Origin: an uncultured delta proteobacterium
GTDB lineage: Bacteria; Desulfobacterota; DSM-4660; Desulfatiglandales; HGW-15
Direction: 5' to 3'
NCBI GenBank assembly: GCA_963707125.1
Contig: CAVPOU010000004.1
Location: 511,234-575,233 of the forward strand
DNA: 64,000 nucleotides
Shown: positions 1-64,000 of the stretch, piece by piece
Layout: each line of letters opens with the position of its first letter
How positions within the stretch are numbered: the first letter of the stretch is position 1
The notes under the pieces: model-generated
The model's input: only the letters and a program-made list of their open reading frames with translations
Told to the model about the DNA's origin: nothing
Database searches by the model: none
Made by a program: the position numbers and the translations under genes

Positions 1-10
1 GATTCTATAC

Positions 11-102
11 AGAAGAATGGAATGATGGAAGAATGGAAAAAACAGGAGACAAAACAGAACAAGAAGCACCCACGAAAACACGAAAGTACGAAAGCACGAA
101 AG
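11..102. repeat. Short-word tandem arrays at window edge (8-nt period: ATGGAAnn x3 at 16-40; CACGAAAG-type x4 at 71-102)
   Basis: Read directly: 'acg' recurs at 72, 80, 88 and 96. cacgaaaa/cacgaaag/tacgaaag/cacgaaag are contiguous. Confidence 0.8.
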
Positions 103-169
103 AAGAGGGGGGGCAGAGAAACCTGGCCTGCATTTCTAGAGTTCGTATGGAAAGGATGAAATTAGATCT

Positions 170-2110
170 ATGGCGAAGAATTTGACACAAAAGATCCTTG
201 AAGCTCACCTTGTGGAGGGAAAGCTCGTTCCCGGTGAAGAAATCGGGATACGGATCGACCACACCCTTCTTCAAGATGCGACAGGCACAGTGGCCATGCT
301 GGAGTTCGAGTCTCTAGGGATTGACTCGGTGAAGATAGAAGTCGCCGCCCAGTACGTGGACCACAACCTTCTGCAAACAGACAACAAAAATGCGGACGAC
401 CACCGATACCTTCAAACCGCCTGCAGCCGCTACGGAATCCATTTCAGCCCGGCGGGGAACGGCATTTCCCACCAGGTTCACATGGAGCGTTTCGGGGTTC
501 CCGGCAAAAGCATCCTCGGGTCGGACAGCCACACGCCCGGCGCCGCAGGCGTGTCCATGCTGGGCATGGGAGCCGGAGGGCTTGATGTGGCGCTGGCCAT
601 GGCCGGCCGGCCTTACCATCTTCCATGCCCGAATGTCCTGGGAGTGAAGCTTGCCGGATCTCTGCCGGATTGGGTGAGCGCCAAGGACGTGATCCTGGAG
701 ATGCTCCGGCGCTATGATGTGAAGGGGTGCGTTGGGAAAATCGTCGAGTACCACGGGCCTGGGGTCAGGAGTCTTTCCGCCACAGACCGGGAAACCATTG
801 GGAACATGGGAACGGAGCTCGGAGCTACAAGCACCGTTTTTCCCTCTGATGAAAACACACGTGCCTACTTGGAAGCCCAGGGCAGAGGGGGTGTGTACCG
901 AGAACTTCATTCGGATGAGGGCGCTGCATATGATGAATATGCGGAGATCAATCTGTCCTCACTGGAGCCATTGATCGCCTGTCCTTCTTCTCCCGGGAAT
1001 GTGGTCCCTGTGCGGGAGGTGGCCGGCATCAAAGTGGATCAGGTGATCATCGGAAGCAGTGTCAACTCGTCTTTCCGGGACCTCATGGTGGTGGCCAAGA
1101 TTCTGGAAGGCAGGCATCGGCATCCGGATACCTCCCTGCACATCAATCCAGGAAGCAACCAGGTTCTTGAAAATATTTCACATCAGGGAGGTCTTGCCTT
1201 GCTTCTTCGTGCCGGCGCCCGCATCCACCAATCCGGTTGTCTGGGGTGTATCGGCATGGGCCAGGCGCCCGGCACAGGGCAGGTGAGCCTTCGTACGTTT
1301 CCGCGAAATTTTCCAGGCCGCTCCGGCACCAAGGATGACCGCGTGTATCTCTGCTCTCCGGAGACAGGAGCCGCGGCTGCGCTGAAGGGAGTGATCACGG
1401 ATCCCCGTGACCTGGGAAAGGAAATGAAATATCCGAGAATCACAGATCCCAAGGAATATCTCGTCGACAGCGAGTCCGTCGTTTCCCCTTCAGAGGAGCT
1501 TCGCAGGACGGAGGTCGTCAGGGGTCCCAACATCAAGCCTTTGCCGAAGATGGATCCTCTTCCTGAGACGCTGGAGGGGAAGGTCGTGATCAAGGTGGGA
1601 GACAACATCTCTACGGATACGATCATGCCTGCGGGGAGCAATGTGCTTCCTCTTCGATCCAACATCGAGGCGATCAGCGAGTTTGTTTTTTACCAGATTG
1701 ATCCGGAGTTTTTCAAGGAGAGCAAGGAAGCGGACAGTGTCGTCGTCGTGGGAGGAGAGAACTACGGCCAGGGTTCAAGCCGAGAGCATGCAGCCCTTGC
1801 ACCGCGTTATCTGGGAGTCCGTGTGAAGATCGCCAAGAGCTTTGCCAGGATTCACAAGGCCAACCTTTGCAACTTCGGCATCCTGCCCCTCATCCTCAAA
1901 GACGCGAAAGACTATGATCGTTTCAGCAAAGGGTCTCGCGTCGTCCTCACGGGGGTCCGAGAGCGCATTGCAAAGGGGGAAAAGGAAATCCCTGTGGAGG
2001 TCGACGGGTATCGTGTGATCACCCTCCTTGATGTGTCGGAAAGACAGCGCAAGCACCTGCTGGCAGGAGGAACGCTGAATTATGTGAAGCAGGAATTGAA
2101 AAGTGCCTAA
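170..2110 (+). CDS. Aconitate hydratase (646-aa short aconitase type)
   Basis: Aconitase-family motifs in translation: IDHTLLQDATG, GSDSHTPGAAG, the CLGCIGMG Fe-S ligand region, and the swivel-domain GENYGQGSSREHAA. The full-length ORF starts at ATG 170. Confidence 0.9.
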   Translation: MAKNLTQKILEAHLVEGKLVPGEEIGIRIDHTLLQDATGTVAMLEFESLGIDSVKIEVAAQYVDHNLLQTDNKNADDHRYLQTACSRYGIHFSPAGNGISHQVHMERFGVPGKSILGSDSHTPGAAGVSMLGMGAGGLDVALAMAGRPYHLPCPNVLGVKLAGSLPDWVSAKDVILEMLRRYDVKGCVGKIVEYHGPGVRSLSATDRETIGNMGTELGATSTVFPSDENTRAYLEAQGRGGVYRELHSDEGAAYDEYAEINLSSLEPLIACPSSPGNVVPVREVAGIKVDQVIIGSSVNSSFRDLMVVAKILEGRHRHPDTSLHINPGSNQVLENISHQGGLALLLRAGARIHQSGCLGCIGMGQAPGTGQVSLRTFPRNFPGRSGTKDDRVYLCSPETGAAAALKGVITDPRDLGKEMKYPRITDPKEYLVDSESVVSPSEELRRTEVVRGPNIKPLPKMDPLPETLEGKVVIKVGDNISTDTIMPAGSNVLPLRSNIEAISEFVFYQIDPEFFKESKEADSVVVVGGENYGQGSSREHAALAPRYLGVRVKIAKSFARIHKANLCNFGILPLILKDAKDYDRFSKGSRVVLTGVRERIAKGEKEIPVEVDGYRVITLLDVSERQRKHLLAGGTLNYVKQELKSA

Positions 2111-2124
2111 AGTTGAAAAAGGGG

Positions 2125-2331
2125 AAGACAGCAGAAAGCAGGTCCACGGCGCAGGGTGCACCGGAGGACAGAAAAAGTAATCAGTAATCAGTTGCCAGTG
2201 ATCAGTTAGGAGGACCGGTGGCACGGACAAACGCGAATTTCGTTTGTCCGTGGGCGTGCACGATGCAACGGACAGCGCGTCAACGCCCAATGTCCAATGA
2301 TAAATGCTCAATGCCAAATGTTCAATGCTCC
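2125..2331. repeat. Composite intergenic repeat block between acn and gltA: AATCAGT heptads (2176-2207), H1 hairpin (2217-2256), CAATGnn heptads x6 (2287-2331)
   Basis: Stem CACGGACAAAC (2222-2232) pairs with GTTTGTCCGTG (2242-2252). The run caatgtc/caatgat/aaatgct/caatgcc/aaatgtt/caatgct is contiguous. Confidence 0.85.
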
Positions 2332-2342
2332 AGGAGGTTCTC

Positions 2343-3524
2343 ATGGCACAGGCGGTTAGCGTAAAAAACACGGGATTGCGGGGAGTCGCGGTTGCCGACA
2401 CCAAGATCAGCTTTATTGATGCTGAAAAGGGCGTCCTGATCTATCGGGGCTATCGGATTGAAGAACTGGCCGAGCAATCGAGCTTCATGGAGGTCGCTTA
2501 CTTGCTTCTAAACGGGTTGTTGCCTGGCGCAGGGGAACTCGAAAAGTTCGAGAGACAGGTGGTGGAAGCAAGAGAGGTCCCTCCCTATGTGTACGCGTGC
2601 ATGAAGCACTGGCCGAAAGAGGCAAAGCCTATGGATGTCTTGCAGGCTTGCGTTCCTGTGCTCGCCATGGCGGACCCGGAACTTGCAGAGGAGAGCAGGG
2701 AGGCCAATGTCAGGATGGCGATCCGGCTGATCGCTCGAGTGCCGGTTGTGGTCGCGGCGTGGCATCGCATCCGGAACGGGCTGGAGCCCCTCGCTTCAGA
2801 CCCGAGTCTCTCTCACACGGCAAATTTCCTCTGGCTGCTCCACGGGAAAAGACCGGATGCGGAAACCGCCAGAGACCTGGACGTGTGTCTCATTCTTCAC
2901 GCGGACCACACGTTCAACGCTTCGACCTTTGCCTGTCGCGAGGTGGTATCCACCCGGGCCCACATGTATGCCGGGATTGCCGCGGGGATCGGGGCCCTGT
3001 CAGGGAGCCTGCACGGAGGCGCCAACGCCGAGGTGATGAAGATGCTCCTGGAACTGGAGTCCGAGAAGGACATCCCGGGATGGGTGAAGGCCAGGCTGGA
3101 CAAGGGAGACAGGATCATGGGCATGGGCCATGCGGTCTACAAGACCATGGATCCCAGGGCAAGGTTCCTCAAAGACATGGCGTTTCGGATAGGGAAAAAG
3201 ACCGGACAGAGCCGATGGCACGAGCTGTCCACGCAAATCGAAACAGCCGGGCTGGAAGAGTTCAAGAAGAGAGGGAAGACGGAGATCCAGCCCAATGTCG
3301 ATTTCTTCAGTGCGCCCGTCTACCACATGATGGGCATTCCCAGGGACCTGATGACCCCGATTTTTGCTATCTCCAGAGTGGCAGGGTGGTGCAGCCACAT
3401 CATTGAGGAGAAATTTGCTGAAGCCCAGGAAAAACCGGCGCTTTACAGACCGCAGGCGGAGTATGTGGGACAGTATTGCGGGCTCATGGGGTGTGAGTAT
3501 TCTCCTCCTGAGGAGAGGAAATAG
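2343..3524 (+). CDS. gltA: Citrate synthase (Si-type, ~390 aa)
   Basis: Start moved from 2304 to ATG 2343, which is preceded by AGGAGG (2332-2337). Motifs: LILHADH, GALSGSLHGGAN, MGMGHAVYK, DFFSAPVY. Confidence 0.9.
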   Translation: MAQAVSVKNTGLRGVAVADTKISFIDAEKGVLIYRGYRIEELAEQSSFMEVAYLLLNGLLPGAGELEKFERQVVEAREVPPYVYACMKHWPKEAKPMDVLQACVPVLAMADPELAEESREANVRMAIRLIARVPVVVAAWHRIRNGLEPLASDPSLSHTANFLWLLHGKRPDAETARDLDVCLILHADHTFNASTFACREVVSTRAHMYAGIAAGIGALSGSLHGGANAEVMKMLLELESEKDIPGWVKARLDKGDRIMGMGHAVYKTMDPRARFLKDMAFRIGKKTGQSRWHELSTQIETAGLEEFKKRGKTEIQPNVDFFSAPVYHMMGIPRDLMTPIFAISRVAGWCSHIIEEKFAEAQEKPALYRPQAEYVGQYCGLMGCEYSPPEERK

Positions 3525-3532
3525 GGGGCGAT

Positions 3533-4924
3533 ATGGCATACCGTGAAGAATCAGATTCCATGGGGAAAGTCCTGGTGCCGGAGGAAGCTTACTATGGCGC
3601 GCAGACCCAGCGTGCCAGGGTGAACTTCTCCATCAGCACCCTGAAGTTCCCCTCCTCCTTTATTAGGGCCATTGCTCTGATCAAGAAACATGCGGCGGAG
3701 GTGAATTCTAAACTAAGGCTTCTCGACGCCGGCCTTAGCCAAGCCATCGTGACCGCGGCGGAAGAAGTTCTGGAAGGCAAGTTCGATGATCAATTCGTTG
3801 TCGATGTGTTTCAGACCGGCTCGGGGACGTCCACCAACATGAATGTCAACGAGGTGATTGCGGGCAGGGCCAACGAACTCCTGACCGGAAAACGGGGAGG
3901 GAAATCGCCGGTACACCCCAACGATCACGTGAACCTGGGCCAGTCGAGCAATGACGTGATCCCCTCGGCGATTCATGTGGCCGCTCTGCTGGAAATCAGG
4001 GAGCAACTCCTTCCTGCTCTTGAGCTGCTACACAAGGAACTGGAAGAAAAGAGCGAGACCTTTCGCGACATCAGGAAGATTGCCAGAACCCATCTGCAGG
4101 ACGCGGTTCCCATGACCCTGGGTCAGGAATTCAGCGGATACGCCAGACAGGCGGAACTGGGGATCGACCGGCTGCGCGGCGTGGAGGAGAGGCTCTCGGA
4201 GCTGGCTCTGGGAGGGACCGCGGTGGGGAATGGGCTCAACACCCATCCTCAGTTCGCCTCAAAAGTGATCGCCGCTATTTCTCAAGAGGCGGGATTTGTC
4301 TTCAGGGAGGCAGAAAACCACTTTGAAGCACAGGCAGCTCAGGATGCGGTGGTGGAAACCAGCGGGGTGCTCAAGACTGTTGCAGTAAGTCTCATCAAGA
4401 TCGCAAACGACATCCGGTGGCTTGCGTCGGGGCCGCGCTGCGGCTTAGGTGAAATTACAATCCCTTCTCTGCAGCCTGGTTCGTCGATCATGCCGGGAAA
4501 GGTCAACCCCGTCATTCCGGAGATGGTGCTTCAGGTTGCAGCCCAAGTGATCGGCAATGATGCCGCAATCACCCAAGGGGGACAGGCAGGGAATTTCGAG
4601 CTGAATGCCATGCTCCCTCTGATGGCCTACAGCCTGATCCAGTCCATTCAGTTGCTTGCAGGAGCTGCGCGAGCGCTAGGTGAGAAATGTATCCGGGGGA
4701 TTGAAGCCAACGAGGAGAAGTGCGTTTCAAACCTTGAGCAAAGCCTTGCTCTGGCGACTGCTTTTGTCCCGGCCATCGGCTACGACAGAGCTGCTTCCCT
4801 GGCCAAAGAAGCTTTTGAAAAGAAAAAGACGATACGTGAAGTCGCTCTGGAGAAGCGGGTGTTGTCTGAAGAGGAGATTCAGAAGATACTGAATGAACTG
4901 GTGGGAAAAGATGAAACTCATTGA
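3533..4924 (+). CDS. fumC: Fumarate hydratase class II (fumarase/aspartase superfamily)
   Basis: Carries the GSSIMPGKVNP signature. GAQTQRA and QTGSGTSTNMNVNEV resemble FumC more than AspA. Confidence 0.8.
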   Translation: MAYREESDSMGKVLVPEEAYYGAQTQRARVNFSISTLKFPSSFIRAIALIKKHAAEVNSKLRLLDAGLSQAIVTAAEEVLEGKFDDQFVVDVFQTGSGTSTNMNVNEVIAGRANELLTGKRGGKSPVHPNDHVNLGQSSNDVIPSAIHVAALLEIREQLLPALELLHKELEEKSETFRDIRKIARTHLQDAVPMTLGQEFSGYARQAELGIDRLRGVEERLSELALGGTAVGNGLNTHPQFASKVIAAISQEAGFVFREAENHFEAQAAQDAVVETSGVLKTVAVSLIKIANDIRWLASGPRCGLGEITIPSLQPGSSIMPGKVNPVIPEMVLQVAAQVIGNDAAITQGGQAGNFELNAMLPLMAYSLIQSIQLLAGAARALGEKCIRGIEANEEKCVSNLEQSLALATAFVPAIGYDRAASLAKEAFEKKKTIREVALEKRVLSEEEIQKILNELVGKDETH

Positions 4925-5036
4925 TCGCACTTGTAATGCTGTCGCGGGAGCCTTTGACAGCCGCTTTCTTCTGGTATATCAATAGGCGAGTCTGCATGAG
5001 CCGAGCGGATGACACATTCTGATGGGAGGTGTCGAC

Positions 5037-5450
5037 ATGAACAGAAATTTCCGTATATGCCTTTTCATGAGTCTGGCTATTCTTTTCATCCTGCCCTTTC
5101 TGTTTTCTGATGCATTCAGTCAGAAGGAAGATCCGAACGCCAATGTGTTCAATCTTTACGGTAAAGCGATCGGAGCGGTCAAAGAGGACGGGAGGATCAC
5201 CAACCTCTACGGCACAGCGATCGGATCGGTGGATGCTAAGGGTACGGTGTTCAATGTGAGCAGGATGGCCATTGGACAAGTGGATTCGAGCGGCACAGTG
5301 ACCAACCAGTCAGGAACTGCCCTGGGCAGCGTGGATGGGCAGGGCAATGTGTACAACGTGAGCGGGACAAAGATTGGTTCGGTGAGCGCCGGCGGAAACA
5401 TCATGCTCACCGGAGGTGCGGCCAGGTTGCTATTCTACGGGGTCAAATAG
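5037..5450 (+). CDS. Secreted protein with five 17-aa repeats (N-x3-G-x2-IG-x-V-x3-G-x-V); resembles 'beta-flower' repeat proteins
   Basis: GGGAGG lies 7 nt upstream of ATG 5037. The N-terminus is a hydrophobic signal. Five contiguous 51-nt repeats span 5151-5405. Confidence 0.7.
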
Positions 5451-5460
5451 GCGCTTCTTC

Positions 5461-5940
5461 ATGGCAGGGCGATCAGGACCTTCTTCGAGACAACAGAGCG
5501 GGAGGATCGAGAGATTACCTCTGCTCCCAAGAATACTTCTGTTTATCGGGTCTCTCGGCCTTATATCTTTCCTTGGCTGCGCTCAGCAGCGACCGGTGCT
5601 TTACCCCAATCCGTACATGAAAACAGTCGGGCAGGAGCGGGCCCAGGCCGATATCAACGAGTGTGTTCGCCTGGCTACGGAGCATGGTGCCCAAGGCGAC
5701 GCGGGTGAGCAGGTGGCCAAAGACACGATAGAAGGAGGGGCGGTCGGTGGCGCTGTGGGCGCAGGTGTGGGTGCTGTGTTAGGCAGCGTCGGTCGAGGAG
5801 CGGCTGCCGGTGCTGCGGGTGGAGCTGCAGGAGCCCTTACCCGGGGCCTATTTCGCTCAAGGGAACCGGACCCCGTGTTCCGTGGTTTTGTTGACCGCTG
5901 CCTCCGTGAAAGAGGATACGAGCCTATCGGCTGGCGTTGA
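5461..5940 (+). CDS. Glycine-zipper lipoprotein
   Basis: Lipobox-like SFLGC, followed by the Gly/Ala zipper GGAVGGAVGAGVGAVLGSVGRGAAAGAAGGAAGA. The start codon is uncertain (no clear RBS). Confidence 0.6.
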   Translation: MAGRSGPSSRQQSGRIERLPLLPRILLFIGSLGLISFLGCAQQRPVLYPNPYMKTVGQERAQADINECVRLATEHGAQGDAGEQVAKDTIEGGAVGGAVGAGVGAVLGSVGRGAAAGAAGGAAGALTRGLFRSREPDPVFRGFVDRCLRERGYEPIGWR

Positions 5941-5993
5941 CCACTGAGCGCGTCCCTCCCCTCATTGCCGGCAGAGGGAGTCAGTGGGTGCCC

Positions 5994-6617
5994 CTACTTA
6001 AATATGAGTTCCGCCCTTTCCCTCCCAAGTCGTTCCGAGTGGATCTCCATGGCTTTCACGATAAAGTCAATATCGGCTGCCGCGTTGGCTGTTTGAGGCC
6101 TCAGGATGTCGGCGAGCGCCTTTTCAGTCTTGTTCAGCCGATTGAGAAAAAGCAGATAGTTCATGCGGCTCTTGTATGCGGACCGAATAAGAGAAGGCAT
6201 ATCATGGCCATAAGAGCGGAGAAGATCTCCGTAGTGTTGCACCAGGAGGAGAAACAATTCCTTGAAAGGACCTTTGGCTTTTTCGGGAATGTTCGAGTCT
6301 CTAAGGATCGTTTGGATGTCAGGGTTTCTGGCTTTCTCTACGAGTGAAAAGCTCTCCTCAAGAGCGTGTTTCCTGGTAACGAGGTAATTCTTGGCGAATC
6401 CTTTGCGGCCCTCCACGACCTTTCGGACTTGAAACACATGGTACACCATGATGATGGGAATGAATACCATCCAAAAGCTCATCTTCTGGGTTTGGAGCAC
6501 AGCGCCCGCCAGGTCAGAGGCAAATCGCTCTTCATATTCCAGATATGAGAGTCTTTTCTTTTCCTCGAGCTTCAGGTCAAAGTCATGGTCTACTCCGAGC
6601 ATGACCGTCAGTCCCAA
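5994..6617 (-). CDS. Hypothetical membrane protein (207 aa)
   Basis: One clear TM segment (FWMVFIPIIMVYHVF). The ORF is clean and convergent with 5461-5940. No family recognised. Confidence 0.55.
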   Translation of the reverse strand: MGLTVMLGVDHDFDLKLEEKKRLSYLEYEERFASDLAGAVLQTQKMSFWMVFIPIIMVYHVFQVRKVVEGRKGFAKNYLVTRKHALEESFSLVEKARNPDIQTILRDSNIPEKAKGPFKELFLLLVQHYGDLLRSYGHDMPSLIRSAYKSRMNYLLFLNRLNKTEKALADILRPQTANAAADIDFIVKAMEIHSERLGRERAELIFK

Positions 6618-6899
6618 GGAATTCTACCTGGATAACTTCGATGGATCCTCATGTCTCTTTGGGTGTGTATTCCCGGTTGTTTCTCATGGGTTACTGCGCT
6701 TCGCCGAATTCCTCAATGTCCGTGTAGTAAAAGCCTGTGGTTAAGCCCTAATCGGTCGATGAATTGACTGCTGTTGAAGCCCGGCGAGGCTTCCCAAACG
6801 GGGCTGACATACATAATGAGGAACCACAGCACCAAGCACGCCAAAAAGTTTGAACCATGAGTGAAAACGCCCTGGGATCCTAAGGCGCGGCCGAGGGCT

Positions 6900-7338
6900 T
6901 TATTGTGAGTGTTTTTGCTGCATGCACGCTTGGCTCCTGATCCCATATCTTTCCCCGTACGACAGGGAAGGGTGAGGAAAAATTTTCAGATGCCGGCAAT
7001 CAGAAAACATAGAACATGAGCCAAACAGGAAAGCCTGTCCGACCACGATACAGGGTGATCGGTTTGCCTCCCTTGAAGTAAGGCCCGAACTCACGGAAAT
7101 TGGTCTCCAGACCGATGGAGGTGAAGGCCAGGGCAAAGAACCATTCCCGTGCGAGTCTTGTAAACCCGCGCAAAATGCCCTGATCCATCATGACGGTGCT
7201 CACATCTTTCCCCTCCCGGCATCGATGATGGAGAAGATGATGGACGCGATCATGAAGCCCATCACAAACTTCGGGAAACGGTGCCAGATCTCCCACCAGC
7301 TCACCTGTTGGCCAGGGGCGCACTCGATCTTGGCACAC
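6900..7338 (-). pseudogene. Out-of-frame continuation of the YeiH-family transporter 3' end
   Basis: A second frame reads [51 protein letters not shown], matching the C-terminal YeiH/UPF0324 pattern (AlGL.t.l..l...G.KP). Further TM-like pieces appear in other frames down to ~6713. Confidence 0.5.
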
Positions 7339-8543
7339 CAGTAATAAGCCACACCGAAGGCCGTGACGCCGATCAGGACGTTCTGGATCATCTTAATCGT
7401 GGCCGCCACATACAGGGCCTTTTCACCGTAAAAGGCACCGGCTGCAGCCACGGCGCCCGTGGAGTCGATAGTCCCTCCCATCCAGGCGCCGGCCAGGATA
7501 TCAGGCATGCCCACAAGCCTTGCAAAGGCGGGCTGGGCCACCATGCAGACGGCCGTGAAGACCATGGAGAGACCGATGGCCAGGGTGAGCTCTTCCTTCT
7601 TGGCCCGGCAGGCCGCCGCGGTCGCGATGGCTGCCGATACGCCGCAGACCGACATGTCCGCCGAGATAACGATGTTCAGGGTCTTCGAAGGCATCTTGAT
7701 GATGTTCTGGCCGATCCAGTACGTGGAGATGAGTAGGATGGGGGTCACCACCCAGGCGACGAAGATCCCTGGCGTTCCGATGGCGATGATCTTATTCACA
7801 AGGATTTCGGCGCCGAGCAATACAAGGCCTGTTTTAATAAAGAACTCTGTTTGAACGGCAGGCCTGACCCAATTCGGAGTGCCCACGGTATTGCTCACAA
7901 GCATGCCGAAGATAATGGCCCAGAGGGGAAAGCCGAAGCCGTAATGGGACATCGTGGCCTGCTGCTCAGCCATGTAGGCGAAGACGGCGAAGAGAAAAAC
8001 AAAGAAGAACCCCACAAAAAAGCGGATAAAGGATTCGCCCATGATGGCTTTGCCGACGCCGAAAAAGACCCCCAAGATAACGGCTAGGCCGATAAGGTAT
8101 GGCACCTGGTTATAGGGTTTGTTGGAGACCTTGGCACTGGCCTTAGACGCCGCTTCCTTGGCCTTCAACCACGCGGCGATCTCGGCCTCCGTTTTCTTAT
8201 TTAGATCGCTATTCTTGAATGCAGCACCCGCTGCGGCTTTTTCTGCTTCTTTCGCCTTTGCAAGAGCCGCCTCCTGCGCAGCCTTCGCCTTCTTGGCGGC
8301 TTCTTCATGGGGGGCGTTCAAAGCATCGGCGGCCGCCTTGCTCCGATAAAGCGAATCCACGGGATTGCTTACCCATCGGCTGGGAGCAGCCAGATATTGC
8401 TGGAGGGTTTTGCCGAAACTTTGATCCCTCGCGCGGATCCTCTTCTTTGAGTCCGAGGCCTGGTGCCATGCGATGGTATGGAAGGGAGCCTTGGCCGACT
8501 CTTCTTTCATGATGGAGTTGTACTTATCGAGATTCTCCTGCAT
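7200..8543 (-). CDS. Putative sulfate-exporter/YeiH (UPF0324) family membrane transporter with an Ala/Lys-rich N-terminal region; 3' end interrupted
   Basis: The core reads [26 protein letters not shown] ... [18 protein letters not shown] ... [13 protein letters not shown], typical of this family. The ORF stops at 7200 inside a G-rich run. Confidence 0.75.
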
Positions 8544-8547
8544 TTTT

Positions 8548-8715
8548 TCAGGGGGCCTCGGGCAGGAATATGAGAATCCCTACGATCAGGATCAAAAACC
8601 CCATCCAAATCGCCATCCAGTCTTCTTTTTTCCACAAATCGGAAAGGGATGTTTTCGTCCTTTCCAATACCACGTATTCCTCACCTTGAGATGCCGCACT
8701 CTTTTGTTCAGCCAT
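8548..8715 (-). CDS. 55-aa single-TM ORF immediately upstream of the transporter (possibly its detached first TM)
   Basis: Translated by hand: MAEQKSAASQGEEYVVLERTKTSLSDLWKKEDWMAIWMGFLILIVGILIFLPEAP. GGAGGA lies upstream of ATG 8715. The stop TGA (8550-8548) is 4 nt before ATG 8543, next to a G5 run (8551-8555). Confidence 0.5.
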   Translation of the reverse strand: MAEQKSAASQGEEYVVLERTKTSLSDLWKKEDWMAIWMGFLILIVGILIFLPEAP

Positions 8716-9217
8716 ATAGCATCCTCCTTATGTTCCTCTGCAAGACGGACTTAGAAAAGCAAAGGTTAAGTGAAAGCCGCCTGTCACTCCGGCCAGCCGC
8801 CAGCTGATCCACGCTCTCGCCCTTTTGAAGTCACCTCCCTTCCAGATGATTTTGATCGATTCACAAAAGCAGAACAGAAAAGCCTTTGAACACGCGACGG
8901 GGTTCACGCTGTGGTTCACCGAAACGCATGGCCTCTTGCTCAATAGGGACTCGCAATTAGACATGCGATGAATGGAGCTTTAGAGCCTAAAGCAGCCGCG
9001 CGTTGACTTAGTGGAAAAGAAGAATACACGAAGGGAAAGCCGACTTTTGTCAAGATTTTAGAATGGTTGGGAGTGAAGCGTCATCATTTCGGTGGATCGC
9101 AAGGAAATGGCTGGATCACAGGTTTTTTTCAGCAACTTTCCGGGTTATGCTTTGGACCATACGACCCTCTTGGAGTTACCGTGGAAAAAGTGTATTATTG
9201 CGGGAGGTGCAAGCCTC

Positions 9218-10138
9218 ATGACCATGTCCATTGATAAATTCCTTTCATGGTTCGATCCTTCTTTCGACTGGATCCAGGTGGAAGTGACGTCAGCCTGTAA
9301 CGCCGCTTGCATCTATTGCCCCCGCACGGTCTACAGGAAAACATGGGAAGACCGGCACCTCCCCCTGGAAACGTTCAAGAAACTGAAACCGGCGTTTGCC
9401 GATACTCGCCATATCCATCTTCAGGGCTGGGGAGAACCTTTTCTTCACCCCGATTTTTTCGAGATGGTAGCCATCGCTAAAACTCAGGCGTTTCAAGTGG
9501 GCACCACCACGAATGCCATGCTGCTCAATGAAGAAACGGTGAGGAAAGTGATCGAAAGCGGTTTAGATATCCTCGCTTTTTCTCTTGCAGGCACCACAGA
9601 GCGGAATGACGTCATTCGCAAAGGGACAAGCCTGAAAAAGGTTTTGAAAGCCATAGAGACTCTAAGCCGGGAGAAGGAGAAGCGAGGAACGTCAGGACCG
9701 GAGATTCATGTGGCTTACATGCTCTTTCGATCGGGCATGACCGAACTGGAGACGTTGCCCGCTTTGCTGGAGGGCCTTGGCGTCAGTCAGGTAGTAGTCA
9801 GCACGCTGGACTTTGTGCCCACCGAAGAACTCCGGAAGGAGGCGGTGATTCCGGCCACGCAGGAAGAGTATGAGAAGTCTGATCCGTCCTTGAGCGTCTG
9901 GTCCGAGGCGGGCCGTGAGAAAGGTTTAGCTGTCCATTACCACCTCGTTTCCCCGGAAAAACGACGGGAAATCTGCACAGAGAATATACAGAGGGCTTTG
10001 TGCGTTTCCTCTGACGGGGCAGTCACTCCATGTGTTTACACGAGCCTCGGGGTTTCAGGCACCTATTACAATTTGCAAGGCAAGAAAGTGAGCTGTGAGA
10101 GGATGGTCTTCGGAAACATCCAGGGAGAAGGAAGATAA
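9218..10138 (+). CDS. Radical SAM enzyme with SPASM/twitch-type C-terminal Cys cluster; apparent frameshift near 3' end (tail continues to 10236 in another frame)
   Basis: CNAACIYCP gives the CxxxCxxC motif. GWGEPFLHP is present, and the C-terminus reads CTENIQRALCVSSDGAVTPCVY. Start chosen at ATG 9218 after GGGAGG (9202-9207); the ORF is open from 9092. Confidence 0.75.
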   Translation: MTMSIDKFLSWFDPSFDWIQVEVTSACNAACIYCPRTVYRKTWEDRHLPLETFKKLKPAFADTRHIHLQGWGEPFLHPDFFEMVAIAKTQAFQVGTTTNAMLLNEETVRKVIESGLDILAFSLAGTTERNDVIRKGTSLKKVLKAIETLSREKEKRGTSGPEIHVAYMLFRSGMTELETLPALLEGLGVSQVVVSTLDFVPTEELRKEAVIPATQEEYEKSDPSLSVWSEAGREKGLAVHYHLVSPEKRREICTENIQRALCVSSDGAVTPCVYTSLGVSGTYYNLQGKKVSCERMVFGNIQGEGR

Positions 10139-10262
10139 AGGATATCTGGAAGGAGGAATCCTACAGCGCTTTTCGTCGCTCCTTCCGCAAGGGAGAACTC
10201 GCTTCCACCTGTCAGAAGTGCCCAAAGATCTGGTAAAACACAAAGGCAGAGCGTGGGGATTC

Positions 10263-10478
10263 TCACTTAGGGGCTTTTTTCCCTCTTGACTTACCCTCGC
10301 TTTGCTCGCTCGCCCAATCGCCGGACATGGCCCCCGTTTTTCTCCTGTCCGTGACTGATCTTCGCTCTTTTCCGCTTCTTCGCTCCTCCCCTCCACTCAT
10401 GAAATAGCCGAGGTGATAAGCTTTTCGCCGATCGCTCCCCGAGCGTCTGTCTATGGACGACCGAGTTTTCTGGGCCAC
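10263..10478 (-). CDS. Small Arg-rich protein with (D/E)RR repeats
   Basis: GTG start with GGAG 8 nt upstream. Repeats IDRRSGSDRRK / EERRSGKERRS / VTDRRK. No family recognised. Confidence 0.4.
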   Translation of the reverse strand: MAQKTRSSIDRRSGSDRRKAYHLGYFMSGGEERRSGKERRSVTDRRKTGAMSGDWASEQSEGKSRGKKAPK

Positions 10479-10529
10479 AGCGGATCTCCTATGCCCCTTT
10501 CCTGAAATGGACTTCAGTGCTCATCTTAT

Positions 10530-10549
10530 TGGTGCGCCCAGGGTGATTC
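10530..10549 (-). repeat. 20-nt duplicate of the tRNA-Arg 3' end
   Basis: tggtgcgcccagggtgattc at 10530-10549 is identical to 10625-10644. Confidence 0.9.
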
Positions 10550-10624
10550 CCTTCGACAAGCTCAGGGCAAGCTCACCCATCACTCGTTGAAAGGTTTCGG
10601 AACTAGCCGCGACTACAAATTAAC

Positions 10625-10701
10625 TGGTGCGCCCAGGGTGATTCGAACACCCGACCTACGGATTCGTAGTCCGTTGCTCTATCCAACTGAGCTATGGGCG
10701 C
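10625..10701 (-). tRNA. tRNA-Arg (anticodon ACG)
   Basis: The reverse complement folds as a cloverleaf: acceptor GCGCCCA/TGGGCGC, D stem GCTC/GAGC, anticodon stem ACGGA/TCCGT with loop CTACGAA, T arm GGGTG-TTCGAAT-CACCC, and an encoded CCA. Confidence 0.95.
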
Positions 10702-10871
10702 AGCATAGCCGAAACCAAATCCAAAGCACTAAATCCGAAATCCGAAACAAATTCAAATGACCAAAACCAGTTGAAACCCAAGCGGGAGAAAACGCTTAAG
10801 AGGATTTCGAGGCATACACCATTTGGAGTACAAAGGCATTATAAACCTGGGATGCAGGATATCCAGCTTTT

Positions 10872-11672
10872 TTATGCCTTTCGGTATCCTCTGGGCGCGG
10901 GCTGACCGTCTACATAAACACGCATTTGCTCATCAAGAGCAAAACGCCCTCTTGCGATCATCTCAATAGTCAGGGGGAAGATCTTCCAGTCCCCGGCTTC
11001 TTTAAGCTGGTTCTGATGCTCTTCAGCAACTCTGAGCAGTTTTTCCCTGTCAGAAGCCAGGGATTCCAGGGGTTCAGGAAGTCGGACCTTAACAGGGTCG
11101 GAAACCATCAGGAGAGGGCCGGTGTCCACGCCCCTATCCGTCCAGATGGTCGAAGATCGCAAAAGGCTCTCTCCGGCGGCAATGGCATCGACCACCGCGT
11201 TGTCTCCCGCGTATTTCCGTTTCCCTTTTGCGTTCAGGACGGATAGATCAGCGGGATGGACATTGATGCACCGGTCCAGGGTCAGGTAACTCATATATCC
11301 TCCGAGAGCGATCACGTCCACCTCAAAGGCTTTGACAAGGGTACCAGCCATCCGATCAAACTCCCGCCTGGCTTCAAACCCTTCCGGTGTTGTCACCGTC
11401 CTCTTCAGTGCTTTGAGTCGGTGGAAGGTCCGTATGTCATAGCTCACGTAAGGGATGCCTGTATCACAGGCGATGCTTTCTCCATAACATGACCCATCGG
11501 ACCGATCACTGAAAATGAACACGACTTCAAAAGGAGAGACCCCGTCCCTTGATTTGAGAAGCTTTTCTCTCTCAATAAGTTTGAGGATATTTGTGCCGGA
11601 TCCGGACATGAACCCGGCGACTCTCATTGGACGCCCTGCTCCTTCAGGATCAAAAATGGGAGTTGTGGCCAT
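10872..11672 (-). CDS. Formyltransferase-family protein (PurN-like N-terminal domain)
   Basis: Motifs SGSGTNILKL, VIALGGYM and INVHPADLS. Start set to ATG 11672, which has GGAGG 8 nt upstream; the track start at 11693 is a TTG. Confidence 0.6.
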   Translation of the reverse strand: MATTPIFDPEGAGRPMRVAGFMSGSGTNILKLIEREKLLKSRDGVSPFEVVFIFSDRSDGSCYGESIACDTGIPYVSYDIRTFHRLKALKRTVTTPEGFEARREFDRMAGTLVKAFEVDVIALGGYMSYLTLDRCINVHPADLSVLNAKGKRKYAGDNAVVDAIAAGESLLRSSTIWTDRGVDTGPLLMVSDPVKVRLPEPLESLASDREKLLRVAEEHQNQLKEAGDWKIFPLTIEMIARGRFALDEQMRVYVDGQPAPRGYRKA

Positions 11673-11949
11673 AGCGGCTACCTCCGAAGTCAATTGGAAG
11701 AGAGACGAACATTTTCAAACAACATCAAGACAGAGGGTTCAAGGTCTTTACAGCCGGAGGTCCCTCTTTCCGTTTGACAATCCCCGGGCTTTTCTTGATA
11801 TTCGGCTTCAGGATTCAGGAAGATCAATCGTTTCAACATCCGATAGTTTTGGAATTTATATCGCAAAGTTCCAAGATGATCAACATAAAGCTTCAAGAGG
11901 TGAACAAGTTTTGTGGCAGCGTGCAAAATTCTCCAGGAGGTGAGTCATT

Positions 11950-12291
11950 ATGATCGTTAGAAATTTGAATGACAGAGAGGTTGTAGAGACCACATACCTT
12001 GCCCACGGCGGGGCCATAGCGCAGATGATCTTGGATCGCAGGATTCTCAAAGAAATAGGTTTTCTAGCGGTTGCAAAGCTGGAAAGGGGAAGGACCATAG
12101 AAAGTCATAGAGATCCTATGGAGGAAATATACTTCGTCTTGAGCGGGGAGGGGGAGATGTCCGTGGATGAGGAGACGAGGCATGTACGTCCCGGCGACGC
12201 CACCTGGATTCCCACAGGATCGGCTCACAGTCTTACGAACTCGTCAGAACAAGATCTCCTCATCCTGGTGGTTGCCTCTTCAAACTGGTGA
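11950..12291 (+). CDS. Cupin domain protein
   Basis: 113 aa with two cupin motifs (ESHRDPMEEIYFVLSGEG ... PGDATWIPTGSAHSL). GGAGG precedes the ATG. Confidence 0.75.
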   Translation: MIVRNLNDREVVETTYLAHGGAIAQMILDRRILKEIGFLAVAKLERGRTIESHRDPMEEIYFVLSGEGEMSVDEETRHVRPGDATWIPTGSAHSLTNSSEQDLLILVVASSNW

Positions 12292-12597
12292 GTAACGTTC
12301 AGAAGGGTTTGCATGGGACCGCCATACCTGGACAGGGCTGGGACCTTTTCTTGCGTTCCAAGTCTCCCGGGCTGGTCTTTTCTACGACTTACCTGCGAGG
12401 GAAACTTGCCCCCTCCACCGTTCCCCTCGCGTGCGCTCGGGGCCGGGGCTTCCCCCACAGATAAGTCGTGAAAAGACAGCGCCCTCCCGCCGGTCACTCC
12501 AGAAAAGGCCCCAGCCCTGTCCGACGTTTGGCTCGTTGCAAGAGATCCCTTTTGTTTAAGCCCATGTAAACACTTTTGAACGTTGCCAACTGGTGAG
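12283..12597. mobile_element. Fold-back MITE (~295 bp) with 23-25-bp imperfect terminal inverted repeats and 10-bp direct duplication AACTGGTGAG
   Basis: The direct repeats lie at 12283-12292 and 12588-12597. The left TIR TAACGTTCAGAAGGGTTTGCATG (12293-12315) matches the reverse complement of 12563-12587 (GGCAACGTTCAAAAGTGTTTACATG) at 19 of 22 aligned positions. Internal inverted blocks also pair: ggacagggctgggaccttttct / agaaaaggccccagccctgtcc. Confidence 0.8.
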
Positions 12598-12685
12598 ATG
12601 AAATCGACTCAGTTCTATTGGATCGATGAAAAAGAAGTTAGGATTATAAGTATGCTTAACTGTGAATAATTATTGACGAAATGTA

Positions 12686-12713
12686 TTGACAAATATTCTA
12701 TTTTATATATAAT
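12686..12713 (+). promoter_or_regulatory. Sigma-70-type promoter TTGACA-N16-TATAAT ahead of the EPS locus
   Basis: TTGACA at 12686-12691 and TATAAT at 12708-12713, in an AT-rich stretch ~30 nt upstream of ATG 12744. Confidence 0.6.
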
Positions 12714-12743
12714 TTGACTAAACCTCTTGTGTCAGGATTTCCT

Positions 12744-13544
12744 ATGTATCTAGAACATTGGGGGCTGAAGGAATTCCCCTTTGAAAACGTTCCGGATCCT
12801 CGATTCTTCTATCTCTCCCATCATCATGAAGAGGCTTTGTCCCGGCTCCTCTATGCCGTCAAGATGAAGAAGGGTGGGGCCATGCTGTCAGGGGACATCG
12901 GATGCGGGAAGACTACTCTGACCAAAGTCTGCATCCAGGAGCTCGCCGGTGGCCGGTATGATATAAGCCTCATCGTAAACCCTAAGCTTGAGCCTTTGGA
13001 GTTTCTTCAGGAAGTTGTCTATCAATTAGGAATCTCAGACGTTCCGGATACCAAAGTAAAGTGCCTCAGGGTCTTGAATGAAAGAATGACTCAGAACATG
13101 AGGTCGAACAAAGAGACTCTGTTGATGGTCGACGAGGCTCAACTCCTGAATCATTCCACCCTGGAAGAGATCCGATTGCTTTTGAATGCTCAGTTAAATG
13201 ATCGATTTCTGATTACGATCATCCTCTTCGGACAACCGGAATTAAGAGAAAGAATCAAGGCGATCCAGCAAATCGATCAAAGGATTCCCATTAAGTACCA
13301 CCTGGCTCCTTTCGACATGGAAGATACAGCCCGCTATATTCTGTTCAGACTGAACAGGGCTGGAAGGGAGAAAAACACCCTTACGCGGCCGGCGATCGAA
13401 AAAATCTACGAGATATCCAAAGGAGTGCCAAGAAAAATAAACAATCTTAGCGACCTGGCCCTCTTGATCGGCTACAGCAAGAACCAAGAGATGGTCGACG
13501 TCGACATCGTGGAGACGATTATTCGAGATGGTGCGCTTCTCTGA
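12744..13544 (+). CDS. ExeA-like AAA ATPase (PEP-CTERM/EPS-locus type secretion ATPase)
   Basis: The N-terminus MYLEHWGLKEFPFENVPDPRFFY is typical of the ExeA family. Walker A is GDIGCGKTTL and Walker B is LLMVDEAQ. The track's TTG start at 12714 abuts the -10 box and was rejected. Confidence 0.8.
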   Translation: MYLEHWGLKEFPFENVPDPRFFYLSHHHEEALSRLLYAVKMKKGGAMLSGDIGCGKTTLTKVCIQELAGGRYDISLIVNPKLEPLEFLQEVVYQLGISDVPDTKVKCLRVLNERMTQNMRSNKETLLMVDEAQLLNHSTLEEIRLLLNAQLNDRFLITIILFGQPELRERIKAIQQIDQRIPIKYHLAPFDMEDTARYILFRLNRAGREKNTLTRPAIEKIYEISKGVPRKINNLSDLALLIGYSKNQEMVDVDIVETIIRDGALL

Positions 13545-14583
13545 CATCAAGCAAATAAGGGATAGGACGTCCGCCCCAAGGGACAGTGCCCCGGCAAAGG
13601 ACGGAGAGGCCAGCCGGTTATGGCTGAGCGATACGCAGTTTTCAGAGCTCGGTAGGAAAGAGGACCGGACGCCTGAAGACATAAGCGCTGAGCGGGATTC
13701 CTCCGATGTGGCTGTGCTCTATGAGAAGTTCACGCGATCAGCGAAGGAGATCCAGGAAAAAGTGACAAGCGAACAGGGTGTCGCCTCCGCTCCCATTCTA
13801 GCGGATCTCCATACCGTCATTGACCGCGATCTTATCCAGCCTCTTTTCGAGCACGCGATGTCCAAGTCGGGAGACTGGAAAGACATGTCACTTCACAGTG
13901 TCGAGGTGACTCTGGCCGCTCTCATGGTGGGCAAAGGCATAGGCTATGACACAAAAAAGCTTCTGGAGATTGGGCTTGCTGCCTTACTAGAGAATGTGGG
14001 CATGTATCGGATCCCGGAAGGGATCCTTCAAAAGCCGACCAAGCTTGAGACAGAGGAAAGAGACCGCATCAGAGAACACCCTGAGATAAGTGCGAAGATC
14101 CTTTCTCGTCTCGGGGATCGGTATGAGTGGTTGGCTGAGGTCGCCTTGCAGGTGCATGAACGCGCGGACGGCTCAGGTTACCCAAGGGGGCTAAAAGGGT
14201 CTGAGATCTCTGAAATCGCTTCGATCATAGGCCTTGTCGATACCTATGTGGCCATGATCAGAAAAAGAGCGTATCGAGACGGAATCCTGCAACCGGATGC
14301 GATCCGATTCATCCTCAAGGAGGCAAAGGTCCAGTTTCAGCCCAAGATCCTCAAAGCCTTTCTGAATTCCATTTCTCTATTCCCTTACAATACCTATGTG
14401 AAACTGAACAACAAATCTGTTGGGAGAGTGATCTCTACGGACAGGAATCACCCATTGCGTCCGATAGTCGAAGTCCTTTTTGACGGCTTGGGAAACAAAC
14501 CGGAGAGAAAGGAAATCGTCCGTTTATCAGAGAACCCTCTTCTCTACATCGTTCAAACGGTCGATGAGAAAGATCTGACATAG
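13528..14583 (+). CDS. HD-GYP domain protein with degenerate metal-binding residues
   Basis: HERADGSGYPRGL is present. The canonical LLHDIGK reads LLENVGM (13985-14005), and HHE reads VHE. The start overlaps the upstream stop. Confidence 0.75.
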   Translation: MVRFSDIKQIRDRTSAPRDSAPAKDGEASRLWLSDTQFSELGRKEDRTPEDISAERDSSDVAVLYEKFTRSAKEIQEKVTSEQGVASAPILADLHTVIDRDLIQPLFEHAMSKSGDWKDMSLHSVEVTLAALMVGKGIGYDTKKLLEIGLAALLENVGMYRIPEGILQKPTKLETEERDRIREHPEISAKILSRLGDRYEWLAEVALQVHERADGSGYPRGLKGSEISEIASIIGLVDTYVAMIRKRAYRDGILQPDAIRFILKEAKVQFQPKILKAFLNSISLFPYNTYVKLNNKSVGRVISTDRNHPLRPIVEVLFDGLGNKPERKEIVRLSENPLLYIVQTVDEKDLT

Positions 14584-14675
14584 AGCGTGCGGGGGGAGGT
14601 TCCCTGACACCGGATGGAAGCTCTGAAAGCGTCACCGAGTAGCTCCAATGACCATGCATAAGAGGAACAAAGCAT

Positions 14676-15851
14676 ATGTTTCAAGGCTTAAGAGACCCTG
14701 TGTTGAAACCCTTTCATGGAACAAGGGGTAGAAGCTTTTTTTTGTGGGTCCCCCTTTTCTTCTTCTTCCTTTTCAGCCTCTCCTCCTGTTCTTCATCCAC
14801 TGCCATCCAGGGAACACCGGTCAATGAAGTGGCCACTCTTCAGGACCGTGTCGAAGTGACCAGGTTGCAGACCGAGCAAAACCTTGAGGCCTTGGCCAGG
14901 ATGAGCCAGGTGAAAGAGAACAGCGTCTTTAAGACGGTGGCCGGAATCCCTGAATATCGCATCGGCTCAGGCGATATTCTTGAGATCAGCTCCTACAACG
15001 GGGACAAAGTGACGGCGACGACCGTGACCGTGGACAGCAGGGGAAGAATCTCTTACTCCTTCCTGGATCACTTGAAAGTGGACGGACTGACGTCCAGCGA
15101 AGTGGACGAGCTCTTGACCGTCAAACTCTCCGCCTATGTGAGAGCCCCGCGCGTCAGCGTGCAGGTGAAGGAGTTTAACAGTAAGAGCGCAAATCTCATA
15201 GGAGAATTTTCTTCGCTTAGAAACGTGAGTTATGGAAAGGGAGGCAGCGGCCGGATCAATCTCAAGGGAAAGACCCCTCTTACGGATCTGATCGCTCTTG
15301 GAGGGGGATACACGCTGAACGCGGACATTAAGAACGTCAAGCTTGTGAGGAAGGGGAAATCCTACCTCATCAACCTCTACGACATTATTGAAAAAGGCGA
15401 TGAAAACCAGAATGTGATCATCGACGAGGCGGACGTGGTGAACATTCCCGAACTCCCAACCTATGGAGAAAGAGTCTACGTCTTGGGAGAGGTATTCGGC
15501 CAGGGCATCTATGCGCTCAAAGAGGCTCAGGATCTCTTGGCTGCCCTAGCCCTGGCGGGAAATACCACCAGGCTGGCGAAAGAGGAGAACACCCTCATTG
15601 TGAGGGGATATGAGCCGGGGAAACCGCCCCTTGTCATGATGGCGGATGTGAAGTCTCTTTTGAGAAAAGCCGATATATCCCAGAACGTTCGTCTCAAGGA
15701 TGGGGATCTTGTGTATGTTCCGAGGATGCTGATCGGAGACATCAACGACTGGATCATCAACATGACGCCTCTGCTTAACTTGATTCTCTATCCGGGCGAG
15801 TTTGAGGACTATTATGCCGGGACCAGGGTTCTGCAGTATAACAAAAAATAG
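14676..15851 (+). CDS. Polysaccharide export outer-membrane lipoprotein (Wza-like)
   Basis: Signal peptide with lipobox LSSC. Poly_export-like segment EYRIGSGDILEI...VDGLTSSEVDELL...APRVSVQV. Confidence 0.8.
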   Translation: MFQGLRDPVLKPFHGTRGRSFFLWVPLFFFFLFSLSSCSSSTAIQGTPVNEVATLQDRVEVTRLQTEQNLEALARMSQVKENSVFKTVAGIPEYRIGSGDILEISSYNGDKVTATTVTVDSRGRISYSFLDHLKVDGLTSSEVDELLTVKLSAYVRAPRVSVQVKEFNSKSANLIGEFSSLRNVSYGKGGSGRINLKGKTPLTDLIALGGGYTLNADIKNVKLVRKGKSYLINLYDIIEKGDENQNVIIDEADVVNIPELPTYGERVYVLGEVFGQGIYALKEAQDLLAALALAGNTTRLAKEENTLIVRGYEPGKPPLVMMADVKSLLRKADISQNVRLKDGDLVYVPRMLIGDINDWIINMTPLLNLILYPGEFEDYYAGTRVLQYNKK

Positions 15852-15882
15852 CGCCACGTGATCCTTTACCAGGAGAGGCTCC

Positions 15883-18800
15883 TTGCCCCAGTACGATATC
15901 AACCTCAGAGAATACTGGCGTATTCTTAAGAAAAGAAAATTCATCGTTTTCTTTGTAGGGATCGTTCTGGGCGTCTTCAGCACCGCCTTTGCTGTTCTTA
16001 AAACTCCCACTCCGATTTACACTTCTGTGTGCAGCATCAAATTTGAAAAAGAAACCACGGTCGAAGGGCTCTACGCAAAGACCATCACCTGGTCAGGGGG
16101 CGATGACATTGAGACCCAGATCTCCGTCATCAAGAGCTTCACGATTTTTGAAAAAGTGGCTCAACGACTGGGTCTCATTCCGAAGGCAAGCGTGCCCGCA
16201 GGCAGTCCTGCCAAAGGCAATCTCGCCAGAGTCGTTGATAATCTTCAATCCAAAGTTGAAGTCACCCGGCAAGGGATGACCAACATTCTCAACATCCAGG
16301 TAAAGGATGCGGAACCTGCTTTTGCCCAGAAACTTGCGAACACCGTTGCAGCGACCTACAAGGACCTCCATTCGGAGGTGCAGATGAAGCGGACCCTCGA
16401 TGCCATAAAATACATTGAAGATCAGCTGGTCCAGGTCAGGCAGAGACTCCGCGAGGCGGAAGAAGAGTTCAATCGATTTACCCAGAACAATCAACTTCTT
16501 TCAGTCGACATCCAAAGCGAGAAGCTTCTTTCAAGGTCACAGGATGTGCAGAATGAAATCCGGAGGCTGGTTGAAAACAAAGGGGAACTCCAGAGCATGG
16601 CGGCTCGCCTGGACAAATTCATTGCAAACCCTTCCGTCCAGGGCAACTTCTATTCCGCCAAAGCAAGCCCCCAGTATCAGTCGGCCAATGACACTCTTAC
16701 GGAGCTTCAGCTCCGCAGAGAAACCCTCTTGAAGGATTTTACTCCTCTTCATCCGGAAGTCGTGGATGTGGGACGGAAAATTCTTGAGGGTGCGCGGAAA
16801 ATGAGGCTTCTTCTCCTGTCTCAAATTGGAGACCTTGAAAAACAGGAAGGGGACGCAAGGAGCGAGCTTCAGGAGCTCGACAGAAAGTCCAGCGCCCTGA
16901 TGGAGAAAAAACTGGAATATGATCGTCTGAAAAGGAAGGTAGAGCTCTACAACGACATGACCACGCTCCTGGAGCGGAAAAACCAGGAGGCTTTGATCAA
17001 GAAAGCTGAGAAACCGGAAGAAGTGACGGTTGTCAAACAGGCTCTTTTCCCCACGGAGCCGATCAATCCTCCGAAAACTGCGACCACAGGAGCCATGGGG
17101 CTGATCATCGGTCTGGTTCTGGGGCTGATTGCCGCATTCGTTGTCGAAACTTTTGATACGTCCATTGGAGCCATTGAGGATGTGGAGGAGACTCTCAAGA
17201 CGCGGGTCCTGGGGGTCATCCCTCAAGCGGATGCCAAGGAGGTGCATGAAAGCTTCAAAGGAAAACTCCCTGAGGGTATGGAAGTGCTTTCTCCTGCCCA
17301 GATGGTGAATATGGTGGCCCACTATGCTCCCAAGAGCATGATGGCCGAGAGCTTCCGGGGATTGAGAACCAATATTCAGTTCAAAGACACTGAGAATGAA
17401 ATCAAAACGATCGCCGTGACGAGCGCTTCTCCTCAGGAAGGGAAGACGCTCGTTTCCGTCAACCTGGCGATCACCATGGCTCAGGCGGGGTTGAAGACGC
17501 TTCTGATCGGGTCGGATATGAGAAAGCCGATGATCGCCAGAGTGTTCGGCGTCGAGCAGACCCCAGGCCTTTCCGAGATCCTTTTGGGGAACTCCCCTTG
17601 GCGCGATGCCGTCCAGACGGTTACAGATATGATTGTCGGGAAAATGTCTCTGGATGAGGTGCTGCTGACCCCCGGGCTCGACAATCTGCACCTTATTGCG
17701 GCCGGATCCATTCCCCCGAATCCTGCGGAACTCGTGGAGTCGAAACGCCTCAAGGAATTCATCGAAGAAGCAGAGAGCGAGTACGATCTCATCCTGTTCG
17801 ATTCTCCTCCGATTCTGTCAACCGCCGATGCGGCGATTCTCGGCTCGAAGATGGACGGCGTCCTTTTCGTCTACCGCCTTGGAACGGTGTCCAGAGGCTT
17901 GCTGAAGAGATCGACGGCCCAGCTTGAGCAGGTGAATTGTCGTATCTTGGGTGTCATTCTCAATGGGATGAAGCCGGAGGTCAGTCCGGATTTTCACAAT
18001 TTCAAGTATTACAAGTATTACTCCTCTTATGGCGAGGAAGGGAAAAAGGGAGAAAAACCCAAGAAAGGCCTCCCCTTCTTCAGAGAGAACCCGATCTCTT
18101 CGTGGGGAAGGACAAAAAAGGCAAGGAAGAGCAAGAAGTCCATCATGACCTCCTCCCTTGCGGCTGTGGGTCTCATCCTTCTTGCGGGTGGCCTTCTCTG
18201 GCAGTTTGGGATCATTGATCCCCTGAAGATGCTGGATTCAGCAAGGCCGACCGCAGGCAAGAACGCACAATCGCTTAAGCAGAAAGTCCCCCCAAAAACG
18301 TCCCCTCAACTCCCGTCTTCCCCGCCCCCCTCCCAGGTGAAAGAAGAAAGCGCGAAAACCCTGGTGACGAAAGGCCCTGGGGCGGAAGCGAAACAGGAGC
18401 CTGCGCCGGAAGTTAAGGTCCAGGTCGTTGTGGAGAACTCGGTGCAGGAAGCCAGATCGCCTGCCCCAGCCACAAAGCTGGCGGTTGAGAAGAAGGTGAT
18501 CTCTGAGGAGAAAGCCAGGGAGAGCACTCCGGTCCTTCAGGGTGAGTACCCCTATTCGATTTATCTCAGCTCCTTGAAGACTCTGGACCAGGCAAAGAAA
18601 GCAGTTTCCGTCTATGCCAAGAAAGGAATCACGTCCTACTGGGTGAAAGTCAATTTCAAAGAAAAGGGCGAGTGGTACAGGATCTACGCGGGTCATTTCA
18701 AGGATCGAGAAGAGGCTGAGAGTTTCTCACGAGCCCACGAGATAACCGAAACAAAGCCCCTGAAAACCGAGTATGCCAACCTCGTTGGAGTTTATTCTCA

Positions 18801-18984
18801 ATTGAGGGACTTTGATGGCAAGGTCAAAGCCATTTCAGATCTCGGCTACTCTTCTTATGTGGTCAAAGGAAACGATGGGAAATTAAAACTGCTCGTGGGC
18901 ACCTATGTGACGGAAGAAGCCGCCGAGCAGCAGCGTCAGGATCTTATGGCCAGGGGAATTGAAAACCGGGTCATTAAACGTTAA
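15883..18984 (+). CDS. Polysaccharide co-polymerase / BY-tyrosine kinase (Wzc-like) fused to a third TM, Pro-rich linker and two SPOR domains
   Basis: TTG start after AGGAGAGG. The N-terminus is Wzz-like, with 2 TM segments and a coiled coil. Kinase motifs: P-loop SASPQEGKT, LLIGSDMRKP, LILFDSPP. Tyr cluster FKYYKYYSSY at 18001-18030 and a TM at ~18130-18215. SPOR-like repeats YSIYLSS...WYRIYAGHFKDREEAE and YANLVGVY...KLLVGTYVTEEAAE. Confidence 0.85.
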   Translation: MPQYDINLREYWRILKKRKFIVFFVGIVLGVFSTAFAVLKTPTPIYTSVCSIKFEKETTVEGLYAKTITWSGGDDIETQISVIKSFTIFEKVAQRLGLIPKASVPAGSPAKGNLARVVDNLQSKVEVTRQGMTNILNIQVKDAEPAFAQKLANTVAATYKDLHSEVQMKRTLDAIKYIEDQLVQVRQRLREAEEEFNRFTQNNQLLSVDIQSEKLLSRSQDVQNEIRRLVENKGELQSMAARLDKFIANPSVQGNFYSAKASPQYQSANDTLTELQLRRETLLKDFTPLHPEVVDVGRKILEGARKMRLLLLSQIGDLEKQEGDARSELQELDRKSSALMEKKLEYDRLKRKVELYNDMTTLLERKNQEALIKKAEKPEEVTVVKQALFPTEPINPPKTATTGAMGLIIGLVLGLIAAFVVETFDTSIGAIEDVEETLKTRVLGVIPQADAKEVHESFKGKLPEGMEVLSPAQMVNMVAHYAPKSMMAESFRGLRTNIQFKDTENEIKTIAVTSASPQEGKTLVSVNLAITMAQAGLKTLLIGSDMRKPMIARVFGVEQTPGLSEILLGNSPWRDAVQTVTDMIVGKMSLDEVLLTPGLDNLHLIAAGSIPPNPAELVESKRLKEFIEEAESEYDLILFDSPPILSTADAAILGSKMDGVLFVYRLGTVSRGLLKRSTAQLEQVNCRILGVILNGMKPEVSPDFHNFKYYKYYSSYGEEGKKGEKPKKGLPFFRENPISSWGRTKKARKSKKSIMTSSLAAVGLILLAGGLLWQFGIIDPLKMLDSARPTAGKNAQSLKQKVPPKTSPQLPSSPPPSQVKEESAKTLVTKGPGAEAKQEPAPEVKVQVVVENSVQEARSPAPATKLAVEKKVISEEKARESTPVLQGEYPYSIYLSSLKTLDQAKKAVSVYAKKGITSYWVKVNFKEKGEWYRIYAGHFKDREEAESFSRAHEITETKPLKTEYANLVGVYSQLRDFDGKVKAISDLGYSSYVVKGNDGKLKLLVGTYVTEEAAEQQRQDLMARGIENRVIKR

Positions 18985-19028
18985 CCATCATGTCTTGAGT
19001 CTCCTTCCTGAGGGATCATTATCCACCC

Positions 19029-20462
19029 ATGAAAGCGATCTTGAAAAAGCTTTTTTCCCAAGGAGAGCAGAGAGACAGAGGTCAGGCGACGCTTGAGTTC
19101 ATTCTGCCTCTCCTCCTTCTGCTCTTCGTCCTCATCGCGTTCGCCATGGTGATTCCTGCTCTCACTCCGACCAAGACTCTCGCCGTTGCAGGGGCCGTGA
19201 TCATTTTTGTTCTGAGTTTTGTCAGTACCCAGATCGCCCTCTACATCCTGATCTTTTCCATGCTCTTGAGCCCTGAATTCATTGTGGGAGCAACGGAAGG
19301 CGGCACCCTGGGCCGCGGCATCACTCTCCGGGCGGACGATTTTCTTGTGGCGATTATAGGGTTCAGCTGGCTCGCCAGGATGGCGATCAACAAGGAACTG
19401 GGGTTTTTTCTAAAGACCTCTCTGAACCGGCCCATCGCTTATTACATGATGGTGTGTGTGGCTTCCACGCTTCTGGGCGCCCTGTTCGGAAGGCTGGATC
19501 TGAAGATGGGCTTTCTCTTTGTCCTGAAGTACTTTGAATATGTCGTCATCTATTTCATGGTGGCCAACTACCTCAAGGACAGAAAGCAACTAAAGACTTT
19601 TGTGTGGGCTATGCTGCTCACCTGCCTGATTGTCTCGGTCATCTCCATGGCCAAAATCCCGGAAGGCGGAAGAATCTCTGCTCCCTTTGAAGGAAAAGTC
19701 GGTGAGCCGAACACGTTTGGCGGTTATCTTGTCTTTATGATGAGCATCGCAACGGGCCTCGCTCTCATGGAAGAATCCTTTCGCAATCGCCTTATCGCTT
19801 TTTTCTTGGTGATCCTTTTCAGCATCCCTCTTCTTTACACGCAGTCCAGAAGCTCTTATCTGGCAGCGATTCCGGCTGTATTGAGTTTTCTATGGTTATC
19901 CAAAAGAAAACAGTGGATTCCTCCGGTCCTGTTACTCGTGGGATTGCTTCTCCCTTTCGTGGCACCCAAGGTCACCAAGGACCGGGTGTCCTACACCTTT
20001 ACCCAAGGCATTGGTCGTCCGGATGCCGTCACCGTTGCCGGCGTGCAGCTGGACACGTCGACTTCCGCAAGAATCAAGAGCTGGGAAGAAGCGGTTCGAG
20101 ACCTGGTCCAACACCCCGTGCTCGGATTCGGTGTCACGGGATACCGGTTTGTGGATGCCCAGTATGTAAGGGTCGCCGCGGAGACCGGATTCCTTGGTCT
20201 GCTCATTTTTCTCCTTTTGCTGGGTACAATACTCAAGGAGTCCTACCGGGTTTTCAAGGCGAGTGAGGATCCCTTTGATAAGGGGCTGGCCATCGGTTTT
20301 CTTGCGGGCTTCACCGGGCTTCTGTTTCATGCCATAGGAGCGAACACCTTCATCATTGTGAGGATCATGGAACCCTTCTGGTTCATCGCCGCCATGGTGA
20401 TGATGATTCCATCCCTTGAAAAGGACCGGAAGGGCAAGGCAGAAGAAGGCAAAAGAAGCTAA
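19029..20462 (+). CDS. O-antigen ligase/polymerase-like (Wzy_C) membrane protein
   Basis: 477 aa and polytopic. The loop YTQSRSSYLAAI is followed by further TM segments. Confidence 0.7.
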   Translation: MKAILKKLFSQGEQRDRGQATLEFILPLLLLLFVLIAFAMVIPALTPTKTLAVAGAVIIFVLSFVSTQIALYILIFSMLLSPEFIVGATEGGTLGRGITLRADDFLVAIIGFSWLARMAINKELGFFLKTSLNRPIAYYMMVCVASTLLGALFGRLDLKMGFLFVLKYFEYVVIYFMVANYLKDRKQLKTFVWAMLLTCLIVSVISMAKIPEGGRISAPFEGKVGEPNTFGGYLVFMMSIATGLALMEESFRNRLIAFFLVILFSIPLLYTQSRSSYLAAIPAVLSFLWLSKRKQWIPPVLLLVGLLLPFVAPKVTKDRVSYTFTQGIGRPDAVTVAGVQLDTSTSARIKSWEEAVRDLVQHPVLGFGVTGYRFVDAQYVRVAAETGFLGLLIFLLLLGTILKESYRVFKASEDPFDKGLAIGFLAGFTGLLFHAIGANTFIIVRIMEPFWFIAAMVMMIPSLEKDRKGKAEEGKRS

Positions 20463-20465
20463 TGT

Positions 20466-20580
20466 GGTGTCTCACCCCCACCTGGCCTCCCCCATCGAGG
20501 GGGAGGAAACTATTAGTGGTCGCACAGAATTCCCCTCCCCTTGCGGGAGGGGCTAGGGGAGGGGGAAGCAAAAGGGGTAT
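20466..20580 (+). repeat. G/C-rich double-hairpin intergenic element (copy 1 of 2)
   Basis: GTGTCTCACC...CCTCCCCCATCGAGGGGGAGGAAACTATTAGTGGTCG...GAATTCCCCTCCCC-TTGC-GGGAGGGGCTAGGGGAGGGGGAAGCAAA. Nearly identical to 37741-37880. Confidence 0.85.
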
Positions 20581-20606
20581 TAGCAAGAAAATCCGGAGGC
20601 ACTACC

Positions 20607-21296
20607 CTAGCCAGCCGGTTTGAGAACAATCAGGGCATCGACCGCCACAGGCTTGGCCCCGGAGAGAATGAGAGGGTTAATGTCAATCTCCTGGATGAAT
20701 TCGTTTTCCATGCCGATCTCCCCCACTTTCACAAGGATATCAGAGAGGAGATCCATGTCGGCGGCAGGCATCCCGCGCACTGCTCCGAGGATTTTGTGAG
20801 CCTTGATTTCTTGGGTCATGTCCAGGGCATCCCGTTTCTCCAGAGGAGCCACTCTAAAAGCAATGTCTTTAAGAATCTCTGTGAAAATCCCCCCTAAACC
20901 GAACATCACACACGGCCCGAACTGAGGATCCCGGGTCATCCCGACGACCAATTCGCGGGTTCCCTTGATCATTTCCTGAACCAGGAGGTCCTTTTCATTC
21001 CCTTCCATGCGAGACGTGAGATCATCAAAGGCCAGGATTGCTTCCTGATCACTGCGAATGTCTACCCTCACCAGGCCTTTTTCTGTCTTGTGGGCGAGAT
21101 GAGGCGAGCACCCTTTGAGGACAAGAGGATAGCCTATGGCATGGGCCGCCTTCATGGTTTCCTCTCGGCTGTGAACAAGAATTTCACGGGTTACGGGAAT
21201 GCCGTAGGACTTGAGGAAATCCTTGGATTCATATTCGGACAGGGTCTTGCGGCCCTCTCGTACAGCTTTTTCCAGGATCATCGATTTGATTTTCAT
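20607..21296 (-). CDS. Acetyl-CoA synthetase (ADP-forming) beta / ATP-grasp subunit
   Basis: ATP-grasp pattern LSEYESKDFLKSYGIPV...GYPLVLKG. Start set to ATG 21296 (MKIKSMILEKA), which has a G-rich RBS. Confidence 0.8.
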   Translation of the reverse strand: MKIKSMILEKAVREGRKTLSEYESKDFLKSYGIPVTREILVHSREETMKAAHAIGYPLVLKGCSPHLAHKTEKGLVRVDIRSDQEAILAFDDLTSRMEGNEKDLLVQEMIKGTRELVVGMTRDPQFGPCVMFGLGGIFTEILKDIAFRVAPLEKRDALDMTQEIKAHKILGAVRGMPAADMDLLSDILVKVGEIGMENEFIQEIDINPLILSGAKPVAVDALIVLKPAG

Positions 21297-21323
21297 GATT
21301 ACCCCCCAGCTCAAGAAAAAGGA

Positions 21324-21399
21324 TTGGAGTATAGGAGTACTGCAGTATTGGAGCGATGGGGTTTACCATTACTCCATTACTCCGATACTCCATTACTCC
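21324..21399. repeat. Inverted octamer arrays: GGAGTAnn x3 (21324-21353) facing nnTACTCC x4 (21366-21399)
   Basis: 'agta' recurs every 8 nt on the left and 'tactcc' every 8 nt on the right. The right array overlaps the last codons and stop of the upstream subunit gene. Confidence 0.85.
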
Positions 21400-22795
21400 G
21401 TTTCTTCATTTTCTCGTATTCCCACAAAGCCGCCATGGTTTTTGCTGCTCTCTCAGGGGTGGGGACATTGATCAGAGCGCCTCCTTCTTCGAGACGGCGC
21501 ACCTCCTCATCCCAAATTCCAGGAGGAGCGATCAGACAGGCGACAACAGGCTTCTGCTGTTTCCATTTCAGCAAGAGCTCGGAGAAGCCCGATATCGCGT
21601 CCCTGTTTGCCGATGCGAACATCATGAGGATCAGGATGGCATCCACATCGCTGTCCTCCATCACCGCCCTGATGATACCCTCGATCGCCGAAGCGTTATA
21701 CCATGCCGGCCCCATGTCCACGGGGTTGGTACGCAGGGCGAGAGGGGGAAGGAGTTCATTGATCACTCGCTGAGTTTCAGGATGGAACGTGGCGATCTCC
21801 ATCCCATCGGCCTCACAGACGTCCGAGGCCGCCATCCCAGGGCCTGCTTGTCCGGAAAGGATCGCAACTTTCCTGCCCTTAGGAAGCGGACAAAGGGCCA
21901 GAGCCCGGGCTGCATCCAAAAGCCTTTCTGCACTGTCCACGTAGAGGACCCCTGACTGTTTGAGAGCCCCTTCATAGATTTCATGCCTTCCGGCTAAGGA
22001 GCCCGTGTGAGAAAGAGAGGCTTGATCTCCAGCGCGAGAACTCCCGGTTTTGTATGCAACAACAGGTTTCGCGAAACGGGTTTGCTTCGCCGCCTCCATG
22101 AGCCTCCTCGGTTCATCGATGCCTTCAAGATAAAGAGCAAGAACCCGTGTGTCCGGATCGCCCATCAAATAGGTGACCATTTCGGGGAAGTCGACATTGA
22201 GACGGTTCCCCAGGCCAACGATCTTGCTGACGCCTGCGTTCTGTCGCATGGCCATGAAGCCCATGAGATGAGAGATGCCTCCACTCTGGCTCACCAGGGC
22301 GATACCCCCTTTGGGCAGCCATGAGAACTCAGGCGTAAAGGAAGCGTTCAGGTGGATGTGAAGATTGACCATCCCGAAAGTGTTCGGGCCAATGACCGGG
22401 ATGCAGGCCTTGTTTGCCAGATCGGCCAGGGTGTTCTGGAGAAGGGTTCCCTGGGAATCGTCGATTTCCCTGAAGCCCGCGGAGATCAGCACAATGCCTT
22501 TCACCCCTTTCCGAGAACACTCCTGAAATATTCCTGGAACCAGCTTTGCAGGCAAGACGACAATGGCAAGATCAATGGCACCCGAGAAATCCGCAATCGA
22601 TGAAACCGCGGGAAGACCCATGACCGACTTGGCACCCGGGTTAACAGGAACGATCGTCCCTTTGAAGCGACCGGAGGTCAGGCTTTTCATCACGTGGAAC
22701 CCGAGCTTGTCGGGATTTTCTGAAGCCCCGATCACTGCAACCGTATGAGGGTTGAATAGGGTTTTCAGATTTTGGAGCAAAACAGGATTGCTCAT
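21377..22795 (-). CDS. Acetyl-CoA synthetase (ADP-forming) alpha / CoA-binding + ligase-CoA subunit
   Basis: NPHTVAVIGASENPDKLG...IVPVNP...LISAGFRE. Start at ATG 22795 is preferred; the ORF is open to 22831. Confidence 0.8.
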   Translation of the reverse strand: MSNPVLLQNLKTLFNPHTVAVIGASENPDKLGFHVMKSLTSGRFKGTIVPVNPGAKSVMGLPAVSSIADFSGAIDLAIVVLPAKLVPGIFQECSRKGVKGIVLISAGFREIDDSQGTLLQNTLADLANKACIPVIGPNTFGMVNLHIHLNASFTPEFSWLPKGGIALVSQSGGISHLMGFMAMRQNAGVSKIVGLGNRLNVDFPEMVTYLMGDPDTRVLALYLEGIDEPRRLMEAAKQTRFAKPVVAYKTGSSRAGDQASLSHTGSLAGRHEIYEGALKQSGVLYVDSAERLLDAARALALCPLPKGRKVAILSGQAGPGMAASDVCEADGMEIATFHPETQRVINELLPPLALRTNPVDMGPAWYNASAIEGIIRAVMEDSDVDAILILMMFASANRDAISGFSELLLKWKQQKPVVACLIAPPGIWDEEVRRLEEGGALINVPTPERAAKTMAALWEYEKMKKRSNGVSE

Positions 22796-22878
22796 AGAAG
22801 ATGTCCTTGAGGAGATCGCTCGCCCACTCATAGCAGGCTTTCACATTGATATCAATACCCAATGCAGGCCTTCAGCTA

Positions 22879-23643
22879 TTACGTTATTCCGTGCCCTGAA
22901 AGGCACAAATCTCCCCATTCATACTGAATGATCGTGACCAGGCTGATGGCCGCGGTTTCGGCCCTCAGGATTCGACTCCCCAGCGAAACCGATACAAAGC
23001 CCGCTTCGAGTGCTTTCATCACCTCCAGTTCGGTAAAGCCTCCTTCCGGTCCTACCAAGGCGAGGACCCTGGGTTCCGCGGAGTTGGAACGGAGATGGTC
23101 TTTAAGACTTCTGATTCCTTCCTGCTCCCACAAAATGATTTTCAGGGCCGACTCTTTTCCCAGGACGGCGAGCAGTTCATCGTAAAGGTAAAGCGGACCG
23201 ATCCCGGCGGGCATGGCTCGATCGGACTGCTTGGCAGCGCTCTGAGCAATCTCTTGCCAATGCCTGAGCTTGGTGTGAACTTTGTTGCCATCCACCTTGA
23301 CCACTGTTCTCTCTGAAATGTAAGGCAGTACGCGGTCCACACCCAGCTCAGAGGTTTTCTCTACCAGAAGATCCATGTGCTGGGACTTGAGCAAGGCTTG
23401 GCACAGGGTAATGTGGACAGGAGAGGGAGCAGGGCTGGGGAGAGGTTTCTCAAGGTTAACGAGGACGTGGTGGTGGCTCACCTCTTTGATCACCGCCTGA
23501 AAGCGCGCTCCTTTCCTGTCCAGGAAGACGACACGCTCGCCAGGTCCCAGTCTCAGGACCCTGGCCATGTGTTTGGCCTCGGCACCGGTTATCGAAAAAG
23601 AGCCTTGGGTGCTGGGGATCTCGTCAACGAAAAAACGACGCAT
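22879..23643 (-). CDS. rsmE: 16S rRNA (uracil1498-N3)-methyltransferase
   Basis: MRRFFVDE N-terminus and the LVGPEGGFTELEV motif. Confidence 0.8.
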   Translation of the reverse strand: MRRFFVDEIPSTQGSFSITGAEAKHMARVLRLGPGERVVFLDRKGARFQAVIKEVSHHHVLVNLEKPLPSPAPSPVHITLCQALLKSQHMDLLVEKTSELGVDRVLPYISERTVVKVDGNKVHTKLRHWQEIAQSAAKQSDRAMPAGIGPLYLYDELLAVLGKESALKIILWEQEGIRSLKDHLRSNSAEPRVLALVGPEGGFTELEVMKALEAGFVSVSLGSRILRAETAAISLVTIIQYEWGDLCLSGHGIT

Positions 23644-23653
23644 GAACAACCCC

Positions 23654-23897
23654 ATGGAGTATTGGAGTACTGGAAAAAATCCTCACAGTCGTCACTCCCG
23701 CGAAGGCGGGAGTCCAGAACTTCTTGATTCTCCTGGATTCCCGTTTTCACGGGAATGACGGAAAAGGGCGTTTTCCGACTTTTTGCGAAGCGTCAAGGGT
23801 GACTATCGAAAAAAATGGAGTGCTGGAGCAATGGGAAAGGAATCGTGCACAACACGCCTCCATCACTCCAGTACTCCAATACTCCAGTACTCCGCAG
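23654..23897. repeat. Composite element: GGAGTAnn octamers (23654-23673), conserved core (23690-23800, reverse copy of 26775-26920), nnTACTCC octamers (23858-23897)
   Basis: Read directly. Core contains tcactcccgcgaaggcgggagt, ggattcccgttttcacgggaatgacgg and gactttttgcgaagc. Confidence 0.8.
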
Positions 23898-23900
23898 TCT

Positions 23901-24335
23901 TTATGCTTTCTCGAACACGTAGTTCACTTGTCCGTTGGGAAGCTTGTTGACGACGGTCTTGACCTCCATTCCCACCTTGATCTCGTTTTCAGGGATGTTC
24001 TTGGAAAGCCTCCCGAAGACCTTGTAGGTCCCGTAATCCGCAAGAGCGATCGCATAGGGAAGGTCGGCTTCAAAGCCTACCGGCCCGTATTCGAGCTTGC
24101 TGTAAGTCACGAGTTTTCCCTTCCCGGTCACTTCAAACCATTCCACGTCGCTGGTCAGGCACTTGTAGCAGTCCGCTCTTGGGGGAAAGAACGTCAGGCC
24201 GCAGCCTTTGCATTTCGTTCCCATGACCTTGCCCTGTTCCAGATAACCGACAAAGTCATTGGTCTTCGTGATGGCGGTGAAGCTCACCGTTCCGAATTTC
24301 TTGAACCGAAGATCCGCTTCTTTTTTCGTAGCCAT
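23901..24335 (-). CDS. DUF35 OB-fold/Zn-ribbon protein (thiolase partner)
   Basis: Zn ribbon CKGCG...CYKC. ATG 24335 follows GGGAGGTG, and the gene starts 4 nt after the thiolase stop. Confidence 0.8.
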   Translation of the reverse strand: MATKKEADLRFKKFGTVSFTAITKTNDFVGYLEQGKVMGTKCKGCGLTFFPPRADCYKCLTSDVEWFEVTGKGKLVTYSKLEYGPVGFEADLPYAIALADYGTYKVFGRLSKNIPENEIKVGMEVKTVVNKLPNGQVNYVFEKA

Positions 24336-24339
24336 AGTA

Positions 24340-25506
24340 TCACCTCCCGAAAATAAGGACGTTCCCGTAAAGGCCGACGCCGCCGATGTTGTGGACCAGG
24401 CCGATCTGCGGATCCTTGACCTGCATATTGCCTGCTTCTCCTCTGAGTTGGAGAACAATCGTTCTCACCTGCGATCCGCCGGTCGCACCGATCGGGTGGC
24501 CTTTGGAGAGCAACCCGCCGTCCACATTCACAGGGATGCTTCCTTCTTTATAGGTGGCCTTGCTCCGGATGAGCTCTCGCCCTTCACCGGGTTTCGCAAA
24601 GCCCAGGTTTTCATAAGCCATCATTTCTGCAATCGTGAAGCAGTCATGAACCTCGGCGACATTGATGTTCTTGGGGGTGACCCCTGCCATCTTGTATGCC
24701 TGCTTGCCTGCAAGCTCACCCGCGCTCAGACCCGAGAAGAGATCCCGGCCCGCCATGTTCACAGGAGCTGAAGCCGCACCGATTCCAAGGATCCACACCG
24801 GTTTTTTTGACAAGGCTTTTGCTTTTTCTTCACTGGCAACAATGATGCAGGAGCTTCCGTCTGCGTTGGCGCAGCAGTCCCCGACGCGAAGCGGGCTTGC
24901 CACCGGTCCGGACATCGGGTTTTGCGGATCCGTGAACATGTCGGCACTGACCGCTTTCCGGTAAACCGCCTTCTCATTGATTTGTCCGTACGTGGAAGCC
25001 TTCACCCGGATCAGGGCCAGGTCTTCAGGCGTTGTGCCGTAGGTTGCCATGTGAGCCCTTGCGTGCATCGCGTAGTAAGCGGGCATCATGGTCCCAAAGG
25101 GGCTTTCCCACTGAATGTCAGCCCCACGGCCCATCCTCTCCTGTGACTCTGCCGAGGAGATTTCCGACATCTTCTGGAATCCGATCACCATGACCACGTC
25201 GTGAAGCCCGGATTTGATCATCGAGTAAGCCAGCTTCAGGCCCGTGGTGCTCGATGAGCAAAGGGTTTCCACGTAGAAGGTCGGTTGAGGAGTGAGCCCC
25301 AGGTATTCCGCAAAGACGCCTGCAGGCGACCTCTGCTTGTCATATTCAGGAGCGGAGCAAACAACCGTTGCATCAATGTCCTTGACGGATACCTGCGCAT
25401 CCTTCATACACTCCTTAAATCCTTCAAAGGCGAGTTCCCTGATGGAACCTGGAAACCCTCGCACAAAGGCACTCTGGCCTACGCCGATAATTCCTACTTT
25501 TCCCAT
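24340..25506 (-). CDS. SCP-x-type thiolase (acetyl-CoA C-acyltransferase family)
   Basis: Motifs VGIIGVGQS, ETLCSSSTTGL and HNIGGVG. Start at ATG 25506 follows GGGAGG. Confidence 0.85.
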   Translation of the reverse strand: MGKVGIIGVGQSAFVRGFPGSIRELAFEGFKECMKDAQVSVKDIDATVVCSAPEYDKQRSPAGVFAEYLGLTPQPTFYVETLCSSSTTGLKLAYSMIKSGLHDVVMVIGFQKMSEISSAESQERMGRGADIQWESPFGTMMPAYYAMHARAHMATYGTTPEDLALIRVKASTYGQINEKAVYRKAVSADMFTDPQNPMSGPVASPLRVGDCCANADGSSCIIVASEEKAKALSKKPVWILGIGAASAPVNMAGRDLFSGLSAGELAGKQAYKMAGVTPKNINVAEVHDCFTIAEMMAYENLGFAKPGEGRELIRSKATYKEGSIPVNVDGGLLSKGHPIGATGGSQVRTIVLQLRGEAGNMQVKDPQIGLVHNIGGVGLYGNVLIFGR

Positions 25507-25720
25507 AAGCAACCTCCCAATAATGATTTGCACCTTTCAAGATAAATCAGCGCTTAGATGAAAGGCGATCTCCTGTGAGACACTTTCAGTGACGAGTAAC
25601 GGATAAAGTAACAGATAACGATTAACACAAGCGTCGCCGCTTCAACCAGAGCCAACCCCGGAGAAAGCCCTCCTCGAAACATAAAATATCAATATAAGAG
25701 AAGAAGGAATGCCGGTCAAG

Positions 25721-25888
25721 TCAAAAGAAGGAAAATTCCTCGGACTCTTCGACAGGATAAAAAAGATTCAGGTCGCTCGCTTGAATGGTTTGAATGTTCT
25801 CCTGGAGGAGGTATTCCTCCGCTTTCTTTCTGAAGAGGTAGGATGCCTCTTCCATGGCCTGAAGAACTTGCTTTTCAAGAGGGCTCAT
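25721..25888 (-). CDS. 55-aa acidic small ORF, translationally coupled (ATGA) to the upstream Cys-rich gene
   Basis: Hand translation: MSPLEKQVLQAMEEASYLFRKKAEEYLLQENIQTIQASDLNLFYPVEESEEFSFF. ATG 25888-25886 overlaps TGA 25887-25885. Confidence 0.45.
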   Translation of the reverse strand: MSPLEKQVLQAMEEASYLFRKKAEEYLLQENIQTIQASDLNLFYPVEESEEFSFF

Positions 25889-26757
25889 AGAAATCCGTTC
25901 AGAAACTCAGCCAGTTCATGATCCACGAGCTCTTTCAGCGATGTCGCCTCTTCCTCGCCGGCTTTTAAGATGTGTCCGGACAGCCTCAAGAAATCCAGAA
26001 AATCAGCATCCATTGGGAGCAAATGCACGTGCGGAGCGGTTGAACTGCTAAGGACTTTCAGGGACAGTTGCTCTGAAAGGCGATGGGACAATTCTTCAAA
26101 TCTGCCCCTGAACTGTGGGTTTCTCAAGAGGTCAAGATTCCCGGAGTCCATGAGGGCTCTCAGGAGATACGCATTTGCCCGGGGCGAGAGGGAGGTTTCG
26201 AAAAAAGAGTAGGTTTTCAGAATCGAGTCTCCGTCGGGATCTTGCCCCTTTTCCGCCATGGCCACCAGGTTTAGAAGAGTGCCGCCCCAGCCCAGGATGC
26301 GGAAGAGAGGGTTCAGGGTGCTGCTGGAATAGGAGAAGGAGTCAAGCCCTTGAGAGAGGCGGAGCCAAAAACTCTTGGCCTCTGGAGATAGGTGCGTGAA
26401 AATTCCGGCTTCCACGCAGGATTCCCGAGCGCATTTGTCGCCGAAATTCACTCTGTAGCGCAGGTCTTCCCCGTCGTTTTGAGAGGGGTGGAGGAGACAC
26501 CCGATGCGCTTAAAGCCGCCATCCAGATACCCGAGCGCCCAGCAGCTGAAACCCGTGATCGGTGAAAGGGACTTCTCTTCTCTTCTTAAAGAGGCCGTGT
26601 TTTCTCTGAGGACCCGCTTGATCTCGTTTGTATATTGGAGGTGCTCGTAGCCCGGTGGCCGTATGGGGGGACAGCAGGCGAAACAGGATTTCTCTTCGTC
26701 CGGGGCACAGAGGGTAGAAGGCATTTCGGTCATTTGCTCAACCTTCTGCCTGGGCAT
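25885..26757 (-). CDS. Cys-rich hypothetical protein (CFACC...GCLLHP...CARESC; possibly distant CxxCxxCC/YkgJ-like)
   Basis: Clean 290-aa ORF. The cysteine motif spacing resembles PF03692-type proteins, but the assignment is tentative. Confidence 0.6.
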   Translation of the reverse strand: MPRQKVEQMTEMPSTLCAPDEEKSCFACCPPIRPPGYEHLQYTNEIKRVLRENTASLRREEKSLSPITGFSCWALGYLDGGFKRIGCLLHPSQNDGEDLRYRVNFGDKCARESCVEAGIFTHLSPEAKSFWLRLSQGLDSFSYSSSTLNPLFRILGWGGTLLNLVAMAEKGQDPDGDSILKTYSFFETSLSPRANAYLLRALMDSGNLDLLRNPQFRGRFEELSHRLSEQLSLKVLSSSTAPHVHLLPMDADFLDFLRLSGHILKAGEEEATSLKELVDHELAEFLNGFL

Positions 26758-26774
26758 TAAGCTTTAGTATGCTG

Positions 26775-26920
26775 ATGCTCTCGCAAAAAGCCGTAAAATG
26801 ACCTCTCCTGTCATTCCGGCGAATCCCGGATCGGGGTCCGGGACAGGCGCCGGAATCCAGGAATAACAAGCCCTCCTGGACCCCGGCTTACGCCGGGGTG
26901 ACGGCTTTGATGACTTTTTA
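26775..26920 (+). repeat. Conserved intergenic element (forward copy of the 23690-23800 core)
   Basis: cgcaaaaagccgtaaaatgacc...gtcattccggcgaatccc...ccggaatccaggaataacaag...ctggaccccggcttacgccggggtgacgg. Aligns to the reverse complement of 23690-23800. Confidence 0.8.
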
Positions 26921-26928
26921 CGAGGCTG

Positions 26929-27540
26929 TCAATCTTGCCGAGGCAAATCCTGGGGTTTGTTGATATTAAAAAGAGATCTCAAATCCTGATCCCATAACCG
27001 GATCTCTTCTTCGTCCATGTAACGAACACGCATCCTGGCAAAGCACTTCGCAATCTGATACTGGCGTTCTTCAATCGCTTCCCGAATGACCGGGATGCAT
27101 TTCTTTGAGTATAGCGCGTGGAGCGGCTCGAGCATCCAGTCCATGCGCGGCACGACCGTATCGAAATCGTCCCTCACCTCCACCATGTGGCGGATGAGCT
27201 TTCCGCTGAGAAAAGGCATATCGCAAGCGACCAAGAAACCGGTTTCATCCGACATGGTCATCAGGCCTGTGTAGATCCCTCCCATCGGCCCAAGGCCCTT
27301 GATAAGATCTTCGACCATAGGGAGCCGCAGATAAGCGTACTCCTCAGGGGTATTGGTCAGCAGGATGACCCGGTGAAAGATGGATTTCATGACCCCGACA
27401 ACTCGTTCGATGAGGCGCACGCCTTCGATTTCAACGAGGGCTTTGTTGCTCCCATAGCGGGAGCTTTTGCCGCCGAGAAGAATAAGGCCGGTCACATTCT
27501 TGAAATGGACGAGGCTGTCTTTGGTTAAATCAACTGCCAT
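26929..27540 (-). CDS. mobA: Molybdenum cofactor guanylyltransferase
   Basis: GLILLGGKSSRYGSNKAL and ACDMPF motifs. Start uncertain: ATG 27540 is preferred, and the ORF is open to 27660. Confidence 0.7.
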   Translation of the reverse strand: MAVDLTKDSLVHFKNVTGLILLGGKSSRYGSNKALVEIEGVRLIERVVGVMKSIFHRVILLTNTPEEYAYLRLPMVEDLIKGLGPMGGIYTGLMTMSDETGFLVACDMPFLSGKLIRHMVEVRDDFDTVVPRMDWMLEPLHALYSKKCIPVIREAIEERQYQIAKCFARMRVRYMDEEEIRLWDQDLRSLFNINKPQDLPRQD

Positions 27541-27714
27541 GAGGAGCTTGGTCTTTTTTCCAGAAGTACCTCTCTTATACAAAATGGTGGCGCGCCCGTC
27601 AGCAAAAAAGGGTTCAGGGAAGGGACACGCCGGAGGGTGCACCGATAAGTGCGATTGCATTGACAGAGGTTGGCATAAATGAAAGGATGGCTCATCGATT
27701 CATGAAAGGTCTAA

Positions 27715-29763
27715 GTGAAAAGGAAAGAAATCATCCTCGCTTTGATTCTTGTTGCCGCCACGTGGGCTGTTTACTGGCCGGTGAAGGATCACGAGTTTGT
27801 CAATTTTGATGATGATCTTTACATCACCGAGAACTGGGTTGTTCAGAAGGGTCTCACCAGAGAGAGCGTCGTCTGGGCTTTCACCACCACATTCCCCGCC
27901 TACTGGCACCCGTTGACATGGCTCTCGATCATGGCGGATGTGGAGCTCTTTGGATTGGACCCCGGCCGGCATCACTTGAGCAATGTTTTCCTTCACACGA
28001 TCAATGCGCTGCTCCTCTTTGCCTTACTTCTTCACATGAGCGGGGCGATGTGGCGGAGCTTTTTCGTCGCCCTTGTTTTCGCGTTACACCCTCTTCACGT
28101 GGAATCCGTTGCGTGGGCAACGTCGAGAAAGGACGTATTGAGCACTTTTTTTTTGTTCCTGACGATCTGGGCCTATCACGGCTACACAAAAAAGCAGACT
28201 GTCAAACGGTATCTCCTGGTCCTCATGCCATACGGCCTCAGTCTCATGTCAAAGCCTATGATGGTGACCCTTCCCTTTATTCTTCTCCTTATGGATTTCT
28301 GGCCTCTTAGGAGACTCCATCTTCCGGAGCCTGCATCCCGCAAGAAGAAAAAGGGCAAAAGACCCACTGCAGAAGAAAAACCCGGATCTTCGGCGGTCTC
28401 GCTGGTTCTTGAAAAACTGCCCTTCCTCGGCCTTGCCCTGATATGCACCCTGGCTGTTTCCTTTCTCAGAACGGCAGGGGAGCCATTTCTTGGCTTCGAA
28501 ATGCGACCGTTGACTCTTAGAATGGCCAACGCGCTCGTTTCCTATGTCAGTTATCTCGGGCAAACGATCTGGCCCATGAATCTGGGTGCCTTTTATCCTT
28601 TCCCGAGATCCCTGCCGTCGTGGCAGGTTGCAGGGTCCGCGCTGCTCTTGGCCGTTATTTCCCTGGGAGCAATCCGGTCTGCGTCAAGGCGGCCTTACTT
28701 TTTAGTGGGTTGGCTGTGGTATCTCGTGACGCTTCTCCCGGTCATTGGTTTGGTTCAGTGGGGCTTGTGGCCGGCCATGGCCGACCGTTTCACCTATGTG
28801 CCGCTCATTGGGATTTCCATCATAACCGCCTGGGGGATCCCTGAAATCATAGGGAGATGGAAGCACAAGGAAGTCATCCTAGCCGCGTCGGGCGGGGCGG
28901 CGGCTCTGTACTTTTCGGTCTTCACCTGGTTTCAGCTCTCTCAATGGCAAAACGGTATCACACTTTTCACTCGTACCTTGGAGGTTACGGACAACAACTA
29001 TGTTGCCCACAACAATCTCGGGGCGGCTTTAAAGGATAGAGGGGAGGTGGAGTCCGCCATCCCTCATTTCAGGGAGGCGCTTCGTATATCCCCCCTCAAT
29101 TCGTTCGCTCATGCGAACCTGGGAGATGCCTTGAGGAGTCAGGGCAAATTGAACGAAGCCATCGTTCACTACCAGGAGGCGTTGAAAGCGAGGCCCAATA
29201 ACGAAATTGCGCTCCACAACTTCGGCTTGGCCCTCGCCATGAAGGGAGACTTTGATGAGGCGATTATCCATTTTCAAAAATCGATAAAGGTGTATCCTTA
29301 TAATCCGGAAACCCACTTCAAACTTGGCCTTGCGCTGGCAAGACAGAACAGGATGGATGAAGCGATCGCCTGCTTCTCGGAAGCCATCCGGCTTAAGCCG
29401 GCTTATTATCCTGAAGCTATGTTAAATCTGGGCGTTGCCTTTGATTCTCAGGGTAAACTTGAGGACGCCATTTCTTATTATCAAAAGGGTCTGGAGGTTA
29501 AGGGAGAAGACGCACCTTTACATTACAGCTTGGGCATGGCTCTTGCGAGGAAGGGGGAAATCGATAAAGCTGCCCGCCATTTTTCAGAGGCCATAAGACA
29601 TAAACCTGAATTTGCAGAAGTTCACTACAATTTGGGAATCGCGAATGCAAGATTGGGAAAAACGAGAGAAGCGGCATCGAATTTCTCGGAGGCTCTCCGG
29701 ATTAATCCAGGTTTTGTAGAAGCCAGGAAAAGGCTGGAAACCCTTCAGAGCAACACGTGGTAG
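27715..29763 (+). CDS. GT-C-fold (PMT_2/TMTC-like, DUF1736-type) membrane glycosyltransferase-like protein with C-terminal TPR array
   Basis: GTG start. Acidic first-loop motif FDDDLYITEN, ~10 TM segments, then about 8 TPRs (AHNNLGAAL...AHANLGDAL...YNLGIANARLG). Confidence 0.75.
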   Translation: MKRKEIILALILVAATWAVYWPVKDHEFVNFDDDLYITENWVVQKGLTRESVVWAFTTTFPAYWHPLTWLSIMADVELFGLDPGRHHLSNVFLHTINALLLFALLLHMSGAMWRSFFVALVFALHPLHVESVAWATSRKDVLSTFFLFLTIWAYHGYTKKQTVKRYLLVLMPYGLSLMSKPMMVTLPFILLLMDFWPLRRLHLPEPASRKKKKGKRPTAEEKPGSSAVSLVLEKLPFLGLALICTLAVSFLRTAGEPFLGFEMRPLTLRMANALVSYVSYLGQTIWPMNLGAFYPFPRSLPSWQVAGSALLLAVISLGAIRSASRRPYFLVGWLWYLVTLLPVIGLVQWGLWPAMADRFTYVPLIGISIITAWGIPEIIGRWKHKEVILAASGGAAALYFSVFTWFQLSQWQNGITLFTRTLEVTDNNYVAHNNLGAALKDRGEVESAIPHFREALRISPLNSFAHANLGDALRSQGKLNEAIVHYQEALKARPNNEIALHNFGLALAMKGDFDEAIIHFQKSIKVYPYNPETHFKLGLALARQNRMDEAIACFSEAIRLKPAYYPEAMLNLGVAFDSQGKLEDAISYYQKGLEVKGEDAPLHYSLGMALARKGEIDKAARHFSEAIRHKPEFAEVHYNLGIANARLGKTREAASNFSEALRINPGFVEARKRLETLQSNTW

Positions 29764-29803
29764 GTCGTTGGCGGGGGAGGCAAAGGAGGAGTAGTCGGTC
29801 AAC

Positions 29804-31033
29804 ATGGATGAATTCATACCGTCGGCAAGAAGAGATCTCGAATTCTTTCCGGTCCAGCTTCAGGGCAAGCAGTACGTCCTGATCCGGGATCACCTCGGGC
29901 TGGTCCAGGAGGGGAAAGCCGTTGAGATTCCCCTCTATCAGTTCATGGTGCAGCTGGACGGCACGACCACCATCAGGGATCTCCAGATGGCGCTGATGAG
30001 GCAAAGAGGCGGGATGCTGGTGAGCAGCGACGAGGTGAAAAGCGTCATTGCTCATCTTGACGATTCTTTTTTTCTAGAATCAGAAAAGTTTGAAAAGGCC
30101 AGGAATCGCGTCGTAGAGGAGTTTGTATCCCAGAGCATAAGGCCAAGCTCCCACAGTGGCCGAGCCTACCCTGCTGATCCCAGTGAACTAAAAAGAAAGC
30201 TGAACGAGATCCTGTCCCTTCAGCCCGATTCTAAAAAGCCGGAAGGTGAACTCCTAGCCCTTGTGGCTCCTCACATTGACCTGTCTGTGGGAGGCAGGGT
30301 CTACTCAAGGGCCTATCAGATCCTGAGGGACAGGTCGCCAAAGACCGTGGTTATCCTTGGGACAGGGCACCAAATGGCTCAGGATCTCTTCGCTCTCTCG
30401 GACAAGGACTTCGAAACTCCTCTGGGAGTCGCTGTATGCGACCGGGCATCGGTTGGAAAGCTGAGAGCCGCAGGCAGGACTGCGGTAGCGAAGAATGATT
30501 TTGCTCATCGGGCGGAACATTCCATCGAGTTTCAAGTTTTATTCCTTCAGCACATTCTGCCGAAGGATTCTTTTACCATTGTTCCGGTCCTCTGCGGCAA
30601 TCTGCAAATGACCCTTTCAGAGTATAGCCGTCGAGCTTACAGAGAAAAGGCAGGCGTTTTCCTCGAAGCGCTGAAAGATATTCTTAAGCACCACGGGGAA
30701 GAGACCCTTCTGGTCGCCGGGGTTGATCTCTCACACATCGGCCCAAAATTTGGTCACGAGATGCCGGCACAATATCTCAAAAGACAAAGCGAGGCTCATG
30801 ACAGGGCCTTGCTTAAGGCCCTGACCGCGATGGATGCCGATTCATTCTGGGAGGATTCCGGGAAGGTTAAAGACCAGTACAATGTGTGCGGATTTGCAGC
30901 TCTCGCCTGTCTTCTGGAAGTCCTGCCACTCTGCAAAGGCCACCTCCTTGGATACGAGATGTGGCATGAGGAGGCAACAAGGTCAGCGGTCAGTTATGCC
31001 GCCGTTGCTTTTTCCGAGCAAAAGCAACAGTAA
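29804..31033 (+). CDS. Memo-family (AmmeMemoRadiSam system protein B-like) protein with ~105-aa N-terminal PqqD/RRE-like extension
   Basis: Memo core motifs: GRAYPADPSEL, VAPHIDLSVGG, VVILGTGH, GVDLSHIG. N-terminal pattern: YVLIRD...IPLYQFMVQLDGTTTIRDLQMAL...VKSVIAHLDDSFFL. Confidence 0.75.
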   Translation: MDEFIPSARRDLEFFPVQLQGKQYVLIRDHLGLVQEGKAVEIPLYQFMVQLDGTTTIRDLQMALMRQRGGMLVSSDEVKSVIAHLDDSFFLESEKFEKARNRVVEEFVSQSIRPSSHSGRAYPADPSELKRKLNEILSLQPDSKKPEGELLALVAPHIDLSVGGRVYSRAYQILRDRSPKTVVILGTGHQMAQDLFALSDKDFETPLGVAVCDRASVGKLRAAGRTAVAKNDFAHRAEHSIEFQVLFLQHILPKDSFTIVPVLCGNLQMTLSEYSRRAYREKAGVFLEALKDILKHHGEETLLVAGVDLSHIGPKFGHEMPAQYLKRQSEAHDRALLKALTAMDADSFWEDSGKVKDQYNVCGFAALACLLEVLPLCKGHLLGYEMWHEEATRSAVSYAAVAFSEQKQQ

Positions 31034-31160
31034 GCAGTCCGGAAAACCAGTAAGCAGTAGGCACTAAGCAGTAGGCAGTAAAGGTCAATAAACCCAGCAA
31101 CCCCTTTTCTTTTTTGTGTTTACTGCTTACTGCGTACTGCATACTGCCTACTTCTTGCTT
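31028..31160. repeat. Inverted heptamer arrays: CAGTARG units (31028-31082) facing nTACTGC x4-5 (31118-31160) around a T-rich loop
   Basis: cagtaag/cagtagg/cactaag/cagtagg/cagtaaa are contiguous, and 'tactgc' recurs every 7 nt on the right. The block lies between convergent genes. Confidence 0.85.
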
Positions 31161-31164
31161 CCTC

Positions 31165-31569
31165 CTAGTCTCTTTCACATATTTCGACCAGCACCCCATT
31201 GGTCTCTTTGGGATGAATGAAGGCGATCTTGGCGCCCCCTGCACCCTTTCTCGGCTTCTCGTCGATGAGCCTGACGCCTTTAGCCTTTAACTCAGCCAGC
31301 GCTTCTTCGATGTTTTCGACTCGAAAGGCGATGTGCTGGACTCCCTCTCCTTTAGCCTCGATGTACTTTGCAACAGGGCCGTCCGGATGGGTGGATTGAA
31401 GGAGTTCCACTTCGCTATCCGTGATGGGCAGAAAAGCCACATTCACTTTCTGGTCAGCCACATTTTCAATATCGTGGATCTTGAGGCCCAGAATGTCCGT
31501 ATAGAATTTGCCGGTCTGCTCAATGGACTTTACGGCAATACCGATGTGGTCGATGTGTTTTACTTTCAT
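31165..31569 (-). CDS. mce: Methylmalonyl-CoA epimerase (VOC/glyoxalase fold)
   Basis: MKVKHIDHIGIAVKSIE...GEGVQHIAFRV...GAKIAFIHPK. Confidence 0.8.
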   Translation of the reverse strand: MKVKHIDHIGIAVKSIEQTGKFYTDILGLKIHDIENVADQKVNVAFLPITDSEVELLQSTHPDGPVAKYIEAKGEGVQHIAFRVENIEEALAELKAKGVRLIDEKPRKGAGGAKIAFIHPKETNGVLVEICERD

Positions 31570-31636
31570 GCCAAAATCCTCCCGTGGAGATATTGCGTTA
31601 TTTGAAATCAGGTATTATTCTTTCAACAAGTCTTTA

Positions 31637-31730
31637 GAAGACAGAATACAGTAGATAGTAGACAGTATAAAGAAAAAAGGAAAGCAGGAAATCCATTTTG
31701 TATTCTGTCTCCTGTCTTCTGTATCTACTC
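31637..31730. repeat. Inverted heptamer arrays: ACAGnnn (31637-31668) facing nnnCTGT (31701-31730)
   Basis: acagaat/acagtag/atagtag/acagtat on the left; 'ctgt' every 7 nt on the right. Confidence 0.8.
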
Positions 31731-31747
31731 TTTCACGAGGTTAAGAA

Positions 31748-32052
<305 letters not shown>

Positions 32053-32090
32053 CAAAGAAAAACAACTAAGTATTCGAAATGATAGGCATT

Positions 32091-32471
32091 CTAGGGGGCG
32101 AACTTGTCCGCCTTTTCTATCATTCCATAGAGCATTTTGTTTACTTCATCGTACCTGCTGGACAGATCGCTATGCTTGGCATCATCGAGGTATCCAAAAT
32201 CTTTCGCAAAATCCAACCAAACTTCCGTTTCTCCAGCCTCACCAGCAGCATCAACGATTTTAGCGACGAACATCTTCTGGTATTTTCTTTTCTTCCACGC
32301 CTCGGCAATGTTGGCCGGGACACTCCTTGACGAGCGCCGGATCTGATCAGTGAGTGAATACTTTTCGTCCTTTGGGAAAGGCTTTGTTGTTTCATGGATC
32401 TCCAGAGCCAGCTTGTAAGACAGCTGATAGACTTTGAGATCCCGATAACCCCTGTATGGTTCCTTCGCCAT
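32091..32471 (-). CDS. Four-helix-bundle protein (23S rRNA intervening-sequence protein / TIGR02436-like family)
   Basis: YRDLKVYQLSYKLALEIH...LTDQIRRSSRSVPANIAEAW...AAGEAGETEVWLDFA. Confidence 0.8.
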   Translation of the reverse strand: MAKEPYRGYRDLKVYQLSYKLALEIHETTKPFPKDEKYSLTDQIRRSSRSVPANIAEAWKKRKYQKMFVAKIVDAAGEAGETEVWLDFAKDFGYLDDAKHSDLSSRYDEVNKMLYGMIEKADKFAP

Positions 32472-32480
32472 TTTCCTTGT

Positions 32481-32552
32481 TGCGTACTCCTTTATTTTTT
32501 TCTGCTTACTTTTTCCTCTTTCTGCTTACTCCTTACTGCTTACTGCCTACTG
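32481..32552. repeat. TACTGC/TTACT word array, reverse-complement partner of 31987-32052
   Basis: gcgtactcc...ctgcttact...ctgcttactccttactgcttactgcctactgg. Confidence 0.75.
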
Positions 32553-32555
32553 GTC

Positions 32556-33300
32556 TTATTCGTACCACATAATCCTTCCTGCACCCTCGCTCATGTTTGA
32601 GATTTGCCCTTCGTCGCCCGCCAGGTATAGAGTCTTCCCTTGAACCTGCATGTCGGTCAGGCAATACTTGATCTTCCCGCTTTTGTAAGCCTGGACCAGG
32701 GTCGCCCCCTCTGTCTTGAAGACGATGATACTTCCATCATAGAAAACAACAAAATCCAGCCGGCCTACCAAAGGGTTGTTTGCCACAACCAGAACTTCCT
32801 TTTTCCCGTCATCATCCACATCCATGACAACGACTCGGCTGTTCACAAGATTGGCCGGAGGTTGATCTCCGGGTCTTGTGAACCCCGATCGAATGTAGTT
32901 ATTGGAGCCCCCAAGTTTCTCATCCACCTTGGTCAAAGGGTTCCCCTGGAGGTCCCAGACCATGAGCGGAGCGCTATGCTCCAGATTCGGCTCTCCCAGA
33001 CCAAGGAATTCCAGCTTTCCATCGCGGTCGAAATCATAGAGGGTGAGGGTATAGAGTTGAGCGTTTTTGAGCCCGGGTAGGGCGTCTTTGCGAACCAGTT
33101 TCCCGGCATTATCATAAGTCATCTGCCAGATAGGGCCTTCGAAGAACCTGTCAGTGCCCGAGTCTTGGAATAACACCGAAGATTGGCCTCCGCTCTGGTT
33201 ACGGAGAACGCTGAAATGTCCATTCTGACGATCGAGTTTTCTGGTGAATTTTCCCGTCCACTCCAGGATCGAGCTTTGAGCCCGTGATCCATAGAAATAT
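32556..33300 (-). pseudogene. 5'-truncated FG-GAP/VCBS-repeat protein fragment
   Basis: DFDRDGKLEF and DVDDDGKKEVLVVANN motifs. The upstream part of the ORF (33300-33542) is antisense to the IS ORF and not protein-like. Confidence 0.55.
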
Positions 33301-33309
33301 TGGCATACT

Positions 33310-34200
33310 TGACAGGGAGCAGGTTTTCTCCTATAATCTGAATGCTTATTAAGCATGCAGATAAGGAGGAGCCCATGACAGAGACGCTTTTTAGCTTGGA
33401 ACACAGACGAGAGGCCCTGTACAGGAAGATTGAGGAAACAGGGGATTTCAGGCGAGGAACCATTTCGGTGACGTATCGCAAATGCGGGAAAAAGAACTGT
33501 GCCTGCGCACGAGAAGGGCACCCGGGCCACGGCCCCCAGCATTTATGGAGCACGACCATCAAGGGGAAAAGCTACGCGAAGAGCGTCAAGGTTGGTCCTG
33601 AGCTCAAAAAGTATTTGGACGAGATAAGTAACTATCGGAGCTTTCTGAAGCTCTGCGCTGAAATGGTCGAGGTAAACGAGCGTATATGCGATCTGCGGCC
33701 GGTGCCCGAGGTGAAAGATGACAGGGAGTTGGTCGAGCTCAAAAAAAAATTACACAAACAGTTTATGGAGAAATACAAAGGGAGATAGAGCGAATCGTCA
33801 GCCGCTACTGCAAAGAGAAGAGCGCCACTGGGAGAGTGGACCTAGAATCGTTTGAGATGAACATTCGGTCTGCCATGCACGATATTGGTAGCAAGATGCT
33901 TGAGGGGCTTATAAATGCTGATGGGGGCGATTACGGCGGCAGGACAATCCCCTGTGACAAGGGGCATCAGTACGAGTTCATCGGATATAGGGATAAGAAA
34001 GTGCTTACAGTTTTGGGGCCTGTTACGGTCAAGAGGGCCTATTACTACGATGGGCAATGCCAGCGGGGATGTTGCCCGAAGGATAGCGCTCTTGACATTG
34101 TGGGGACATCTTACAGTTCCGGCGCTCCCCTTCGCGTATTCAGCTAGATCCGTGAAGGAGACTGGGATTGAAACTGTCGTATTGCCATCCTCTCTCGCTT
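33310..34200 (+). mobile_element. Truncated ISKra4-like insertion sequence remnant
   Basis: ORF 33375-33788 follows AAGGAGG and has a Zn-ribbon CGKKNCACAREGHPGHGP. ORF 33836-34147 carries LTVLGPVTVKRAYYYDGQCQRGCCPKDSALD, typical of ISKra4-family transposase N-termini, but ends after 103 aa. Confidence 0.6.
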
Positions 34201-34302
34201 AGAGTCTGTAAGCCTCCATCCTTTCATGGTTGACGAAAAGCATAAAATCCCCTAAGGTTCAGGGTTGTTAAGTACATTCCCAAAGGAAAATTTTTTGCTC
34301 CT

Positions 34303-35520
34303 GTGAAAAAGCCTGCCCTATTTTACGGCTATATCGTTGCAGCCGCTTGCTTTGCCATCCAGGCGACGGGGATCGGCACCCATGTCACCTTCGGCATTTT
34401 TTTCAAGCCTCTCCTCGCCGACTTTGGATGGCCCAGGGCCTCCTTGGCCGGCGCTCATTCCCTGGCTTTTGTCCTTTCCGGCTTCATCGGCATTTTCGTG
34501 GGCAGACTCAATGACAGATTTGGTCCCCGTGTGTTGCTGACGGTTACTGCGCTCTTCTTCGGCGTGGGGCTGTTTCTCATGTCCACTGCAGACAGCCTCT
34601 GGCAGATCTACCTGTTCTACGGCGTAATGGTCGGCATAGGATTGAGTCCTGTGGATGTGATTGCGCTCAGCACTACGGCAAGATGGTTCGTGCGGCGCAG
34701 GGGCATGATGTCCGGCATTGTCAAGGTGGGCACAGGAGCCGGACAATTTATTATCCCCCTTGCATCGAGTATTCTTATCCTGAGCTATGGCTGGCGGACG
34801 TCCTACATCCTCCTGTCTGTCTTCGTCACGCTCATGATCTCTGGGATGGGACAACTGATGCGGCGTGACCCCTCCCAAATGGGACTTCTGCCTGATGGAG
34901 ACACACAGATCGGAACAACAGGGTCTGACTTCGTCGAAAAGGGCATTTCCCTCAGTGAGGCGCTCAGAACGAGCCAGTTCTGGACCATCTGCTTCACCAA
35001 TCTCACGATCGTGTTTTGTCTCATGATCATCATGCTTCATATCACGCCTCATGCCATGGACATCGGCGTCCCTGCAACCACGGCGGCCGGCGTCCTCTCC
35101 ACCATCGCCGGTGCGAGCGTTATCGGGCGATTGTTCATCGGCTTTACCGCTGACCGTGTCGGGTACAGAACCTGCATGATCTGCTGTTTCACGCTCCTGA
35201 TTTCGGCCTTCCTCTGGTTGCAACTGGCGGACAAGCTGTGGATGCTGTACCTTTTTGCTGTCTTCTACGGGATCGGACATGGCGGGCATTTCACCCTGAT
35301 CTCCCCCTTGGTGGCTGAGCACTTTGGAATCCGTTCCCACGGAGTCCTTTTCGGAATCGTCCTATTTGCAGGCACCGTTGGGGGTGCTGCCGGGCCGATT
35401 CTGGCCGGCCACCTTTTCGATATCACCGGAAGCTATGGCGGCGCCTTCTGGATCTGTGTGGCTTTCGGCACCACGGGCTTAGGACTCCTCTTGTCTCTAA
35501 GGCCTAGGAGATCGTTTTGA
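34303..35520 (+). CDS. MFS transporter (oxalate/formate antiporter-like)
   Basis: GTG start, 12 predicted TM segments, MFS signature GRLNDRFGPR. Confidence 0.8.
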   Translation: MKKPALFYGYIVAAACFAIQATGIGTHVTFGIFFKPLLADFGWPRASLAGAHSLAFVLSGFIGIFVGRLNDRFGPRVLLTVTALFFGVGLFLMSTADSLWQIYLFYGVMVGIGLSPVDVIALSTTARWFVRRRGMMSGIVKVGTGAGQFIIPLASSILILSYGWRTSYILLSVFVTLMISGMGQLMRRDPSQMGLLPDGDTQIGTTGSDFVEKGISLSEALRTSQFWTICFTNLTIVFCLMIIMLHITPHAMDIGVPATTAAGVLSTIAGASVIGRLFIGFTADRVGYRTCMICCFTLLISAFLWLQLADKLWMLYLFAVFYGIGHGGHFTLISPLVAEHFGIRSHGVLFGIVLFAGTVGGAAGPILAGHLFDITGSYGGAFWICVAFGTTGLGLLLSLRPRRSF

Positions 35521-35567
35521 ACAAGAACCTGTCTATCAACGATTCATTTAGTGAGAGGTGTGAGGCG

Positions 35568-37730
35568 ATGGCTACCAAGTCCCTCAAAGGCAAGAAGGAA
35601 ACCGTGCCCGGCATTTGCGGCATATGTCCCGGTGGCTGCGGTGTAAACATTGAGCTGGTCGACGGCAAGATCGAGAAAATATCTCCAATCAAAGACCATC
35701 CCATAGGCGTCGTCTGCGTACGAGGTCTCCACGCCAAGGAGATCGTCTATTCCAATGACCGTCTGAAGTTCCCCCTGCGCCGAATCGGCGAAAGGGGCGA
35801 AGGGAGGTTTGAGCGCACGACCTGGGACGATGCCCTGGACCGAATCGCTCATGGGTTTCAGAAGATCAAGAAGGAGTATGGCGCGGAAGCGGTGATGTCC
35901 TATTTCGGACGGGGGAGCTTCGACAACAATTTGCCCGACCTGTTTGGCGCTCGCGGCATGCCTTGTCAGGGGGTTTCCGGATTCCTTTTCCCCTTCGGTT
36001 CGCCCAACGGCACAGGGTGTTCCTCGGTGTGCTACGTTTCCTACGGCATCTTTGCTTCCCTGTCGACCATAGGCGCCGAAATGGAATCGACTTTTGCGGA
36101 TTTCGACAACGCGGACCTCATCGTCCTGTGGGGAGCGAATCCGCCTACCGACTCGCCTCCCAACAGGGTAAAAAAAATCCTCGATGCAAAGAAGCGCGGA
36201 GCCAGGGTGATCGCCATCGATCATATGCGATCGGATAGTGCCAAGATGGCTGATCAGTGGGTTGGCGTGCGTTCCGGAACAGACGGAGCCCTCGCCTTGA
36301 GCATGATGGATGTCATCATCAACGAACGACTGTACGACGAAGATTTCGTGCGGAACTGGACAAAGGGTTTTGAGGAGCTCAGGCAATACGTGCAGCAGTT
36401 CCCACCGGAGAAGGGCGAAACAATCACGCGCGTGCCCAAAGCAGCTATCTCCGCGATGGCTCGAGAGATAGCCGGAGCCAAGGGCGCCTCGCTCGTCATG
36501 TACACGGGACTTGAGTATACCAACAGCGGTGTTCAGAACATCCGATCCGTGCTGAGCCTCTGGACGATCACAGGGAATCTGGACGTTCCAGGAGGATTGG
36601 TGTTCAGGCCGCGCAGCCCGGTGCGGTTCCCACGGGTCGGCCTGGAACCGCCGAAAGGCGTGAAACCCATCGGTGCGGACAAGCATCCTCTCTTCTGCGA
36701 TGTGCTCAAGGCTGCGCAGTTTATGGAAGCGCCCAGAGCGATCCTGAAGGGAGATCCCTATCCTATCAAAGCCCTGCTGGTCCTCGGGGCCTCCATGCTG
36801 ACGAGCCTCCCCAACCCCGAGCTTTTGAAGGAGTGTTTCAGAAAGCTCGATTTTATGGTGGTCTTTGACCGGTTCATGACCGCAGACGCGATGTATGCCG
36901 ACATCATCCTTCCTGCAACGACCAACTTCGAAAACCTGGGGTACCAGAAGTATCCCGGCGGGTACTGCCAACTCCGGCCGAAGGTCATCGAGCCGATCGG
37001 CGAAGCCAGGTCCAGTTTCCAGTTTCTCAGCCAATTGGCCGAGAAACTAGGCTACGGACACCTGTTTCCTGCCACTGAAGAGGAACGGATCCGATTCGCT
37101 TTCAAAGACACTCCTGTATCCCTGGAAAATCTCAAGGCCCATCCGGAAGGCGTCCGATATGATGCAGGCTGCATGGAATACGGAAAGCATGAAAAGGGTC
37201 TTTTGCGCTCAGACGGCAAGGCTGGGTTCAACACGGCCTCCGGCAAAGTCGAGCTGGTATCGAGCATGCTGCAGAAATACGGGTATGATGGGTTGCCCGT
37301 GTACGTGGAGCCCACAGAGGGACCCCTCGGCAGCCCTGAGCTCTACAAGAAATACCCCCTTGTCCTCAACACGGGAGCCAGGCTGCAATCGGCGTTTCGC
37401 TCCCAGCATTTGAACATTCCGGGACTGCTCAAGCTTCAACCCAAGCCGCATGTCCTGATGCACCCTGTAGATGCGAAGGCCAGAGGTCTATCGGACGGGG
37501 ACAAGGTTTGGGTTGAGTCCCCGCGCGGGAAGGTCGGTGTATGGGCCAGGGTCACGGACGACGTCATGACAGGACAGGTGGAGTTGAACGTAGGCGGAGG
37601 GAGTCCGATCCAGGCTGAAGAGTGGCGAGAGGCGAACGCCAACTTCGTCACCGACTTCGAGAACCGCGACCCCATTTCGGGTTTTCCGGTTTACAAAGCC
37701 TTGCTTTGCGACGTGAAAAACCGAGAGTAA
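35568..37730 (+). CDS. Cytoplasmic molybdopterin (bis-MGD) oxidoreductase, DMSO-reductase superfamily
   Basis: ATG 35568 follows GAGAGGTG. N-terminal 4Fe-4S motif CGICPGGCG...C. No twin-arginine signal. Substrate unknown. Confidence 0.8.
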   Translation: MATKSLKGKKETVPGICGICPGGCGVNIELVDGKIEKISPIKDHPIGVVCVRGLHAKEIVYSNDRLKFPLRRIGERGEGRFERTTWDDALDRIAHGFQKIKKEYGAEAVMSYFGRGSFDNNLPDLFGARGMPCQGVSGFLFPFGSPNGTGCSSVCYVSYGIFASLSTIGAEMESTFADFDNADLIVLWGANPPTDSPPNRVKKILDAKKRGARVIAIDHMRSDSAKMADQWVGVRSGTDGALALSMMDVIINERLYDEDFVRNWTKGFEELRQYVQQFPPEKGETITRVPKAAISAMAREIAGAKGASLVMYTGLEYTNSGVQNIRSVLSLWTITGNLDVPGGLVFRPRSPVRFPRVGLEPPKGVKPIGADKHPLFCDVLKAAQFMEAPRAILKGDPYPIKALLVLGASMLTSLPNPELLKECFRKLDFMVVFDRFMTADAMYADIILPATTNFENLGYQKYPGGYCQLRPKVIEPIGEARSSFQFLSQLAEKLGYGHLFPATEEERIRFAFKDTPVSLENLKAHPEGVRYDAGCMEYGKHEKGLLRSDGKAGFNTASGKVELVSSMLQKYGYDGLPVYVEPTEGPLGSPELYKKYPLVLNTGARLQSAFRSQHLNIPGLLKLQPKPHVLMHPVDAKARGLSDGDKVWVESPRGKVGVWARVTDDVMTGQVELNVGGGSPIQAEEWREANANFVTDFENRDPISGFPVYKALLCDVKNRE

Positions 37731-37740
37731 CGACCGGTAG

Positions 37741-37880
37741 GTGTCTCACCGATAACTTACCCAGGCAACTTCCCATCACCCCCACCTCGCCTCCCCCATC
37801 AAGGGGGAGGAAACTATTAGTGGTCGATAAGAATTCCCCCTCCCCTGGTGGGAGGGGTTAGGGGAGGGGGAAGCAAACAG
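37741..37880 (+). repeat. G/C-rich double-hairpin intergenic element (copy 2 of 2, with ~30-bp insertion)
   Basis: Shares GTGTCTCACC, CCTCCCCCATCAAGGGGGAGGAAACTATTAGTGGTCG and GGGAGGGGTTAGGGGAGGGGGAAGCAAA with 20466-20580. Confidence 0.85.
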
Positions 37881-37894
37881 GGATTGGAGAAGTT

Positions 37895-39655
37895 TCAATC
37901 GATGATGAGGTCAACCCCCTTGCCTGTTTTTGAATCCACGAGACCCTCTTCGGAAAGACGCAAAAAAGGAATAGCCGCCGTGGTAAGCACGGCCAGCGTG
38001 AGGGCCGCGTCTGTAAAACGAAATCCCAGGGCCCTGGCTTTTGACTGGATGTCGTTCAGCCTTTCAGCGATTTCCTCAATCCTCTGGTTCGACAGGATGC
38101 CGGCCACGGGCAGCGCAAGCTCAGCCTGTATCTTGCCCTCGCTGCAGACCACGATGCCTCCCCCCATCCCGAATACCCGGTTCACGGCCATCGCCATGTC
38201 GGCTTCATCGGCTCCCACCACCACGGTGGCAAAGGTTTCCCACGCCCCGCTCGTGGCCATTGCCCCTGTTTGAAAGCCCTGTCCCCTGATCAAGCCGGTG
38301 AACCTGTTCCCCTCGCAGGAGATGACCGATACTTTCAGAATATCATGCCTCGGATCCGCTTTGAGTTCCCCATCATGGGCCGGAAGATCCAGGAGGGCTT
38401 CTTTGGTCACAAGTTCCGTGACCTGATCCATCACCCTGACCTTCAAAGAACCTTTCCTCTGCACCTCGATTGCAAAGTCATTCGGACTCACATGAATCTT
38501 CTTCAGCTCCCTGCCTTTGAAAATAGCCGGCCTTGGCTCAAGTGACAGTTTTCCCTCCTGCGCAATGATCACGCCGTTGCTGATGACAACTTCCGCCTTG
38601 ATGGTGCGAAGATCCGGGATGAGCACCATGTCTGCGCACTTGCCCGGAGCGATCCCTCCCAGCATTCCATCCAGCCTGAAATGTTCAGCCACGTTCAGCG
38701 TCGCCATCCGGATGGCAAGAACAGGATCGAAGCCTGCATCGATCGCGCGCTGGACCACATGCTCCAGATAGCCCTTTTCCATCAGATCCCTGGGATCAGC
38801 GCCGTCCGTGACCAGCGCGGCTCGTCTGAGGTCAAGGCCCATATCCTTTATCCTCACAATCGCCTCCAGCTCCCTTCGAATGCTGCCTTCCCGGATCATG
38901 GCGCAAAGGCCGAACCGGAGCTTTTCAACGACTTCCTCGGCGCTGACCGATTCATGGCACGAGGAAACTCCGTAGTCCAGATAAGCGGCGAGGCGCTGGC
39001 TGCGGCAGCCTGCTGCATGGCCTTCCGCTGTTTTTCTCAGTCTCAACGCGCCCGCCGACAGGGCAGGAAAGTTGGTTTCAGTTCGCAGAACCTCCTGCCA
39101 GAAGCCTTCACCGACGCCCACAACATCATCCCTCTTGAGAAGTTCCAGCAACTGCGTGAGCGTTGGAGCCCTTGCGGCTGCGTCCTTGCTGAGAGTGATG
39201 GAAGGAGGGACGGTGGAAAAAATTTTTATGGGCTGGTCTTTCAGAATTTCGAGACATTCCACAAGTCCGCTATAGCCCAGAGGGAAAGTGAGCTCCATGA
39301 TCTCGGTGATGATCGTGGTGGTGCCCCCTCTCATGGCGTAGCGCAGGAATTCCTGCGGAGAAGCATAATAGAGTATGTGGGTGTGACCGTCGACAAAGCC
39401 GGGAATGAGGACTTTGCCTGCTCCATCGATCACTTTTGTTCCTGATCCTATGGTGTGGTTTGCCTCAGGCCCCACGTAGGCGATCCATTTCCCTTTTGTC
39501 GCCACAGAGTACTCTTTAAGGATCTCCCCGGTGTAGACATTTACAAGGTCGGCTCCTTTGATGACCAGATCCGCTTCCTTTTCTCCAAGTGAGACAGCCG
39601 CAAGGTTCTTCATTCTTTCCGCACTGAGCATTTCGATCATGTTCCCCTCACCCAT
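37895..39655 (-). CDS. ade: Adenine deaminase (amidohydrolase family)
   Basis: 586 aa, with PGFVDGHTHI. Length and domain order are typical of Ade. Confidence 0.7.
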   Translation of the reverse strand: MGEGNMIEMLSAERMKNLAAVSLGEKEADLVIKGADLVNVYTGEILKEYSVATKGKWIAYVGPEANHTIGSGTKVIDGAGKVLIPGFVDGHTHILYYASPQEFLRYAMRGGTTTIITEIMELTFPLGYSGLVECLEILKDQPIKIFSTVPPSITLSKDAAARAPTLTQLLELLKRDDVVGVGEGFWQEVLRTETNFPALSAGALRLRKTAEGHAAGCRSQRLAAYLDYGVSSCHESVSAEEVVEKLRFGLCAMIREGSIRRELEAIVRIKDMGLDLRRAALVTDGADPRDLMEKGYLEHVVQRAIDAGFDPVLAIRMATLNVAEHFRLDGMLGGIAPGKCADMVLIPDLRTIKAEVVISNGVIIAQEGKLSLEPRPAIFKGRELKKIHVSPNDFAIEVQRKGSLKVRVMDQVTELVTKEALLDLPAHDGELKADPRHDILKVSVISCEGNRFTGLIRGQGFQTGAMATSGAWETFATVVVGADEADMAMAVNRVFGMGGGIVVCSEGKIQAELALPVAGILSNQRIEEIAERLNDIQSKARALGFRFTDAALTLAVLTTAAIPFLRLSEEGLVDSKTGKGVDLIID

Positions 39656-39851
39656 TTTTTGTTGCTCCCACTATACTTGAAATCGACTGGATCCTGTCAA
39701 GAGAATCGAGTTTTTGATCCCGGGCTGAAGTTTCTGGATTTCCTTTGGATGCTAGGGTATGATTGCGTGGAGGGCATCTTCCGTAACCTTGGCGACGGTC
39801 CGCAATCCCGCCGCCGGCGGGGCTGCGGAGGGTGGAGGAGCACGGAGAGCT

Positions 39852-40706
39852 TCACTTCGATCCGGTTTCGTCGCCCTCCGTCAACACACAAAGAGCCGCA
39901 TCGGATCGGTAGGGCAGAACCCCTTGCACGTTGACGACTCTTCTCGGCCCGCGCTGGCTTGCGCCTGGCACCCTGAATCTTGTCACATCCAGCCGCTCTA
40001 TGGGTTTCTCGTCGGGTTTCTCCACCTGCGGGACCCAATCATAGGGCACCCGGTACGCCCGGTAAATCATGTTGATCTTCATCATCTTTCCCCAGGAGGG
40101 ACTGATGGACTCCCAGACGATTTCGTGCTGGGGTGTGACCTCGATGATTCGGCCGCCCGAGCCCTCGGTGATCATGGTGTTGCCATTGAGCAGGCGTTGC
40201 GCTGAGCTGATGAAGGGGCTGTAAAACCGGTTTGCATCCACGGGAACCGTGAGCCCAGCCTCTGCCGGCGAGTATTGCCAGACCACCTTGAGCGTTATGG
40301 GATCCAATTCAAGGACCCGCGAGTAATCTCTCAAGGCATTCCGAAAGCCGGTGGGGGAGCCGGGGTTTGGAGAGCCATAGCCCGCCCATCCTCCGTTGTC
40401 AAAGACCATGATGTTCCCTTCGCCGGGAAGGCCTCTTGGAATCATGTGAGCGTGATGCTGTCTCGCCATCCACTGGGGCTCCTCGCCCGGGTCCTCGATG
40501 TACTCGTACTCGTTGAACCGCCAGACCACGTTGCCGTCCCAGTCCACCTGGACCAGGTCCACACCGTCCTGCACCCCGTACGCCGTGTTCCTCTCACCGG
40601 TGCTGCCGATCAAATAGCCTCCCGGGAGAATCCTGTTCGGCATGCCATGAAACTCTTTCCACAGCTGGACCTCCCCTCCGTTCATATCAATGAGGAGCGC
40701 TCCCAT
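39852..40706 (-). CDS. Arylsulfotransferase (ASST)-like beta-propeller protein, N-terminal anchor out of frame
   Basis: QHHAHMIP...IMVFDNGG...SSAQRLLNGNTMITEGSGGRIIEV. An upstream ORF (40854-40711) encodes a hydrophobic anchor in a frame offset by one nucleotide. Confidence 0.65.
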   Translation of the reverse strand: MGALLIDMNGGEVQLWKEFHGMPNRILPGGYLIGSTGERNTAYGVQDGVDLVQVDWDGNVVWRFNEYEYIEDPGEEPQWMARQHHAHMIPRGLPGEGNIMVFDNGGWAGYGSPNPGSPTGFRNALRDYSRVLELDPITLKVVWQYSPAEAGLTVPVDANRFYSPFISSAQRLLNGNTMITEGSGGRIIEVTPQHEIVWESISPSWGKMMKINMIYRAYRVPYDWVPQVEKPDEKPIERLDVTRFRVPGASQRGPRRVVNVQGVLPYRSDAALCVLTEGDETGSK

Positions 40707-41055
40707 CTCGTTATTCTTCTTTGAACGCTTTCTCGCGCCCGCGGCCGATGGCCGGCAGGGCCAGCATGACCAGCATGGCGGCCGCTATCAACAGAAATGC
40801 CAGCGACAGGGGGCGGGTGAAAAACACCGAGGGGTCTCCGCGCGAGAGCAGCATGCCCCGCCGCGATGAAGCGACATCTGGAAAGTCTGGGAAAAGAGCT
40901 TGTGAACCTGGAGGGGGTGTACAGGAAAAGGAAAGGGTTGGTTTGGTGAGCGGAGAAGTTATCGAGGCCACCCCCCGGCGGGCGAGCAGAGTCTTTGGTT
41001 GTGGGCAAGGGCTGCATCAAGTTATTGTTCTGTAAAGCGAGCACGGAGGGTTGCG

Positions 41056-41244
41056 ATGATCAGGAGTTTAAAGCAGCGCCTGACCCTTTTTTTCCTTCTT
41101 CCTGTAGCCATCATGCTATTTGTCACGGGCTATCGGGTTTTTGTGTTGGCAAAGAAGACCATGATGGGAGAGTGGAAGGAGTCTTCTCTTTCGTGTTTTC
41201 CAAATTTCGCCTGTCCTGAGCAGTGTCGAAGGGTGCTTTCGTGA
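41056..41244 (+). pseudogene. Possible remnant of a membrane sensor N-terminus
   Basis: MIRSLKQRLTLFFLLPVAIMLFVTGYRVFVLAKK resembles the start of sensor kinases/cyclases, but the ORF ends after ~60 aa. Confidence 0.3.
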
Positions 41245-41416
41245 TTGATTGGTTTCTGGTTCTCATCTCTTGTGTCTGTGGGTAAGGATCGCAAGGCGTA
41301 TGTTTGATACTGGATGCTCGCTATGAGCGGGAAAGGGAGACGATAGGCAAGGGTACCGGGACAGCTCGGGCAATCTCAGTTCGTTTGTTCATGATACAAA
41401 TATGGGAAAACTCTGC

Positions 41417-41460
41417 TTGACAGGATATTATATATAACGCATTATATATGCGCATTATTA
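41417..41460 (+). promoter_or_regulatory. Putative mazEF promoter/operator: TTGACA plus tandem ATTATATAT(A)RCGC repeats
   Basis: TTGACA at 41417-41422. Direct repeats at 41427-41440 and 41441-41453, plus a partial third copy. Confidence 0.45.
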
Positions 41461-41481
41461 AAACATCCTAATAGGTGCCAT

Positions 41482-41724
41482 ATGAGTACGGTAAGGATGA
41501 ACATCACGATCCCTGAGCAGTTGGCCCGCAAGCTGGACCAGATGGTAAGCCCAAGAAAAAAAAGCACCTTCATTGTTAAGAGTTTGGAGGAGTGCATTCA
41601 CAGGATGGAACGCGAAGAGCTCAAAGCCAATCTTAAGGAAGGATACAAAGTAAGAAGGGACGAAGGGCTAAGGATTGCCGGGGAGTTTCGAAAAGTGGAT
41701 CTGGAGGGATGGGATGAGTATTAG
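41482..41724 (+). CDS. mazE: RHH/CopG-type antitoxin
   Basis: 80 aa. MNITIPEQLARKLD is a ribbon-helix-helix start. The gene overlaps the toxin start. Confidence 0.75.
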   Translation: MSTVRMNITIPEQLARKLDQMVSPRKKSTFIVKSLEECIHRMEREELKANLKEGYKVRRDEGLRIAGEFRKVDLEGWDEY

Positions 41725-42058
41725 AAGAGGGGAGATCTATATTGCAGCCCTTGATCCTGTGGTCGGCAGAGAAATCTCCAAGACGCGTCCTGTGGTGGTG
41801 GTTTCTAACGACTTGAATAATCAATTCGCGGCCACGGTGACTGTACTCCCGATCACCTCTATGAATCTTGACAAGATTTATCCTTTTGAGGTTTTTCTGC
41901 CAAAAGGCTCCGGCGCCCTACCCAAGGATTCGAAAGTCAAAGCAGATCAGATACGCACCCTCGATAAAGCTCGGATAGCCAAACTGTTGGGGAAAGTGGA
42001 TCAGAAAAAAATCACGGCGATCGATAAGGCGGTGAAAATACATTTGGGGCTGGAGTGA
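41714..42058 (+). CDS. mazF: MazF/PemK-family endoribonuclease toxin
   Basis: IRRGEIYIAALDPVVGREISKTRPVVVVSND...VLPITS. ATG 41714 overlaps the antitoxin stop. Confidence 0.85.
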   Translation: MSIRRGEIYIAALDPVVGREISKTRPVVVVSNDLNNQFAATVTVLPITSMNLDKIYPFEVFLPKGSGALPKDSKVKADQIRTLDKARIAKLLGKVDQKKITAIDKAVKIHLGLE

Positions 42059-42504
42059 TGAAAACAAGAATACAGGAGACTGAATACAGTATGAAAGCAG
42101 ACCACAGAGGACCCCAGTTGAATAGTCCTTCGCCCCAGTGAAATAGGCCTTCAGGATTTCACCCCGATGGAATAGAACTGCAACATCATTCCATAGGGCA
42201 GGCGGGGCAAAATTCAACGGGGCAAGCCGGATTATCAGGATTATTGTGTTTCGAAACATAAAGAGCAAACATCTTTGATCCTGTTAATCCTGTCTAAAGA
42301 AGCTCGCATCTTACCTCAGTTCGCTCGACCCCTCATCGATCGGAAATTGCGCATGCAATGGGGGCGTGGACTCGTGAAATTCTGGAACAAGCTTGATGGG
42401 TTCAGAAGTTTCAGGGTACTAATGCGAGAGGCACAAGCAGGCACGGACAAACCTAAATCGTTTGTCCGTGCCACCCAGTCTTGTCACTCGTTACTCGTCA
42501 CTGA
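42059..42504. repeat. Composite repeat block: ACAG heptads, expanded H2 hairpin (42112-42228), GGATTAT/ATCCTGT inverted words (42229-42298), H1 hairpin (42439-42476), CACTCGT heptads (42484-42504)
   Basis: Read directly. H1 reads gcacggacaaacctaaatcgtttgtccgtgccaccc. Confidence 0.8.
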
Positions 42505-43905
42505 CTACGGTTTGAGGCCCAATTCGTCGATGCGGCCGAGCAGGGTTTTGTAGCTCACGCCAAGCACTTCAGCTGCCTTTTTCCTGTTCCACTGAGTTTT
42601 GGCGAGCACATCCACGATGGCCTGGCGCTCCGCTTCAGAGACATAGGTCTTGGTAATTTTCTTGATAGAAAAACGGTTTTCCCTAATCAGCCTCTCGATT
42701 TTCTCATCGGACCAACCGACGACCGTCCCCAAGTCTTCCATTGAGGCGTGTTCCCCCTTCTTCTGGAGACTCTCCAGGCTGAGCTCCCTGAACACAAACT
42801 CCCAGTCTTTAAGCGCGACCGCGCGGCGCACCACATTTTCGAGCTCTCTCACATTTCCCGGCCACTGGTAGGATTGAAGATGCTTCAGTATCTTCCCAGG
42901 GATCTCCAGGATGTCTTTCTTCAGCTCAAGACAGTACTTGTTGACAAAATAGTAAATCAGTATGGGGATGTCCGGTTTCCTTTCCCTCAAGGGCGCAGCC
43001 TGGATATGAATCACATTAAGGCGGTAGAAAAGATCTTTTCTGAAGAGACCGTCCCGCACCTTTCTCTGAAGATCCGAATTGGTCGCAGCCACAACCCGGG
43101 TATCCACGAACTTGTCGTAGATCCCTCCAAGCCTAGCGAAAGCTTTATCTTCAAGGACCTGGAGGAACTTTGCCTGGAGAGAGAGCGAGAGGTCTCCGAT
43201 TTCATCTATGAAGAGCGTCCCGTTGTGGGCCAGCTCCAGTCGCCCAGGCTTGTTCTTGTGGGCGCCTGTAAACGCCCCCTTCTGAAAACCAAAGACCTCG
43301 CTTTCAAGAAGTTCATCCGGCAAGGCACCGCAGCTGATTTTTACCAGAGGCCCCTGGTTTCGCTGCGAATGGTAATGGACGGAGCGCGCGATCAGCTCTT
43401 TTCCGGTGCCCGTCTCCCCGGTGATCAGCACAGTAATGTCTTTGGCCGCTACCTTTTGAATCTTCAGTTTGATGTTTCTGATCGCCTCACTGTGCCCGAT
43501 AATGACCGGATAGTCCGGTCGCATTTTGTATTCATCCCTGAACTTCAAAGCGCTCTGTACTGTCTCGGCAAATTCTGCGCCCTCCAGATCCGTTCCAATG
43601 GGGTAGATCCCTTCAAAAGGCACGATCTCCGGACCCTCGGCCAGCGGCACTCCGCCACAGGAGGTAAGAACAGGCATGAAAGGGGTGATGATTTTCAATT
43701 TGTGAATGCACTGGATGCATGTCTCCGCATCGAGCGAAGGGCCGAGGACAGCCAGGTCAGGCTTCAAGGCTGCCAGCTCATCAATGGCCACATTCGGCCT
43801 TGCCGTAAAGCAGTGGACGAATCCGAACTGCTTGACTCTTTCAGCCCAGGCCTCGGCTAATGAAGGATCTGAATCAATGACAAGGACGTTAATTCCATCG
43901 GCCAT
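42505..43905 (-). CDS. Sigma-54-dependent transcriptional activator (NtrC family) with degenerate receiver domain
   Basis: GETGTGKE, GAFTGA, C-terminal HTH AAEVLGVSYKTL. The receiver region reads KPDLAVLGPSLD where DLVLLD is expected. Confidence 0.85.
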   Translation of the reverse strand: MADGINVLVIDSDPSLAEAWAERVKQFGFVHCFTARPNVAIDELAALKPDLAVLGPSLDAETCIQCIHKLKIITPFMPVLTSCGGVPLAEGPEIVPFEGIYPIGTDLEGAEFAETVQSALKFRDEYKMRPDYPVIIGHSEAIRNIKLKIQKVAAKDITVLITGETGTGKELIARSVHYHSQRNQGPLVKISCGALPDELLESEVFGFQKGAFTGAHKNKPGRLELAHNGTLFIDEIGDLSLSLQAKFLQVLEDKAFARLGGIYDKFVDTRVVAATNSDLQRKVRDGLFRKDLFYRLNVIHIQAAPLRERKPDIPILIYYFVNKYCLELKKDILEIPGKILKHLQSYQWPGNVRELENVVRRAVALKDWEFVFRELSLESLQKKGEHASMEDLGTVVGWSDEKIERLIRENRFSIKKITKTYVSEAERQAIVDVLAKTQWNRKKAAEVLGVSYKTLLGRIDELGLKP

Positions 43906-44254
43906 GGCGCAAAACCCTCGGCTTTCAGCGGTCAGCTGTCAGCTTCAAAGAAAGAATACAGAAGACAGAATTCAGAATCAGAACCCCAATCACGAAAACA
44001 CCCCAGTTGAATCGTCCCCCTGACGGGGGAATTCAACGGGACAGGCGAAAACTGGAAAACACGAAAGAACATTGCACCACGGACAAGCAAAATCAGCTTG
44101 TCCGTGCCACCCAGTCTTTTCAAGCTTGTCCGCTCTTAGCAAGCATCCCCATTGTTACCACGGACAACCATCCTCCCGAGGCAGATAAGAATCAGTTTGT
44201 CCGTGCCACCGCATCGCAATCTCTATGCTCTCTGCTCCACGCCCTACGCTGTCT
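43906..44254. repeat. Composite repeat block: CAGCGGT words, ACAGAAG heptads (43950-43985), H2 hairpin (44000-44050), GAAAACnn octamers, two H1 hairpins (44077-44111, 44158-44210)
   Basis: Read directly. Confidence 0.8.
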
Positions 44255-46675
44255 TCATGCCGCCAGGGCGCGCGAAATAGCCTGGCTCAGCTCCCCGATG
44301 CCGCAGGGCTTCGTGATGTAGCCCTTGATCAAGCGCTTGGTGCTTTCGTCAATCCCGTTGGGCCCGCTTTCCTCGTAACCGGACACCATGATGATCCTGG
44401 CATCAGGATCTATTTCCACAATTTTTCTGGCACACGTCACCCCGTCCATCTTAGGCATGCCCCTGTCCATGAGCACCACATCCGGGTCCCACTCACTGTA
44501 GTTCTGCAAAGCGTCCAAAGGCCTCTCCACCGGGATGGCTTCGTACCCGAGTTTCTTGCAGACGGCGGTCAAGGCATCAAGGGCCGGCTTTTCATCGTCA
44601 ACAATCAAAACCTTCTCGCCCCTCCCGGGAATGATCTCTCTTGCAGGTTCCCCCATTTCGGTGGTCTCGGGCGCTGCATAGGAGAAGGAGATTCTGAAAT
44701 TAGCCCCTTTGCCAGGTTTCGACGACACAGAGATATCCCCTTTGTGTTCCTGCACAATCCCGTGCACCGTTGAAAGGCCCAGTCCCGTCCCTTTCCCCAC
44801 TTCCTTCAGAGTGAAGAAGGGGTCGAAGATTCTCTCAACCGTCTTCTCATCCATGCCGATCCCTGTGTCACTCACGACGGCTGTCACCTTGTTTCCCTTT
44901 CTCTTGGCCTCAACAGTCAACTTGCCACCGTTCGGCATGGCATCGTTCGCATTGCTGTAAAGATTCATGAAGACCTGACTCAGCAGAGACCTGTTGCCCT
45001 TCACGAAGAGGTCCTTGTCCAGGCTGAGCACGATTTCGATGTTCCTGTTCAAAACCCTCGCGATGATTTCATGGGTTTGCTTGATCACATCGGCAAGGTC
45101 GAGGTGAACCATCTGGTATCCGCCACCCCTCCTGGAGAAATGCAGGAGGTTGTTGATGAGATCCACGCCTTTTTCCACTGAGTCGAAGATGTTGGTCGTG
45201 AGATCCGCAATGTCCGGTTTCTCGCCGCAGACCAGTTCCATATACTCGGTATTGCCTGAAATCGCCTGCAAGATGTTTCGAAAATTATGGGCTATCCCTC
45301 CAGCAAAAGCCCCGATGGATTCCATCTTCTGGGCCACGAGAAGCTGCTCCTGCAGAGCCTTCTGCTCCCTTTCCGCCTTTTTCTTTTCCGTCACATTATC
45401 AAAGATCGCCACGATCTCTCCGGAAGGCAGCCGGTAAATGTAGTATTCTCTCCAACCAGTGATTTCTTCGCCTTCGTGAAACGTGATGGATCCGCTCTCC
45501 GGGTTTGCGGTTCGCCAGACTCGCCTGAAACTCTCCAGGATGTCAGATCCTTTGTAGAAGGGCAATATTTGAAAGAGCGTCTTGTTACCGATGATCTCTT
45601 TGTCGTCAATGTTCTCAATTTTCCGAAAAGCCCGGTTCAGATTGAGAATGGTGAAATCTTCGCCGTCATTCACCGTTCTGAACACCATAACGCCGCTGCT
45701 CATGTGATCGAAAATGGCCTTAAAGCGCACCTCGCTCTCGCGAAGCTTTTCCTGGGTCTCCATGAGAACCTTGGTCCGATCCTCCACAAGGCTCTCGAGA
45801 TTGGAATACAGGGTCGCGTTCTCTATGGCGATGGCTGCAGGGCTGCTCAGTGCCGACAGCAGGGAGAGGTCCTCTTTTCGGAAACCATACGGTTTGCTCA
45901 CAGAGTCCACGTAGATGGCCCCTCGAATTTTGGACTTACTCATCAGAGGCACGCACATCACGGACTTGATCTTCATGAGCTCCATACTTACGGAACGATC
46001 GTCCTTGTCCTCCCTCATCGTGTTGGACATCATCACGGCTTTGCCTTCTTTGAGGACCTTGTTGACTACCGTCCGGCTGTAGGGCCGGGCTCCGTGCTTG
46101 GAGTCGTCTTTCGACCTTGAAATCACCCGGGTGATCTTGCCTGATCGGGGATCGACCAGCAGGATAGCTCCCCGATCGATTCTTTTTAGAAGTTCAAAAA
46201 TCTGATCCAGGATCTTCTCGAAGAGATCGCTCAAATCAAGGGACTGCATCAGCATCTTGGAGACGCTGTAAATCAGTTCGAGATTTCTCAGAGAGGTCTT
46301 GGGCCGATCCGTTTCCACCGTGTCATTGAGAGGATTGGACGGATCAACAAATTTCTGAAGCGAAGCGATATCCCTTTTGTACTCCTTGCCCAGGGAGAAG
46401 AAAACATTGCCGATGCCGATCGGCACCCCTTCCCTCACCTCGAAGACCTTGCCGGCGTTTATCTGTTTGTCCCGGATATAGGTCCCGTTGGTGCTCCGCA
46501 AGTCTTCAATGAAGTATTTCTCGCCTTTTTGGACAATTTTGAGATGCCTGCGGGAGACATGCCTTTCCTTGATCTGGATATGGTTGTCCGGCGCCCGCCC
46601 CACAAAGATGACCTCTTCCTTGAGATCATGGGTCTCGCCCTTCTCGGGTCCACTCAAAAAAAAGAGTTTGCTCAT
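44255..46675 (-). CDS. Soluble hybrid sensor kinase: FHA-GAF-PAS-HisKA-HATPase-REC
   Basis: FHA N-terminus (VIFVGRAPDNHIQI...STNGTYI). H-box FAGGIAHNFRNIL. N/G boxes YSNANDAMP, DTGIGM, GTGLGLS. REC domain VLIVDDE...LMDRGMPKMDG...TKP. No TM segments seen. Confidence 0.85.
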   Translation of the reverse strand: MSKLFFLSGPEKGETHDLKEEVIFVGRAPDNHIQIKERHVSRRHLKIVQKGEKYFIEDLRSTNGTYIRDKQINAGKVFEVREGVPIGIGNVFFSLGKEYKRDIASLQKFVDPSNPLNDTVETDRPKTSLRNLELIYSVSKMLMQSLDLSDLFEKILDQIFELLKRIDRGAILLVDPRSGKITRVISRSKDDSKHGARPYSRTVVNKVLKEGKAVMMSNTMREDKDDRSVSMELMKIKSVMCVPLMSKSKIRGAIYVDSVSKPYGFRKEDLSLLSALSSPAAIAIENATLYSNLESLVEDRTKVLMETQEKLRESEVRFKAIFDHMSSGVMVFRTVNDGEDFTILNLNRAFRKIENIDDKEIIGNKTLFQILPFYKGSDILESFRRVWRTANPESGSITFHEGEEITGWREYYIYRLPSGEIVAIFDNVTEKKKAEREQKALQEQLLVAQKMESIGAFAGGIAHNFRNILQAISGNTEYMELVCGEKPDIADLTTNIFDSVEKGVDLINNLLHFSRRGGGYQMVHLDLADVIKQTHEIIARVLNRNIEIVLSLDKDLFVKGNRSLLSQVFMNLYSNANDAMPNGGKLTVEAKRKGNKVTAVVSDTGIGMDEKTVERIFDPFFTLKEVGKGTGLGLSTVHGIVQEHKGDISVSSKPGKGANFRISFSYAAPETTEMGEPAREIIPGRGEKVLIVDDEKPALDALTAVCKKLGYEAIPVERPLDALQNYSEWDPDVVLMDRGMPKMDGVTCARKIVEIDPDARIIMVSGYEESGPNGIDESTKRLIKGYITKPCGIGELSQAISRALAA

Positions 46676-47058
46676 GAGTTCTTCTCCCCTTTGGAGCGAC
46701 TCAGCAATGTTTCAATATGGTCCTTGAGCAACGACATCCTGACGGGTTTGGCTAAAACAAGATCCGCCTTTTTCTCCAGCGCTGCGGCCTCAGGTTCCTT
46801 GCCGAAGCCTGTGATGGCAATGACCGGGACGCGTGGCTTCTTCTCCTTGATGGCACTCACGACCCCGACACCGCTCACATAGGGCATCACGATGTCCGTG
46901 ATCACGAGATCGTAGGTTTCGGTTTCGAGTTTTTTCAACCCCTCCATCCCGTCCACAGCAGTGATCACCTCGTACCCCACTTTCATGAGGTGCTTCACCA
47001 TGATAGACAGGACATCCGCGTCGTCCTCGATGATAAGAATCGTCTTTGATTCAGCCAT
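46672..47058 (-). CDS. Single-domain response regulator (CheY-like)
   Basis: ILIIEDD...LVITDIVMP...AITG...AKP, with canonical residues. ATGA overlap with the kinase gene. Confidence 0.85.
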   Translation of the reverse strand: MAESKTILIIEDDADVLSIMVKHLMKVGYEVITAVDGMEGLKKLETETYDLVITDIVMPYVSGVGVVSAIKEKKPRVPVIAITGFGKEPEAAALEKKADLVLAKPVRMSLLKDHIETLLSRSKGEKNS

Positions 47059-47290
47059 GGCTTGCCCGTTATGCGTTGTTCGCTATCCGTTGTTCGCTAT
47101 CTGTTATCCGTTATCTGTTTATATGACAATAAGCGTTCGCCCTCACGTTCTGTCTTCTTGTTTCTTGTTTTGAACATTTTAGGCACTTTAGTCACTTCCC
47201 TATGCTGACCTCCGACTTCTGACCTCTGGTGTTCTGTCATCTGATTATTACTGACTGTTCACTGGTTTCATGCTGTCTTTTGTATTCTTT
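47059..47290. repeat. Composite word arrays: CGTTRTY heptads (47067-47122), TTCTKGT words, GGCACTTTAGTCACTTC (47182-47198), CTGACYT heptads
   Basis: cgttgttcgctatc is repeated twice, then tgttatc/cgttatc/tgtttat follow. A 17-nt block is identical to 56692-56708. Confidence 0.8.
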
Positions 47291-47291
47291 C

Positions 47292-47540
47292 CTATTTCAT
47301 ACTTCCCAAATATGCAAGGTCCTTTTCCTGCGTGTTCTTGGTTCCTATGGCCACGATCAGTTTCCTGGCCTGAGAATCCTTCTGATAATAGAGCCTGCCC
47401 GAGTAGGCGAAGGGGATCTCGATGAAATCCGTCTTTCCGCCTTTGCCCAGATATCTTTCCAAGCCGTTCAGTGTCAAAATATAGCAAACCGGCGGCAAGA
47501 AGATGCACAGAAAGAGTATTTTGAAAGGGAAATTCTTCAT
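47292..47540 (-). CDS. Hypothetical small secreted/membrane protein
   Basis: MKNFPFKILFLCIFLPPVCYIL is a hydrophobic N-terminus. No clear RBS, and overlapping alternative frames exist. Confidence 0.35.
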   Translation of the reverse strand: MKNFPFKILFLCIFLPPVCYILTLNGLERYLGKGGKTDFIEIPFAYSGRLYYQKDSQARKLIVAIGTKNTQEKDLAYLGSMK

Positions 47541-47548
47541 TAAGCATA

Positions 47549-47872
47549 CAGTAGCGATCAGCAACAGCCAGTAATCAGTGATCAGTAATCAGTGATCAGT
47601 GATCAGTGATCAGTAATCAGTAATCAGAAGAAGCTATCAGCCCTTCGACCATGCTCAGGGTCTGCGACAGGGCAGGCGAAAACTGGAAGACACGAAAGAA
47701 GGTCCTCTCACAGACAAAAAAATTCGTTTGTCCGTGCCACCAAGTCTTTTCTCGCCTCACTGCTTTGCCCGCTCTTGATGAGCATCCGTCACTCGATCGT
47801 TCTATGCGTTTATCTATACTGGCCTGGCCTTTGGAAAATATTCCTCTGTGCTCTCTGTGAGAGACAAGGTTT
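47549..47872. repeat. ATCAGTR heptamer array (8 contiguous units, 47574-47629) followed by CCTTCGA-CTCAGGG motif (47641-47665), GAAAACTGG/CACGAAAG words and H1 hairpin (47707-47743)
   Basis: 'atcag' starts at 47574 and recurs every 7 nt eight times. Confidence 0.9.
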
Positions 47873-50188
47873 TCAGCCGCTGATTTCTTTCAAAATCCTG
47901 CGGGCGTCGTCGGCTCCCTTGAAATTCGGGTCCAGCTGCAGGGCCTTTTCAAAATAGTCCTTGGCTTTTGCTTTGTCATTGTTTTTGTACTGGGCGAGTC
48001 CCATGTGATGGTTGGTCACCGGGTTCCCCGGATCCCTGGCAAGGCTGTCCTGGAACTCCGCAATCGCATTCAGCAAGCTGCCCTTCATGTAGTAGATATA
48101 ACCCAGGGTGTCCATCACCGCTGAACTGCTAGGGAGTTGTTCCTTTGCGATTTGTGCAAAGGTCAGGGCTTCGTCGATATTCCCGCCTCTCTCTGCAAGG
48201 TTCCATGCCAGGTTGTTGGCGGCCGGGCCAAAATCCTTCTTGATGTCCAGGGCTTTTCGATAGTAGGTTTCCGCTTTCTGGCCGTCCCCCTTCTGGTCGT
48301 AAATCGTTCCTACGGCCATGTACCCTGCGAGATACTTGGGATTCTTGGCAATCACACCCTCGTACTCCTTGATCGCTTCGTCGAATCGCTTTTCCCTGGC
48401 ATAAATCTCAGCCAACGCCACATAGGGAGCAGGATTGTTGGGTTCAGTTTCAATCGCTTTCTTGAACCGATCCTGTGCGGCCTTCGGATCCTTCTTCGCC
48501 AGGAAGATGTTCCCCTCCAGATACTCAATGAGGGCAAGACTCGCCGGTGAATCTGTGACCTTCTTCTTGTGGTCCTCACAGGCCTTCATGGCTTCATCGA
48601 ATTTCTTGTCCCGAACATTGAGCCCCACGATCAGAGCCAGGGCATCCGTCTGCTGAGGATTGAGTTCAAGGGCCGTGTTGAAGGATTTGAGGGCTTCGGC
48701 CAGACGGTTAGTAAGGTTGTAGATGAGCCCCAGCTGAATATAGGCGGGCGCATAATCCGCATCCGCCTGGATGACCTTGCTGTAAATCTCCTCTGCCCCT
48801 TTCATGTCTTTTTCAAGAACTTTCAAGCTCCCCAGATGCATCAGGACGCGGGTGTTTCGAGGGGCGATTTTCATCGCTGCATCGATCTGCTGCCGGGCAA
48901 GATCCGCATTCCGTTCATTGAGATAGAACTCTGCAAGAATGAGCCTTGCCTCCAGAAGTCCCGGATAAAATTCCACCGCCTTCAGAAGATCCTGCTGGCC
49001 CATTTTGGGATCGCCTTTCCCAATGTGAGACAATCCCCTGAAGTAGTGGGCCATGGAATTGCGAGGGCTCTCTCTCACCACCACGTCAAACCTTTCAAGG
49101 GCGTTCCCAAAATCCCTTCTCACGAGAAAGATCCGGCCCTTGAGAAAGTTGGCATCCACATGCCCCTTTTCTTTTTCGAGCACCTTATCGACGGTGGCTT
49201 CCGCGTCCTTGACTTTGTTGAAGTCAAACTGGAGTTCTGCCATGTTGACCAGCACGTTCGGGTCATCCTTCTTGATTTCCGCTGCCTTGTGCATAGCCTC
49301 CAGGGCGCGGTCATAGGATTTCATCCGCGCATAGTAAGCCGCCAGGTTCATCAGGGGCGTCACATCTCCCTGGGGCGCCGCCTCCACGGCCTGTAGATAA
49401 GTCTTCTCAGCCTGCTCGAAATTCTTTCTGCTCTCGTAGAAAAGGGCAAGCACGTGAAGGGTTTCATAAGTGGAGCCTGAGGCCTGGATCATCCTCTTCA
49501 GCTCCGCTTCGGCCTTGTCCCAGTCCCCTTTGCCGGCATAGATGCGCGAAAGCTCAATGTAAGGGACGCCTGAGGCAGGATCCAGCGCTATGGCCCTGAG
49601 GTAGGCCTCCTCTGCTTTGTCGGCTTCTCCTTTCAGGAGAAGCAGCCGGCCAAGGGAGAGCTGCGTGTTGAAATGGTTCGGGTTCAAAGAAGCCCCCTTT
49701 TCAAGGGTCTTGATCGCGCCGTCCAGATCTCTCTCCTGAACCTGAACACCGGAAAGGAGGCTCAGGGCTTCCACGCTGTCAGGCGACTTGGTGAGAATGA
49801 GCTCAGCCTTCTTTTTCGCTTCTTCGGTCTGTCTCCCCAGCAGGAGCATCTGACCTAGCTTGAGTTGGGCCTTGAGGTTGTCCGGGTTTGCTGAAACCGC
49901 CCTGGTGTAAGCTTGAAAAGCCTCCCTGGGCTCTTTCAGCTTCAGATAGGTCTCTCCTAATTCCAGATAGGCAGCGTCATGTTGGGGATCCAGCTGAACC
50001 ACGTTCTTGAGCTCGATGACCGCTTTCTTGAGCTCATTCTTTGAGATGTATTCCTTTGCCTTTTCGAAATGCTTCGCCTTCTTTTCCTCTTTGCTGGCGC
50101 ATCCGCTCCCAAAAAACAGAGTGAAAGAAACCAGCATCACCCAAACAAAGCCAAGAAAGAATCGTTGATGTTTCATGTCCCGCCTCAT
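47873..50188 (-). CDS. TPR-repeat lipoprotein, PrsT-like (PEP-CTERM-system type)
   Basis: Start at ATG 50188 follows GGGGGA. Signal peptide with lipobox FGSGC. About 20 TPR units across ~770 aa. Confidence 0.75.
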   Translation of the reverse strand: MRRDMKHQRFFLGFVWVMLVSFTLFFGSGCASKEEKKAKHFEKAKEYISKNELKKAVIELKNVVQLDPQHDAAYLELGETYLKLKEPREAFQAYTRAVSANPDNLKAQLKLGQMLLLGRQTEEAKKKAELILTKSPDSVEALSLLSGVQVQERDLDGAIKTLEKGASLNPNHFNTQLSLGRLLLLKGEADKAEEAYLRAIALDPASGVPYIELSRIYAGKGDWDKAEAELKRMIQASGSTYETLHVLALFYESRKNFEQAEKTYLQAVEAAPQGDVTPLMNLAAYYARMKSYDRALEAMHKAAEIKKDDPNVLVNMAELQFDFNKVKDAEATVDKVLEKEKGHVDANFLKGRIFLVRRDFGNALERFDVVVRESPRNSMAHYFRGLSHIGKGDPKMGQQDLLKAVEFYPGLLEARLILAEFYLNERNADLARQQIDAAMKIAPRNTRVLMHLGSLKVLEKDMKGAEEIYSKVIQADADYAPAYIQLGLIYNLTNRLAEALKSFNTALELNPQQTDALALIVGLNVRDKKFDEAMKACEDHKKKVTDSPASLALIEYLEGNIFLAKKDPKAAQDRFKKAIETEPNNPAPYVALAEIYAREKRFDEAIKEYEGVIAKNPKYLAGYMAVGTIYDQKGDGQKAETYYRKALDIKKDFGPAANNLAWNLAERGGNIDEALTFAQIAKEQLPSSSAVMDTLGYIYYMKGSLLNAIAEFQDSLARDPGNPVTNHHMGLAQYKNNDKAKAKDYFEKALQLDPNFKGADDARRILKEISG

Positions 50189-50301
50189 TAATCCCCCTTT
50201 TCTGTATCTACCATGGCTAAGTTCCACGGATTCCCGTGCACCCTTCACCCCGACAAAGTCAGCGCGGCCTGACAGTCCAACTTGATGAACCAAAGGGACT
50301 A

Positions 50302-50316
50302 GCAAGCTTCGGGCCA
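50302..50316 (-). promoter_or_regulatory. Sigma-54 (-24/-12) promoter TGGCCC-N5-TTGCT
   Basis: The reverse complement of 50301-50316 reads TGGCCCGAAGCTTGCT, ~110 nt upstream of ATG 50188. Confidence 0.6.
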
Positions 50317-50639
50317 CAGAACCGGAGAGGAACCCGCATCGAAGCATCCGCCTGCGCGTAGCCGCTTCGGCTAAGGCGAGCGAAATTCGAAAACCAGAAC
50401 TAAGGCTAATGCATAGATATTTAACTTGGTATTGTAGCGACTAAGCAAATTAAAGTCAAATTCTTTGTTTTAACCACACGCTTTAGCTGCTTTCTGCCTC
50501 TCTGATATCTCAATGACAAGACGCAAGCATGCTTTATCATATTTACAAATCAATGGACAATGCAGCCCAAGTGTTATAGGCTTCTTGTATGAAAAGGCTC
50601 AGGCCCACGCTAGGTTTTTGTTGAGAAAGGAATTAAGCT

Positions 50640-50870
50640 ATGTCCGAGGAGTACAGTTCCAGCACGGTTACAGATACGGAGTTTGACATCATTGATGAAT
50701 TGAAGGCAACGGTGAGTGACCTTGAGAAAGGACTGCCACCATCCGGCAACAAAAAGATTGCTGAGAAATTCTCGTATCTTAAGTTTCTGATTCATGAACT
50801 GGACGATACCCTCTCTGGAGAATTCGAAGCCCTTAGGCACAAGAGGTTTATCACGAAGAAGAGCGGCTAG
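50640..50870 (+). CDS. Hypothetical acidic 76-aa protein
   Basis: AAGGA lies 7 nt upstream. No family recognised. Sits in an AT-rich region. Confidence 0.4.
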   Translation: MSEEYSSSTVTDTEFDIIDELKATVSDLEKGLPPSGNKKIAEKFSYLKFLIHELDDTLSGEFEALRHKRFITKKSG

Positions 50871-50889
50871 GTTGCCTGGGAGTAACGGC

Positions 50890-51035
50890 CTGCCCTTCGA
50901 CCCCTGGATTCAGGTCGACACGGTGCCCGACCCTACTCAGCTTCATCCTTCGATACCTCAGGGCGAACGGAAACAGTGTTTTGTAAGTGTTTGATTTTCC
51001 GTTCGTGGTGAGGCACCGAACCATAAACGGAAAGA
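50890..51035. repeat. CCTTCGA-CTCAGGG hairpin element (arms 50947-50970 / 50999-51022) plus a partial copy at 50893-50920
   Basis: ccttcgatacctcagggcgaacgg faces ccgttcgtggtgaggcaccgaacc. Confidence 0.75.
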
Positions 51036-51362
51036 CTGTTTAGCTTATTGCCACGGTATCCATCCCAGTTGTCGGACAGCCTCCTAGGTCGTCCTCGGCT
51101 GCTCGTTGGGTACCACGAATTTTTCTTCCCATTAGTCCTGAAAATTTCTTTGTAGCCGGCCAAAATGTGTAATCTCTTGCCAAAAAATGGCAGTTTCTTT
51201 CCTATGAAAGTAGTAATTCTTTTCCTACCCCGAGATGTTTTTCCATACCTAACTGTCTAATAATTCATTTAAAATCAGCAAGAGACTTTTCTAGCACGCT
51301 TTTTGCTATAGAATTAGCGGGTGCATGGAAAGACCTATTTTGTGCTCGGCAGGAGGTTCGAA

Positions 51363-51521
51363 ATGAGAGATCAAGCTCTGGCTTTAAAGGAAAAAACCCG
51401 TTCGGAAAAATTAAACCTGGAGATGGACCTCGATAAGGTGATTCGATCGCTTGAGGAAGCAGCTCAGGAAATCGAGAAAGTCGACTGGGAGCACGGCGGA
51501 TTGGCGAGTAACGACAGGTAA
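51363..51521 (+). CDS. Hypothetical 52-aa coiled-coil protein
   Basis: AGGAGG (51350-51355) lies 7 nt before ATG 51363. Confidence 0.5.
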   Translation: MRDQALALKEKTRSEKLNLEMDLDKVIRSLEEAAQEIEKVDWEHGGLASNDR

Positions 51522-51582
51522 GGCCATGTCGCCGATTGGGCAATTTGCCCACAGTCGGCTCATGCTCTCCGGGAGCGTTCTT

Positions 51583-51780
51583 TCAGCACCTGCTTTCGCC
51601 GGTCCCCACCATGTCCTGCTGCAGCATTTGCAGAGGTGCTATGGAGTCAACGAATCCCCGAATTGTCCTGAGCTCCATCATGGTGCTGCAGCTGAAATAT
51701 TTCACCGGGCCTTCATAGTCCTCGAACACATTGTGGTCGAGGTTCACATCCCTTCCGCAAGAAACGCATTTGATTTTCAT
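51583..51780 (-). CDS. Hypothetical 65-aa protein with N-terminal CxxC knuckle
   Basis: AAGGGGGG RBS. MKIKCVSCGRDVNLDH...; the second knuckle is degenerate (CSTM). Confidence 0.5.
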   Translation of the reverse strand: MKIKCVSCGRDVNLDHNVFEDYEGPVKYFSCSTMMELRTIRGFVDSIAPLQMLQQDMVGTGESRC

Positions 51781-51874
51781 CTTTGCCCCCCTTGGTGAGC
51801 CTGAAGATTAGCATAGCAATCCTAGTGCTATGCTGTTCTTCGCCCTCAATGCAGGCGTGTGGCCGCAACGCCAT

Positions 51875-51930
51875 GAGTAAGCAGTATGCAGTAGGGAGTA
51901 TGCAGAATGGATTACTGCCTACTGCTTACT
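51875..51930. repeat. Heptamer-array hairpin: AGTAnnn x4 facing nnnTACT x3
   Basis: The left 21 nt match the reverse complement of 51910-51930 at 18 of 21 positions. Confidence 0.8.
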
Positions 51931-52020
51931 TAAATTAAGATGGCTCTAACGAGACCACGCTCCCCGGCTTGGGAAGTTTAGGCCACGACGATTGAGCGGA
52001 GAGGCACGGCGGGCGGAAAG

Positions 52021-52050
52021 AAAAAAGGTCAGCCTTTAAAGGCTGACCTT
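52021..52050 (-). terminator. Rho-independent terminator after tRNA-Cys
   Basis: On the minus strand, AAGGTCAGCC-TTTAAA-GGCTGACCTT is followed by TTTTTT. Confidence 0.8.
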
Positions 52051-52060
52051 CGTGATCTGC

Positions 52061-52136
52061 TGGAGGCGGCAATCGGATTCGAACCGATGAATAACGGTTT
52101 TGCAGACCGCTGCCTTAGCCACTTGGCTATGCCGCC
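52061..52136 (-). tRNA. tRNA-Cys (anticodon GCA)
   Basis: Acceptor GGCGGCA/TGCCGCC, discriminator U, encoded CCA. Anticodon loop CTGCAAA. T arm ATCGG-TTCGAAT-CCGAT. Confidence 0.9.
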
Positions 52137-52145
52137 CAAAATCTA

Positions 52146-52220
52146 GTAAGCAGTACGGAGTAAGCAGTAGGCAGAAACCAATACTCCCCTACTCCGGTAC
52201 TCCAATACTCCTGTACTCCA
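52146..52220. repeat. Word arrays in the tRNA-Gly/tRNA-Cys spacer: AGTAnnn heptads x4 (52146-52174) then TACTCCnn octads x5 (52181-52220)
   Basis: 'agta' recurs every 7 nt, then 'tactcc' every 8 nt. Confidence 0.85.
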
Positions 52221-52226
52221 AAATTT

Positions 52227-52302
52227 TGGAGCGGGAAACGGGGCTCGAACCCGCGACAACCACGTTGGCAACGTGGAGCTCTACCAACTGAGCTATTCCC
52301 GC
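52227..52302 (-). tRNA. tRNA-Gly (anticodon GCC)
   Basis: Acceptor GCGGGAA/TTCCCGC, D arm GCTC-AGTTGGTA-GAGC, anticodon stem CCACG/CGTGG with loop TTGCCAA, encoded CCA. Confidence 0.95.
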
Positions 52303-52349
52303 TCACTGCCGGTTATTCTATAGCTTCAAGGTGCTTTGTCAACAAAAAA

Positions 52350-52919
52350 TCAGGAAGAGAAAAACTCGTGATAGAAGTCGCGGAAATAGGCCCATCCGGA
52401 CCACAGAGTGAACAAGAGGGCGATCCACAAGAGAGTCACACCCACCACATGGAGGTCAACCCCCAGGTACTCGTAGTGAAGGCACAGCGCTATGGTCGCC
52501 GAGCATTGAAACACGGTCTTGTACTTGCCGAGAGAGCTTGCCTGAATGACAACCCCTTCTGTCAGAGCGATGCTCCGCAACCCTGTGACTGCCAGCTCTC
52601 TGACCACGATCAGCATGACGATCCAGGCCGGGATACGACCAATCGGGATCATCATAATCATGGTCACAATCACAAGGATCTTGTCCGCCAGGGGATCAAG
52701 AATCTTTCCTGCCACGGTCACGGCGCCGTATCTTCTTGCAAAGTACCCGTCGAGGAAATCCGTCACAAAGGCCATGCCGAAAAAGAGAGCGGCCAAGAAA
52801 CTGCCGAGTCTTCCCTCAAAACTCAAACAGAACACGATGACCGGAAGACAGGCCAGCCTTAGGAGGCTCAGAGAATTGGGTAAGTTGAGTATGACCCGAT
52901 GACGTGAATTTGTGTCCAT
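52350..52919 (-). CDS. pgsA: CDP-diacylglycerol--glycerol-3-phosphate 3-phosphatidyltransferase
   Basis: CDP-alcohol phosphatidyltransferase motif DFLDGYFARRYGAVTVAGKILDPLADK. ATG 52919 is preferred; the ORF is open to 52949. Confidence 0.85.
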   Translation of the reverse strand: MDTNSRHRVILNLPNSLSLLRLACLPVIVFCLSFEGRLGSFLAALFFGMAFVTDFLDGYFARRYGAVTVAGKILDPLADKILVIVTMIMMIPIGRIPAWIVMLIVVRELAVTGLRSIALTEGVVIQASSLGKYKTVFQCSATIALCLHYEYLGVDLHVVGVTLLWIALLFTLWSGWAYFRDFYHEFFSS

Positions 52920-53076
52920 TGGCTTAGTCAATGCGGCGCAGTTCATCACTGGGCCGGGTCGTTAAACCGCTCCATGCATTTTCAGCCACCATATAACAGA
53001 ATAAAAGAAAAAGAAAGAAGTTATGAGAAAGGATTAGCAAGCAGAAAAAAGACGACCTGCCGGGGCGACCCGAATT

Positions 53077-53667
53077 CTATTTGGAGCTGGAATTGAACTG
53101 CCTGTAGTAATTCAACACCCGATCAATGAAGGTCTTCGTCTCCTGATAAGGAGGAACCCCGCGATATTCAGCCACCCTTTCCGGGCCTGCATTGTACGCT
53201 GCCAGGGCCAGGCGCGTGTCATTCTTGAATCTTTCCAGCATGAGGCTCAGGTAACGGGTCCCCCCGTGGATGTTGTCCTTCGCATCAAAGGGGTCGTCCA
53301 CATCCATTGCATCCGCTGTGCCGGGCATGAGCTGCATGAGTCCCTGGGCCCCCTTGCTGGACACGGCGTGCTGGTTGAAATCCGATTCCGCCTTGATGAC
53401 CGCCTTGATCAGAGAGACATCGACCCCGTACCTCTTGGATGCCTTGTGAATGATGTCGTCATAATCTTTGATGTACTGAGTCACCGGCTTGGAGCCGTCA
53501 TAAGTGCGAATGTAGATATTGTACCTGGGATCACTCTTGATGTTGCTGAAATGCCAGACCCCTCTCTCGTCCCTGAAACGGTAAATGTCCGCCAGGGCCG
53601 GGTTACAGAGGCAAAGAAGGAAACCGGCAATCAGTCCGACAAAAATTGTGCGCGCCCCTGGATTCAC
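53077..53667 (-). CDS. Lytic transglycosylase (SLT domain, DUF4124-like N-terminus)
   Basis: [25 protein letters not shown]...AYNAG. Confidence 0.85.
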
Positions 53668-54311
53668 GGTTTTTCCATCTTCCTCCAGTCAGCCAGAAAT
53701 TTCTCCAGACCGATGTCGGTTAACGGGTGACTGATCAGCTGTTCCATCACCTTGTAAGGCATGGTGGCGATGTCCGCGCCCATGAGAGCGGCATCCAGAA
53801 CGTGGACCGGGTTCCTGATGCTCGCCACGATAATTTCCGTCTCATATCCGTAGTTACCGTAGATCGTTCCGATCTGTTCTACGAGTTCCATTCCGCGGCT
53901 GCTGATGTCATCCAGCCTGCCGACAAAGGGGCTGATGTAGGCGGCGCCGGCTTTGGCGGCCATCAACGCCTGAACAGGGGAAAAACAGAGGGTGACATTG
54001 GTCTTGATCCCATCGGCCGAGAGCAGCTTGACGGCCTTCAAGCCCTCTTTGATCAAGGGTATTTTGACCACTATGTTGCCTGCGATCTTTATCAGGTCCT
54101 TGGCTTCTGCGATCATTCCTTTGGCATCCGTGCTGACGACCTCCGCATTCACCGGGCCGTCCACGATATCGCAGATCTCTTTGATGAGCCCTTTGAATTC
54201 CCTTTTCTCCTTGGCGGCCAAGGTGGGATTGGTCGTAACGCCGTCAAGAAGGCCAAGTTCCTTTGCCTTTTTGATCTCTTCAATGTTTGCGGTATCTATG
54301 AAGAATTTCAC
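53664..54311 (-). CDS. tal: Transaldolase / fructose-6-phosphate aldolase (short type)
   Basis: [13 protein letters not shown]...DGVTTNP...ISPFVGR. 215 aa. Confidence 0.9.
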
Positions 54312-54394
54312 GAAACCTCCACCCGGCCCGCATGTTCAGGGGGCTGTGATCAAAGATGTTTTGTTCGGTATTATACCTATAAGACTCGAATAGT

Positions 54395-54649
54395 TCAAGC
54401 TTCCTTTCTTTTCCCCTCTTGCAAGAACTTGGTAGCACACGCTTCGCTGCAGAAATGGTAAGTTCTTCCGTCTATCGCTCTGTCAATGGCTTCCCGCCGC
54501 GGGATATACATCTTGCACTGAGGGTCCTGAACCATCTCGTCGATGACGCCGCCGTTCTCCCCGCGAGAAATCTTCTCTTTCGGCCTGATGACTGCCTTCA
54601 AGACCCTGTAAGCCACATAAGCCAGCACGAGATAAATGATAAACCGCAT
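54395..54649 (-). CDS. Membrane-anchored TRASH/YHS-type metal-binding domain protein
   Basis: N-terminal TM segment, then DPQCKMYIP...YHFCSEAC. Confidence 0.65.
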   Translation of the reverse strand: MRFIIYLVLAYVAYRVLKAVIRPKEKISRGENGGVIDEMVQDPQCKMYIPRREAIDRAIDGRTYHFCSEACATKFLQEGKRKEA

Positions 54650-54660
54650 GAGTACGACCT

Positions 54661-55155
54661 TTATTCTAAGAGAGTGACCTGCTGGTCCTCTCCTTTGAGT
54701 TCCCGCAGTATTTGGGAAGCCGTCCTGGCTAAGACCGGATGAATCACAGCAGGGTCGACCTCGGCCAACGGCACCAAGACAAATCTGCGCAGGTGCATGT
54801 AGGGATGAGGGACCTTCAGGTCTGATTCGTCCAGGATGTCCATTCCGTGCACCAACAAATCCAGATCAATGACTCTTGGCCCCCACTTCTCCGTCCTGAC
54901 TCTCCCCATCCCGGCTTCAATGGAGAGAAGCCGGCCCAGAAGCTCCCGGGCCGAGATTTCCGAATCGAGGCATGCCACGCCGTTCACGAACCAGTTCTGG
55001 TCTTGCGTGCCCACAGGGCTTGTCAGATACCAGCGGGAGCATCGGATGAATTCACATCCCCGAATCTGCTTCAGCCTTTCGACCGCTTCAGCGCAGTGTT
55101 TCCGCCTTTCTCCGAGGTTCGAACCAATTCCGATAAGTGCTTGTTTCATAATCAA
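54661..55155 (-). CDS. folK: 2-amino-4-hydroxy-6-hydroxymethyldihydropteridine diphosphokinase
   Basis: IGIGSNLG...GPRVIDLDLL...PHPYMHLRRFVLVPL. Confidence 0.85.
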   Translation of the reverse strand: MIMKQALIGIGSNLGERRKHCAEAVERLKQIRGCEFIRCSRWYLTSPVGTQDQNWFVNGVACLDSEISARELLGRLLSIEAGMGRVRTEKWGPRVIDLDLLVHGMDILDESDLKVPHPYMHLRRFVLVPLAEVDPAVIHPVLARTASQILRELKGEDQQVTLLE

Positions 55156-55159
55156 ACAA

Positions 55160-55195
55160 AAGAATACAGAAGACAGGAGACAGAAGACAGAATGA
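55160..55195. repeat. ACAGRAG heptamer array
   Basis: 'acag' recurs four times at 7-nt spacing. Confidence 0.8.
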
Positions 55196-55222
55196 CTGCA
55201 AAATCACTCCACGGGGCGGGCC

Positions 55223-56383
55223 CTATAAGGTGACGGCTCTGATTCGTTGCATGGCTTCTTCGAGGCGTTCCTTTTTCTGTGTCAGCGCGATGCGAAAATA
55301 CCCCTCTCCCGGCTCGCCGAAACCATTGCCCGGCGTGACGACCACACCCTTTTCAAGCAGGCGTGTAGCAAGCCCTGCTGAACTGTAGCCCCTTGGCACT
55401 TTGATCCAAAGATAGAAGCTCGCCTTGGGGGTATCCAACTCAAAGCCTGCCTTTTTCATTTCAGAGACCATGAGGTCCCGCCTTTCCGTGTAAACGTCGA
55501 TCATCTTCTGCACGCAGGACTGGTCACTCCGGAGTGCCGTGATCCCTGCAAACTGGATGGCCTGAAAAACTCCTGAGTCCACGTTGCTCTTGATGGCGCT
55601 GAGGCCGTCTATCGCTTCCCTGTTCCCCGCTGCAAAGCCGACCCTCCAGCCTGTCATGTTGTAAGTCTTGGACAGAGAATGGAACTCGATACCCACTTCT
55701 TTTGCACCCTTCGCCTGCAAAAAACTCGGTGGCCGATAGCCGTCATAGGCGACCTCAGAGTATGCCGCATCATGGCAGACAAGGATGTGATTCTTGGCCG
55801 CAAACTCCACAACCCTCTCGAAGAACGCCAGGTCTGCAACGGCAGCCGTGGGGTTGTTCGGATAGTTAATGAACATCACCTTGGCGCGGCGCACCACGTC
55901 AACGGGTATGGCCTCAAGATCAGGCAAAAAGCCTTTCTCCCTGAAGAGAGGCATGGTGTGAGTCTCGCCGCCGGAGAAAAGAGTCGCGATATGGTACACA
56001 GGGTAACCCGGGCTCGGGACCAAAGACACGTCGCCCGGATTTATGAAGGCAAGGGGCAAGTGGGCAATCCCCTCCTTGCTCCCGATGAGGGTTAGAACTT
56101 CTTTTTCGGGATCGAGGTCAACGCTGAAACGTTTCCTGTACCACTCCGCCACTGCAGCTCTGAACTCAAGCATGCCCGAATAGGACGGGTACCGATGGTT
56201 GGCCGAATCTCCCACTGCTTTTTTCATCGCCTCGATGATATGAGCCGGGGTGGGAAGATCCGGATCACCAATGCCCAGGTCGATGATGTCCACCCCTCTT
56301 GCTCTCAGTTCCGTCTTTTTCCTGTCGATCTCTTTGAAGAGATAAGGGGGGAGTTTGCGCAAGCGATCTGCTTTTTCAAACAT
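55223..56383 (-). CDS. dapL: LL-diaminopimelate aminotransferase (class I aminotransferase)
   Basis: [16 protein letters not shown]...[13 protein letters not shown]...[14 protein letters not shown]. Confidence 0.8.
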
Positions 56384-56701
56384 GGTCTCTCAATCTCCTT
56401 CGATAAGTGCCTAAAATTGAAAGGCAAAGAACTCAAGGCCTGAATGAGCATGAGTGCCTGGAGTGTATAAATTTGAAAGGTCAGGTCAATAAAATACACG
56501 AAAGAACCTACACTCACGGACAAACAAAGTTCGTTTGTCCGTGCCACCCGTCTTGCTCACTGATCACTGGTGACTGATTACTGGTTTCTTGCTGTCTTCT
56601 TTTCTTGCCGTGCACCCTGCGCCGTGCGCCGTGCACCCCTCCTATTAAACCCTTTAGCGCACTTTAGACATTTTAGCCTACGGCCCGGAGGGGCACTTTA
56701 G
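56384..56701. repeat. Composite block: H1 hairpin (56514-56550), CACTGRT heptads (56558-56584), GTGCRCC heptads (56608-56638), CACTTTAG words (56650-56708)
   Basis: Read directly. Confidence 0.8.
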
Positions 56702-57505
56702 TCACTTCAATCCCAACACATCCTGCATATCATAGAGCCCAGAGGGTTGATGGACAACCCATGCAGCGGCTCTAACAGCGCCCCTGGCAAAATTGTCCCG
56801 GTTGTGGGCCCTGTGGATGAGTTCCAGTCGCTCTCCGATGCCGCCGAACAGGATGGTGTGTTCTCCTGTAATGTCGCCTGCTCTCCAGGTTTGGATTCCG
56901 ATCTCCTTGGACGTTCTCTCCCCGATAATGCCTTTTCTGTGGTAGACCGCAACCTCATCAAGATCACGGTTCGTAGATGCCGCCAGGATCTGAGCGAGAC
57001 GCATGGCAGTGCCGCTCGGAGCATCTTTCTTGAACCGGTGATGAACCTCGAGGATCTCCATGTCATAATCTTTTCCCAGGATCCTGGCCATCTCCCCGGC
57101 AATCTTGAACATCACGTTCACGCCGACGCTCATGTTGGGGGACATGACGCAGCGGGTGCTCTTCGCAAGGGCCTTTACCTGGTCGAGCAAGTTCCCGCTC
57201 ATGCCTGTCGTTCCGATGACCACGGCCAGGTTAGCGGTGGACGCAAGTTTGAGGTTTTCCACCGTTGCCTCAGGCGCTGTGAAATCGATGATCACCTCTC
57301 CGAGGCCGATGACCTCCCTGAGGGATCCGGCCACCTTGATGCCGAAGTTCCCAAGGCCTGCCACCTGCCCCACGTCGGATCCCACACTTGGATGATCCGG
57401 CCGCTCGAAAGCGGCGGCCAACTCAACGTCGGTGCTCTGACGAATCATGTGGATGATTCGCCCGCCCATTCGGCCCGCAGCACCAGCAACAATGGCTCGG
57501 ATCAT
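56702..57505 (-). CDS. dapB: 4-hydroxy-tetrahydrodipicolinate reductase
   Basis: GAAGRMG and EVHHRFKKDAPSGTA. Confidence 0.9.
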   Translation of the reverse strand: MIRAIVAGAAGRMGGRIIHMIRQSTDVELAAAFERPDHPSVGSDVGQVAGLGNFGIKVAGSLREVIGLGEVIIDFTAPEATVENLKLASTANLAVVIGTTGMSGNLLDQVKALAKSTRCVMSPNMSVGVNVMFKIAGEMARILGKDYDMEILEVHHRFKKDAPSGTAMRLAQILAASTNRDLDEVAVYHRKGIIGERTSKEIGIQTWRAGDITGEHTILFGGIGERLELIHRAHNRDNFARGAVRAAAWVVHQPSGLYDMQDVLGLK

Positions 57506-57750
57506 GACACAACCCCCTACGAAACCCTATCTCCCGTTTGGTGGCACGGACAAGCGAACTGAGCTTGTCCGTGCCGCCAGAGATCTTGTGCTTCTTCGTG
57601 CTCACTTCCCATTGTCCAACTTCCTGTATCCTTTCACGGACAAACAGAATTCGTTTGTCCGTGCCACCCTCATTTCTTTGCATTAACCAGCATGCAGAAT
57701 CCACCCACGGACAAGCAAAGTTCGCTTGTCCGTGCCACCGTATGCCTGCT
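57506..57750. repeat. Three H1 hairpins in 245 bp (57540-57578, 57635-57668, 57705-57740)
   Basis: Each reads CACGGACAARC-loop-GYTTGTCCGTGCC. Confidence 0.9.
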
Positions 57751-58626
57751 CTACTTGATCAGTCCGAAGTCTTTCAGGGCCGATTTCAGCTTTTCCTGGT
57801 TTGCCTGGGCCATGGGATACAGAGGCAATCTCATCTCCCCGTCAATCTTGCCCAGCAGAGCCAGGGCCGTCTTGACCGGGATGGGGTTGGTCTCGATGAA
57901 CATCGCCTGACACAAAGGAAGAAGCTTGTAGAAGAGCTGTCGTGCCCGTTCGACCTTGCCCTCTTCCCAGGCTTTGACCATATCCGCATTGTCCTTCGGC
58001 ACAATGTTGGCCACAACGGATATCACTCCCTTTCCTCCAATCGCTAGGATCGGAAGGGTCAGGTTGTCGTCACCGGAGAGAAGCGTAATCTTATCCCCTG
58101 CAAGCTGAACCACTTCCGCCATCTGACCGAGACTGCCGGAGGCTTCCTTGATGGCCACGATCTCCGGCATCTCTGCGAGGCGCGCCACGGTCTGGGGGAG
58201 CATGTTGACGCCCGTCCTTCCCGGGATGTTGTAGAGCACCTGGGGCAGGGGAACCGCTTTCGCAATGGCCTTGAAGTGCTGGTACAGCCCTTCTTGAGTC
58301 GGCTTGTTGTAATAGGGCGTCACCTGGAGGGTCGCATCCGCCCCTATTTTCTTGGCGTGCTCGGTCAGCTCGATCGCTTCCGTCGTGCTGTTCCCGCCTG
58401 TTCCTGCAATCACCGGCACCCTTTTTCTCACCGCCTCGACGGCAATCTCCAGGGTTCGCTTGTGTTCTTCCATGTCGAGCGTTGGAGACTCGCCGGTCGT
58501 CCCTACGGGAACGATGGCGCTGGTGCCGTTCTCAATCTGAAATTCGATGAGCCGCCGGAAGCCTTCCTCGTCCACTTTCCCCTTCATGAAAGGCGTGACG
58601 ATCGCCACAATGGATCCTTTGAACAT
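57751..58626 (-). CDS. dapA: 4-hydroxy-tetrahydrodipicolinate synthase
   Basis: ATG 58626 follows GGAGGAGG. Motifs GTTGESPTL and AIKEASG. Confidence 0.9.
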   Translation of the reverse strand: MFKGSIVAIVTPFMKGKVDEEGFRRLIEFQIENGTSAIVPVGTTGESPTLDMEEHKRTLEIAVEAVRKRVPVIAGTGGNSTTEAIELTEHAKKIGADATLQVTPYYNKPTQEGLYQHFKAIAKAVPLPQVLYNIPGRTGVNMLPQTVARLAEMPEIVAIKEASGSLGQMAEVVQLAGDKITLLSGDDNLTLPILAIGGKGVISVVANIVPKDNADMVKAWEEGKVERARQLFYKLLPLCQAMFIETNPIPVKTALALLGKIDGEMRLPLYPMAQANQEKLKSALKDFGLIK

Positions 58627-58668
58627 AACCAATCCTCCTCCCCTCTTGATTGAAAGAACAAAAAACAA

Positions 58669-59030
58669 AGAATACAGGAGACAGTAGCCAGAAGACAGTA
58701 GTCAAAATCAAAGGCTCGACCACGAAAGCACGAAAACTGGAAAACACCCCAGTTGAATAGTCCCGCTCCCGCGGGAATTCAACGGGGCAGGCGAAAAAGA
58801 GCATATCCGACAGGATTTACAGGATCGACACGATGTTTAATCTTTGGCTTTGAAATACAAGAATCCTGATCATCCTGTTAATCCTGTCTAACTCTTTCTT
58901 TTGCCTCAAGCGGAGCGCTCCTCGAATTCCCGCAGCGCGGGGATGCTCCTCAAGCGAAGCGCTCATCCTTCAGCGGTCAGCCGTCGGCGGTCGGTCGTCG
59001 CTCATTGTCAGCGGTCTGCCGTCGGCGTTC
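58669..59030. repeat. Composite block: ACAG heptads (58668-58705), CACGAAAG words (58721-58748), H2 hairpin (58746-58797), ACAGGAT/ATCCTGT inverted words, CTCAAGCGRAGCGCTC x2, CAGCGGT heptads (58971-59030)
   Basis: Read directly. The last array lies inside the lysA ORF tail. Confidence 0.8.
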
Positions 59031-60289
59031 TCTTTAAGCATAAACTCCGGGATCGTTTCACCCCGGACCAAGTCCTCGTAGCTCTCTCTTGTCCTGATGA
59101 CGTGATAGGCGTCCCCTTTTCCCAGTACCTCTGCGATTCGGGGTCTCGAGTTGTAATTGGAAGACATGCTGAAGCCATAGGCGCCTGCACTCATAACCGC
59201 CAGGAGGTCTCCTGTTTCGAACGAATCCATCTCTCGATCTTTCGCCAGAAAATCCGAGGATTCACAAATGGGACCCACGACATCCGCCTTGATCTTCCTG
59301 CGGCAGGTGACTCTCACAGGCTCAATGCCATGGAAAGAACCGTAGAGACTGGGCCTGATGAGATCGTTCATCCCCGCATCCACGATGATGAAGCTTTTCT
59401 CGGGAGTTGTCTTCGTGTAGAGCACCCTGGTCACCAGAATCCCGGCGTTGCCCACGATCACCCGGCCCGGCTCCAGGATCACCGTGACGTCCTTCATGTC
59501 CAGTTCGTCTTGGATAGCTTTGGCATACTCCCTGGGATGAGGGGGTTCTTCCTGGTCGTAGGTGATTCCCAACCCGCCGCCCAGATCCAGATAGGACACG
59601 CCAATCCCGATTCCCTTCAACTTACCGATCAATTCCTTGAGCTTTTTGAGCGCATCCACGAACGGGCTCAACCGTGTCAGCTGGGAACCGATGTGACAGG
59701 AGACGCCTGAGACCGTCAGGTTCCTCATACCCGACACCCGCGTGTATTCTTCAAGCGCGTTCCGTATGTCGATCCCGAATTTGTTCTCTCTCAGCCCTGT
59801 GGAGATGTAGGGATGGGTCTGAGGGTCGATGTCCGGATTGACGCGGATTGAAATACCCGCCTTCTTGCCCATCCTCCCGGCCATTTCATTAAGGAGCAGG
59901 ATCTCCTGAGAGGACTCGACATTGAACATGAGAACCCGGGATTGGAGAGCATACTCCATGTCTTCGCTTGTCTTGCCGACTCCGGAATAGACAATCTTTT
60001 TCGGATCGATGCCGGCCTTCAGAGCCCGGTAGAGTTCTCCGCCTGAAACAATGTCCACTCCTCCGCCTTCGAGCGCGAAGAGCTTCAGGATCGCCAGATT
60101 GGAATTTGATTTCATGGCAAAGCACGTCAGATGGGGAACATCGTTGAACGCGCCATCGAAGGCCCTAAAATGCTGTCTCAGAGTCGCATAAGAATAGAGG
60201 TAAAGGGGCGTGCCCAGATCCTTTGCGATCCGGGACACGGGCACGTCCTCGCAGTGAAGTTCATTGTTTCTGTACTGGAAGTGATGCAT
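58970..60289 (-). CDS. lysA: Diaminopimelate decarboxylase
   Basis: ATG 60289 (MHHFQYRNNELHCEDV). PLP-Lys region CFAMKSN and GGGLGI. The C-terminal ~20 aa are encoded by a heptamer array. Confidence 0.9.
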   Translation of the reverse strand: MHHFQYRNNELHCEDVPVSRIAKDLGTPLYLYSYATLRQHFRAFDGAFNDVPHLTCFAMKSNSNLAILKLFALEGGGVDIVSGGELYRALKAGIDPKKIVYSGVGKTSEDMEYALQSRVLMFNVESSQEILLLNEMAGRMGKKAGISIRVNPDIDPQTHPYISTGLRENKFGIDIRNALEEYTRVSGMRNLTVSGVSCHIGSQLTRLSPFVDALKKLKELIGKLKGIGIGVSYLDLGGGLGITYDQEEPPHPREYAKAIQDELDMKDVTVILEPGRVIVGNAGILVTRVLYTKTTPEKSFIIVDAGMNDLIRPSLYGSFHGIEPVRVTCRRKIKADVVGPICESSDFLAKDREMDSFETGDLLAVMSAGAYGFSMSSNYNSRPRIAEVLGKGDAYHVIRTRESYEDLVRGETIPEFMLKENADGRPLTMSDDRPPTADR

Positions 60290-60392
60290 AAAATAAGAAT
60301 AACAGAATACAGAATTCAGAAAAAAAACGGTGCACGGTACACGGTCCAAGGTGCACGGCCAAAACAAACGACAAATGATGGATGAAAAATGG
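60290..60392. repeat. ACAGAAT words and ACGGTNC heptads (60327-60358)
   Basis: acggtgc/acggtac/acggtcc/aaggtgc/acgg are contiguous. Confidence 0.75.
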
Positions 60393-60827
60393 TTACTCGA
60401 CTACTACTCTTGCTCGGTTCGAGGGCGGACCCAGGCCGCCCTTCGCTCCAGCAAGCTGCACTTCAAAATAATAAATGTTGCCCTTCACCGCACCCGGGAT
60501 TTTGCAGAAGAACTGGCCCTCCCGGACCACTTCAGGCCCGTACGTGTGAAACCCCTGGAACTCAATGGGGCAGCCGTCGCAGGGAGGCTCGGCCACAGGA
60601 TAAATCGCGTAGTGAACCCGCGATCCTGTAACCGTCGAGTCAGGACCTGAAGAGTCTGGAATGCCTCCCTTCAGCTCGATATATCCTTCCTGCCACGCTC
60701 CCTTTAAGTCAACGACTCTGACGTTGGTGATTTCTTGCGGTAAGAAGGGATCCCCTTTTACTCCGCACGATGCAGGGATCAGGAGCATCAAAACAAGAAC
60801 AAGACACGCCTGTGCCCTCCCTCTCAT
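60393..60827 (-). CDS. Lipoprotein (LptM/YifL-like N-terminus)
   Basis: LLIPASCGVKGDPFLPQ is a lipobox plus a KG-P-LP motif. ATG 60827-60825 overlaps the argH stop TGA 60826-60824. Confidence 0.6.
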   Translation of the reverse strand: MRGRAQACLVLVLMLLIPASCGVKGDPFLPQEITNVRVVDLKGAWQEGYIELKGGIPDSSGPDSTVTGSRVHYAIYPVAEPPCDGCPIEFQGFHTYGPEVVREGQFFCKIPGAVKGNIYYFEVQLAGAKGGLGPPSNRARVVVE

Positions 60828-62200
60828 TTGGACCCGATCTCTTTCCGAGCTTTCACAAGAGCTCTTTTTACGGCACCACTCCCGGTCCCGCCGGGAAGGT
60901 TTCTTCTGTTGATGCAGGAGAGGGGATCGAGCCACTCATAGACATCTTTCCCAATATCTCCGAAAAAACCCTTCATCTCCTTGAGGGTCAGATGTCTCAG
61001 CTCTTTGCCGTGGTCCATGGCATAAAGGACCATCTTGCCCACGATTTCGTGGGCCCGGCGAAATGTCACGCCCTTTCGCACGAGATAATCCGCCAGATCC
61101 GTGGCCACCAGATAGCCTTCGTCTACGGCTTGTCTCATCCTCTCTTTGTTGAAAGAGATCTCCTTGAGCAGGCGCGTCATCACAACCAGGCTTTTCTCCG
61201 CAGTGTCCACAGCGTCAAACAGCGGCTCCTTGTCTTCCTGCATGTCTTTGTTGTAGGTGAGCGGGAGCCCTTTCATCGTGGTCAGGAGAGCCGTGAGATG
61301 CCCGTACACTCTCCCGGTCTTGGCTCTCACAAGCTCCATCAAATCCGGATTTTTCTTCTGGGGCATGATGCTGCTTCCGGTGCAGAAGGCATCGGGAAGA
61401 AAAACAAAATCAAACTCCTTGGTGGACCAGATCACCAGTTCCTCGCTCAGGCGGCTCAGGTGCATCATGAGGACCGACGAAGCAAAAAGAAACTCCAGCA
61501 CAAAATCGCGGTCGCTCACGGCATCCATGCTGTTTTCTGAAATGGTGTCAAAGCCCAGTTCCTTAGCCACCATGTCGCGGTCGAGGTCAAAGGTCGATCC
61601 TGCAAGCGCCGCACTGCCGAGAGGAAGAACATTCACCCGCTTGAGGTTCTCGCCGAACCGCTGGCGATCCCGTTTGAGCATCTCGTAATAGGCAAGAAGA
61701 TGATGGGCCAGAAGGACCGGCTGGGCACGCTGGAGATGAGTGTACCCCGGCATGATGATCTCTGAGTTCTTTTCCGCCAGAAAGACCAAAGCCCTCTGCA
61801 TCTCCCGGATGAGCCCATCCGCTCGCTCAATCGCATCCCTCACATAGAGCCGCACGTCAAGCGCAACCTGGTCGTTCCGACTTCTCCCTGTGTGGAGCTT
61901 TTCTCCGATGGGCCCCACCTTGTCCACCAGGGCTTTCTCGACCAGGGTGTGGATGTCTTCATAGGCTTCATCGAAGAGGCCTCTCTCCATCTCTTTCTTG
62001 ATCTCGGCCAGAGCTTCAAGCATCTTCGAGGCCTCTGCCTTGGGGATGATTCCCTGCTTGGCGAGCATCCGGCAGTGGGCTTTGCTGCCCTCGATGTCCT
62101 GCGCATAGAGCCGCTGGTCAAAAGTGATGGACGCGTTGAAACGCTCAAGAGCTTCGTCTGTCTGTTCCTTGAAACGGCCACCCCAGATTTTCTTGGCCAT
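60824..62200 (-). CDS. argH: Argininosuccinate lyase
   Basis: GSSIMPQKKNPD signature. 458 aa. Confidence 0.95.
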   Translation of the reverse strand: MAKKIWGGRFKEQTDEALERFNASITFDQRLYAQDIEGSKAHCRMLAKQGIIPKAEASKMLEALAEIKKEMERGLFDEAYEDIHTLVEKALVDKVGPIGEKLHTGRSRNDQVALDVRLYVRDAIERADGLIREMQRALVFLAEKNSEIIMPGYTHLQRAQPVLLAHHLLAYYEMLKRDRQRFGENLKRVNVLPLGSAALAGSTFDLDRDMVAKELGFDTISENSMDAVSDRDFVLEFLFASSVLMMHLSRLSEELVIWSTKEFDFVFLPDAFCTGSSIMPQKKNPDLMELVRAKTGRVYGHLTALLTTMKGLPLTYNKDMQEDKEPLFDAVDTAEKSLVVMTRLLKEISFNKERMRQAVDEGYLVATDLADYLVRKGVTFRRAHEIVGKMVLYAMDHGKELRHLTLKEMKGFFGDIGKDVYEWLDPLSCINRRNLPGGTGSGAVKRALVKARKEIGSK

Positions 62201-62429
62201 ATTTATTCCTTAGCAGAAGGTGATTTCTAGCGTTGCGAGGAGTATGTGTTGCCGCGATCAGCTTCAGTAAATTCGAAGCACGAAATTCGAAATCCGAAAC
62301 AAAATTACAAATTCAAATGTTCCAATGTCCAAAAGAGGAGTCTGTTGGAAGAGGACTCTTGTTTGTGACATTAGAATTTTTGTCATTAGATATTGTTTCG
62401 AGTTTCGATATTCGAATTTCGAATTTGCA
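62201..62429. repeat. Inverted heptamer arrays: AAATYCG/ATTCAAA/ATGTCCA units (62269-62331) facing TTTCGAn units (62395-62428)
   Basis: Nine contiguous 7-nt units on the left and four on the right. Lies between argG and argH. Confidence 0.85.
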
Positions 62430-63635
62430 TTACTTTCTTCCCAAGAGTGTTGCTATTTTTAGCCTGAGAGCACTGAGCCGGATGAAGCCTTCCGCGTCTT
62501 TCTGGTTGTAAACCTGGTCTTCCTCAAAGGTTGCGAATCCCGAGTGGTAAAGGGATTTCTCGGACTTCCGTCCCACCACCATGCAGTTCCCCTTGTAGAG
62601 CTTGAGCCTCACCACGCCTGTGACGTTTCCCTGGGCTTCATCCATCAACGTCTGCAGCATTTTTCGCTCAGGCGCGAACCAGTAACCGTAGTAAACCATC
62701 TCGGCATAACGCGGCACAAGACTGTCCCTGAGGTGCATCACTTCGCGGTCCATGGTAATCGACTCCATGGCCTGATGCGCCGCCCTGAGGATCGTTCCTC
62801 CGGGCGTCTCGTAAACTCCCCTGGACTTCATCCCCACATAACGGTTCTCCACGATGTCCACCCTTCCCACGGCATTCCTGCCGCCCAGGGTGTTCAGGCG
62901 GCCAAGAAGACTTGCCGGCGACAGTCGCTCCCCGTTCACGGACACAGGGTTTCCTTCCTTGAATTCCACCTCGATGTAGGTGGAACGATCAGGCGCATCT
63001 TCGGGAGCCACGGACATGACAAACATGTCCTTTGAAGGTTCGTTCCACGTGTCCTCGAGGATCCCTCCTTCGAAACTGATGTGAAGGAGGTTCCTGTCCG
63101 TGGAATAAGGCTTCGCTTTGGTCACAGGAATTTTGATCTTCCTGGATTTGGCGTACTTGACGAGATCTTCCCTGCCCTTGAAATCCCAGATCTTCCAGGG
63201 GGCGATGATCTTCAGGTGAGGGGCCAGAGCCATGTAGGTCATCTCAAAGCGAACCTGGTCATTGCCCTTACCTGTTGCGCCATGGCTCACGGCATTGGCC
63301 TTAAACTTTCTTGCCACCTCCACCTGCTTCTTGGCGATGATCGGCCTTGCCAGAGATGTTCCCAAAAGATAACCCGATTCGTAAACTGCGTTGGCCCTCA
63401 GAGCAGGGAACACGAAGTCCCGGACAAATTCCTCTTTGAGGTCTTCAATGACGATATCCGAAGCCCCTGTTTTGAGCGCCTTTTCCCTCACCTCTCCCAG
63501 CTCATCGCCCTGGCCCACATCTGCGGCAAAGCAAACGACAGGGCACTGGTAGGTTTCAATGAGCCAAGCCAAAATAACCGACGTGTCCAGCCCTCCTGAA
63601 TAGGCCAGAACGATTTTATTGATGTCGCGTTTCAA
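62430..63635 (-). CDS. argG: Argininosuccinate synthase
   Basis: AYSGGLDTS. 401 aa. Confidence 0.95.
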
Positions 63636-63700
63636 GTCGAATTTCTCCTAATCAAATATTTGATGATCTATCTGGATTCCCGCCGTAACCCTCCCGTTTG

Positions 63701-63790
63701 CCCTTCGATACCTCAGGGCGAACGCAAAATCAAACGGTCGCAGAAAATGGCACCCCGTTCGTGCTGAGGTATCGAAGCACGAACAGTTTG
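63701..63790. repeat. CCTTCGA-CTCAGGG hairpin element
   Basis: cttcgatacctcagggcgaacg (63703-63724) faces cgttcgtgctgaggtatcgaag (63756-63777). Confidence 0.85.
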
Positions 63791-63813
63791 TGTGACGCCT
63801 CCCGAACGGATCG

Positions 63814-64000
63814 TTACCTCCGCAGAATCAACTTCTCCAGCACCGCCATGTGGAGGTGCATCTTGTTCTCCGCCTGGTCAAAGACCACCGAGTTCGGCCC
63901 GTCCATAACGTCGGAAGTAATTTCCTCGCCACGGTGAGCGGGCAGGCAGTGCATCACGAGGACATCGGGCCTTGCAGCTTTCAAGAGAGCCTGGTTCACC
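63814..64000 (-). CDS. argF: Ornithine carbamoyltransferase, C-terminal part (gene continues beyond window)
   Basis: [10 protein letters not shown] motif. The ORF is open to the window edge. Confidence 0.85.

Follow-up and report, generated by a model that had tools for sequence, protein, structure and literature searches.

The sigma-54 regulatory block at this locus is, with reasonable probability, a clade-specific module of uncultured Desulfobacteraceae that in related lineages forms the regulatory arm of an XrtA-type PEP-CTERM/EPS locus, in the role of PrsK/PrsR/PrsT, the PEP-CTERM regulatory system (Haft et al. 2006, PMC1569441; TIGR02916/02915/02917). Here, the module has become separated from the EPS locus and is partly eroded. 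The organisms compared are uncultured MAGs, and "the window" is the whole 64-kb stretch of DNA analyzed, in which the module consists of the following features.

42505-43905, minus strand: sigma-54 activator (EBP), 466 aa
42505-43515, minus strand: EBP core, sigma-54 AAA+ domain and Fis-type HTH (Pfam and sequence)
43516-43905, minus strand: EBP pseudo-receiver, an aspartate-less receiver domain (alignments, Pfam, AF2, Foldseek)
44040-44212, minus strand: two REP-like hairpin repeats (GGTGGCACGGACAA...) in the kinase-EBP spacer
44255-46675, minus strand: soluble hybrid histidine kinase, 806 aa (Pfam)
46672-47058, minus strand: single-domain CheY-like response regulator (RR), 128 aa (Pfam and alignment)
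47292-47540, minus strand: gene X remnant, 82 aa (tblastn of the L007, L008, and L009 X proteins)
47665-47745, minus strand: REP-like copy between the prsT-like stop and the X remnant
47873-50188, minus strand: PrsT-like TPR lipoprotein, 771 aa (TIGR02917, Pfam TPR)
50301-50316, minus strand: candidate sigma-54 (-24/-12) promoter TGGCCCGAAGCTTGCT (weighted consensus and conservation)
50431-50459, minus strand: sigma-70-type promoter TTGACT-17-TACAAT, upstream of the sigma-54 site (10/12 matches)

Among the relatives, the RR, kinase, and EBP genes are contiguous wherever the related locus is covered by sufficient sequence, and nearly all of these loci have the TPR gene upstream. In seven lineages (L007, L008, L009, L013, L037, L039, and L040), the module lies directly upstream of a PEP-CTERM protein and XrtA-type EPS genes, and these same loci carry dyad enhancer-like sites, strong -24/-12 promoters, and a second short activator. 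Their PEP-CTERM proteins match Pfam PF07589 and have canonical VPEPATMLLLG...RRK tails, and the EPS genes past the EBP best match pepcterm_export, ChnLen, ATPase, and TyrKin. A strong TGGCACA-N4-TTGCT promoter is found just downstream of the EBP in nine relatives, most of these promoters having an upstream dyad of the TTnCCAC-N5-TGGCAAAA type, and a conserved 47-49-aa peptide is encoded behind the dyad sites in relatives. The synteny in seven lineages supports the preliminary description of a PrsK/PrsR/PrsT-like module with a different kinase, although the activator and kinase themselves fall outside the PrsR and PrsK families, as detailed below. Against a role of the module's EBP at the dyad sites, the second activator of the relatives' EPS loci, which is N-terminally truncated, could be their user.

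The relatives have a fifth gene, X, between the TPR and RR genes, which encodes a two-pass membrane coiled-coil protein. It is found at full length in 12 related lineages, among them L037, L038, and L024 (EBP identity 81-83%). In the window, residues 1-31 of this ~385-aa protein are joined in frame to residues 333-382, and X here is the remnant of an in-frame internal deletion. The earlier view that a membrane kinase had simply been replaced does not fit a module to which the relatives add a membrane protein of their own. Because L037 shares the window's upstream neighbors (TAL, SLT, and pgsA), the ancestral state included both X and the EPS locus. A locus that speaks against the PEP-CTERM/EPS reading is that of L010, in which the RR-HK-EBP genes adjoin flagellar genes and the TPR gene is absent.

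No PEP-CTERM protein, dyad UAS, or conserved 47-49-aa peptide is present in the 64-kb window, nor is PrsK or PrsR, and no exosortase was found among the ORFs scanned there. EPS control by the module in this genome, as previously proposed, thus finds no support in the window. The REP-like element occurs in 11 copies in the window versus 0.27 expected; its copies in the kinase-EBP spacer contain TGGCACG and are not promoters. One could read the module here as an orphaned, eroding remnant whose regulators have either kept no targets but themselves and the prsT-like gene or come to serve an unrelated regulon. Its support comes from the reduction of X to 82 aa and the insertion of REP-like hairpins into the spacers, from the PemK toxin-antitoxin pair and unrelated metabolic genes that follow the EBP in place of the relatives' PEP-CTERM genes, and from L038 and L011, in which the EPS neighborhood has likewise been lost. 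We regard this reading as unlikely, because the four large ORFs are all intact with conserved catalytic residues, the identical protein is found on 13 independent contigs, and the sigma-54 site has been kept. Targets could also lie elsewhere, as only 64 kb of the genome is visible, and a separate, different EPS export cluster is present in the window at 12714-20462.

The mechanical ORF of the prsT-like gene extends to 50347, but the true start is the ATG at 50188, as established by the RBS, by the N-termini of orthologues, and by the signal peptide and its Cys. Its product was previously described as a PrsT-like TPR lipoprotein, and it scores 419.9 bits against the PrsT HMM (TIGR02917; cutoff 312.2). 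The L007 orthologue also passes this cutoff with 338 bits, and another TPR protein in the window reaches only 102 bits. Many TPR Pfam matches are combined with a lipoprotein signal, consisting of a signal peptide with one N-terminal hydrophobic segment (aa 8-32) and a Cys, at the end of FFGSGC and before ASKEEKK, that the orthologues share. At position -3 the lipobox departs from the usual residue (G-S-G-C).

Upstream of this gene, the sequence TGGCCCGAAGCTTGC occupies 50316-50302, with the final T of the site at 50301 and the -12 GC 114 nt upstream of the prsT-like ATG. This is the TGGCCC-N5-TTGCT that had been placed at 50302-50316, ~110 nt before the start, and it is indeed the best sigma-54 match in the window. 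TGGCCCGAAGCTTGCT conforms to the sigma-54 pattern of GG and GC 10 nt apart in a TGGCAC-N5-TTGCW context and is upstream of and co-oriented with the gene. Its score of 18.9 against a weighted sigma-54 consensus makes it the only site of at least 17.9 in 64 kb on both strands, and shuffling gives an expectation of about 0.4 for scores of at least 18.9. A sigma-54 site is found upstream of the orthologous prsT-like gene in 7 of 13 lineages, kept as TGGCC[CT]G-N4-TTGCT in L011, L037, L038, L008, L025, and L028. The conserved motif is a 16-nt island that retains the unusual C at position 5 while the upstream DNA around it cannot be aligned, and in the seven lineages it lies anywhere from 55 to about 200 nt before the start codon. 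The sigma-70 site at 50459-50431 is joint-best in the region and best on the minus strand, with equivalent TTGAC/TA-17-TATATT sites in L007, L009, L028, L037, and L040.

It might be argued that TGGCCC-N5-TTGCT is not a working promoter at all, that the prsT-like gene is transcribed from the sigma-70 promoter only, and that the activator has its true targets at other sites. The loose pattern TGGC-N7-TTGC occurs in the window no more often than chance predicts (3 matches versus 2.86 expected), the near-consensus sigma-70 promoter is the more widely conserved of the two, and the -24/-12 motif is missing from five of the 13 lineages (L007, L009, L040, L015, and L017), where only sigma-70-type promoters were seen. 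A dyad UAS was sought upstream of the site and none was found. In Aquincola, where floc formation needs prsT, prsK, and RpoN1, transcription of prsT shows no RpoN dependence (PMC9850573). Against this stand the status of the site as the sole high-scoring one in the 128 kb scanned, its correct orientation and distance, and an island that has persisted in seven lineages despite unalignable flanks and a shifting start codon, so a non-functional site seems improbable to us.

The domain content of the kinase agrees with the soluble FHA-GAF-PAS hybrid kinase with its own receiver recognized earlier, as Pfam places FHA at aa 24-89, GAF at 146-285, PAS at 317-430, HisKA at 455-518, HATPase_c at 561-665, and REC at 689-800, and a search for hydrophobic or transmembrane segments in the protein found none. 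Residue conservation is extensive: the FHA GR/SxxH/N motif, the H-box AHNFRNILQAI, and the REC DD/D/S/K set are invariant in 13 orthologues, so that the FHA phospho-Thr-binding residues and the catalytic residues of kinase and RR are all retained. The kinase is not PrsK, since it scores 108.6 bits against TIGR02916 (cutoff 300) with only the kinase core matched, lacks a transmembrane segment, and has FHA-GAF-PAS instead of the PrsK N-terminal domain. EspA is among its better NCBIfam matches, but membership of that family was ruled out by a score far under the NF052573 cutoff (195.1 versus 1400 bits). The RR, as first described, is canonical and coupled to the kinase start through an ATGA overlap; it matches Pfam Response_reg with 83.4 bits and its alignment shows a complete DD/D/T/K pocket. 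From the conserved FHA residues we infer a possible Ser/Thr-kinase input into the module. No Ser/Thr kinase that would fit this part of the earlier proposal is encoded in the 64-kb window or in the neighborhoods examined. Near the module no HPt protein is encoded either.

The EBP core is intact, with a Walker A GETGTGKE, a GAFTGA loop, and the lid, and Pfam identifies Sigma54_activat (PF00158, 221 bits), AAA_lid_14, and HTH_8 (PF02954). This is the sigma-54 AAA+ plus Fis-type HTH architecture of PrsR. Membership of the PrsR family is nevertheless ruled out, because the EBP scores 307.6 bits against TIGR02915 (cutoff 502.6), aligned over aa 134-464 only and comparable to its NifA, AtoC, and NorR scores, and because the acceptor Asp is replaced by Gly55 (codon 43741-43743). 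The phospho-acceptor Asp of Spo0F and YycF pairs with Gly55 in phmmer alignments, and MAFFT with NtrC, CheY, and Spo0F gives the same placement, with Gly/Ile at the conserved-Lys position. Gly55 is retained in nearly all aligned full-length EBP homologues, at identities down to 58%. The domain falls below the Pfam Response_reg threshold (17.4 bits; cutoff 30.2), and its AF2 model is a receiver fold (pLDDT 76.7) for which Foldseek returns receiver domains including NtrC, NtrX, FleQ (8p53), and FlrA (8h5v), at TM 0.6-0.7 normalized to the target. The EBP therefore carries a pseudo-receiver, a receiver fold without the catalytic Asp and other pocket residues. The preliminary description was accurate in reporting Gly for the acceptor Asp and loss of the Lys, and in doubting classical phosphotransfer, which is implausible for an aspartate-less receiver. 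That the EBP is instead phosphorylated on a neighboring acidic residue, such as Asp59 in GPSLD four residues past Gly55, and belongs to a conventional two-component pair whose acceptor has moved, is very improbable: its DSD stretch keeps the first and third acidic residues, but position 59 varies between D, E, and G among homologues, the Lys is gone, the T position has no aligned Thr/Ser, the Response_reg score is subthreshold, and more distant relatives also lack any Asp in that strand.

For the PEP-CTERM/EPS module that we favor, with the ancestral order of prsT-like lipoprotein, X, CheY-like RR, soluble FHA-GAF-PAS hybrid kinase, and pseudo-receiver sigma-54 activator, we infer the following phosphate flow, trans-control, and activator-promoter pairing. 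The GAF and PAS domains of the kinase would integrate cytoplasmic cues and the FHA domain would dock on a phospho-Thr partner. After autophosphorylation at the H-box His, phosphate would pass to the kinase's own receiver and/or to the co-translated RR. Since the activator is unable to accept phosphate (Gly55, no Lys), it would be regulated in trans. Binding of the phosphorylated RR or of the kinase to the pseudo-receiver is the most plausible means, the alternative being control through activator abundance. The active hexamer would open -24/-12 promoters, which in relatives are expected to drive the PEP-CTERM protein genes and the 47-49-aa peptide behind the dyad enhancer sites. In about half of the lineages, including this one, a further -24/-12 promoter before the prsT-like gene would act on top of a constitutive sigma-70 promoter, which could create positive feedback on the module. 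A more specific version, a split response regulator in which the receiver function has passed in trans to the RR, the pseudo-receiver only docks the RR phosphorylated by the FHA kinase, X and the PrsT-like protein supply the envelope signal, and an unlinked Ser/Thr kinase gates the FHA domain, is offered tentatively, as we think it rather unlikely in all its parts. If true, PEP-CTERM/exosortase matrix production in sulfate-reducing sediment bacteria would be under an undescribed system of four to five components that serves as an alternative to PrsK/PrsR.

PEP-CTERM/exosortase systems are widespread among sediment and biofilm bacteria, and to our knowledge their regulation is known for the proteobacterial PrsK/PrsR pair only, mostly by prediction. 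The present comparison indicates that, for output of the same kind, a whole clade of uncultured Desulfobacteraceae relies on another sensory front end, which combines a soluble FHA hybrid kinase with a free receiver and a pseudo-receiver activator. What is new here is the fifth gene of the relatives, reduced to a remnant in this genome, together with a module that has no PEP-CTERM target beside it. The comparative set yields testable cis-elements in the dyad sites and -24/-12 promoters, as well as the conserved peptide. How the pseudo-receiver of a sigma-54 activator is switched has been called a mystery (PMC12632262), and the module provides a concrete conserved case for this question.

Like PrsK/PrsR/PrsT, the module has a TPR lipoprotein that passes the PrsT model, with a histidine kinase and a sigma-54 activator in tandem beside it, and in relatives it adjoins EPS export genes and PEP-CTERM genes behind an enhancer-like site and a -24/-12 promoter. 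It differs in having a soluble kinase that carries FHA-GAF-PAS and a receiver of its own, where PrsK is a membrane protein with the PrsK-specific domain, and an activator that contains a pseudo-receiver and is scored as a generic EBP. There are also additional components, a separate CheY-like RR and, in the ancestral form, membrane coiled-coil protein X, and in many lineages a -24/-12 site precedes the prsT-like gene itself. A second comparison is with FleQ, which also governs exopolysaccharide genes. FleQ/FlrA-type and other pseudo-receiver regulators (PMC12632262) similarly fuse an acceptor-less receiver fold to an AAA+ sigma-54 activator. Unlike FleQ/FlrA, the module EBP has no Pfam FleQ-domain match or FleN-like partner nearby and is invariably accompanied by a complete kinase and a stand-alone receiver, and it has Gly in place of the commoner Glu/Asn-type substitutions of pseudo-receivers. 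Finally, the kinase resembles Myxococcus xanthus EspA (FHA-PAS-PAS, NF052573) in being a soluble hybrid kinase with an N-terminal FHA and a C-terminal receiver, but has GAF in place of one PAS. The partners also differ, and so does the output, which is a sigma-54 activator in the module and MrpC turnover for EspA. EspA is linked to the Ser/Thr kinases PktA5 and PktB8.

Four genes of the module are intact in the window, every one on the minus strand, and the remnant of a fifth, X, lies between the TPR and response regulator (RR) genes:

47873-50188, minus strand, PrsT-like TPR lipoprotein (771 aa), start ATG at 50188, preceded by a AAAGGGGGA ribosome-binding site
47292-47540, minus strand, X remnant, an 82-aa ORF with residues 1-31 joined in frame to residues 333-382
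46672-47058, minus strand, single-domain, CheY-like RR (128 aa)
44255-46675, minus strand, hybrid kinase (806 aa), its ATG overlapping the RR stop codon (ATGA)
42505-43905, minus strand, sigma-54 activator, or EBP (466 aa)

A start further out for the TPR protein (mechanical ORF to 50347) was rejected, the extension not being kept among orthologues. Heptanucleotide tandem repeats (e.g., CAGTAAT/CAGTGAT, 8.4 copies) occur in the window at 47569-47627, 47062-47119, 43921-43983, and 42483-42502, lying directly 5' of the X-remnant, RR, and EBP start codons, and similar heptamer-rich spacers are found in related loci.

Pfam assigns FHA, GAF, PAS, HisKA, HATPase_c, and Response_reg domains to the kinase, and no hydrophobic segment was found in it. 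The preliminary description of a soluble kinase with an FHA domain and its own receiver, ATGA-coupled to the RR, therefore stands. The 13 orthologous kinases compared share, without exception, the FHA residues that bind phospho-Thr (GR, SxxH, N), the H-box AHNFRNILQAI, and the DD/D/S/K set of the receiver. The stand-alone RR has a canonical pocket in alignment, and the activator retains Walker A, Walker B, and the GAFTGA loop. Judged by these motifs, the components of the module look fully functional apart from one domain, the N-terminal region of the activator.

In the activator, Pfam detects Sigma54_activat, AAA_lid_14, and HTH_8 and no receiver domain at default thresholds; searched alone, the N-terminal 133 residues score 17.4 bits for Response_reg versus a cutoff of 30.2. 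This receiver had been described as lacking its acceptor Asp, and alignment bears that out. Gly55 is placed opposite the phospho-acceptor Asp of Spo0F and YycF by phmmer. When MAFFT is used to align the domain with NtrC, CheY, Spo0F, and the two genuine receivers encoded in the window, the placement is the same, Gly/Ile stand at the conserved Lys position, and the acidic pair is reduced to D-S-D. Gly55 is almost fully conserved among 19 aligned sequences (one Ala), the motif PD[LIV]A[VI]LGPS recurs across aligned homologues, and Cys66, which follows a few residues later within the predicted third helix, does not vary. From the 19-sequence alignment AlphaFold models the N-domain with the strand-helix alternation of a receiver (pLDDT 76.7) and a disordered alpha4-beta5 region, and the PDB entries that Foldseek matches to this model are receiver domains, including RR468, NtrC, NtrX, CheY, and Spo0F as well as those of FleQ and FlrA, which lack the aspartate. 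Since the alignments put Gly55 at the Asp site and both the model and its matches have a receiver fold, the N-domain is a pseudo-receiver, a class recently reviewed as common and mechanistically unresolved (PMC12632262).

A precomputed PF00072 match is absent from the best 120 homologues of the activator (58-94% identity). The family is narrow, with 12 proteins at E<=1e-30 and 38 at E<=1e-10 in a profile search of 1.84 billion representatives, and remoter activators from the same profile likewise lack the Asp, which argues that Asp-less activators are not rare in that part of the tree. Proteins P0272-P0369, a larger set recovered there, are sigma-54 activators of ~460 aa (E 1e-12 to 1e-6) with the motif C[LF]DNL...PDL[VI]I.G and without the acceptor Asp; their sequences suggest a broader superfamily of such activators.

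The exact activator is present on 13 contigs, and related loci (designated L007, L037, and so on, each with its own coordinates) were gathered by look-up of divergent homologues and pattern scans naming uncultured Desulfobacteraceae MAGs. RR, kinase, and activator are contiguous in all loci with sufficient sequence, with the TPR gene upstream of them in nearly all. In L037 (83% identity), gene calling divides the hybrid kinase into two ORFs, one for a 672-aa kinase and one for a 132-aa receiver (7312-9733), reflecting either a frameshift or assembly error or a natural split.

Gene X lies between the TPR and RR genes in twelve lineages. Its product (~385 aa) matches no Pfam or NCBIfam family and is one of a set of 673 "hypothetical" homologues from Desulfobacterota MAGs. 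It has two TM segments around a ~115-residue, presumably periplasmic loop and a long cytoplasmic coiled coil. A RelE/ParE-like assignment of the conserved C-terminus was dropped, as it had no Pfam or NCBIfam support and AlphaFold confidence there was <50. The window's X has suffered an in-frame loss of ~300 codons, so that TM1 now abuts the conserved C-terminal 50 residues. This deletion is recent, since X is whole (387 aa) in the close relatives L037, L038, and L024 (activator identity 81-83%); X is wholly lost in L011, L015, L029, and L030. Protein X, whose cytoplasmic part has an invariant Thr293, is one candidate docking target for the FHA domain in relatives, and the segment bearing this residue is deleted in the window.

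The loose pattern TGGC-N7-TTGC occurs at chance level in the window. With a weighted consensus, TGGCCCGAAGCTTGCT (50316-50301), upstream of the TPR gene, is the single best sigma-54 match on either strand of the window (~0.4 expected). The element, including an unusual C at position 5, also precedes the orthologous TPR gene in L011, L037, L038, L008, L025, and L028, ~55 to 200 nt from the start codon and within flanking DNA that is unalignable. It is weaker in L039, and none was found upstream of the TPR gene in L007, L009, L040, L015, or L017. A near-consensus sigma-70 promoter, TTGACT-17-TACAAT (50459-50431), lies upstream of the sigma-54 site and has equivalents in most lineages. On these sequences, the likeliest arrangement is a dual promoter that would provide basal sigma-70 expression and an activator-dependent boost. 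In relatives little space separates the genes for the TPR protein, X, RR, kinase, and activator, so the sigma-54 promoter would give positive feedback. At position 1230 of L038 a perfect sigma-54 consensus (TGGCACGACACTTGCT) lies ~50 nt 5' of a 65-aa ORF; the same ORF is called in the window's lineage (~51562-51759, minus strand), without such a site in the window.

TGGCACG sequences that lie between the TPR and X genes and between the kinase and EBP genes were rejected as further sigma-54 promoters, being hairpin REP-like repeats with the wrong GG-GC spacing. This intergenic repeat, GGTGGCACGGACAA, has 11 copies in the window versus 0.27 expected (2217, 42437-42475, 44098-44210, 47728, 56535, 57540-57739), often as inverted pairs or hairpins, and three copies (41186, 44042, 47673) have a longer tail, TTCTTTCGTGTnTTCCAGTTTTCGCCTG, in common. 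As the repeat holds the -24 consensus TGGCACG, it could mislead promoter scans.

PEP-CTERM proteins, a conserved peptide, a second activator, and EPS export genes are found, some or all of them, directly downstream of the activator in L007, L008, L009, L013, L037, L039, and L040. Strong TGGCACA-N4-TTGCT sites occur in nine relatives, 300-600 nt beyond the activator stop, and most have a dyad, roughly TGTAAT-N4-TACCAC-N5-TGGCAAAA-N-ATTACA, in one to three copies ~150-200 nt upstream. The order is the enhancer-like dyad, the strong -24/-12 promoter, and then a conserved unannotated peptide of 47-49 aa next to PEP-CTERM genes. The dyad ahead of a -24/-12 promoter is the layout reported by Haft et al. 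for PEP-CTERM genes (PMC1569441). The peptide, HY[LI]NPLHVYCRLRD[LI]G..K..A.F[LM]CR.YER.IF.RY, has no Pfam family. The PEP-CTERM proteins score above the Pfam PF07589 cutoff and carry textbook VPEPATMLLLG...RRK tails, and the best NCBIfam matches of the export, chain-length, ATPase, and tyrosine-kinase genes are XrtA/PEP-CTERM families, slightly below cutoffs. A second sigma-54 activator (320-360 aa, without an N-terminal regulatory domain) heads the XrtA-type EPS export genes, and a -24/-12 site ([AT]GGCACG-N4-TTGCA) precedes the export gene after it. It was rejected as a true PrsR, being generic (274 bits versus a cutoff of 502.6).

Sites in related loci, in the coordinates of each locus
L007: dyad/promoter/peptide region 11659-12046; short second activator 12450-13460
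L008: dyad/promoter/peptide region 11419-13603; short second activator 14149-15231
L009: dyad/promoter/peptide region ~13000-13419
L013: dyad and promoter 6734-6922; peptide 10340-10480
L037: dyad/promoter/peptide region 13841; short second activator 14828-15832
L039: dyad/promoter/peptide region 18618-19790
L040: dyad/promoter/peptide region 11732-13230; short second activator 13810-14772

On the downstream side of the window's module are a PemK toxin-antitoxin pair, an arylsulfotransferase-like gene, and purine/molybdenum genes. The 64 kb yielded no PEP-CTERM C-termini, dyad UAS, or conserved small peptide, and the other large window ORFs that were scanned yielded no exosortase, PrsK/PrsR, or Ser/Thr kinase. 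The sole related content of that scan is a separate EPS export cluster, set out below together with the toxin-antitoxin pair:

12714-20462, plus strand, EPS export cluster with a pepcterm_ATPase-like AAA protein (227 bits, below cutoff), an HD_5 protein, a 391-aa Poly_export protein, a 1033-aa Wzc-like tyrosine kinase, and a Wzy_C protein
41482-42058, plus strand, PemK/MazF-type toxin (41714-42058) and upstream antitoxin, convergent with the EBP

L009 and L013 carry this toxin-antitoxin pair (70-73% identity) in the same position, between the EBP and its presumed target promoter. The window's upstream neighbors transaldolase, SLT, and pgsA are also found in L037, which implies that the module and this EPS locus were joined in the ancestor of the window's lineage.

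From the parts list, conservation, and neighborhood we infer a flow of information through the module. In every case a complete kinase and a free receiver are encoded alongside the activator, which judged from its pseudo-receiver cannot accept phosphate, and the locus encodes no HPt protein. In the simplest model, the kinase would phosphorylate its own receiver and/or the CheY-like protein, either of which, once phosphorylated, would act on the pseudo-receiver through protein contact. Work on pseudo-receivers (PMC12632262) offers other modes: the activator may be constitutively active and controlled by abundance, it may be switched by redox chemistry at Cys66, or it may be controlled by Ser/Thr phosphorylation. 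The intact FHA pocket argues for a phospho-Thr partner of the kinase, and Ser/Thr-kinase input to the module, as proposed earlier, may reasonably be inferred; no Ser/Thr kinase gene was found in the window or the neighborhoods examined. The module offers a conserved system in which pseudo-receiver control can be tested, and it likely regulates exosortase matrix genes in this uncultured sulfate-reducer clade. Interest is tempered in that each domain is ordinary and the window's copy is eroded and detached from the EPS locus.

In the literature we found no report of an FHA kinase or pseudo-receiver activator tied to exosortase systems, and no description of this combination of parts. At the level of protein family, the resemblance to the PEP-CTERM regulatory system PrsK/PrsR/PrsT noted in the preliminary description holds for the TPR protein, which passes the curated PrsT model TIGR02917 (419.9 bits versus 312.2; a different TPR protein of the window scores 102), but not for its partners. 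The activator scores 307.6 versus a cutoff of 502.6 on the PrsR model, over the AAA+/HTH part only and no higher than on NifA, AtoC, or NorR, and the kinase scores 108.6 versus 300 on the PrsK model. The module has one PrsT-like member, and its activator and kinase are neither PrsR nor PrsK; its likeness to that system is one of working. The activator is like FleQ in kind, as a pseudo-receiver activator, but not in family, and the kinase resembles EspA, the FHA hybrid kinase of Myxococcus xanthus, in architecture only (195 bits versus a cutoff of 1400).

Follow-up and report, generated by a model that had tools for sequence, protein, structure and literature searches.

Nine copies of a tagged hairpin in an uncultured sulfate-reducer-like lineage probably belong to a REP family served by a RAYT encoded elsewhere

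In the descriptor given by Quentin et al. (2018, PMC6006769), a REP has GTAG or GTGG 0-2 nt 5' of a 7-20-nt stem. E. coli REP/BIME and the Pseudomonas REPs belong to the GT[AG]G-tagged superfamily, whose members are short stem-loops outside genes in which a GTAG or GTGG at one foot is left unpaired. In the survey by Di Nocera et al. (2013, PMC3733652), its stems measure 6-13 bp and fall into sub-families with complementary stem changes. Its members occur there as singletons, as dimers 20-100 bp apart (head-head, tail-tail or head-tail) and as clusters, and their abundance differs among related strains. The survey already places GTAG-tagged families in R. baltica (Planctomycetes), in O. terrae (Verrucomicrobia, mostly GTGG) and in the Deltaproteobacteria D. 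alkenivorans and G. uraniireducens, and describes some families as common to distant organisms. REPIN-RAYT systems (PMC3116915; 10.1101/2022.05.22.493013) are described as mostly vertically inherited (10.1101/2022.05.22.493013). The hairpin family studied here, H1, resembles the GT[AG]G REPs in each of these features of anatomy, sub-family structure, arrangement and varying abundance, and we think it probable that H1 is a REP family of this superfamily, in an uncultured genome of the Desulfobacterota, whose units are mobilised by a RAYT encoded elsewhere in the genome.

Half-sites matching CACGGACAARC with at most one mismatch numbered 17 in the window (the whole 64-kb stretch of DNA analysed), where 1.6 would be expected and where none of 100 shuffles gave more than 5. 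Over the whole window they pair into nine hairpins, where about zero would be expected. A covariance model trained on eight copies, with the 44158 copy left out, scanned the entire window with its filters switched off; it recovered all nine, the held-out copy at 28.1 bits. It gave no tenth copy in the 64-kb window, everything else scoring at or below about 11 bits. The half-site count and the covariance scan thus bear out the original prediction of nine copies, at the coordinates it gave, three of them in a single 245-bp gap.

The H1 unit is about 35-40 nt long. Its 5-nt tag, GGTGG, stands directly against a stem of 11 bp, CACGGACAARC / GYTTGTCCGTG (12-13 bp with loop-proximal pairs), which closes on a short variable loop of 7-9 nt. 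All nine window copies carry TTGTCCGTGCCACC on one side, the other strand reading GGTGG directly 5' of the stem. Stems of 10-11 bp, loops of 8-10 nt and one loop of about 30 nt had been described beforehand; the hairpins stand, and their dimensions are corrected to 11-bp stems and 7-9-nt loops, with one of 25 nt. The conserved tail ascribed to most copies survives in part: CCACC, the reverse complement of the tag, is present in 9/9, and the AGTCTTKTC extension beyond it in only 4/9. Seven of the nine stems are perfect. The two degenerate copies are 44159-44210, with a 25-nt loop and one C/T mismatch, and 47709-47741, with a decayed 5' arm. Stem position 10 is A-T in five window copies (including the decayed 47707 copy), G-C in three and mismatched in one, and the alternation of AAAC/GTTT with AAGC/GCTT noted earlier therefore holds. 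Covariance scores of 54-63 bits on the tagged strand and 29-33 bits on the opposite strand make H1 asymmetric. Folded as single-stranded DNA, the copies reach -6.8 to -18.4 kcal/mol (z -3.1 to -7.6 against shuffles).

This anatomy fits the REP descriptor (PMC6006769) and the GT[AG]G-tagged superfamily as characterised in PMC3733652. H1 differs from the common tagged REPs in its loop, 7-9 nt vs 2-5 nt, and in a tag extended to GGTG[GC]; the GGGTGC/GGTGC variant of that tag is not strictly GT[AG]G and counts against the REP reading. The 11-mer CACGGACAARC was absent from the text and supplementary files of that survey that were compared (PMC3733652), and H1 may be identical with a family whose consensus is given in its Figure 1. 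A literature search with the H1 11-mers returned unrelated primer sequences only. At the gathering score, Rfam identified three tRNAs in the window and no match to H1; under a permissive threshold, the 245-bp gap gave only sub-threshold chance matches to miRNA models.

Each of the nine window copies is found between genes, past a stop codon. They occupy six intergenic gaps, as one trimer, one tandem pair (44078/44159) and four singletons. The tag is on the - strand in seven copies and on the + strand in two, and the family does occur in both orientations, as had been predicted. An inverted partner is lacking at five of the six loci; the one inverted pair joins 57540 with 57635/57706. Spacing between clustered copies is irregular (37, 46 and 56 nt), and the other copies are kilobases apart. 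The copy at 2217..2252 (+; tag 2217-2221, arms 2222-2232 and 2242-2252, loop GCGAATTTC) stands between an aconitase-family gene (170-2110) and a citrate synthase gene (2304-3524). The next, at 42442..42475 (-; arms 42442-42452 and 42460-42470, tag, CCACC on +, at 42471-42475), is 29 nt past the stop of a sigma-54 activator gene (42505-43905, -), which converges across this gap with a gene for a MazF toxin. Between that activator gene and a histidine kinase gene (44255-46675, -) lies the tandem pair, in which a G-C variant at 44078..44111 (-) is arranged head to tail with the degenerate copy at 44159..44210 (-), whose C/T mismatch falls at stem position 10 and whose tag is intact. The decaying copy at 47709..47741 (-) is downstream of a TPR gene (47873-50347, -); its 5' arm reads CACAGACAAAA, and its tag-side arm (47726-47736) and tag (47737-47741) are intact. 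A further singleton, at 56515..56548 (-), separates dapB from an aminotransferase gene (55223-56383, -).

The trimer lies in the 245-bp gap at 57506-57750, the dapA-dapB spacer of a lysine-biosynthesis gene row with lysA upstream and the aminotransferase gene downstream, all on the - strand. Upstream of the gap is dapA, for 4-hydroxy-tetrahydrodipicolinate synthase (57751..58668, -; Pfam PF00701, E 4e-105), and downstream is dapB, for dihydrodipicolinate reductase (56702..57505, -; Pfam PF01113 and PF05173). Copy 1 (57706..57739, -), a G-C variant, is 11 nt downstream of the dapA stop. Copy 2 (57635..57668, -) is an A-T variant. Copy 3 (57540..57578, +) has a perfect tag at 57540-57544, with an imperfect CCGCC on its other side. 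Copies 1 and 2 form a tandem to which copy 3 is inverted, the spacers measuring 37 and 56 nt; hence copies 2 and 3 form a pair with tags outward around the 56-nt spacer. The loop of copy 1 is related to that of copy 3 (GAACTTT vs GAACTGA), and folding of the whole gap (z = -6.3 against shuffles) predicts long-range pairing between these two copies.

Orientation relative to genes in the window, judged by hand from Pfam-supported genes, places the tag on the sense strand in eight of nine copies. The tag is likewise on the G-rich strand in 8/9 window copies, vs 36/92 over other genomes, with 6/12 for the two MAGs that are closest. This bias did not generalise to other genomes, and we therefore regard it as a small-sample effect.

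An exact hairpin scan of one genome per species produced more than 108 H1 stretches, and 108 H1 loci were analysed. Of the matches listed, many came from Phycisphaerae, dozens of them in CSMAG_2420 and OFTM243; others came from Planctomycetia, a complete chromosome among them, from Brocadia, from four MAGs of Desulfobacterota and from one of Hydrogenedentota. Single untagged matches in Bacteroidia, in Verrucomicrobiota and at a gammaproteobacterial contig end may be due to chance; the last adjoins what we take to be Nextera adapter sequence. A scan of viral contigs for the H1 hairpin returned no matches, and so no sign of a phage vehicle. When the ORFs of the 108 loci were clustered, only large housekeeping families recurred (response regulators, ABC ATPases, epimerases and SDRs). 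GGTG[GC] accompanied 99 of 116 copies from other genomes, on one side only in 95 and on both sides in 4; the loops and flanks of these copies were genome-specific. A tag-anchored search yielded compensated stem variants (CACGGGCAAGC/GCTTGCCCGTG, CACTGACAAGC/GCTTGTCAGTG and CACTGGCAAGCG/CGCTTGCCAGTG) and also other stems behind the same tag. In the Desulfobacterota loci examined, H1 was the only tagged hairpin.

For the covariation test, partner arms were located by their similarity to the consensus and not by pairing. Two-sided changes were found at 7 of the 11 stem pairs, in 33 cells as opposed to 6.1 in shuffles, and none of 500 shuffles reached the score; when the register was slid, pairing dropped to 20-44%. 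The original prediction had named two outcomes that would speak against it, a lack of covariation in a larger alignment and confinement of the copies to this region. We found covariation in the wider set, and H1 copies in congeneric MAGs and in other phyla. Mispairs within the stems were about equally G-T (19) and A-C (14) and hence indicate neither which strand folds nor whether it does so as DNA or as RNA. Half-sites were spaced 3-34 nt apart, and the loop extended the stem in 67/117 copies vs 39/117 after shuffling. In the Phycisphaerae genome CSMAG_2420 we found 36 copies that are near-identical in tag, stem and loop. Most of the 36 (about 23, judging from the flanks listed) are joined, tags outward, to a second tagged hairpin, CACTGCT-CAAG-AGCAGTG-GCACACC, whose loop on its own tagged strand is CTTG.

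How stable are the copies among relatives? The window shares about 85% nucleotide identity with two MAGs, CAVPDE01 ('delta proteobacterium') and CAZOLJ01 ('Desulfobacteraceae'), and DapA homologues 81-94% identical occur in MAGs of Deltaproteobacteria, Desulfobacteraceae and Desulfatiglandaceae. At one related locus, L056, the dapA-dapB gap contains copies 2 and 3 and lacks copy 1, with about 80 nt missing; its copy 3 has a stem identical to that of copy 3 in the window, and the 56515 copy is missing from its orthologous gap. A second, L087, is without the 44078 and 44159 copies in the orthologous gap and has a copy of its own elsewhere. A third, L083, has an ortholog of the 2217 copy that is identical across tag, stem and loop. 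Pattern and model found no H1 in 11-17 kb of syntenic DNA at L189 (86.5% identical to the window) and L190 (83.5%), and neither search found any in the syntenic DNA of the more distant L192 and L194 (69% and 73%). Orthologous copies agree at 66 of 66 stem bases, against 54% and 63% identity in the spacer DNA on either side of them. From gain and loss at orthologous gaps, together with unchanged stems, we conclude that H1 turns over between species and that the copies retained are held constant. Between genomes that share about 85% identity, the gains run both ways. The perfect orthologous stems could mean a host-level function and not transposase activity.

Perhaps, then, H1 works as RNA? On this explanation, it would be a cis-acting hairpin, at 3' ends or between cistrons, for termination, exonuclease block or processing, kept by the host to regulate genes and recognised in sequence by an RNA-binding protein. 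The setting is suggestive, since all window copies lie past a stop codon, three of them inside the lysA-dapA-dapB row, and the 245-bp gap folds far better than its shuffles (z = -6.3); however, T-runs are missing from all copies, and the 19 terminator-like sites between 42 and 59 kb do not include a single H1. Eight of nine tags are on the sense strand, but the tag strand shows no consistent GC-skew bias elsewhere (36/92; 6/12 in the closest MAGs). G-T pairs in the stems speak for an RNA, yet they are about equalled by A-C mismatches (19 and 14), so that neither strand is favoured. That orthologous stems are perfectly conserved between diverging flanks agrees with an element kept by the host, although close relatives lack H1 at the same sites. 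The one-sided tag, moreover, is common to hairpins that bracket a transposase gene, and H1 matches no Rfam family. We consider an RNA-level element unlikely to be the primary nature of H1.

The REP reading with which we began draws attention to RAYTs. Searches for Y1 transposases and RAYTs by regular expression, phmmer and HMM found none in the 64-kb window and no RAYT in about 150 kb of Desulfobacterota H1 loci. Proteins at the two ends of the window had no exact match on record through which it might be extended. An intact RAYT is present in only 1 of the 108 H1 loci, L017 of the Phycisphaerae genome OFTM243, and a C-terminal remnant in another, L055. The L017 protein is a Y1 transposase (Pfam PF01797) that scores 96.8 bits against the NCBIfam REP_Tyr_transpos equivalog (NF047646; cut-off 80). 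Among PDB structures, E. coli TnpA-REP (4er8) matches it best; the protein has the HUH (MPEHVHL), WQ and YxHxNP motifs. The gene is flanked by hairpins of the form GGGTGC-CACTGGTGG-CTTGC-CCACCAGTG, and 1 kb from it lies an inverted H1 doublet (1802-1889 of the locus) with 18-nt perfectly complementary arms. This RAYT belongs to a family of over 4000 proteins, each about 191 aa long; of the 120 listed, nearly all were seen on a single contig each.

Using only the protein to find them, we fetched 80 metagenome loci of this RAYT family. Of these, 59/75 have a tagged hairpin in the 250 nt upstream of the gene, 63/75 an inverted one downstream, and 49/70 both. These hairpins bracket the gene at 40-100 nt. 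Their tag GGGTG[GC], foot CAC and loop CTTGY are constant, and their stems covary (CACTGGCGG, CACTGCTGG, CACTGGTGG, CACGGGCGG and CACGGGCAG). H1 shares the GGGTG[GC]-CAC tag and foot with them and differs in the stem. A stem of 8 bp or more comes after GGTG[GC]CAC at 9/10 sites in the window, 146/218 in H1 loci and 179/221 (81%) in RAYT loci, against 1-3% for control CAC sites. The bracketing hairpins of the 80 loci are of the CACTGGCGG, CACTGCTGG or CACGGGCGG types, with one H1-like hairpin, and among these 80 loci and the 108 H1 loci no RAYT was seen bracketed by H1 itself. The L017-type arrangement, a RAYT between inverted hairpins with an H1-like tag and foot, resembles the E. coli REPtron (TnpA-REP, 4er8; PMC3479197). 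It differs in having bracketing hairpins of the CACTGGCGG-CTTGY-CCGCCAGTG kind, with variants, where H1 would be expected, and the window contains no REPtron. The window has no RAYT, and none was seen flanked by an exact H1 hairpin, so that the mobilisation of H1 is an inference and not an observation. As H1 is the only tagged hairpin in the Desulfobacterota loci, any RAYT there is predicted to be bracketed by H1.

The likeness to REPIN-RAYT systems (PMC3116915; 10.1101/2022.05.22.493013) extends to inverted doublets with tags outward (gap copies 2 and 3, the L017 doublet and the CSMAG_2420 composite), to a RAYT nearly always on one contig, and to populations that differ between related genomes. 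In contrast to those systems, most window copies are singletons or tandem pairs and not symmetric doublets. H1 has the sequence features by which REPs are recognised, being a short palindrome in multiple extragenic copies, with a one-sided GTGG, compensated sub-families, dimers and clusters, and copy differences between relatives. On a REP-RAYT mechanism, the tagged strand would fold into the hairpin when the DNA is single-stranded, and a RAYT, an HUH/Y1 enzyme presumably encoded elsewhere in the genome of the window, would recognise the tag and stem foot. By cutting and rejoining there, it would copy, excise and rearrange units. Intergenic DNA would in this way come to hold singletons, clusters and both tandem and inverted pairs. 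Where H1 falls in a transcribed spacer such as dapA-dapB, it would also form a stable RNA hairpin, which could have a secondary effect on mRNA stability, as with E. coli REPs.

Alternatively, the copies might be relics or passive palindromes that lack an enzyme of their own in this lineage, whether left by an old invasion, spread through recombination or replication slippage, or moved by another transposase acting in trans, with the tag merely ancestral. Neither the window nor the roughly 150 kb of Desulfobacterota H1 loci holds a RAYT, as this would have it; yet RAYTs are usually single-copy, and the search covered about 0.2 Mb of these genomes. Two of nine copies are decaying, but seven of nine stems are perfect. 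The patchy distribution among congeners would suit leftovers of an old invasion, although, of genomes that share about 85% identity, each has gained copies that the other lacks. Orthologous stems are unchanged between flanks that have diverged by about 40%, which is not expected of unconstrained relics. That REPs and RAYTs do not always co-occur (PMC3733652) also speaks for this reading. On balance, relics seem to us an improbable explanation.

It is very improbable that H1 acts as duplex DNA, as an operator to which a dimeric regulator binds: its perfect 11-bp inverted repeats of conserved sequence would suit one, but half-site spacing varies over 3-34 nt, the loop often extends the stem (67/117 vs 39/117 shuffled) as in a folded hairpin and not a fixed-geometry duplex, the sites follow stop codons and are not at promoters, and stem positions covary.

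Several other classes were compared with H1 and set aside. Like intrinsic terminators, H1 is a stable hairpin a few to 150 nt past stop codons. Unlike them, it has no U-tract, is conserved in sequence as well, has a one-sided tag and occurs inside an operon-like row and in inverted copies; the sequences after its stems are not T-rich. IS200/IS605 ends and MITEs share with it subterminal hairpins, a 5' guide tetranucleotide for a Y1 transposase and small non-autonomous units. There is, however, no tnpA/tnpB between H1 copies and no distinct left and right ends, as IS200/IS605 would have. MITEs would have terminal inverted repeats beyond the hairpin and a target-site duplication. The flanks of H1 share only the tag and hairpin, and comparison of filled with empty sites revealed no duplication. 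Of the 'REP/MITE-like' label first given to the family, the REP half is upheld by anatomy, tag, sub-families and turnover, and the MITE half is dropped. A CRISPR array is excluded by copies in both orientations, irregular spacing and genes between copies, and an integron attC site by the position of AAC/GTT, which is next to the loop and not at the outer ends.

With H1 read as a REP family, a known kind of small selfish DNA repeat, no new kind of system is revealed here. One aspect goes beyond ordinary REPs, namely a core shared by two phyla and patchy among congeners, which departs from the mostly vertical inheritance described for REPIN-RAYT systems. The core pattern is abundant in some Phycisphaerae and present in Brocadia and Planctomycetia and in a small Desulfobacterota clade, and congeners 84-87% identical are without it in the syntenic DNA compared. 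The same 16-nt core in two phyla, yet patchy among congeners, raises the question of horizontal versus vertical origin. It is possible, if doubtful, that a single REP core, GGTG[GC]-CACGGACAARC...GYTTGTCCGTG, crossed phyla with, or in search of, a RAYT, and that individual copies were then fixed and became strongly constrained at orthologous sites, the dapA-dapB spacer being one. If so, this would be horizontal spread of a REP-RAYT system, a type usually described as vertically inherited. In either case, a conspicuous repeat of an uncultured sulfate-reducer-like lineage gains a name and a testable mechanism, and annotators can mask H1 hairpins where they might otherwise call sRNAs or small ORFs. 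The Planctomycete RAYT family, large (over 4000 members) and so far hardly studied, is also tied to a very regular bracketing hairpin, GGGTG[GC]-CAC...CTTGY.

Other repeats accompany H1 in the window. Tandem word arrays are common in its intergenic DNA and lie within 100 nt of six H1 copies. The claim that H1 is always next to such arrays fails at 57506-57750, where three copies sit in a gap without one. An accessory module, GGCGAAAACTGGAAAACACGAAAGAA, adjoins H1 at 44040..44069 (+). It is found beside three H1 copies in all, with ACACGAAAGAA recurring at 47690-47700 and 56496-56506. The module also stands alone at 41184-41215 and is therefore a separate repeat.

Among the 80 metagenome loci that had been fetched through the RAYT protein alone (L109-L188), the Planctomycete-type family of this REP-associated tyrosine transposase carries a strikingly uniform bracket, GGGTG[GC]-CAC[TG]G...-CTTGY-...C[AC]GTG. 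The bracketing hairpins lie 40-100 nt from the gene on both sides; their loop is constant and their stems covary. At several of these loci (L127, L133, L152 and L181), we also observed tandem runs of the bracketing hairpin. On the minus strand of another locus, L055 (1517-1789), only the C-terminal part of a Y1 transposase survives (WQRSAYDHV...YIVDNPVRAGL). We found no flanking hairpins at this remnant, which is probably a decayed RAYT-like gene.

In the Phycisphaerae genome CSMAG_2420 (JAUWNI01; L012-L101), we found 36 H1 copies that are near-identical in tag, stem and loop. Most of them belong to a composite element of ~120-170 nt, in which a GGGTGC-H1 is combined with another tagged hairpin and with a palindrome of the sequence CCATCAATCGATGG (for example, L027 1761-1900). 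The left boundary coincides with the tag exactly, and some copies have terminal inverted repeats (CTAGTGCTCTGTC...).

Two further hairpins bear some likeness to H1. The first, an untagged "gammaproteobacterial" match at a contig end (CAJXVN01, L052 138-228), adjoins CTGTCTCTTATA. Because this sequence looks like the Nextera adapter end, the match may be an assembly artefact. The second, GTTTGTCCCGG-TCAATGA-CCGGGACAAAC, lies between dapA and dapB in L194 (11100-11140), which is a more distant relative. It has the words GGACAAAC/GTTTGTCC in common with H1, but its arm order is reversed and it is without the tag. Its likeness to H1 may reflect coincidence or a distant relation.

Both GC skew and gene orientation change over the window (1-64000): genes are on the plus strand and skew is positive at 1-6 kb, while at 42-64 kb genes are on the minus strand and skew is negative. 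No H1 copies occur from 2.3 to 42.4 kb. Converging on the copy at 42442 is a small plus-strand toxin-antitoxin pair (41482-42058), antitoxin gene first, preceded by an AT-rich 14-nt repeat (41427-41458). The toxin is PemK/MazF (PF02452, E 2e-32); the putative antitoxin (80 aa) has a weak, sub-threshold HicB-like match.

A repeated module separate from H1, TTCTTTCGTGTTTTCCARWTTTCGCC in the gene-strand reading, is found at 41184-41215, 44040-44069, 47670-47700 and 56496-56506. Three occurrences adjoin H1 copies and one is solitary. Akin to this module are CACGAAA-rich words that fill spacers in relatives lacking H1 there (L087 and L190).

Tandem arrays of 7-8-nt words, reminiscent of cyanobacterial STRR heptamers, crowd the window's intergenic gaps (~60 TRF rows; for example, 47569-47627, 31987-32052, 32502-32552, 21366-21410, 23865-23893, 52145-52221 and 71-102). 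Such arrays are also typical of congeneric contigs, but the words differ from those of the window. Orthologous spacers are nearly unalignable between the window and these contigs, whereas the flanking genes are ~85% identical.

Follow-up and report, generated by a model that had tools for sequence, protein, structure and literature searches.

Tandem repeat arrays at stop codons in a Desulfobacterota genome window: array-encoded C-termini and probable confinement of the arrays by selection

Introduction

The lysA gene closes in a series of heptads, and other housekeeping genes of the window (the whole 64-kb stretch of DNA that was analysed) likewise end at or within short repeats. Do such elements preferentially insert at, or expand from, the 3' ends of genes and rewrite protein C-termini, as the original prediction proposed, or is another cause responsible for their position? 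The five sequence observations behind this proposal (lysA, Memo, acd alpha, dapB and a MITE) are all real on direct check; their interpretation is more divided.

Materials and scope

Head-to-tail units of ~7 nt in at least 3 copies were confirmed by TRF and by our own detector. Gene starts were assigned by rule. The relatives compared (loci numbered L004 to L171 below) are Desulfobacterota MAGs. Those used for Memo were gathered by protein search, the acdA-centred loci having given one partial Memo match only. The best match of LysA in a scan of GTDB species is only 78% identical; the species itself is therefore unrepresented there. The features are listed in Table 1.

Table 1. Repeat arrays and associated features of the window, sorted by position
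Positions	Strand	Feature	Remarks
12283..12597	+	MITE, ~295-nt fold-back	~25-nt terminal inverted repeats; 10-nt target duplication AACTGGTGAG
21320..21351	-	Complementary arm (CTCCAATACT.. on coding strand) in front of acdB	Hairpin with 21366-21410
21366..21410	-	GGAGTAAT octamer array	Encodes AcdA tail (R)SNGVSE and stop TAA (21377-21379)
23655..23893	-	Inverted GGAGTACT octamer arrays enclosing further hairpins	z = -9.0
31028..31081	+	CAGTAAG/CAGTAGG heptad array	First unit holds Memo stop TAA (31031-31033)
31112..31164	-	Inverted partner array (CTTACTG on plus strand)	Abuts stop of convergent glyoxalase gene (31165-31569)
32502..32552	-	CAGTAAG-type array	3 nt after stop of gene 32556-33542
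42483..42502	-	AGTGACG/AGTAACG array	2 nt after stop of sigma-54 activator gene (42505-43905)
47178..47198	+	Second copy of TTTAGGCAC array	Holds 17-nt identity to 56692-56708
52145..52221	.	CAGTAAG-type and GGAGTA-type arrays	Fill 90-nt tRNA-Cys/tRNA-Gly spacer, gaps 7-8 nt
56640..56708	-	CTAAAGTGC 9-mer array	Begins at and overlaps dapB stop (56702-56704)
58653..58701	-	Pyrimidine-rich CTGTCTT/CTACTGT array, dapA leader	L086 has a single CTGTATTCT motif there
58970..59035	-	Degenerate heptad array, GACCGCC/ACCGCTG type, 8 units	Encodes last ~21 LysA residues
58970..60289	-	lysA (diaminopimelate decarboxylase), 439 aa	Resembles solved structures as far as ~residue 411-417
60292..60362	-	Two arrays upstream of lysA, CCGTGCA type then CTGTATT type	End 2 nt before ATG
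62269..62426	-	Inverted AAATTCG / TTTCGAA arrays around ~95-nt core	Fold z = -5.5

Results

Distribution of the arrays

The window belongs to the genome of an uncultured Desulfobacterota bacterium of sulfate-reducer type, and its intergenic spacers consist largely of short arrays with tandem units of 7, 8 or 9 nt, together with REP-like palindromes and at least one MITE. Our detector found 33 arrays of period 7 or 8 in the 14 kb of non-coding DNA vs 1.3 expected from shuffles; the 50 kb of coding sequence hold 8 vs ~6.8 expected from the same shuffles, which is chance level. The arrays are multi-locus and are kept out of coding sequence. An Rfam search of the window returned three tRNAs only, the arrays being without family match, and Pfam gave no families for the small ORFs that adjoin arrays (47292-47540, 50640-50870, 51363-51521, 51583-51780, 60393-60935 and others). 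Scattered MAGs of Desulfobacterota also contain arrays of heptads and octads, built from other units. Besides its arrays, the window has a distinct REP-like family, GGTGGCACGGACAARC...GYTTGTCCGTG.

A test for a non-random distance from stop codon to first array had been proposed, and the distance is non-random both in the window and at 16 related loci. The gap to the nearest array is ≤3 nt for 5/19 stops of the window vs 1.2 expected under random placement within the same spacers (p = 0.005; this null takes the whole spacer as permissive and does not separate selection from targeting). At the related loci it is ≤3 nt for 9/30 stops vs 3.1 expected, a value reached by 0/5000 permutations, in a sample that is small (one 64-kb window, plus related loci of ~130 kb that are in part its orthologues). 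Orthologous duplicates were removed before this count; a first permutation was inflated because one acdA insertion was counted in several orthologous loci, and it was discarded. Start-to-array gaps of ≤3 nt are found in 1/19 cases in the window (0.86 expected) and 3/30 at the related loci (2.6 expected), and even gaps of ≤10 nt are rare on the start side of the window (1/19).

Arrays are also found 2-40 nt upstream of start codons, and those of the tRNA-Cys/tRNA-Gly spacer involve no stop codon. The inverted octamer arrays at 23655..23893 lie, for one, 7 nt after the stop of a DUF35/ChsH2-like gene and, for the other, against the rsmE start. Pyrimidine-rich MTYCTGW arrays directly precede the lysA and HPPK starts, both without Shine-Dalgarno sequence.

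Array-encoded C-termini: LysA, AcdA and Memo

LysA ends in ...IPEFMLKENADGRPLTMSDDRPPTADR. About 20 codons had been attributed to heptads; the last ~21 residues are encoded by eight in-register heptads (GCCGACG GCAGACC GCTGACA ATGAGCG ACGACCG ACCGCCG ACGGCTG ACCGCTG, followed by A), and the array also supplies the stop TGA (58970-58972). The period-7 autocorrelation of the tail is 0.57 vs a mean of 0.25 (maximum 0.38) in the lysA coding sequence, within the top 0.5% of all 76-nt windows. The array is also reported by TRF, with scores of only 30-42 (degenerate units). Most LysA orthologues (86-94% identical) end ..IP[DE]FML (418 aa); a few have tails that are related but shorter, e.g. KDDDAPPTADR, and related tails are found in four other protein clusters. 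L004 has a TGA stop immediately after FML, then the same GACCGCC-type array; the window codon at this position is AAA, and no stop codon follows FML. No independent assembly encoding the exact 439-aa protein was on record in an exact-protein look-up. A functional LysA extension was considered and ruled out, the tails varying in length and sequence among the 86-94% relatives and being absent in most.

The acd alpha product (AcdA; Pfam CoA_binding/Succ_CoA_lig) ends in ...RSNGVSE, and the array encodes its final ~6 residues together with the stop. What had been read as a TACTCC array does contain the stop, and its unit, of 8 nt, reads GGAGTAAT along the coding strand and CCATTACT along the plus strand. 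The acdA-acdB hairpin formed by this array and its complementary arm folds at -43 kcal/mol (z = -8.0). Two array-free relatives (L106, L108) end ..NS[VA]EPGG, with a stop that overlaps the acdB ribosome-binding site. Several array-bearing ones (e.g. L092-L094, L099, L107, L109) end R-S/N-x-G-x-x-E/D; these tails are read from GGAGTAnT or GGAATAnT units, which bear the stop, mostly TAA. The AcdA of L088, 99% identical, ends MKK and has two units only.

The Memo-like ORF (29804-31033) ends CAA CAG TAA G, so that its stop lies in the first CAGTAAG unit, as originally read. This stop is within a CAGTAAG-type array: 13 degenerate bases follow it, then the CAGTAAG/CAGTAGG array reported by TRF at 31048-31081, the whole (31028..31081) being a purine-rich hairpin arm. 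The residues QKQQ are probably array-encoded as well. Among the relatives, an array-free one ends AFTA, L170 stops in GAGTAGG, and in L169 CAA replaces TAA and the ORF continues for 21 codons within the array. In L168, whose Memo protein is identical, the left arm is longer by 36 nt (~5 units) and the right arm shorter by 7 nt.

Stops adjoined or overlapped with an unchanged C-terminus: DapB and cupin

The dapB stop was confirmed to lie within GGCACTTTAGTCACTTC (56692-56708), which is identical to 47182-47198 over exactly 17 nt; both copies are part of TTTAGGCAC-type 9-mer arrays. DapB relatives without an array of the 56640..56708 type end VLGL[KR], and comparison with them indicates that the DapB C-terminus is ancestral and unaltered by the array. 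What follows the dapB TGA differs between species: 0-1 nt after it begins a GGAGTA inverted pair in L085 and L086, and CTAAAGTGC arrays in the window. The fold of the whole dapB-aminotransferase spacer is not better than shuffles (z = -0.6); not every spacer is therefore one big hairpin.

The element at 12293-12587 is a true, textbook MITE, with inverted repeats (TAACGTTCAGAAGGGTTTGCATGGG / CCCATGTAAACACTTTTGAACGTTG), a target duplication and empty sites. The direct repeat AACTGGTGAG is found at 12283-12292 and 12588-12597, and its left copy does cover the cupin stop (12289-12291), as had been noted. The empty site (...AAACTGGTGA/GATGAAATCG) is found in four other metagenome contigs that encode an identical cupin. 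As the protein is identical at empty and filled sites, its C-terminus is ancestral. The MITE is inserted at the stop although the spacer offered 147 nt; it is present in one copy only within the 64-kb window. The proposed rewriting of C-termini thus stands for LysA, AcdA and Memo on orthologue comparison and fails for DapB and the cupin.

Ancestral spacers, polarity and turnover

Comparison with relatives points to small ancestral spacers: 8-9 nt between argG and argH, and 54 nt between lysA and dapA, the latter apparently conserved on its downstream side. The argG-argH spacer measures 8-9 nt in L085 and L086 vs 229 nt in the window, where the arrays begin 3 nt past the stop of argG; the two relatives, both syntenic, lack the ~220-nt insert altogether. 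The lysA-dapA spacer is 54 nt long in L086 and its dapA-proximal end is retained in L085 and the window; all insertions in both of the latter lie ≤~4 nt from the stop, despite the L086-type spacer of 54 nt.

Many arrays are inverted pairs, some of them nested, that fold into long hairpins (z -4.3 to -9.0). The sense strand is purine-rich in 11/13 stop-proximal arrays vs 4/13 start-proximal ones (Fisher p = 0.015), and stop-proximal arrays close 23/33 reading frames on the sense strand vs 4/33 on the antisense strand. With few exceptions, the arm nearest the stop presents its purine-rich orientation, which carries TAA, TAG or TGA. As neither 7 nor 8 is a multiple of 3, a regular stop-bearing array closes every frame within 7-8 codons. 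The arms co-vary between relatives (GGAGT/ACTCC vs GGAAT/ATTCC).

Whole array elements are present or absent between species, and different array families occupy the same site across species. Array hairpins have no fixed length; it varies by whole units. With such gains and losses of whole units between strains, the arrays turn over fast. No target duplication or conserved target motif was found at the argG-argH and acdA-acdB junctions.

Discussion

Why arrays adjoin stop codons

The favoured explanation, given a probability of about 0.6, is that selection confines fast-evolving repeats to the sole permissive sites and that stop-flush arrays and tails result. Ancestral spacers would be short, with a conserved downstream part (ribosome-binding site, leader), and extra DNA would survive only directly after the stop or within the last few dispensable codons. 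Arrays would be flush with stops because extra DNA survives only there, and survival in these unconstrained stop-side bases alone would explain the pattern without targeting. Orthologue comparison shows two routes by which an ORF can enter an array: an element can insert into the final codons, as in acdA, or the native stop can mutate, as in lysA (TGA in the relative, AAA in the window) and in the Memo gene of a relative (TAA to CAA). Either way the ORF gains a short tail, specific to its lineage, and is closed by a new stop. Tails are short in regular arrays and reach ~21 residues where degenerate units have lost their in-frame stops. They are most likely neutral by-products.

Selective confinement accounts for stop adjacency at least as well as targeted insertion, on which the original prediction relied. 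Under targeting or local expansion, elements recognise a stop-proximal sequence or structure, or slippage starts from a stop-containing heptamer, and adjacency is mechanistic instead of a survivorship effect. The MITE, whose target duplication covers the stop with 147 nt of spacer free, and the lysA-dapA insertions, ≤~4 nt from the stop, also fit targeting. The dapB site adds three species with different arrays that all start 0-1 nt after the stop, and a 7-nt microhomology, GAAGTGA, between the ancestral dapB end and the end of the array copy at 47182-47198. Boundary units often share the stop triplet of the gene (CAGTAAG, GAGTAGG, GGAGTAAT, ACCGCTGA), and both permutation tests gave a stop-side excess. 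However, the same unit families are found at loci without stops (tRNA spacer, 5' leaders, divergent regions), so arrays are not seeded locally from each gene's stop, a variant that is thereby ruled out. Some arrays lie 30-45 nt from the stop (e.g. aminotransferase-HPPK in the window and L086), the array hairpins showed no target duplication or conserved target motif, and known ancestral spacers of 0-9 nt, or conserved ones, would leave no other viable insertion site. The adjacency that prompted the proposal is thus real, yet with arrays also in the tRNA spacer and before starts, and with ancestral spacers short or conserved, preferential insertion at 3' ends, or expansion from them, is considered unlikely.

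A function for the hairpins, with tails as a side effect of elements placed by selection on RNA or DNA, is a tentative alternative that deserves some weight. The hairpins could act as stem-loops between cistrons, as REP/BIME, Correia and ERIC elements do, and either shield the upstream mRNA or undergo RNase III cleavage; alternatively, the units could be repeated binding sites for a regulator; the purine arm could be a fail-safe translation terminator and the pyrimidine arm the leader of the next gene. The hairpins are strong, sometimes nested, and fixed in polarity relative to transcription, with arms that stay complementary while units differ between relatives. The fixed purine-then-pyrimidine polarity and co-varying arms hint at selection on RNA and at a function beyond tolerance. 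The MTYCTGW arrays before the lysA and HPPK starts parallel the TAACTGA repeats of Beggiatoaceae (PMC4679880) and the MTYCTGA paired sites of Geobacter metallireducens (PMC2700814). A conserved role at any one site is nevertheless at odds with unit numbers that change between strains, with presence/absence and family replacement at orthologous sites of species ~89% identical in LysA, with relatives that do without arrays (L086, L106, L108, L171) and with the lack of an Rfam match. Chance or artefact (repeat assembly errors, over-long ORF calls, coincidence) is very improbable: repeats are hard to assemble, the exact LysA is unrecorded elsewhere and its array is degenerate with low TRF scores, but homologous arrays occupy the same sites in many independent assemblies, the statistical excesses are strong, related LysA tails exist in four other clusters and the window has no stop codon after FML.

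Beyond selective confinement, it is conceivable, though rather improbable, that the inverted, often nested array pairs are a distinct class of self-propagating intercistronic hairpins, widespread in Desulfobacterota and of fixed polarity, that act in translation termination, re-initiation or mRNA processing. Their purine-rich stop-bearing arm would be flush with the upstream stop and their pyrimidine-rich arm would lead the next gene, new copies entering the loops of older ones or stop-proximal bases. In that case evolution would rewrite C-termini regularly and not by accident.

Significance

In uncultured genomes rich in repeats, core enzymes (LysA, AcdA, Memo) can owe their annotated C-termini to non-coding repeats, and such termini can be of recent origin and vary between strains. 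This affects orthology-based annotation, protein-length statistics and structure prediction. The arrays are a natural example of unit lengths that share no factor with 3 and of stop-bearing units limiting read-through damage. Inverted and nested array hairpins with strand polarity are poorly described in Desulfobacterota genomes; their candidate origins (mobile, slippage-driven, functional) are now testable on complete genomes.

Comparison with known systems

Stop-adjoining repeats that give C-terminal tails have already been described for other bacterial repeat elements. Cyanobacterial STRR (short tandemly repeated repetitive) heptamers, with units CCCCAGT, TTGGTCA and CAACAGT, were reportedly described by Mazel et al. 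in 1990. STRR families are scattered through non-coding DNA; they often lie downstream of genes, with which they are co-transcribed. Dispersed non-coding tandem heptamers are common to both systems; the units and the lineage (Desulfobacterota here) differ.

Geobacter metallireducens carries paired tandem hepta-, octa- and nona-nucleotide sites (Aklujkar et al. 2009, PMC2700814): 3-5 tandem units in opposite-strand pairs at variable distance, intergenic and multi-copy, which were read as binding sites of a global regulator (IHF/HU), with consensus units GTTGCTYN, TCTCCGTS and MTYCTGA; no link to stop codons or protein tails was reported (PMC2700814). The window likewise has 3-5 tandem 7-9-nt units, opposite-strand pairs and multiple copies. 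The search covered arrays like class 3 (MTYCTGA): MTYCTGW arrays give 19 matches (≤3 mismatches) vs 0.4 expected, mostly T-ending and not A-ending; the other unit sequences appear to differ. REP, BIME and REPIN are short repeats of intergenic DNA whose copies alternate in orientation and form hairpins, typically on the 3' side of genes (PMC2817692). The window also has intergenic inverted-pair hairpins, whose arms are tandem arrays and not single palindromic units; no RAYT (Y1) transposase was seen among the selected ORFs scanned in the 64-kb window.

TAACTGA heptamer direct repeats are found in marine Beggiatoaceae, some Cyanobacteria and Bacteroidetes (MacGregor 2015, PMC4679880). They are tandem, almost wholly intergenic and multi-locus; in forward orientation they place stops in all three frames, so that overlap with ORF ends is brief (PMC4679880). 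Thirteen sets overlap the upstream stop codon, and residues encoded by the repeats, without homology to relatives, form protein C-termini (e.g. MurG); repeats also lie just upstream of starts without ribosome-binding sites (PMC4679880). The window shares tandem intergenic heptamers, stop overlaps (lysA, acdA, Memo) and frame closure on the sense strand. Its closest units, TTACTGA/TCACTGA (47569-47627, minus strand), have one mismatch to TAACTGA. It belongs to another phylum and has many unit families (CAGTAAG, GGAGTAAT, ACCGCTG, CTGTMTT, AAATTCG, TTTAGGCAC and others) instead of one, 8- and 9-nt units besides heptamers, and frequent inverted or nested hairpin pairs. In BOGUAY, one inverted repeat was reported and enrichment is on the start side, most sets ending a few nt before the start (PMC4679880); here it is on the stop side, start gaps of ≤3 nt being at chance.

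Other bacterial MITEs fused to ORF ends are RPE, ERIC, Correia and YPAL (review PMC2229807). In Coxiella burnetii, QMITE1 and QMITE2 are small hairpin-forming repeats that run 1-50 bp into the 3' ends of housekeeping genes; the last 33 residues of EnhC in strain Dugway come from QMITE2, and another strain stops just before the element (PMC5896051). Unlike QMITEs and other MITEs, the array hairpins have arms of tandem 7-9-nt units, no detectable target duplication or fixed length, and unit slippage; the stop-present/stop-lost polymorphism of EnhC is that of lysA and Memo here.

Setting and distribution of the arrays

The window (64 kb, G+C ~53%) includes genes for the biosynthesis of arginine, lysine and folate (argG, argH, lysA, dapA, dapB, an aminotransferase gene, HPPK) and, among other genes, an ADP-forming acyl-CoA synthetase pair (acdA, acdB) (Pfam, PDB). 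In GTDB, the nearest species-level LysA is 78% identical (genome labelled Deltaproteobacteria/Desulfobacteraceae MAG). Proteins identical or 85-99% identical to those of the window occur on metagenome contigs from many samples. L-numbers: related loci from other contigs or MAGs.

The window's non-coding DNA is atypical: TRF found ~40 arrays, with a unit of 7, 8 or 9 nt. With a simple period-7/8 detector, 33 arrays were found in the 14 kb of non-coding DNA (1.3 in shuffled sequence) and 8 in the 50 kb of coding DNA, which is the chance level. The spacers further contain REP-like palindromes, other hairpin families, three tRNAs and one MITE.

Arrays, hairpins and other features. Positions are those of the window unless a locus is named.
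Feature	Position	Remark
lysA 3' array	58970-59035 (-)	
Inverted array pairs	31048/31120, 21320/21366, 23655/23867, 62269/62396, 51876/51913, 47237/47604, 58809/58863	
Nested hairpin, L094	~7450-7720	downstream of acdA; outer arms GGAGTA type, inner arms CACGAAAG type, small loop
Nested hairpin, L100	~2270-2520	downstream of acdA; outer arms GGAGTA type, inner arms GCACGGT type, small loop
Leader array, lysA	60290-60321	ends 2 nt before ATG
Leader array, HPPK	55150-55192	ends 11 nt before ATG
MITE	12283-12597	
REP-like palindromes	57540-57739, 56516-56550, 47715-47741, 44080-44211, 42445-42482, 2216-2255	GGTGGCACGGACAARC(loop)GYTTGTCCGTG; at least 10 intergenic copies
Hairpin family GCCTGCCCCGTTGAATT...AATTCAACTGGGGTG	58745-58800, 43995-44050, 42111-42245	also in the L004 lysA-dapA spacer; includes the cyanobacterial STRR1-like heptamer CCCCAGT
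Hairpin element with CCTTCGATACCTCAGGGCGAACG	50942-51027, 63696-63784	two copies
~100-nt element (CCCCACCTSGCCTCCCCCATCRAGGGGGAGGAAACTATTAGTGGTCG...GGGAGGGG...)	20470-20575, 37780-37880	two copies, both in convergent-gene spacers
23S rRNA intervening sequence protein gene	32091-32471 (-)	bAvd-like four-helix bundle; inverted CAGTAGG / CTTACTG arrays on both sides (31988-32552)
82-aa ORF	47292-47540	likewise flanked by inverted CAGTAAT-type arrays
MazF/PemK toxin gene	41714-42058	probable small antitoxin ORF upstream (region 41483-42058); AGAATAC-type heptads ~8 nt after the stop
tRNA-Arg end (CTGGTGCGCCCAGGGTGATTC)	10525-10550, 10620-10645	~20 nt repeated ~95 nt away; pattern typical of an integration site remnant

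C-terminal tails encoded by arrays

The original prediction was that arrays overlap stop codons and rewrite the C-termini of housekeeping proteins. Each overlap was found as described; the rewriting holds for LysA, AcdA and, in relatives, Memo, where orthologue ends differ, but not for DapB and the cupin, whose ends are unchanged.

The lysA tail consists of eight in-register heptads (period-7 autocorrelation 0.57 vs 0.25 in the lysA coding sequence). LysA was compared with at least 120 homologues (95% of the query covered). Among the matches listed, the usual length is 418 aa with the end ..IP[DE]FM[LKQR], and the tail LKENADGRPLTMSDDRPPTADR is unique to the window. Shorter related tails are found in four clusters of 86-87% identity (KDDDAPPTADR, KDDDGPLTADR, KDDDGQLTADGR, KADGRPPTAVY); other homologues have 4-residue tails. 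In L004 (LysA 92% identical), ATGCTT TGA is followed directly by GATGACC GTCGACC GGCGACG GCTGACC...; the window has AAA where L004 has TGA, and the frame continues to the TGA of ACCGCTGA. L085 has two or three units only (end LMGER*). L086 lacks the array (end FMLS*, spacer 54 nt). Comparison of these three loci with the window indicates that the array is old at this site, variable in length, and translated or not according to the state of the native stop.

The acdA stop (TAA) and the six preceding codons lie inside a GGAGTAAT octamer array. In the array-free L106 and L108, AcdA ends MK..NS[VA]EPGG*, and the stop precedes the start of acdB by 2 nt and overlaps the acdB ribosome-binding site. 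In the window and many relatives, a GGAGTAnT (or GGAATAnT) octamer hairpin is inserted just upstream of this ribosome-binding site. The resulting ends (RSNGVSE*, RSTGVSE*, RSVGVME*, RNNGMLE* or RNHGILD*) are translations of the units, which also carry the stop (TAA, TGA in some). Here an element has taken the place of the last ~7 codons. L088 (99% identical protein) has two units and the end MKK*; in the more distant L121, the tail YWTEEDRK* derives from an AGAAGAC array.

The Memo stop is the TAA of CAACAGTAAG, the CAGTAAG unit with which an array running to 31081 begins. The core of the protein ends ..AF[TA][AE], where the array-free L171 stops (AFTA*). L170 terminates within GAG TAG G, after which come CAGTAAG units. 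In the window and many relatives the protein end is EQKQQ* (CAA AAG CAA CAG TAA G), with codons that look like degenerate CAGCAAA/CAGTAAG units. In L169, CAA replaces TAA and 21 further codons (QAAKTVGSKEYEVSSQISRE) are read through the array. The L168 locus, from a different sample, encodes an identical Memo protein; its left arm is longer by five units and its right arm shorter by one.

The dapB stop falls in a stretch of 17 nt that recurs identically at 47182-47198; each copy is part of a TTTAGGCAC-type 9-mer array. The DapB C-terminus is unaltered by this overlap: in L085 and L086 it is VLGLK*/VLGLR*, and a different element (inverted GGAGTA pair) starts 1 nt after the TGA. The dapA-dapB spacer has three REP-like palindromes in the window and two in L086; array hairpins are found instead in L085. 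The MITE is a 295-nt fold-back flanked by a 10-nt duplication, AACTGGTGAG, that includes the cupin stop. A true empty site, with the uninterrupted target AAACTGGTGA joined to GATGAAATCG, is found in four other contigs with an identical cupin, and the protein is the same at filled and empty sites.

Position, architecture and polarity

Adjacency was assessed by re-placing each array randomly inside its own spacer. In the window, gaps of 3 nt or less were found on the stop side for 5/19 arrays (1.2 expected, p=0.005) and on the start side for 1/19 (0.86 expected), a count that leaves out the lysA and dapB arrays (either missed by the detector or attributed to the gene). For 16 loci of related organisms, after removal of orthologous repeats of one junction, the values were 9/30 (3.1 expected; 0 of 5000 permutations as high) and 3/30 (2.6 expected). 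In both counts starts are set by rule, and some related-locus junctions are orthologous to those of the window. Because of these permutation counts, the excess at the stop side is real. The tRNA-Gly/tRNA-Cys spacer is filled by arrays to within 7-8 nt; arrays are hence not stop-specific.

Many of the arrays form inverted pairs, which fold much more strongly than shuffles (z -4.3 to -9.0). In the nested hairpins, it looks as if newer inverted-array modules enter the loops of older ones. The argG-argH hairpin is a ~220-nt insertion (spacer of 8-9 nt in two syntenic relatives) that begins 3 nt after the TAA without disrupting the ribosome-binding region. The bracketed 23S rRNA intervening sequence protein gene resembles cargo between array 'terminal repeats'.

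Pyrimidine-rich MTYCTGW arrays are found in the leaders of lysA, dapA, HPPK and the genes whose starts are at 43905, 31569 and 31748. lysA and HPPK have no Shine-Dalgarno; their leader arrays are CTGTATT/CTGTCTT. On the sense strand, 11/13 stop-proximal arrays are rich in purines, vs 4/13 start-proximal ones (p=0.015); the stop-proximal ones close 23/33 reading frames on this strand vs 4/33 on the other. These array-armed, nested, polar hairpins are the aspect most deserving further study.

Origin of the arrays

The best-supported explanation is that arrays are fast-evolving intergenic repeats, changed by slippage within arrays and by hairpin modules being gained, lost and replaced. Purifying selection would restrict them to bases without information, leaving room directly after a stop or in final dispensable codons; arrays would abut stops because the ancestral spacers were short, with conservation of the part next to the start. 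A regular array with a stop triplet in its unit closes any incoming frame within 7-8 codons when the unit length is not a multiple of 3, and overlap with it gives a short tail (AcdA). A degenerate array that has lost its in-frame stops gives a longer one (LysA in the window and Memo in L169, ~21 residues each).

The preference for stops that was originally predicted stands as a pattern. As a mechanism, targeted insertion at stop codons is unproven but may occur: the MITE and lysA-dapA insertions took the stop despite further spacer being free, and dapB shows a microhomology of 7 nt. No observation, however, requires targeting. The fixed polarity of the array hairpins and the maintained complementarity of their arms would be consistent with a possible function at the RNA level.

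Comparison with known systems

GTDB MAGs of other Desulfobacterota (and a few others) have their own heptad/octad families adjoining lysA (L013, L014, L036, L040, L044, L047), often as inverted pairs (e.g. AGGCTGA/CAGCCTT, CGCCAAGA/TCTTGGCG); the phenomenon therefore extends beyond the lineage of the window. In Coxiella, QMITEs overlap numerous housekeeping genes at their 3' ends; in one strain the final 33 residues of EnhC are QMITE-supplied, and in another a stop immediately precedes the element (PMC5896051). MITE-ORF fusions have been reviewed (PMC2229807). By unit sequence the window arrays belong neither to the STRR nor to the TAACTGA repeats, and they are without MITE-type target duplications; they are therefore best filed as a known sort of phenomenon in a lineage new for it. 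The leader arrays bear some resemblance to the MTYCTGA class of Geobacter metallireducens, for which paired tandem hepta-/octa-nucleotide sites on opposite strands have been catalogued (PMC2700814). The TAACTGA repeats of Beggiatoaceae carry stops in three frames and overlap upstream stop codons, and the C-terminal residues that they encode lack homology (PMC4679880); the window arrays share this logic of three-frame stops, stop overlap and repeat-encoded C-terminal residues.
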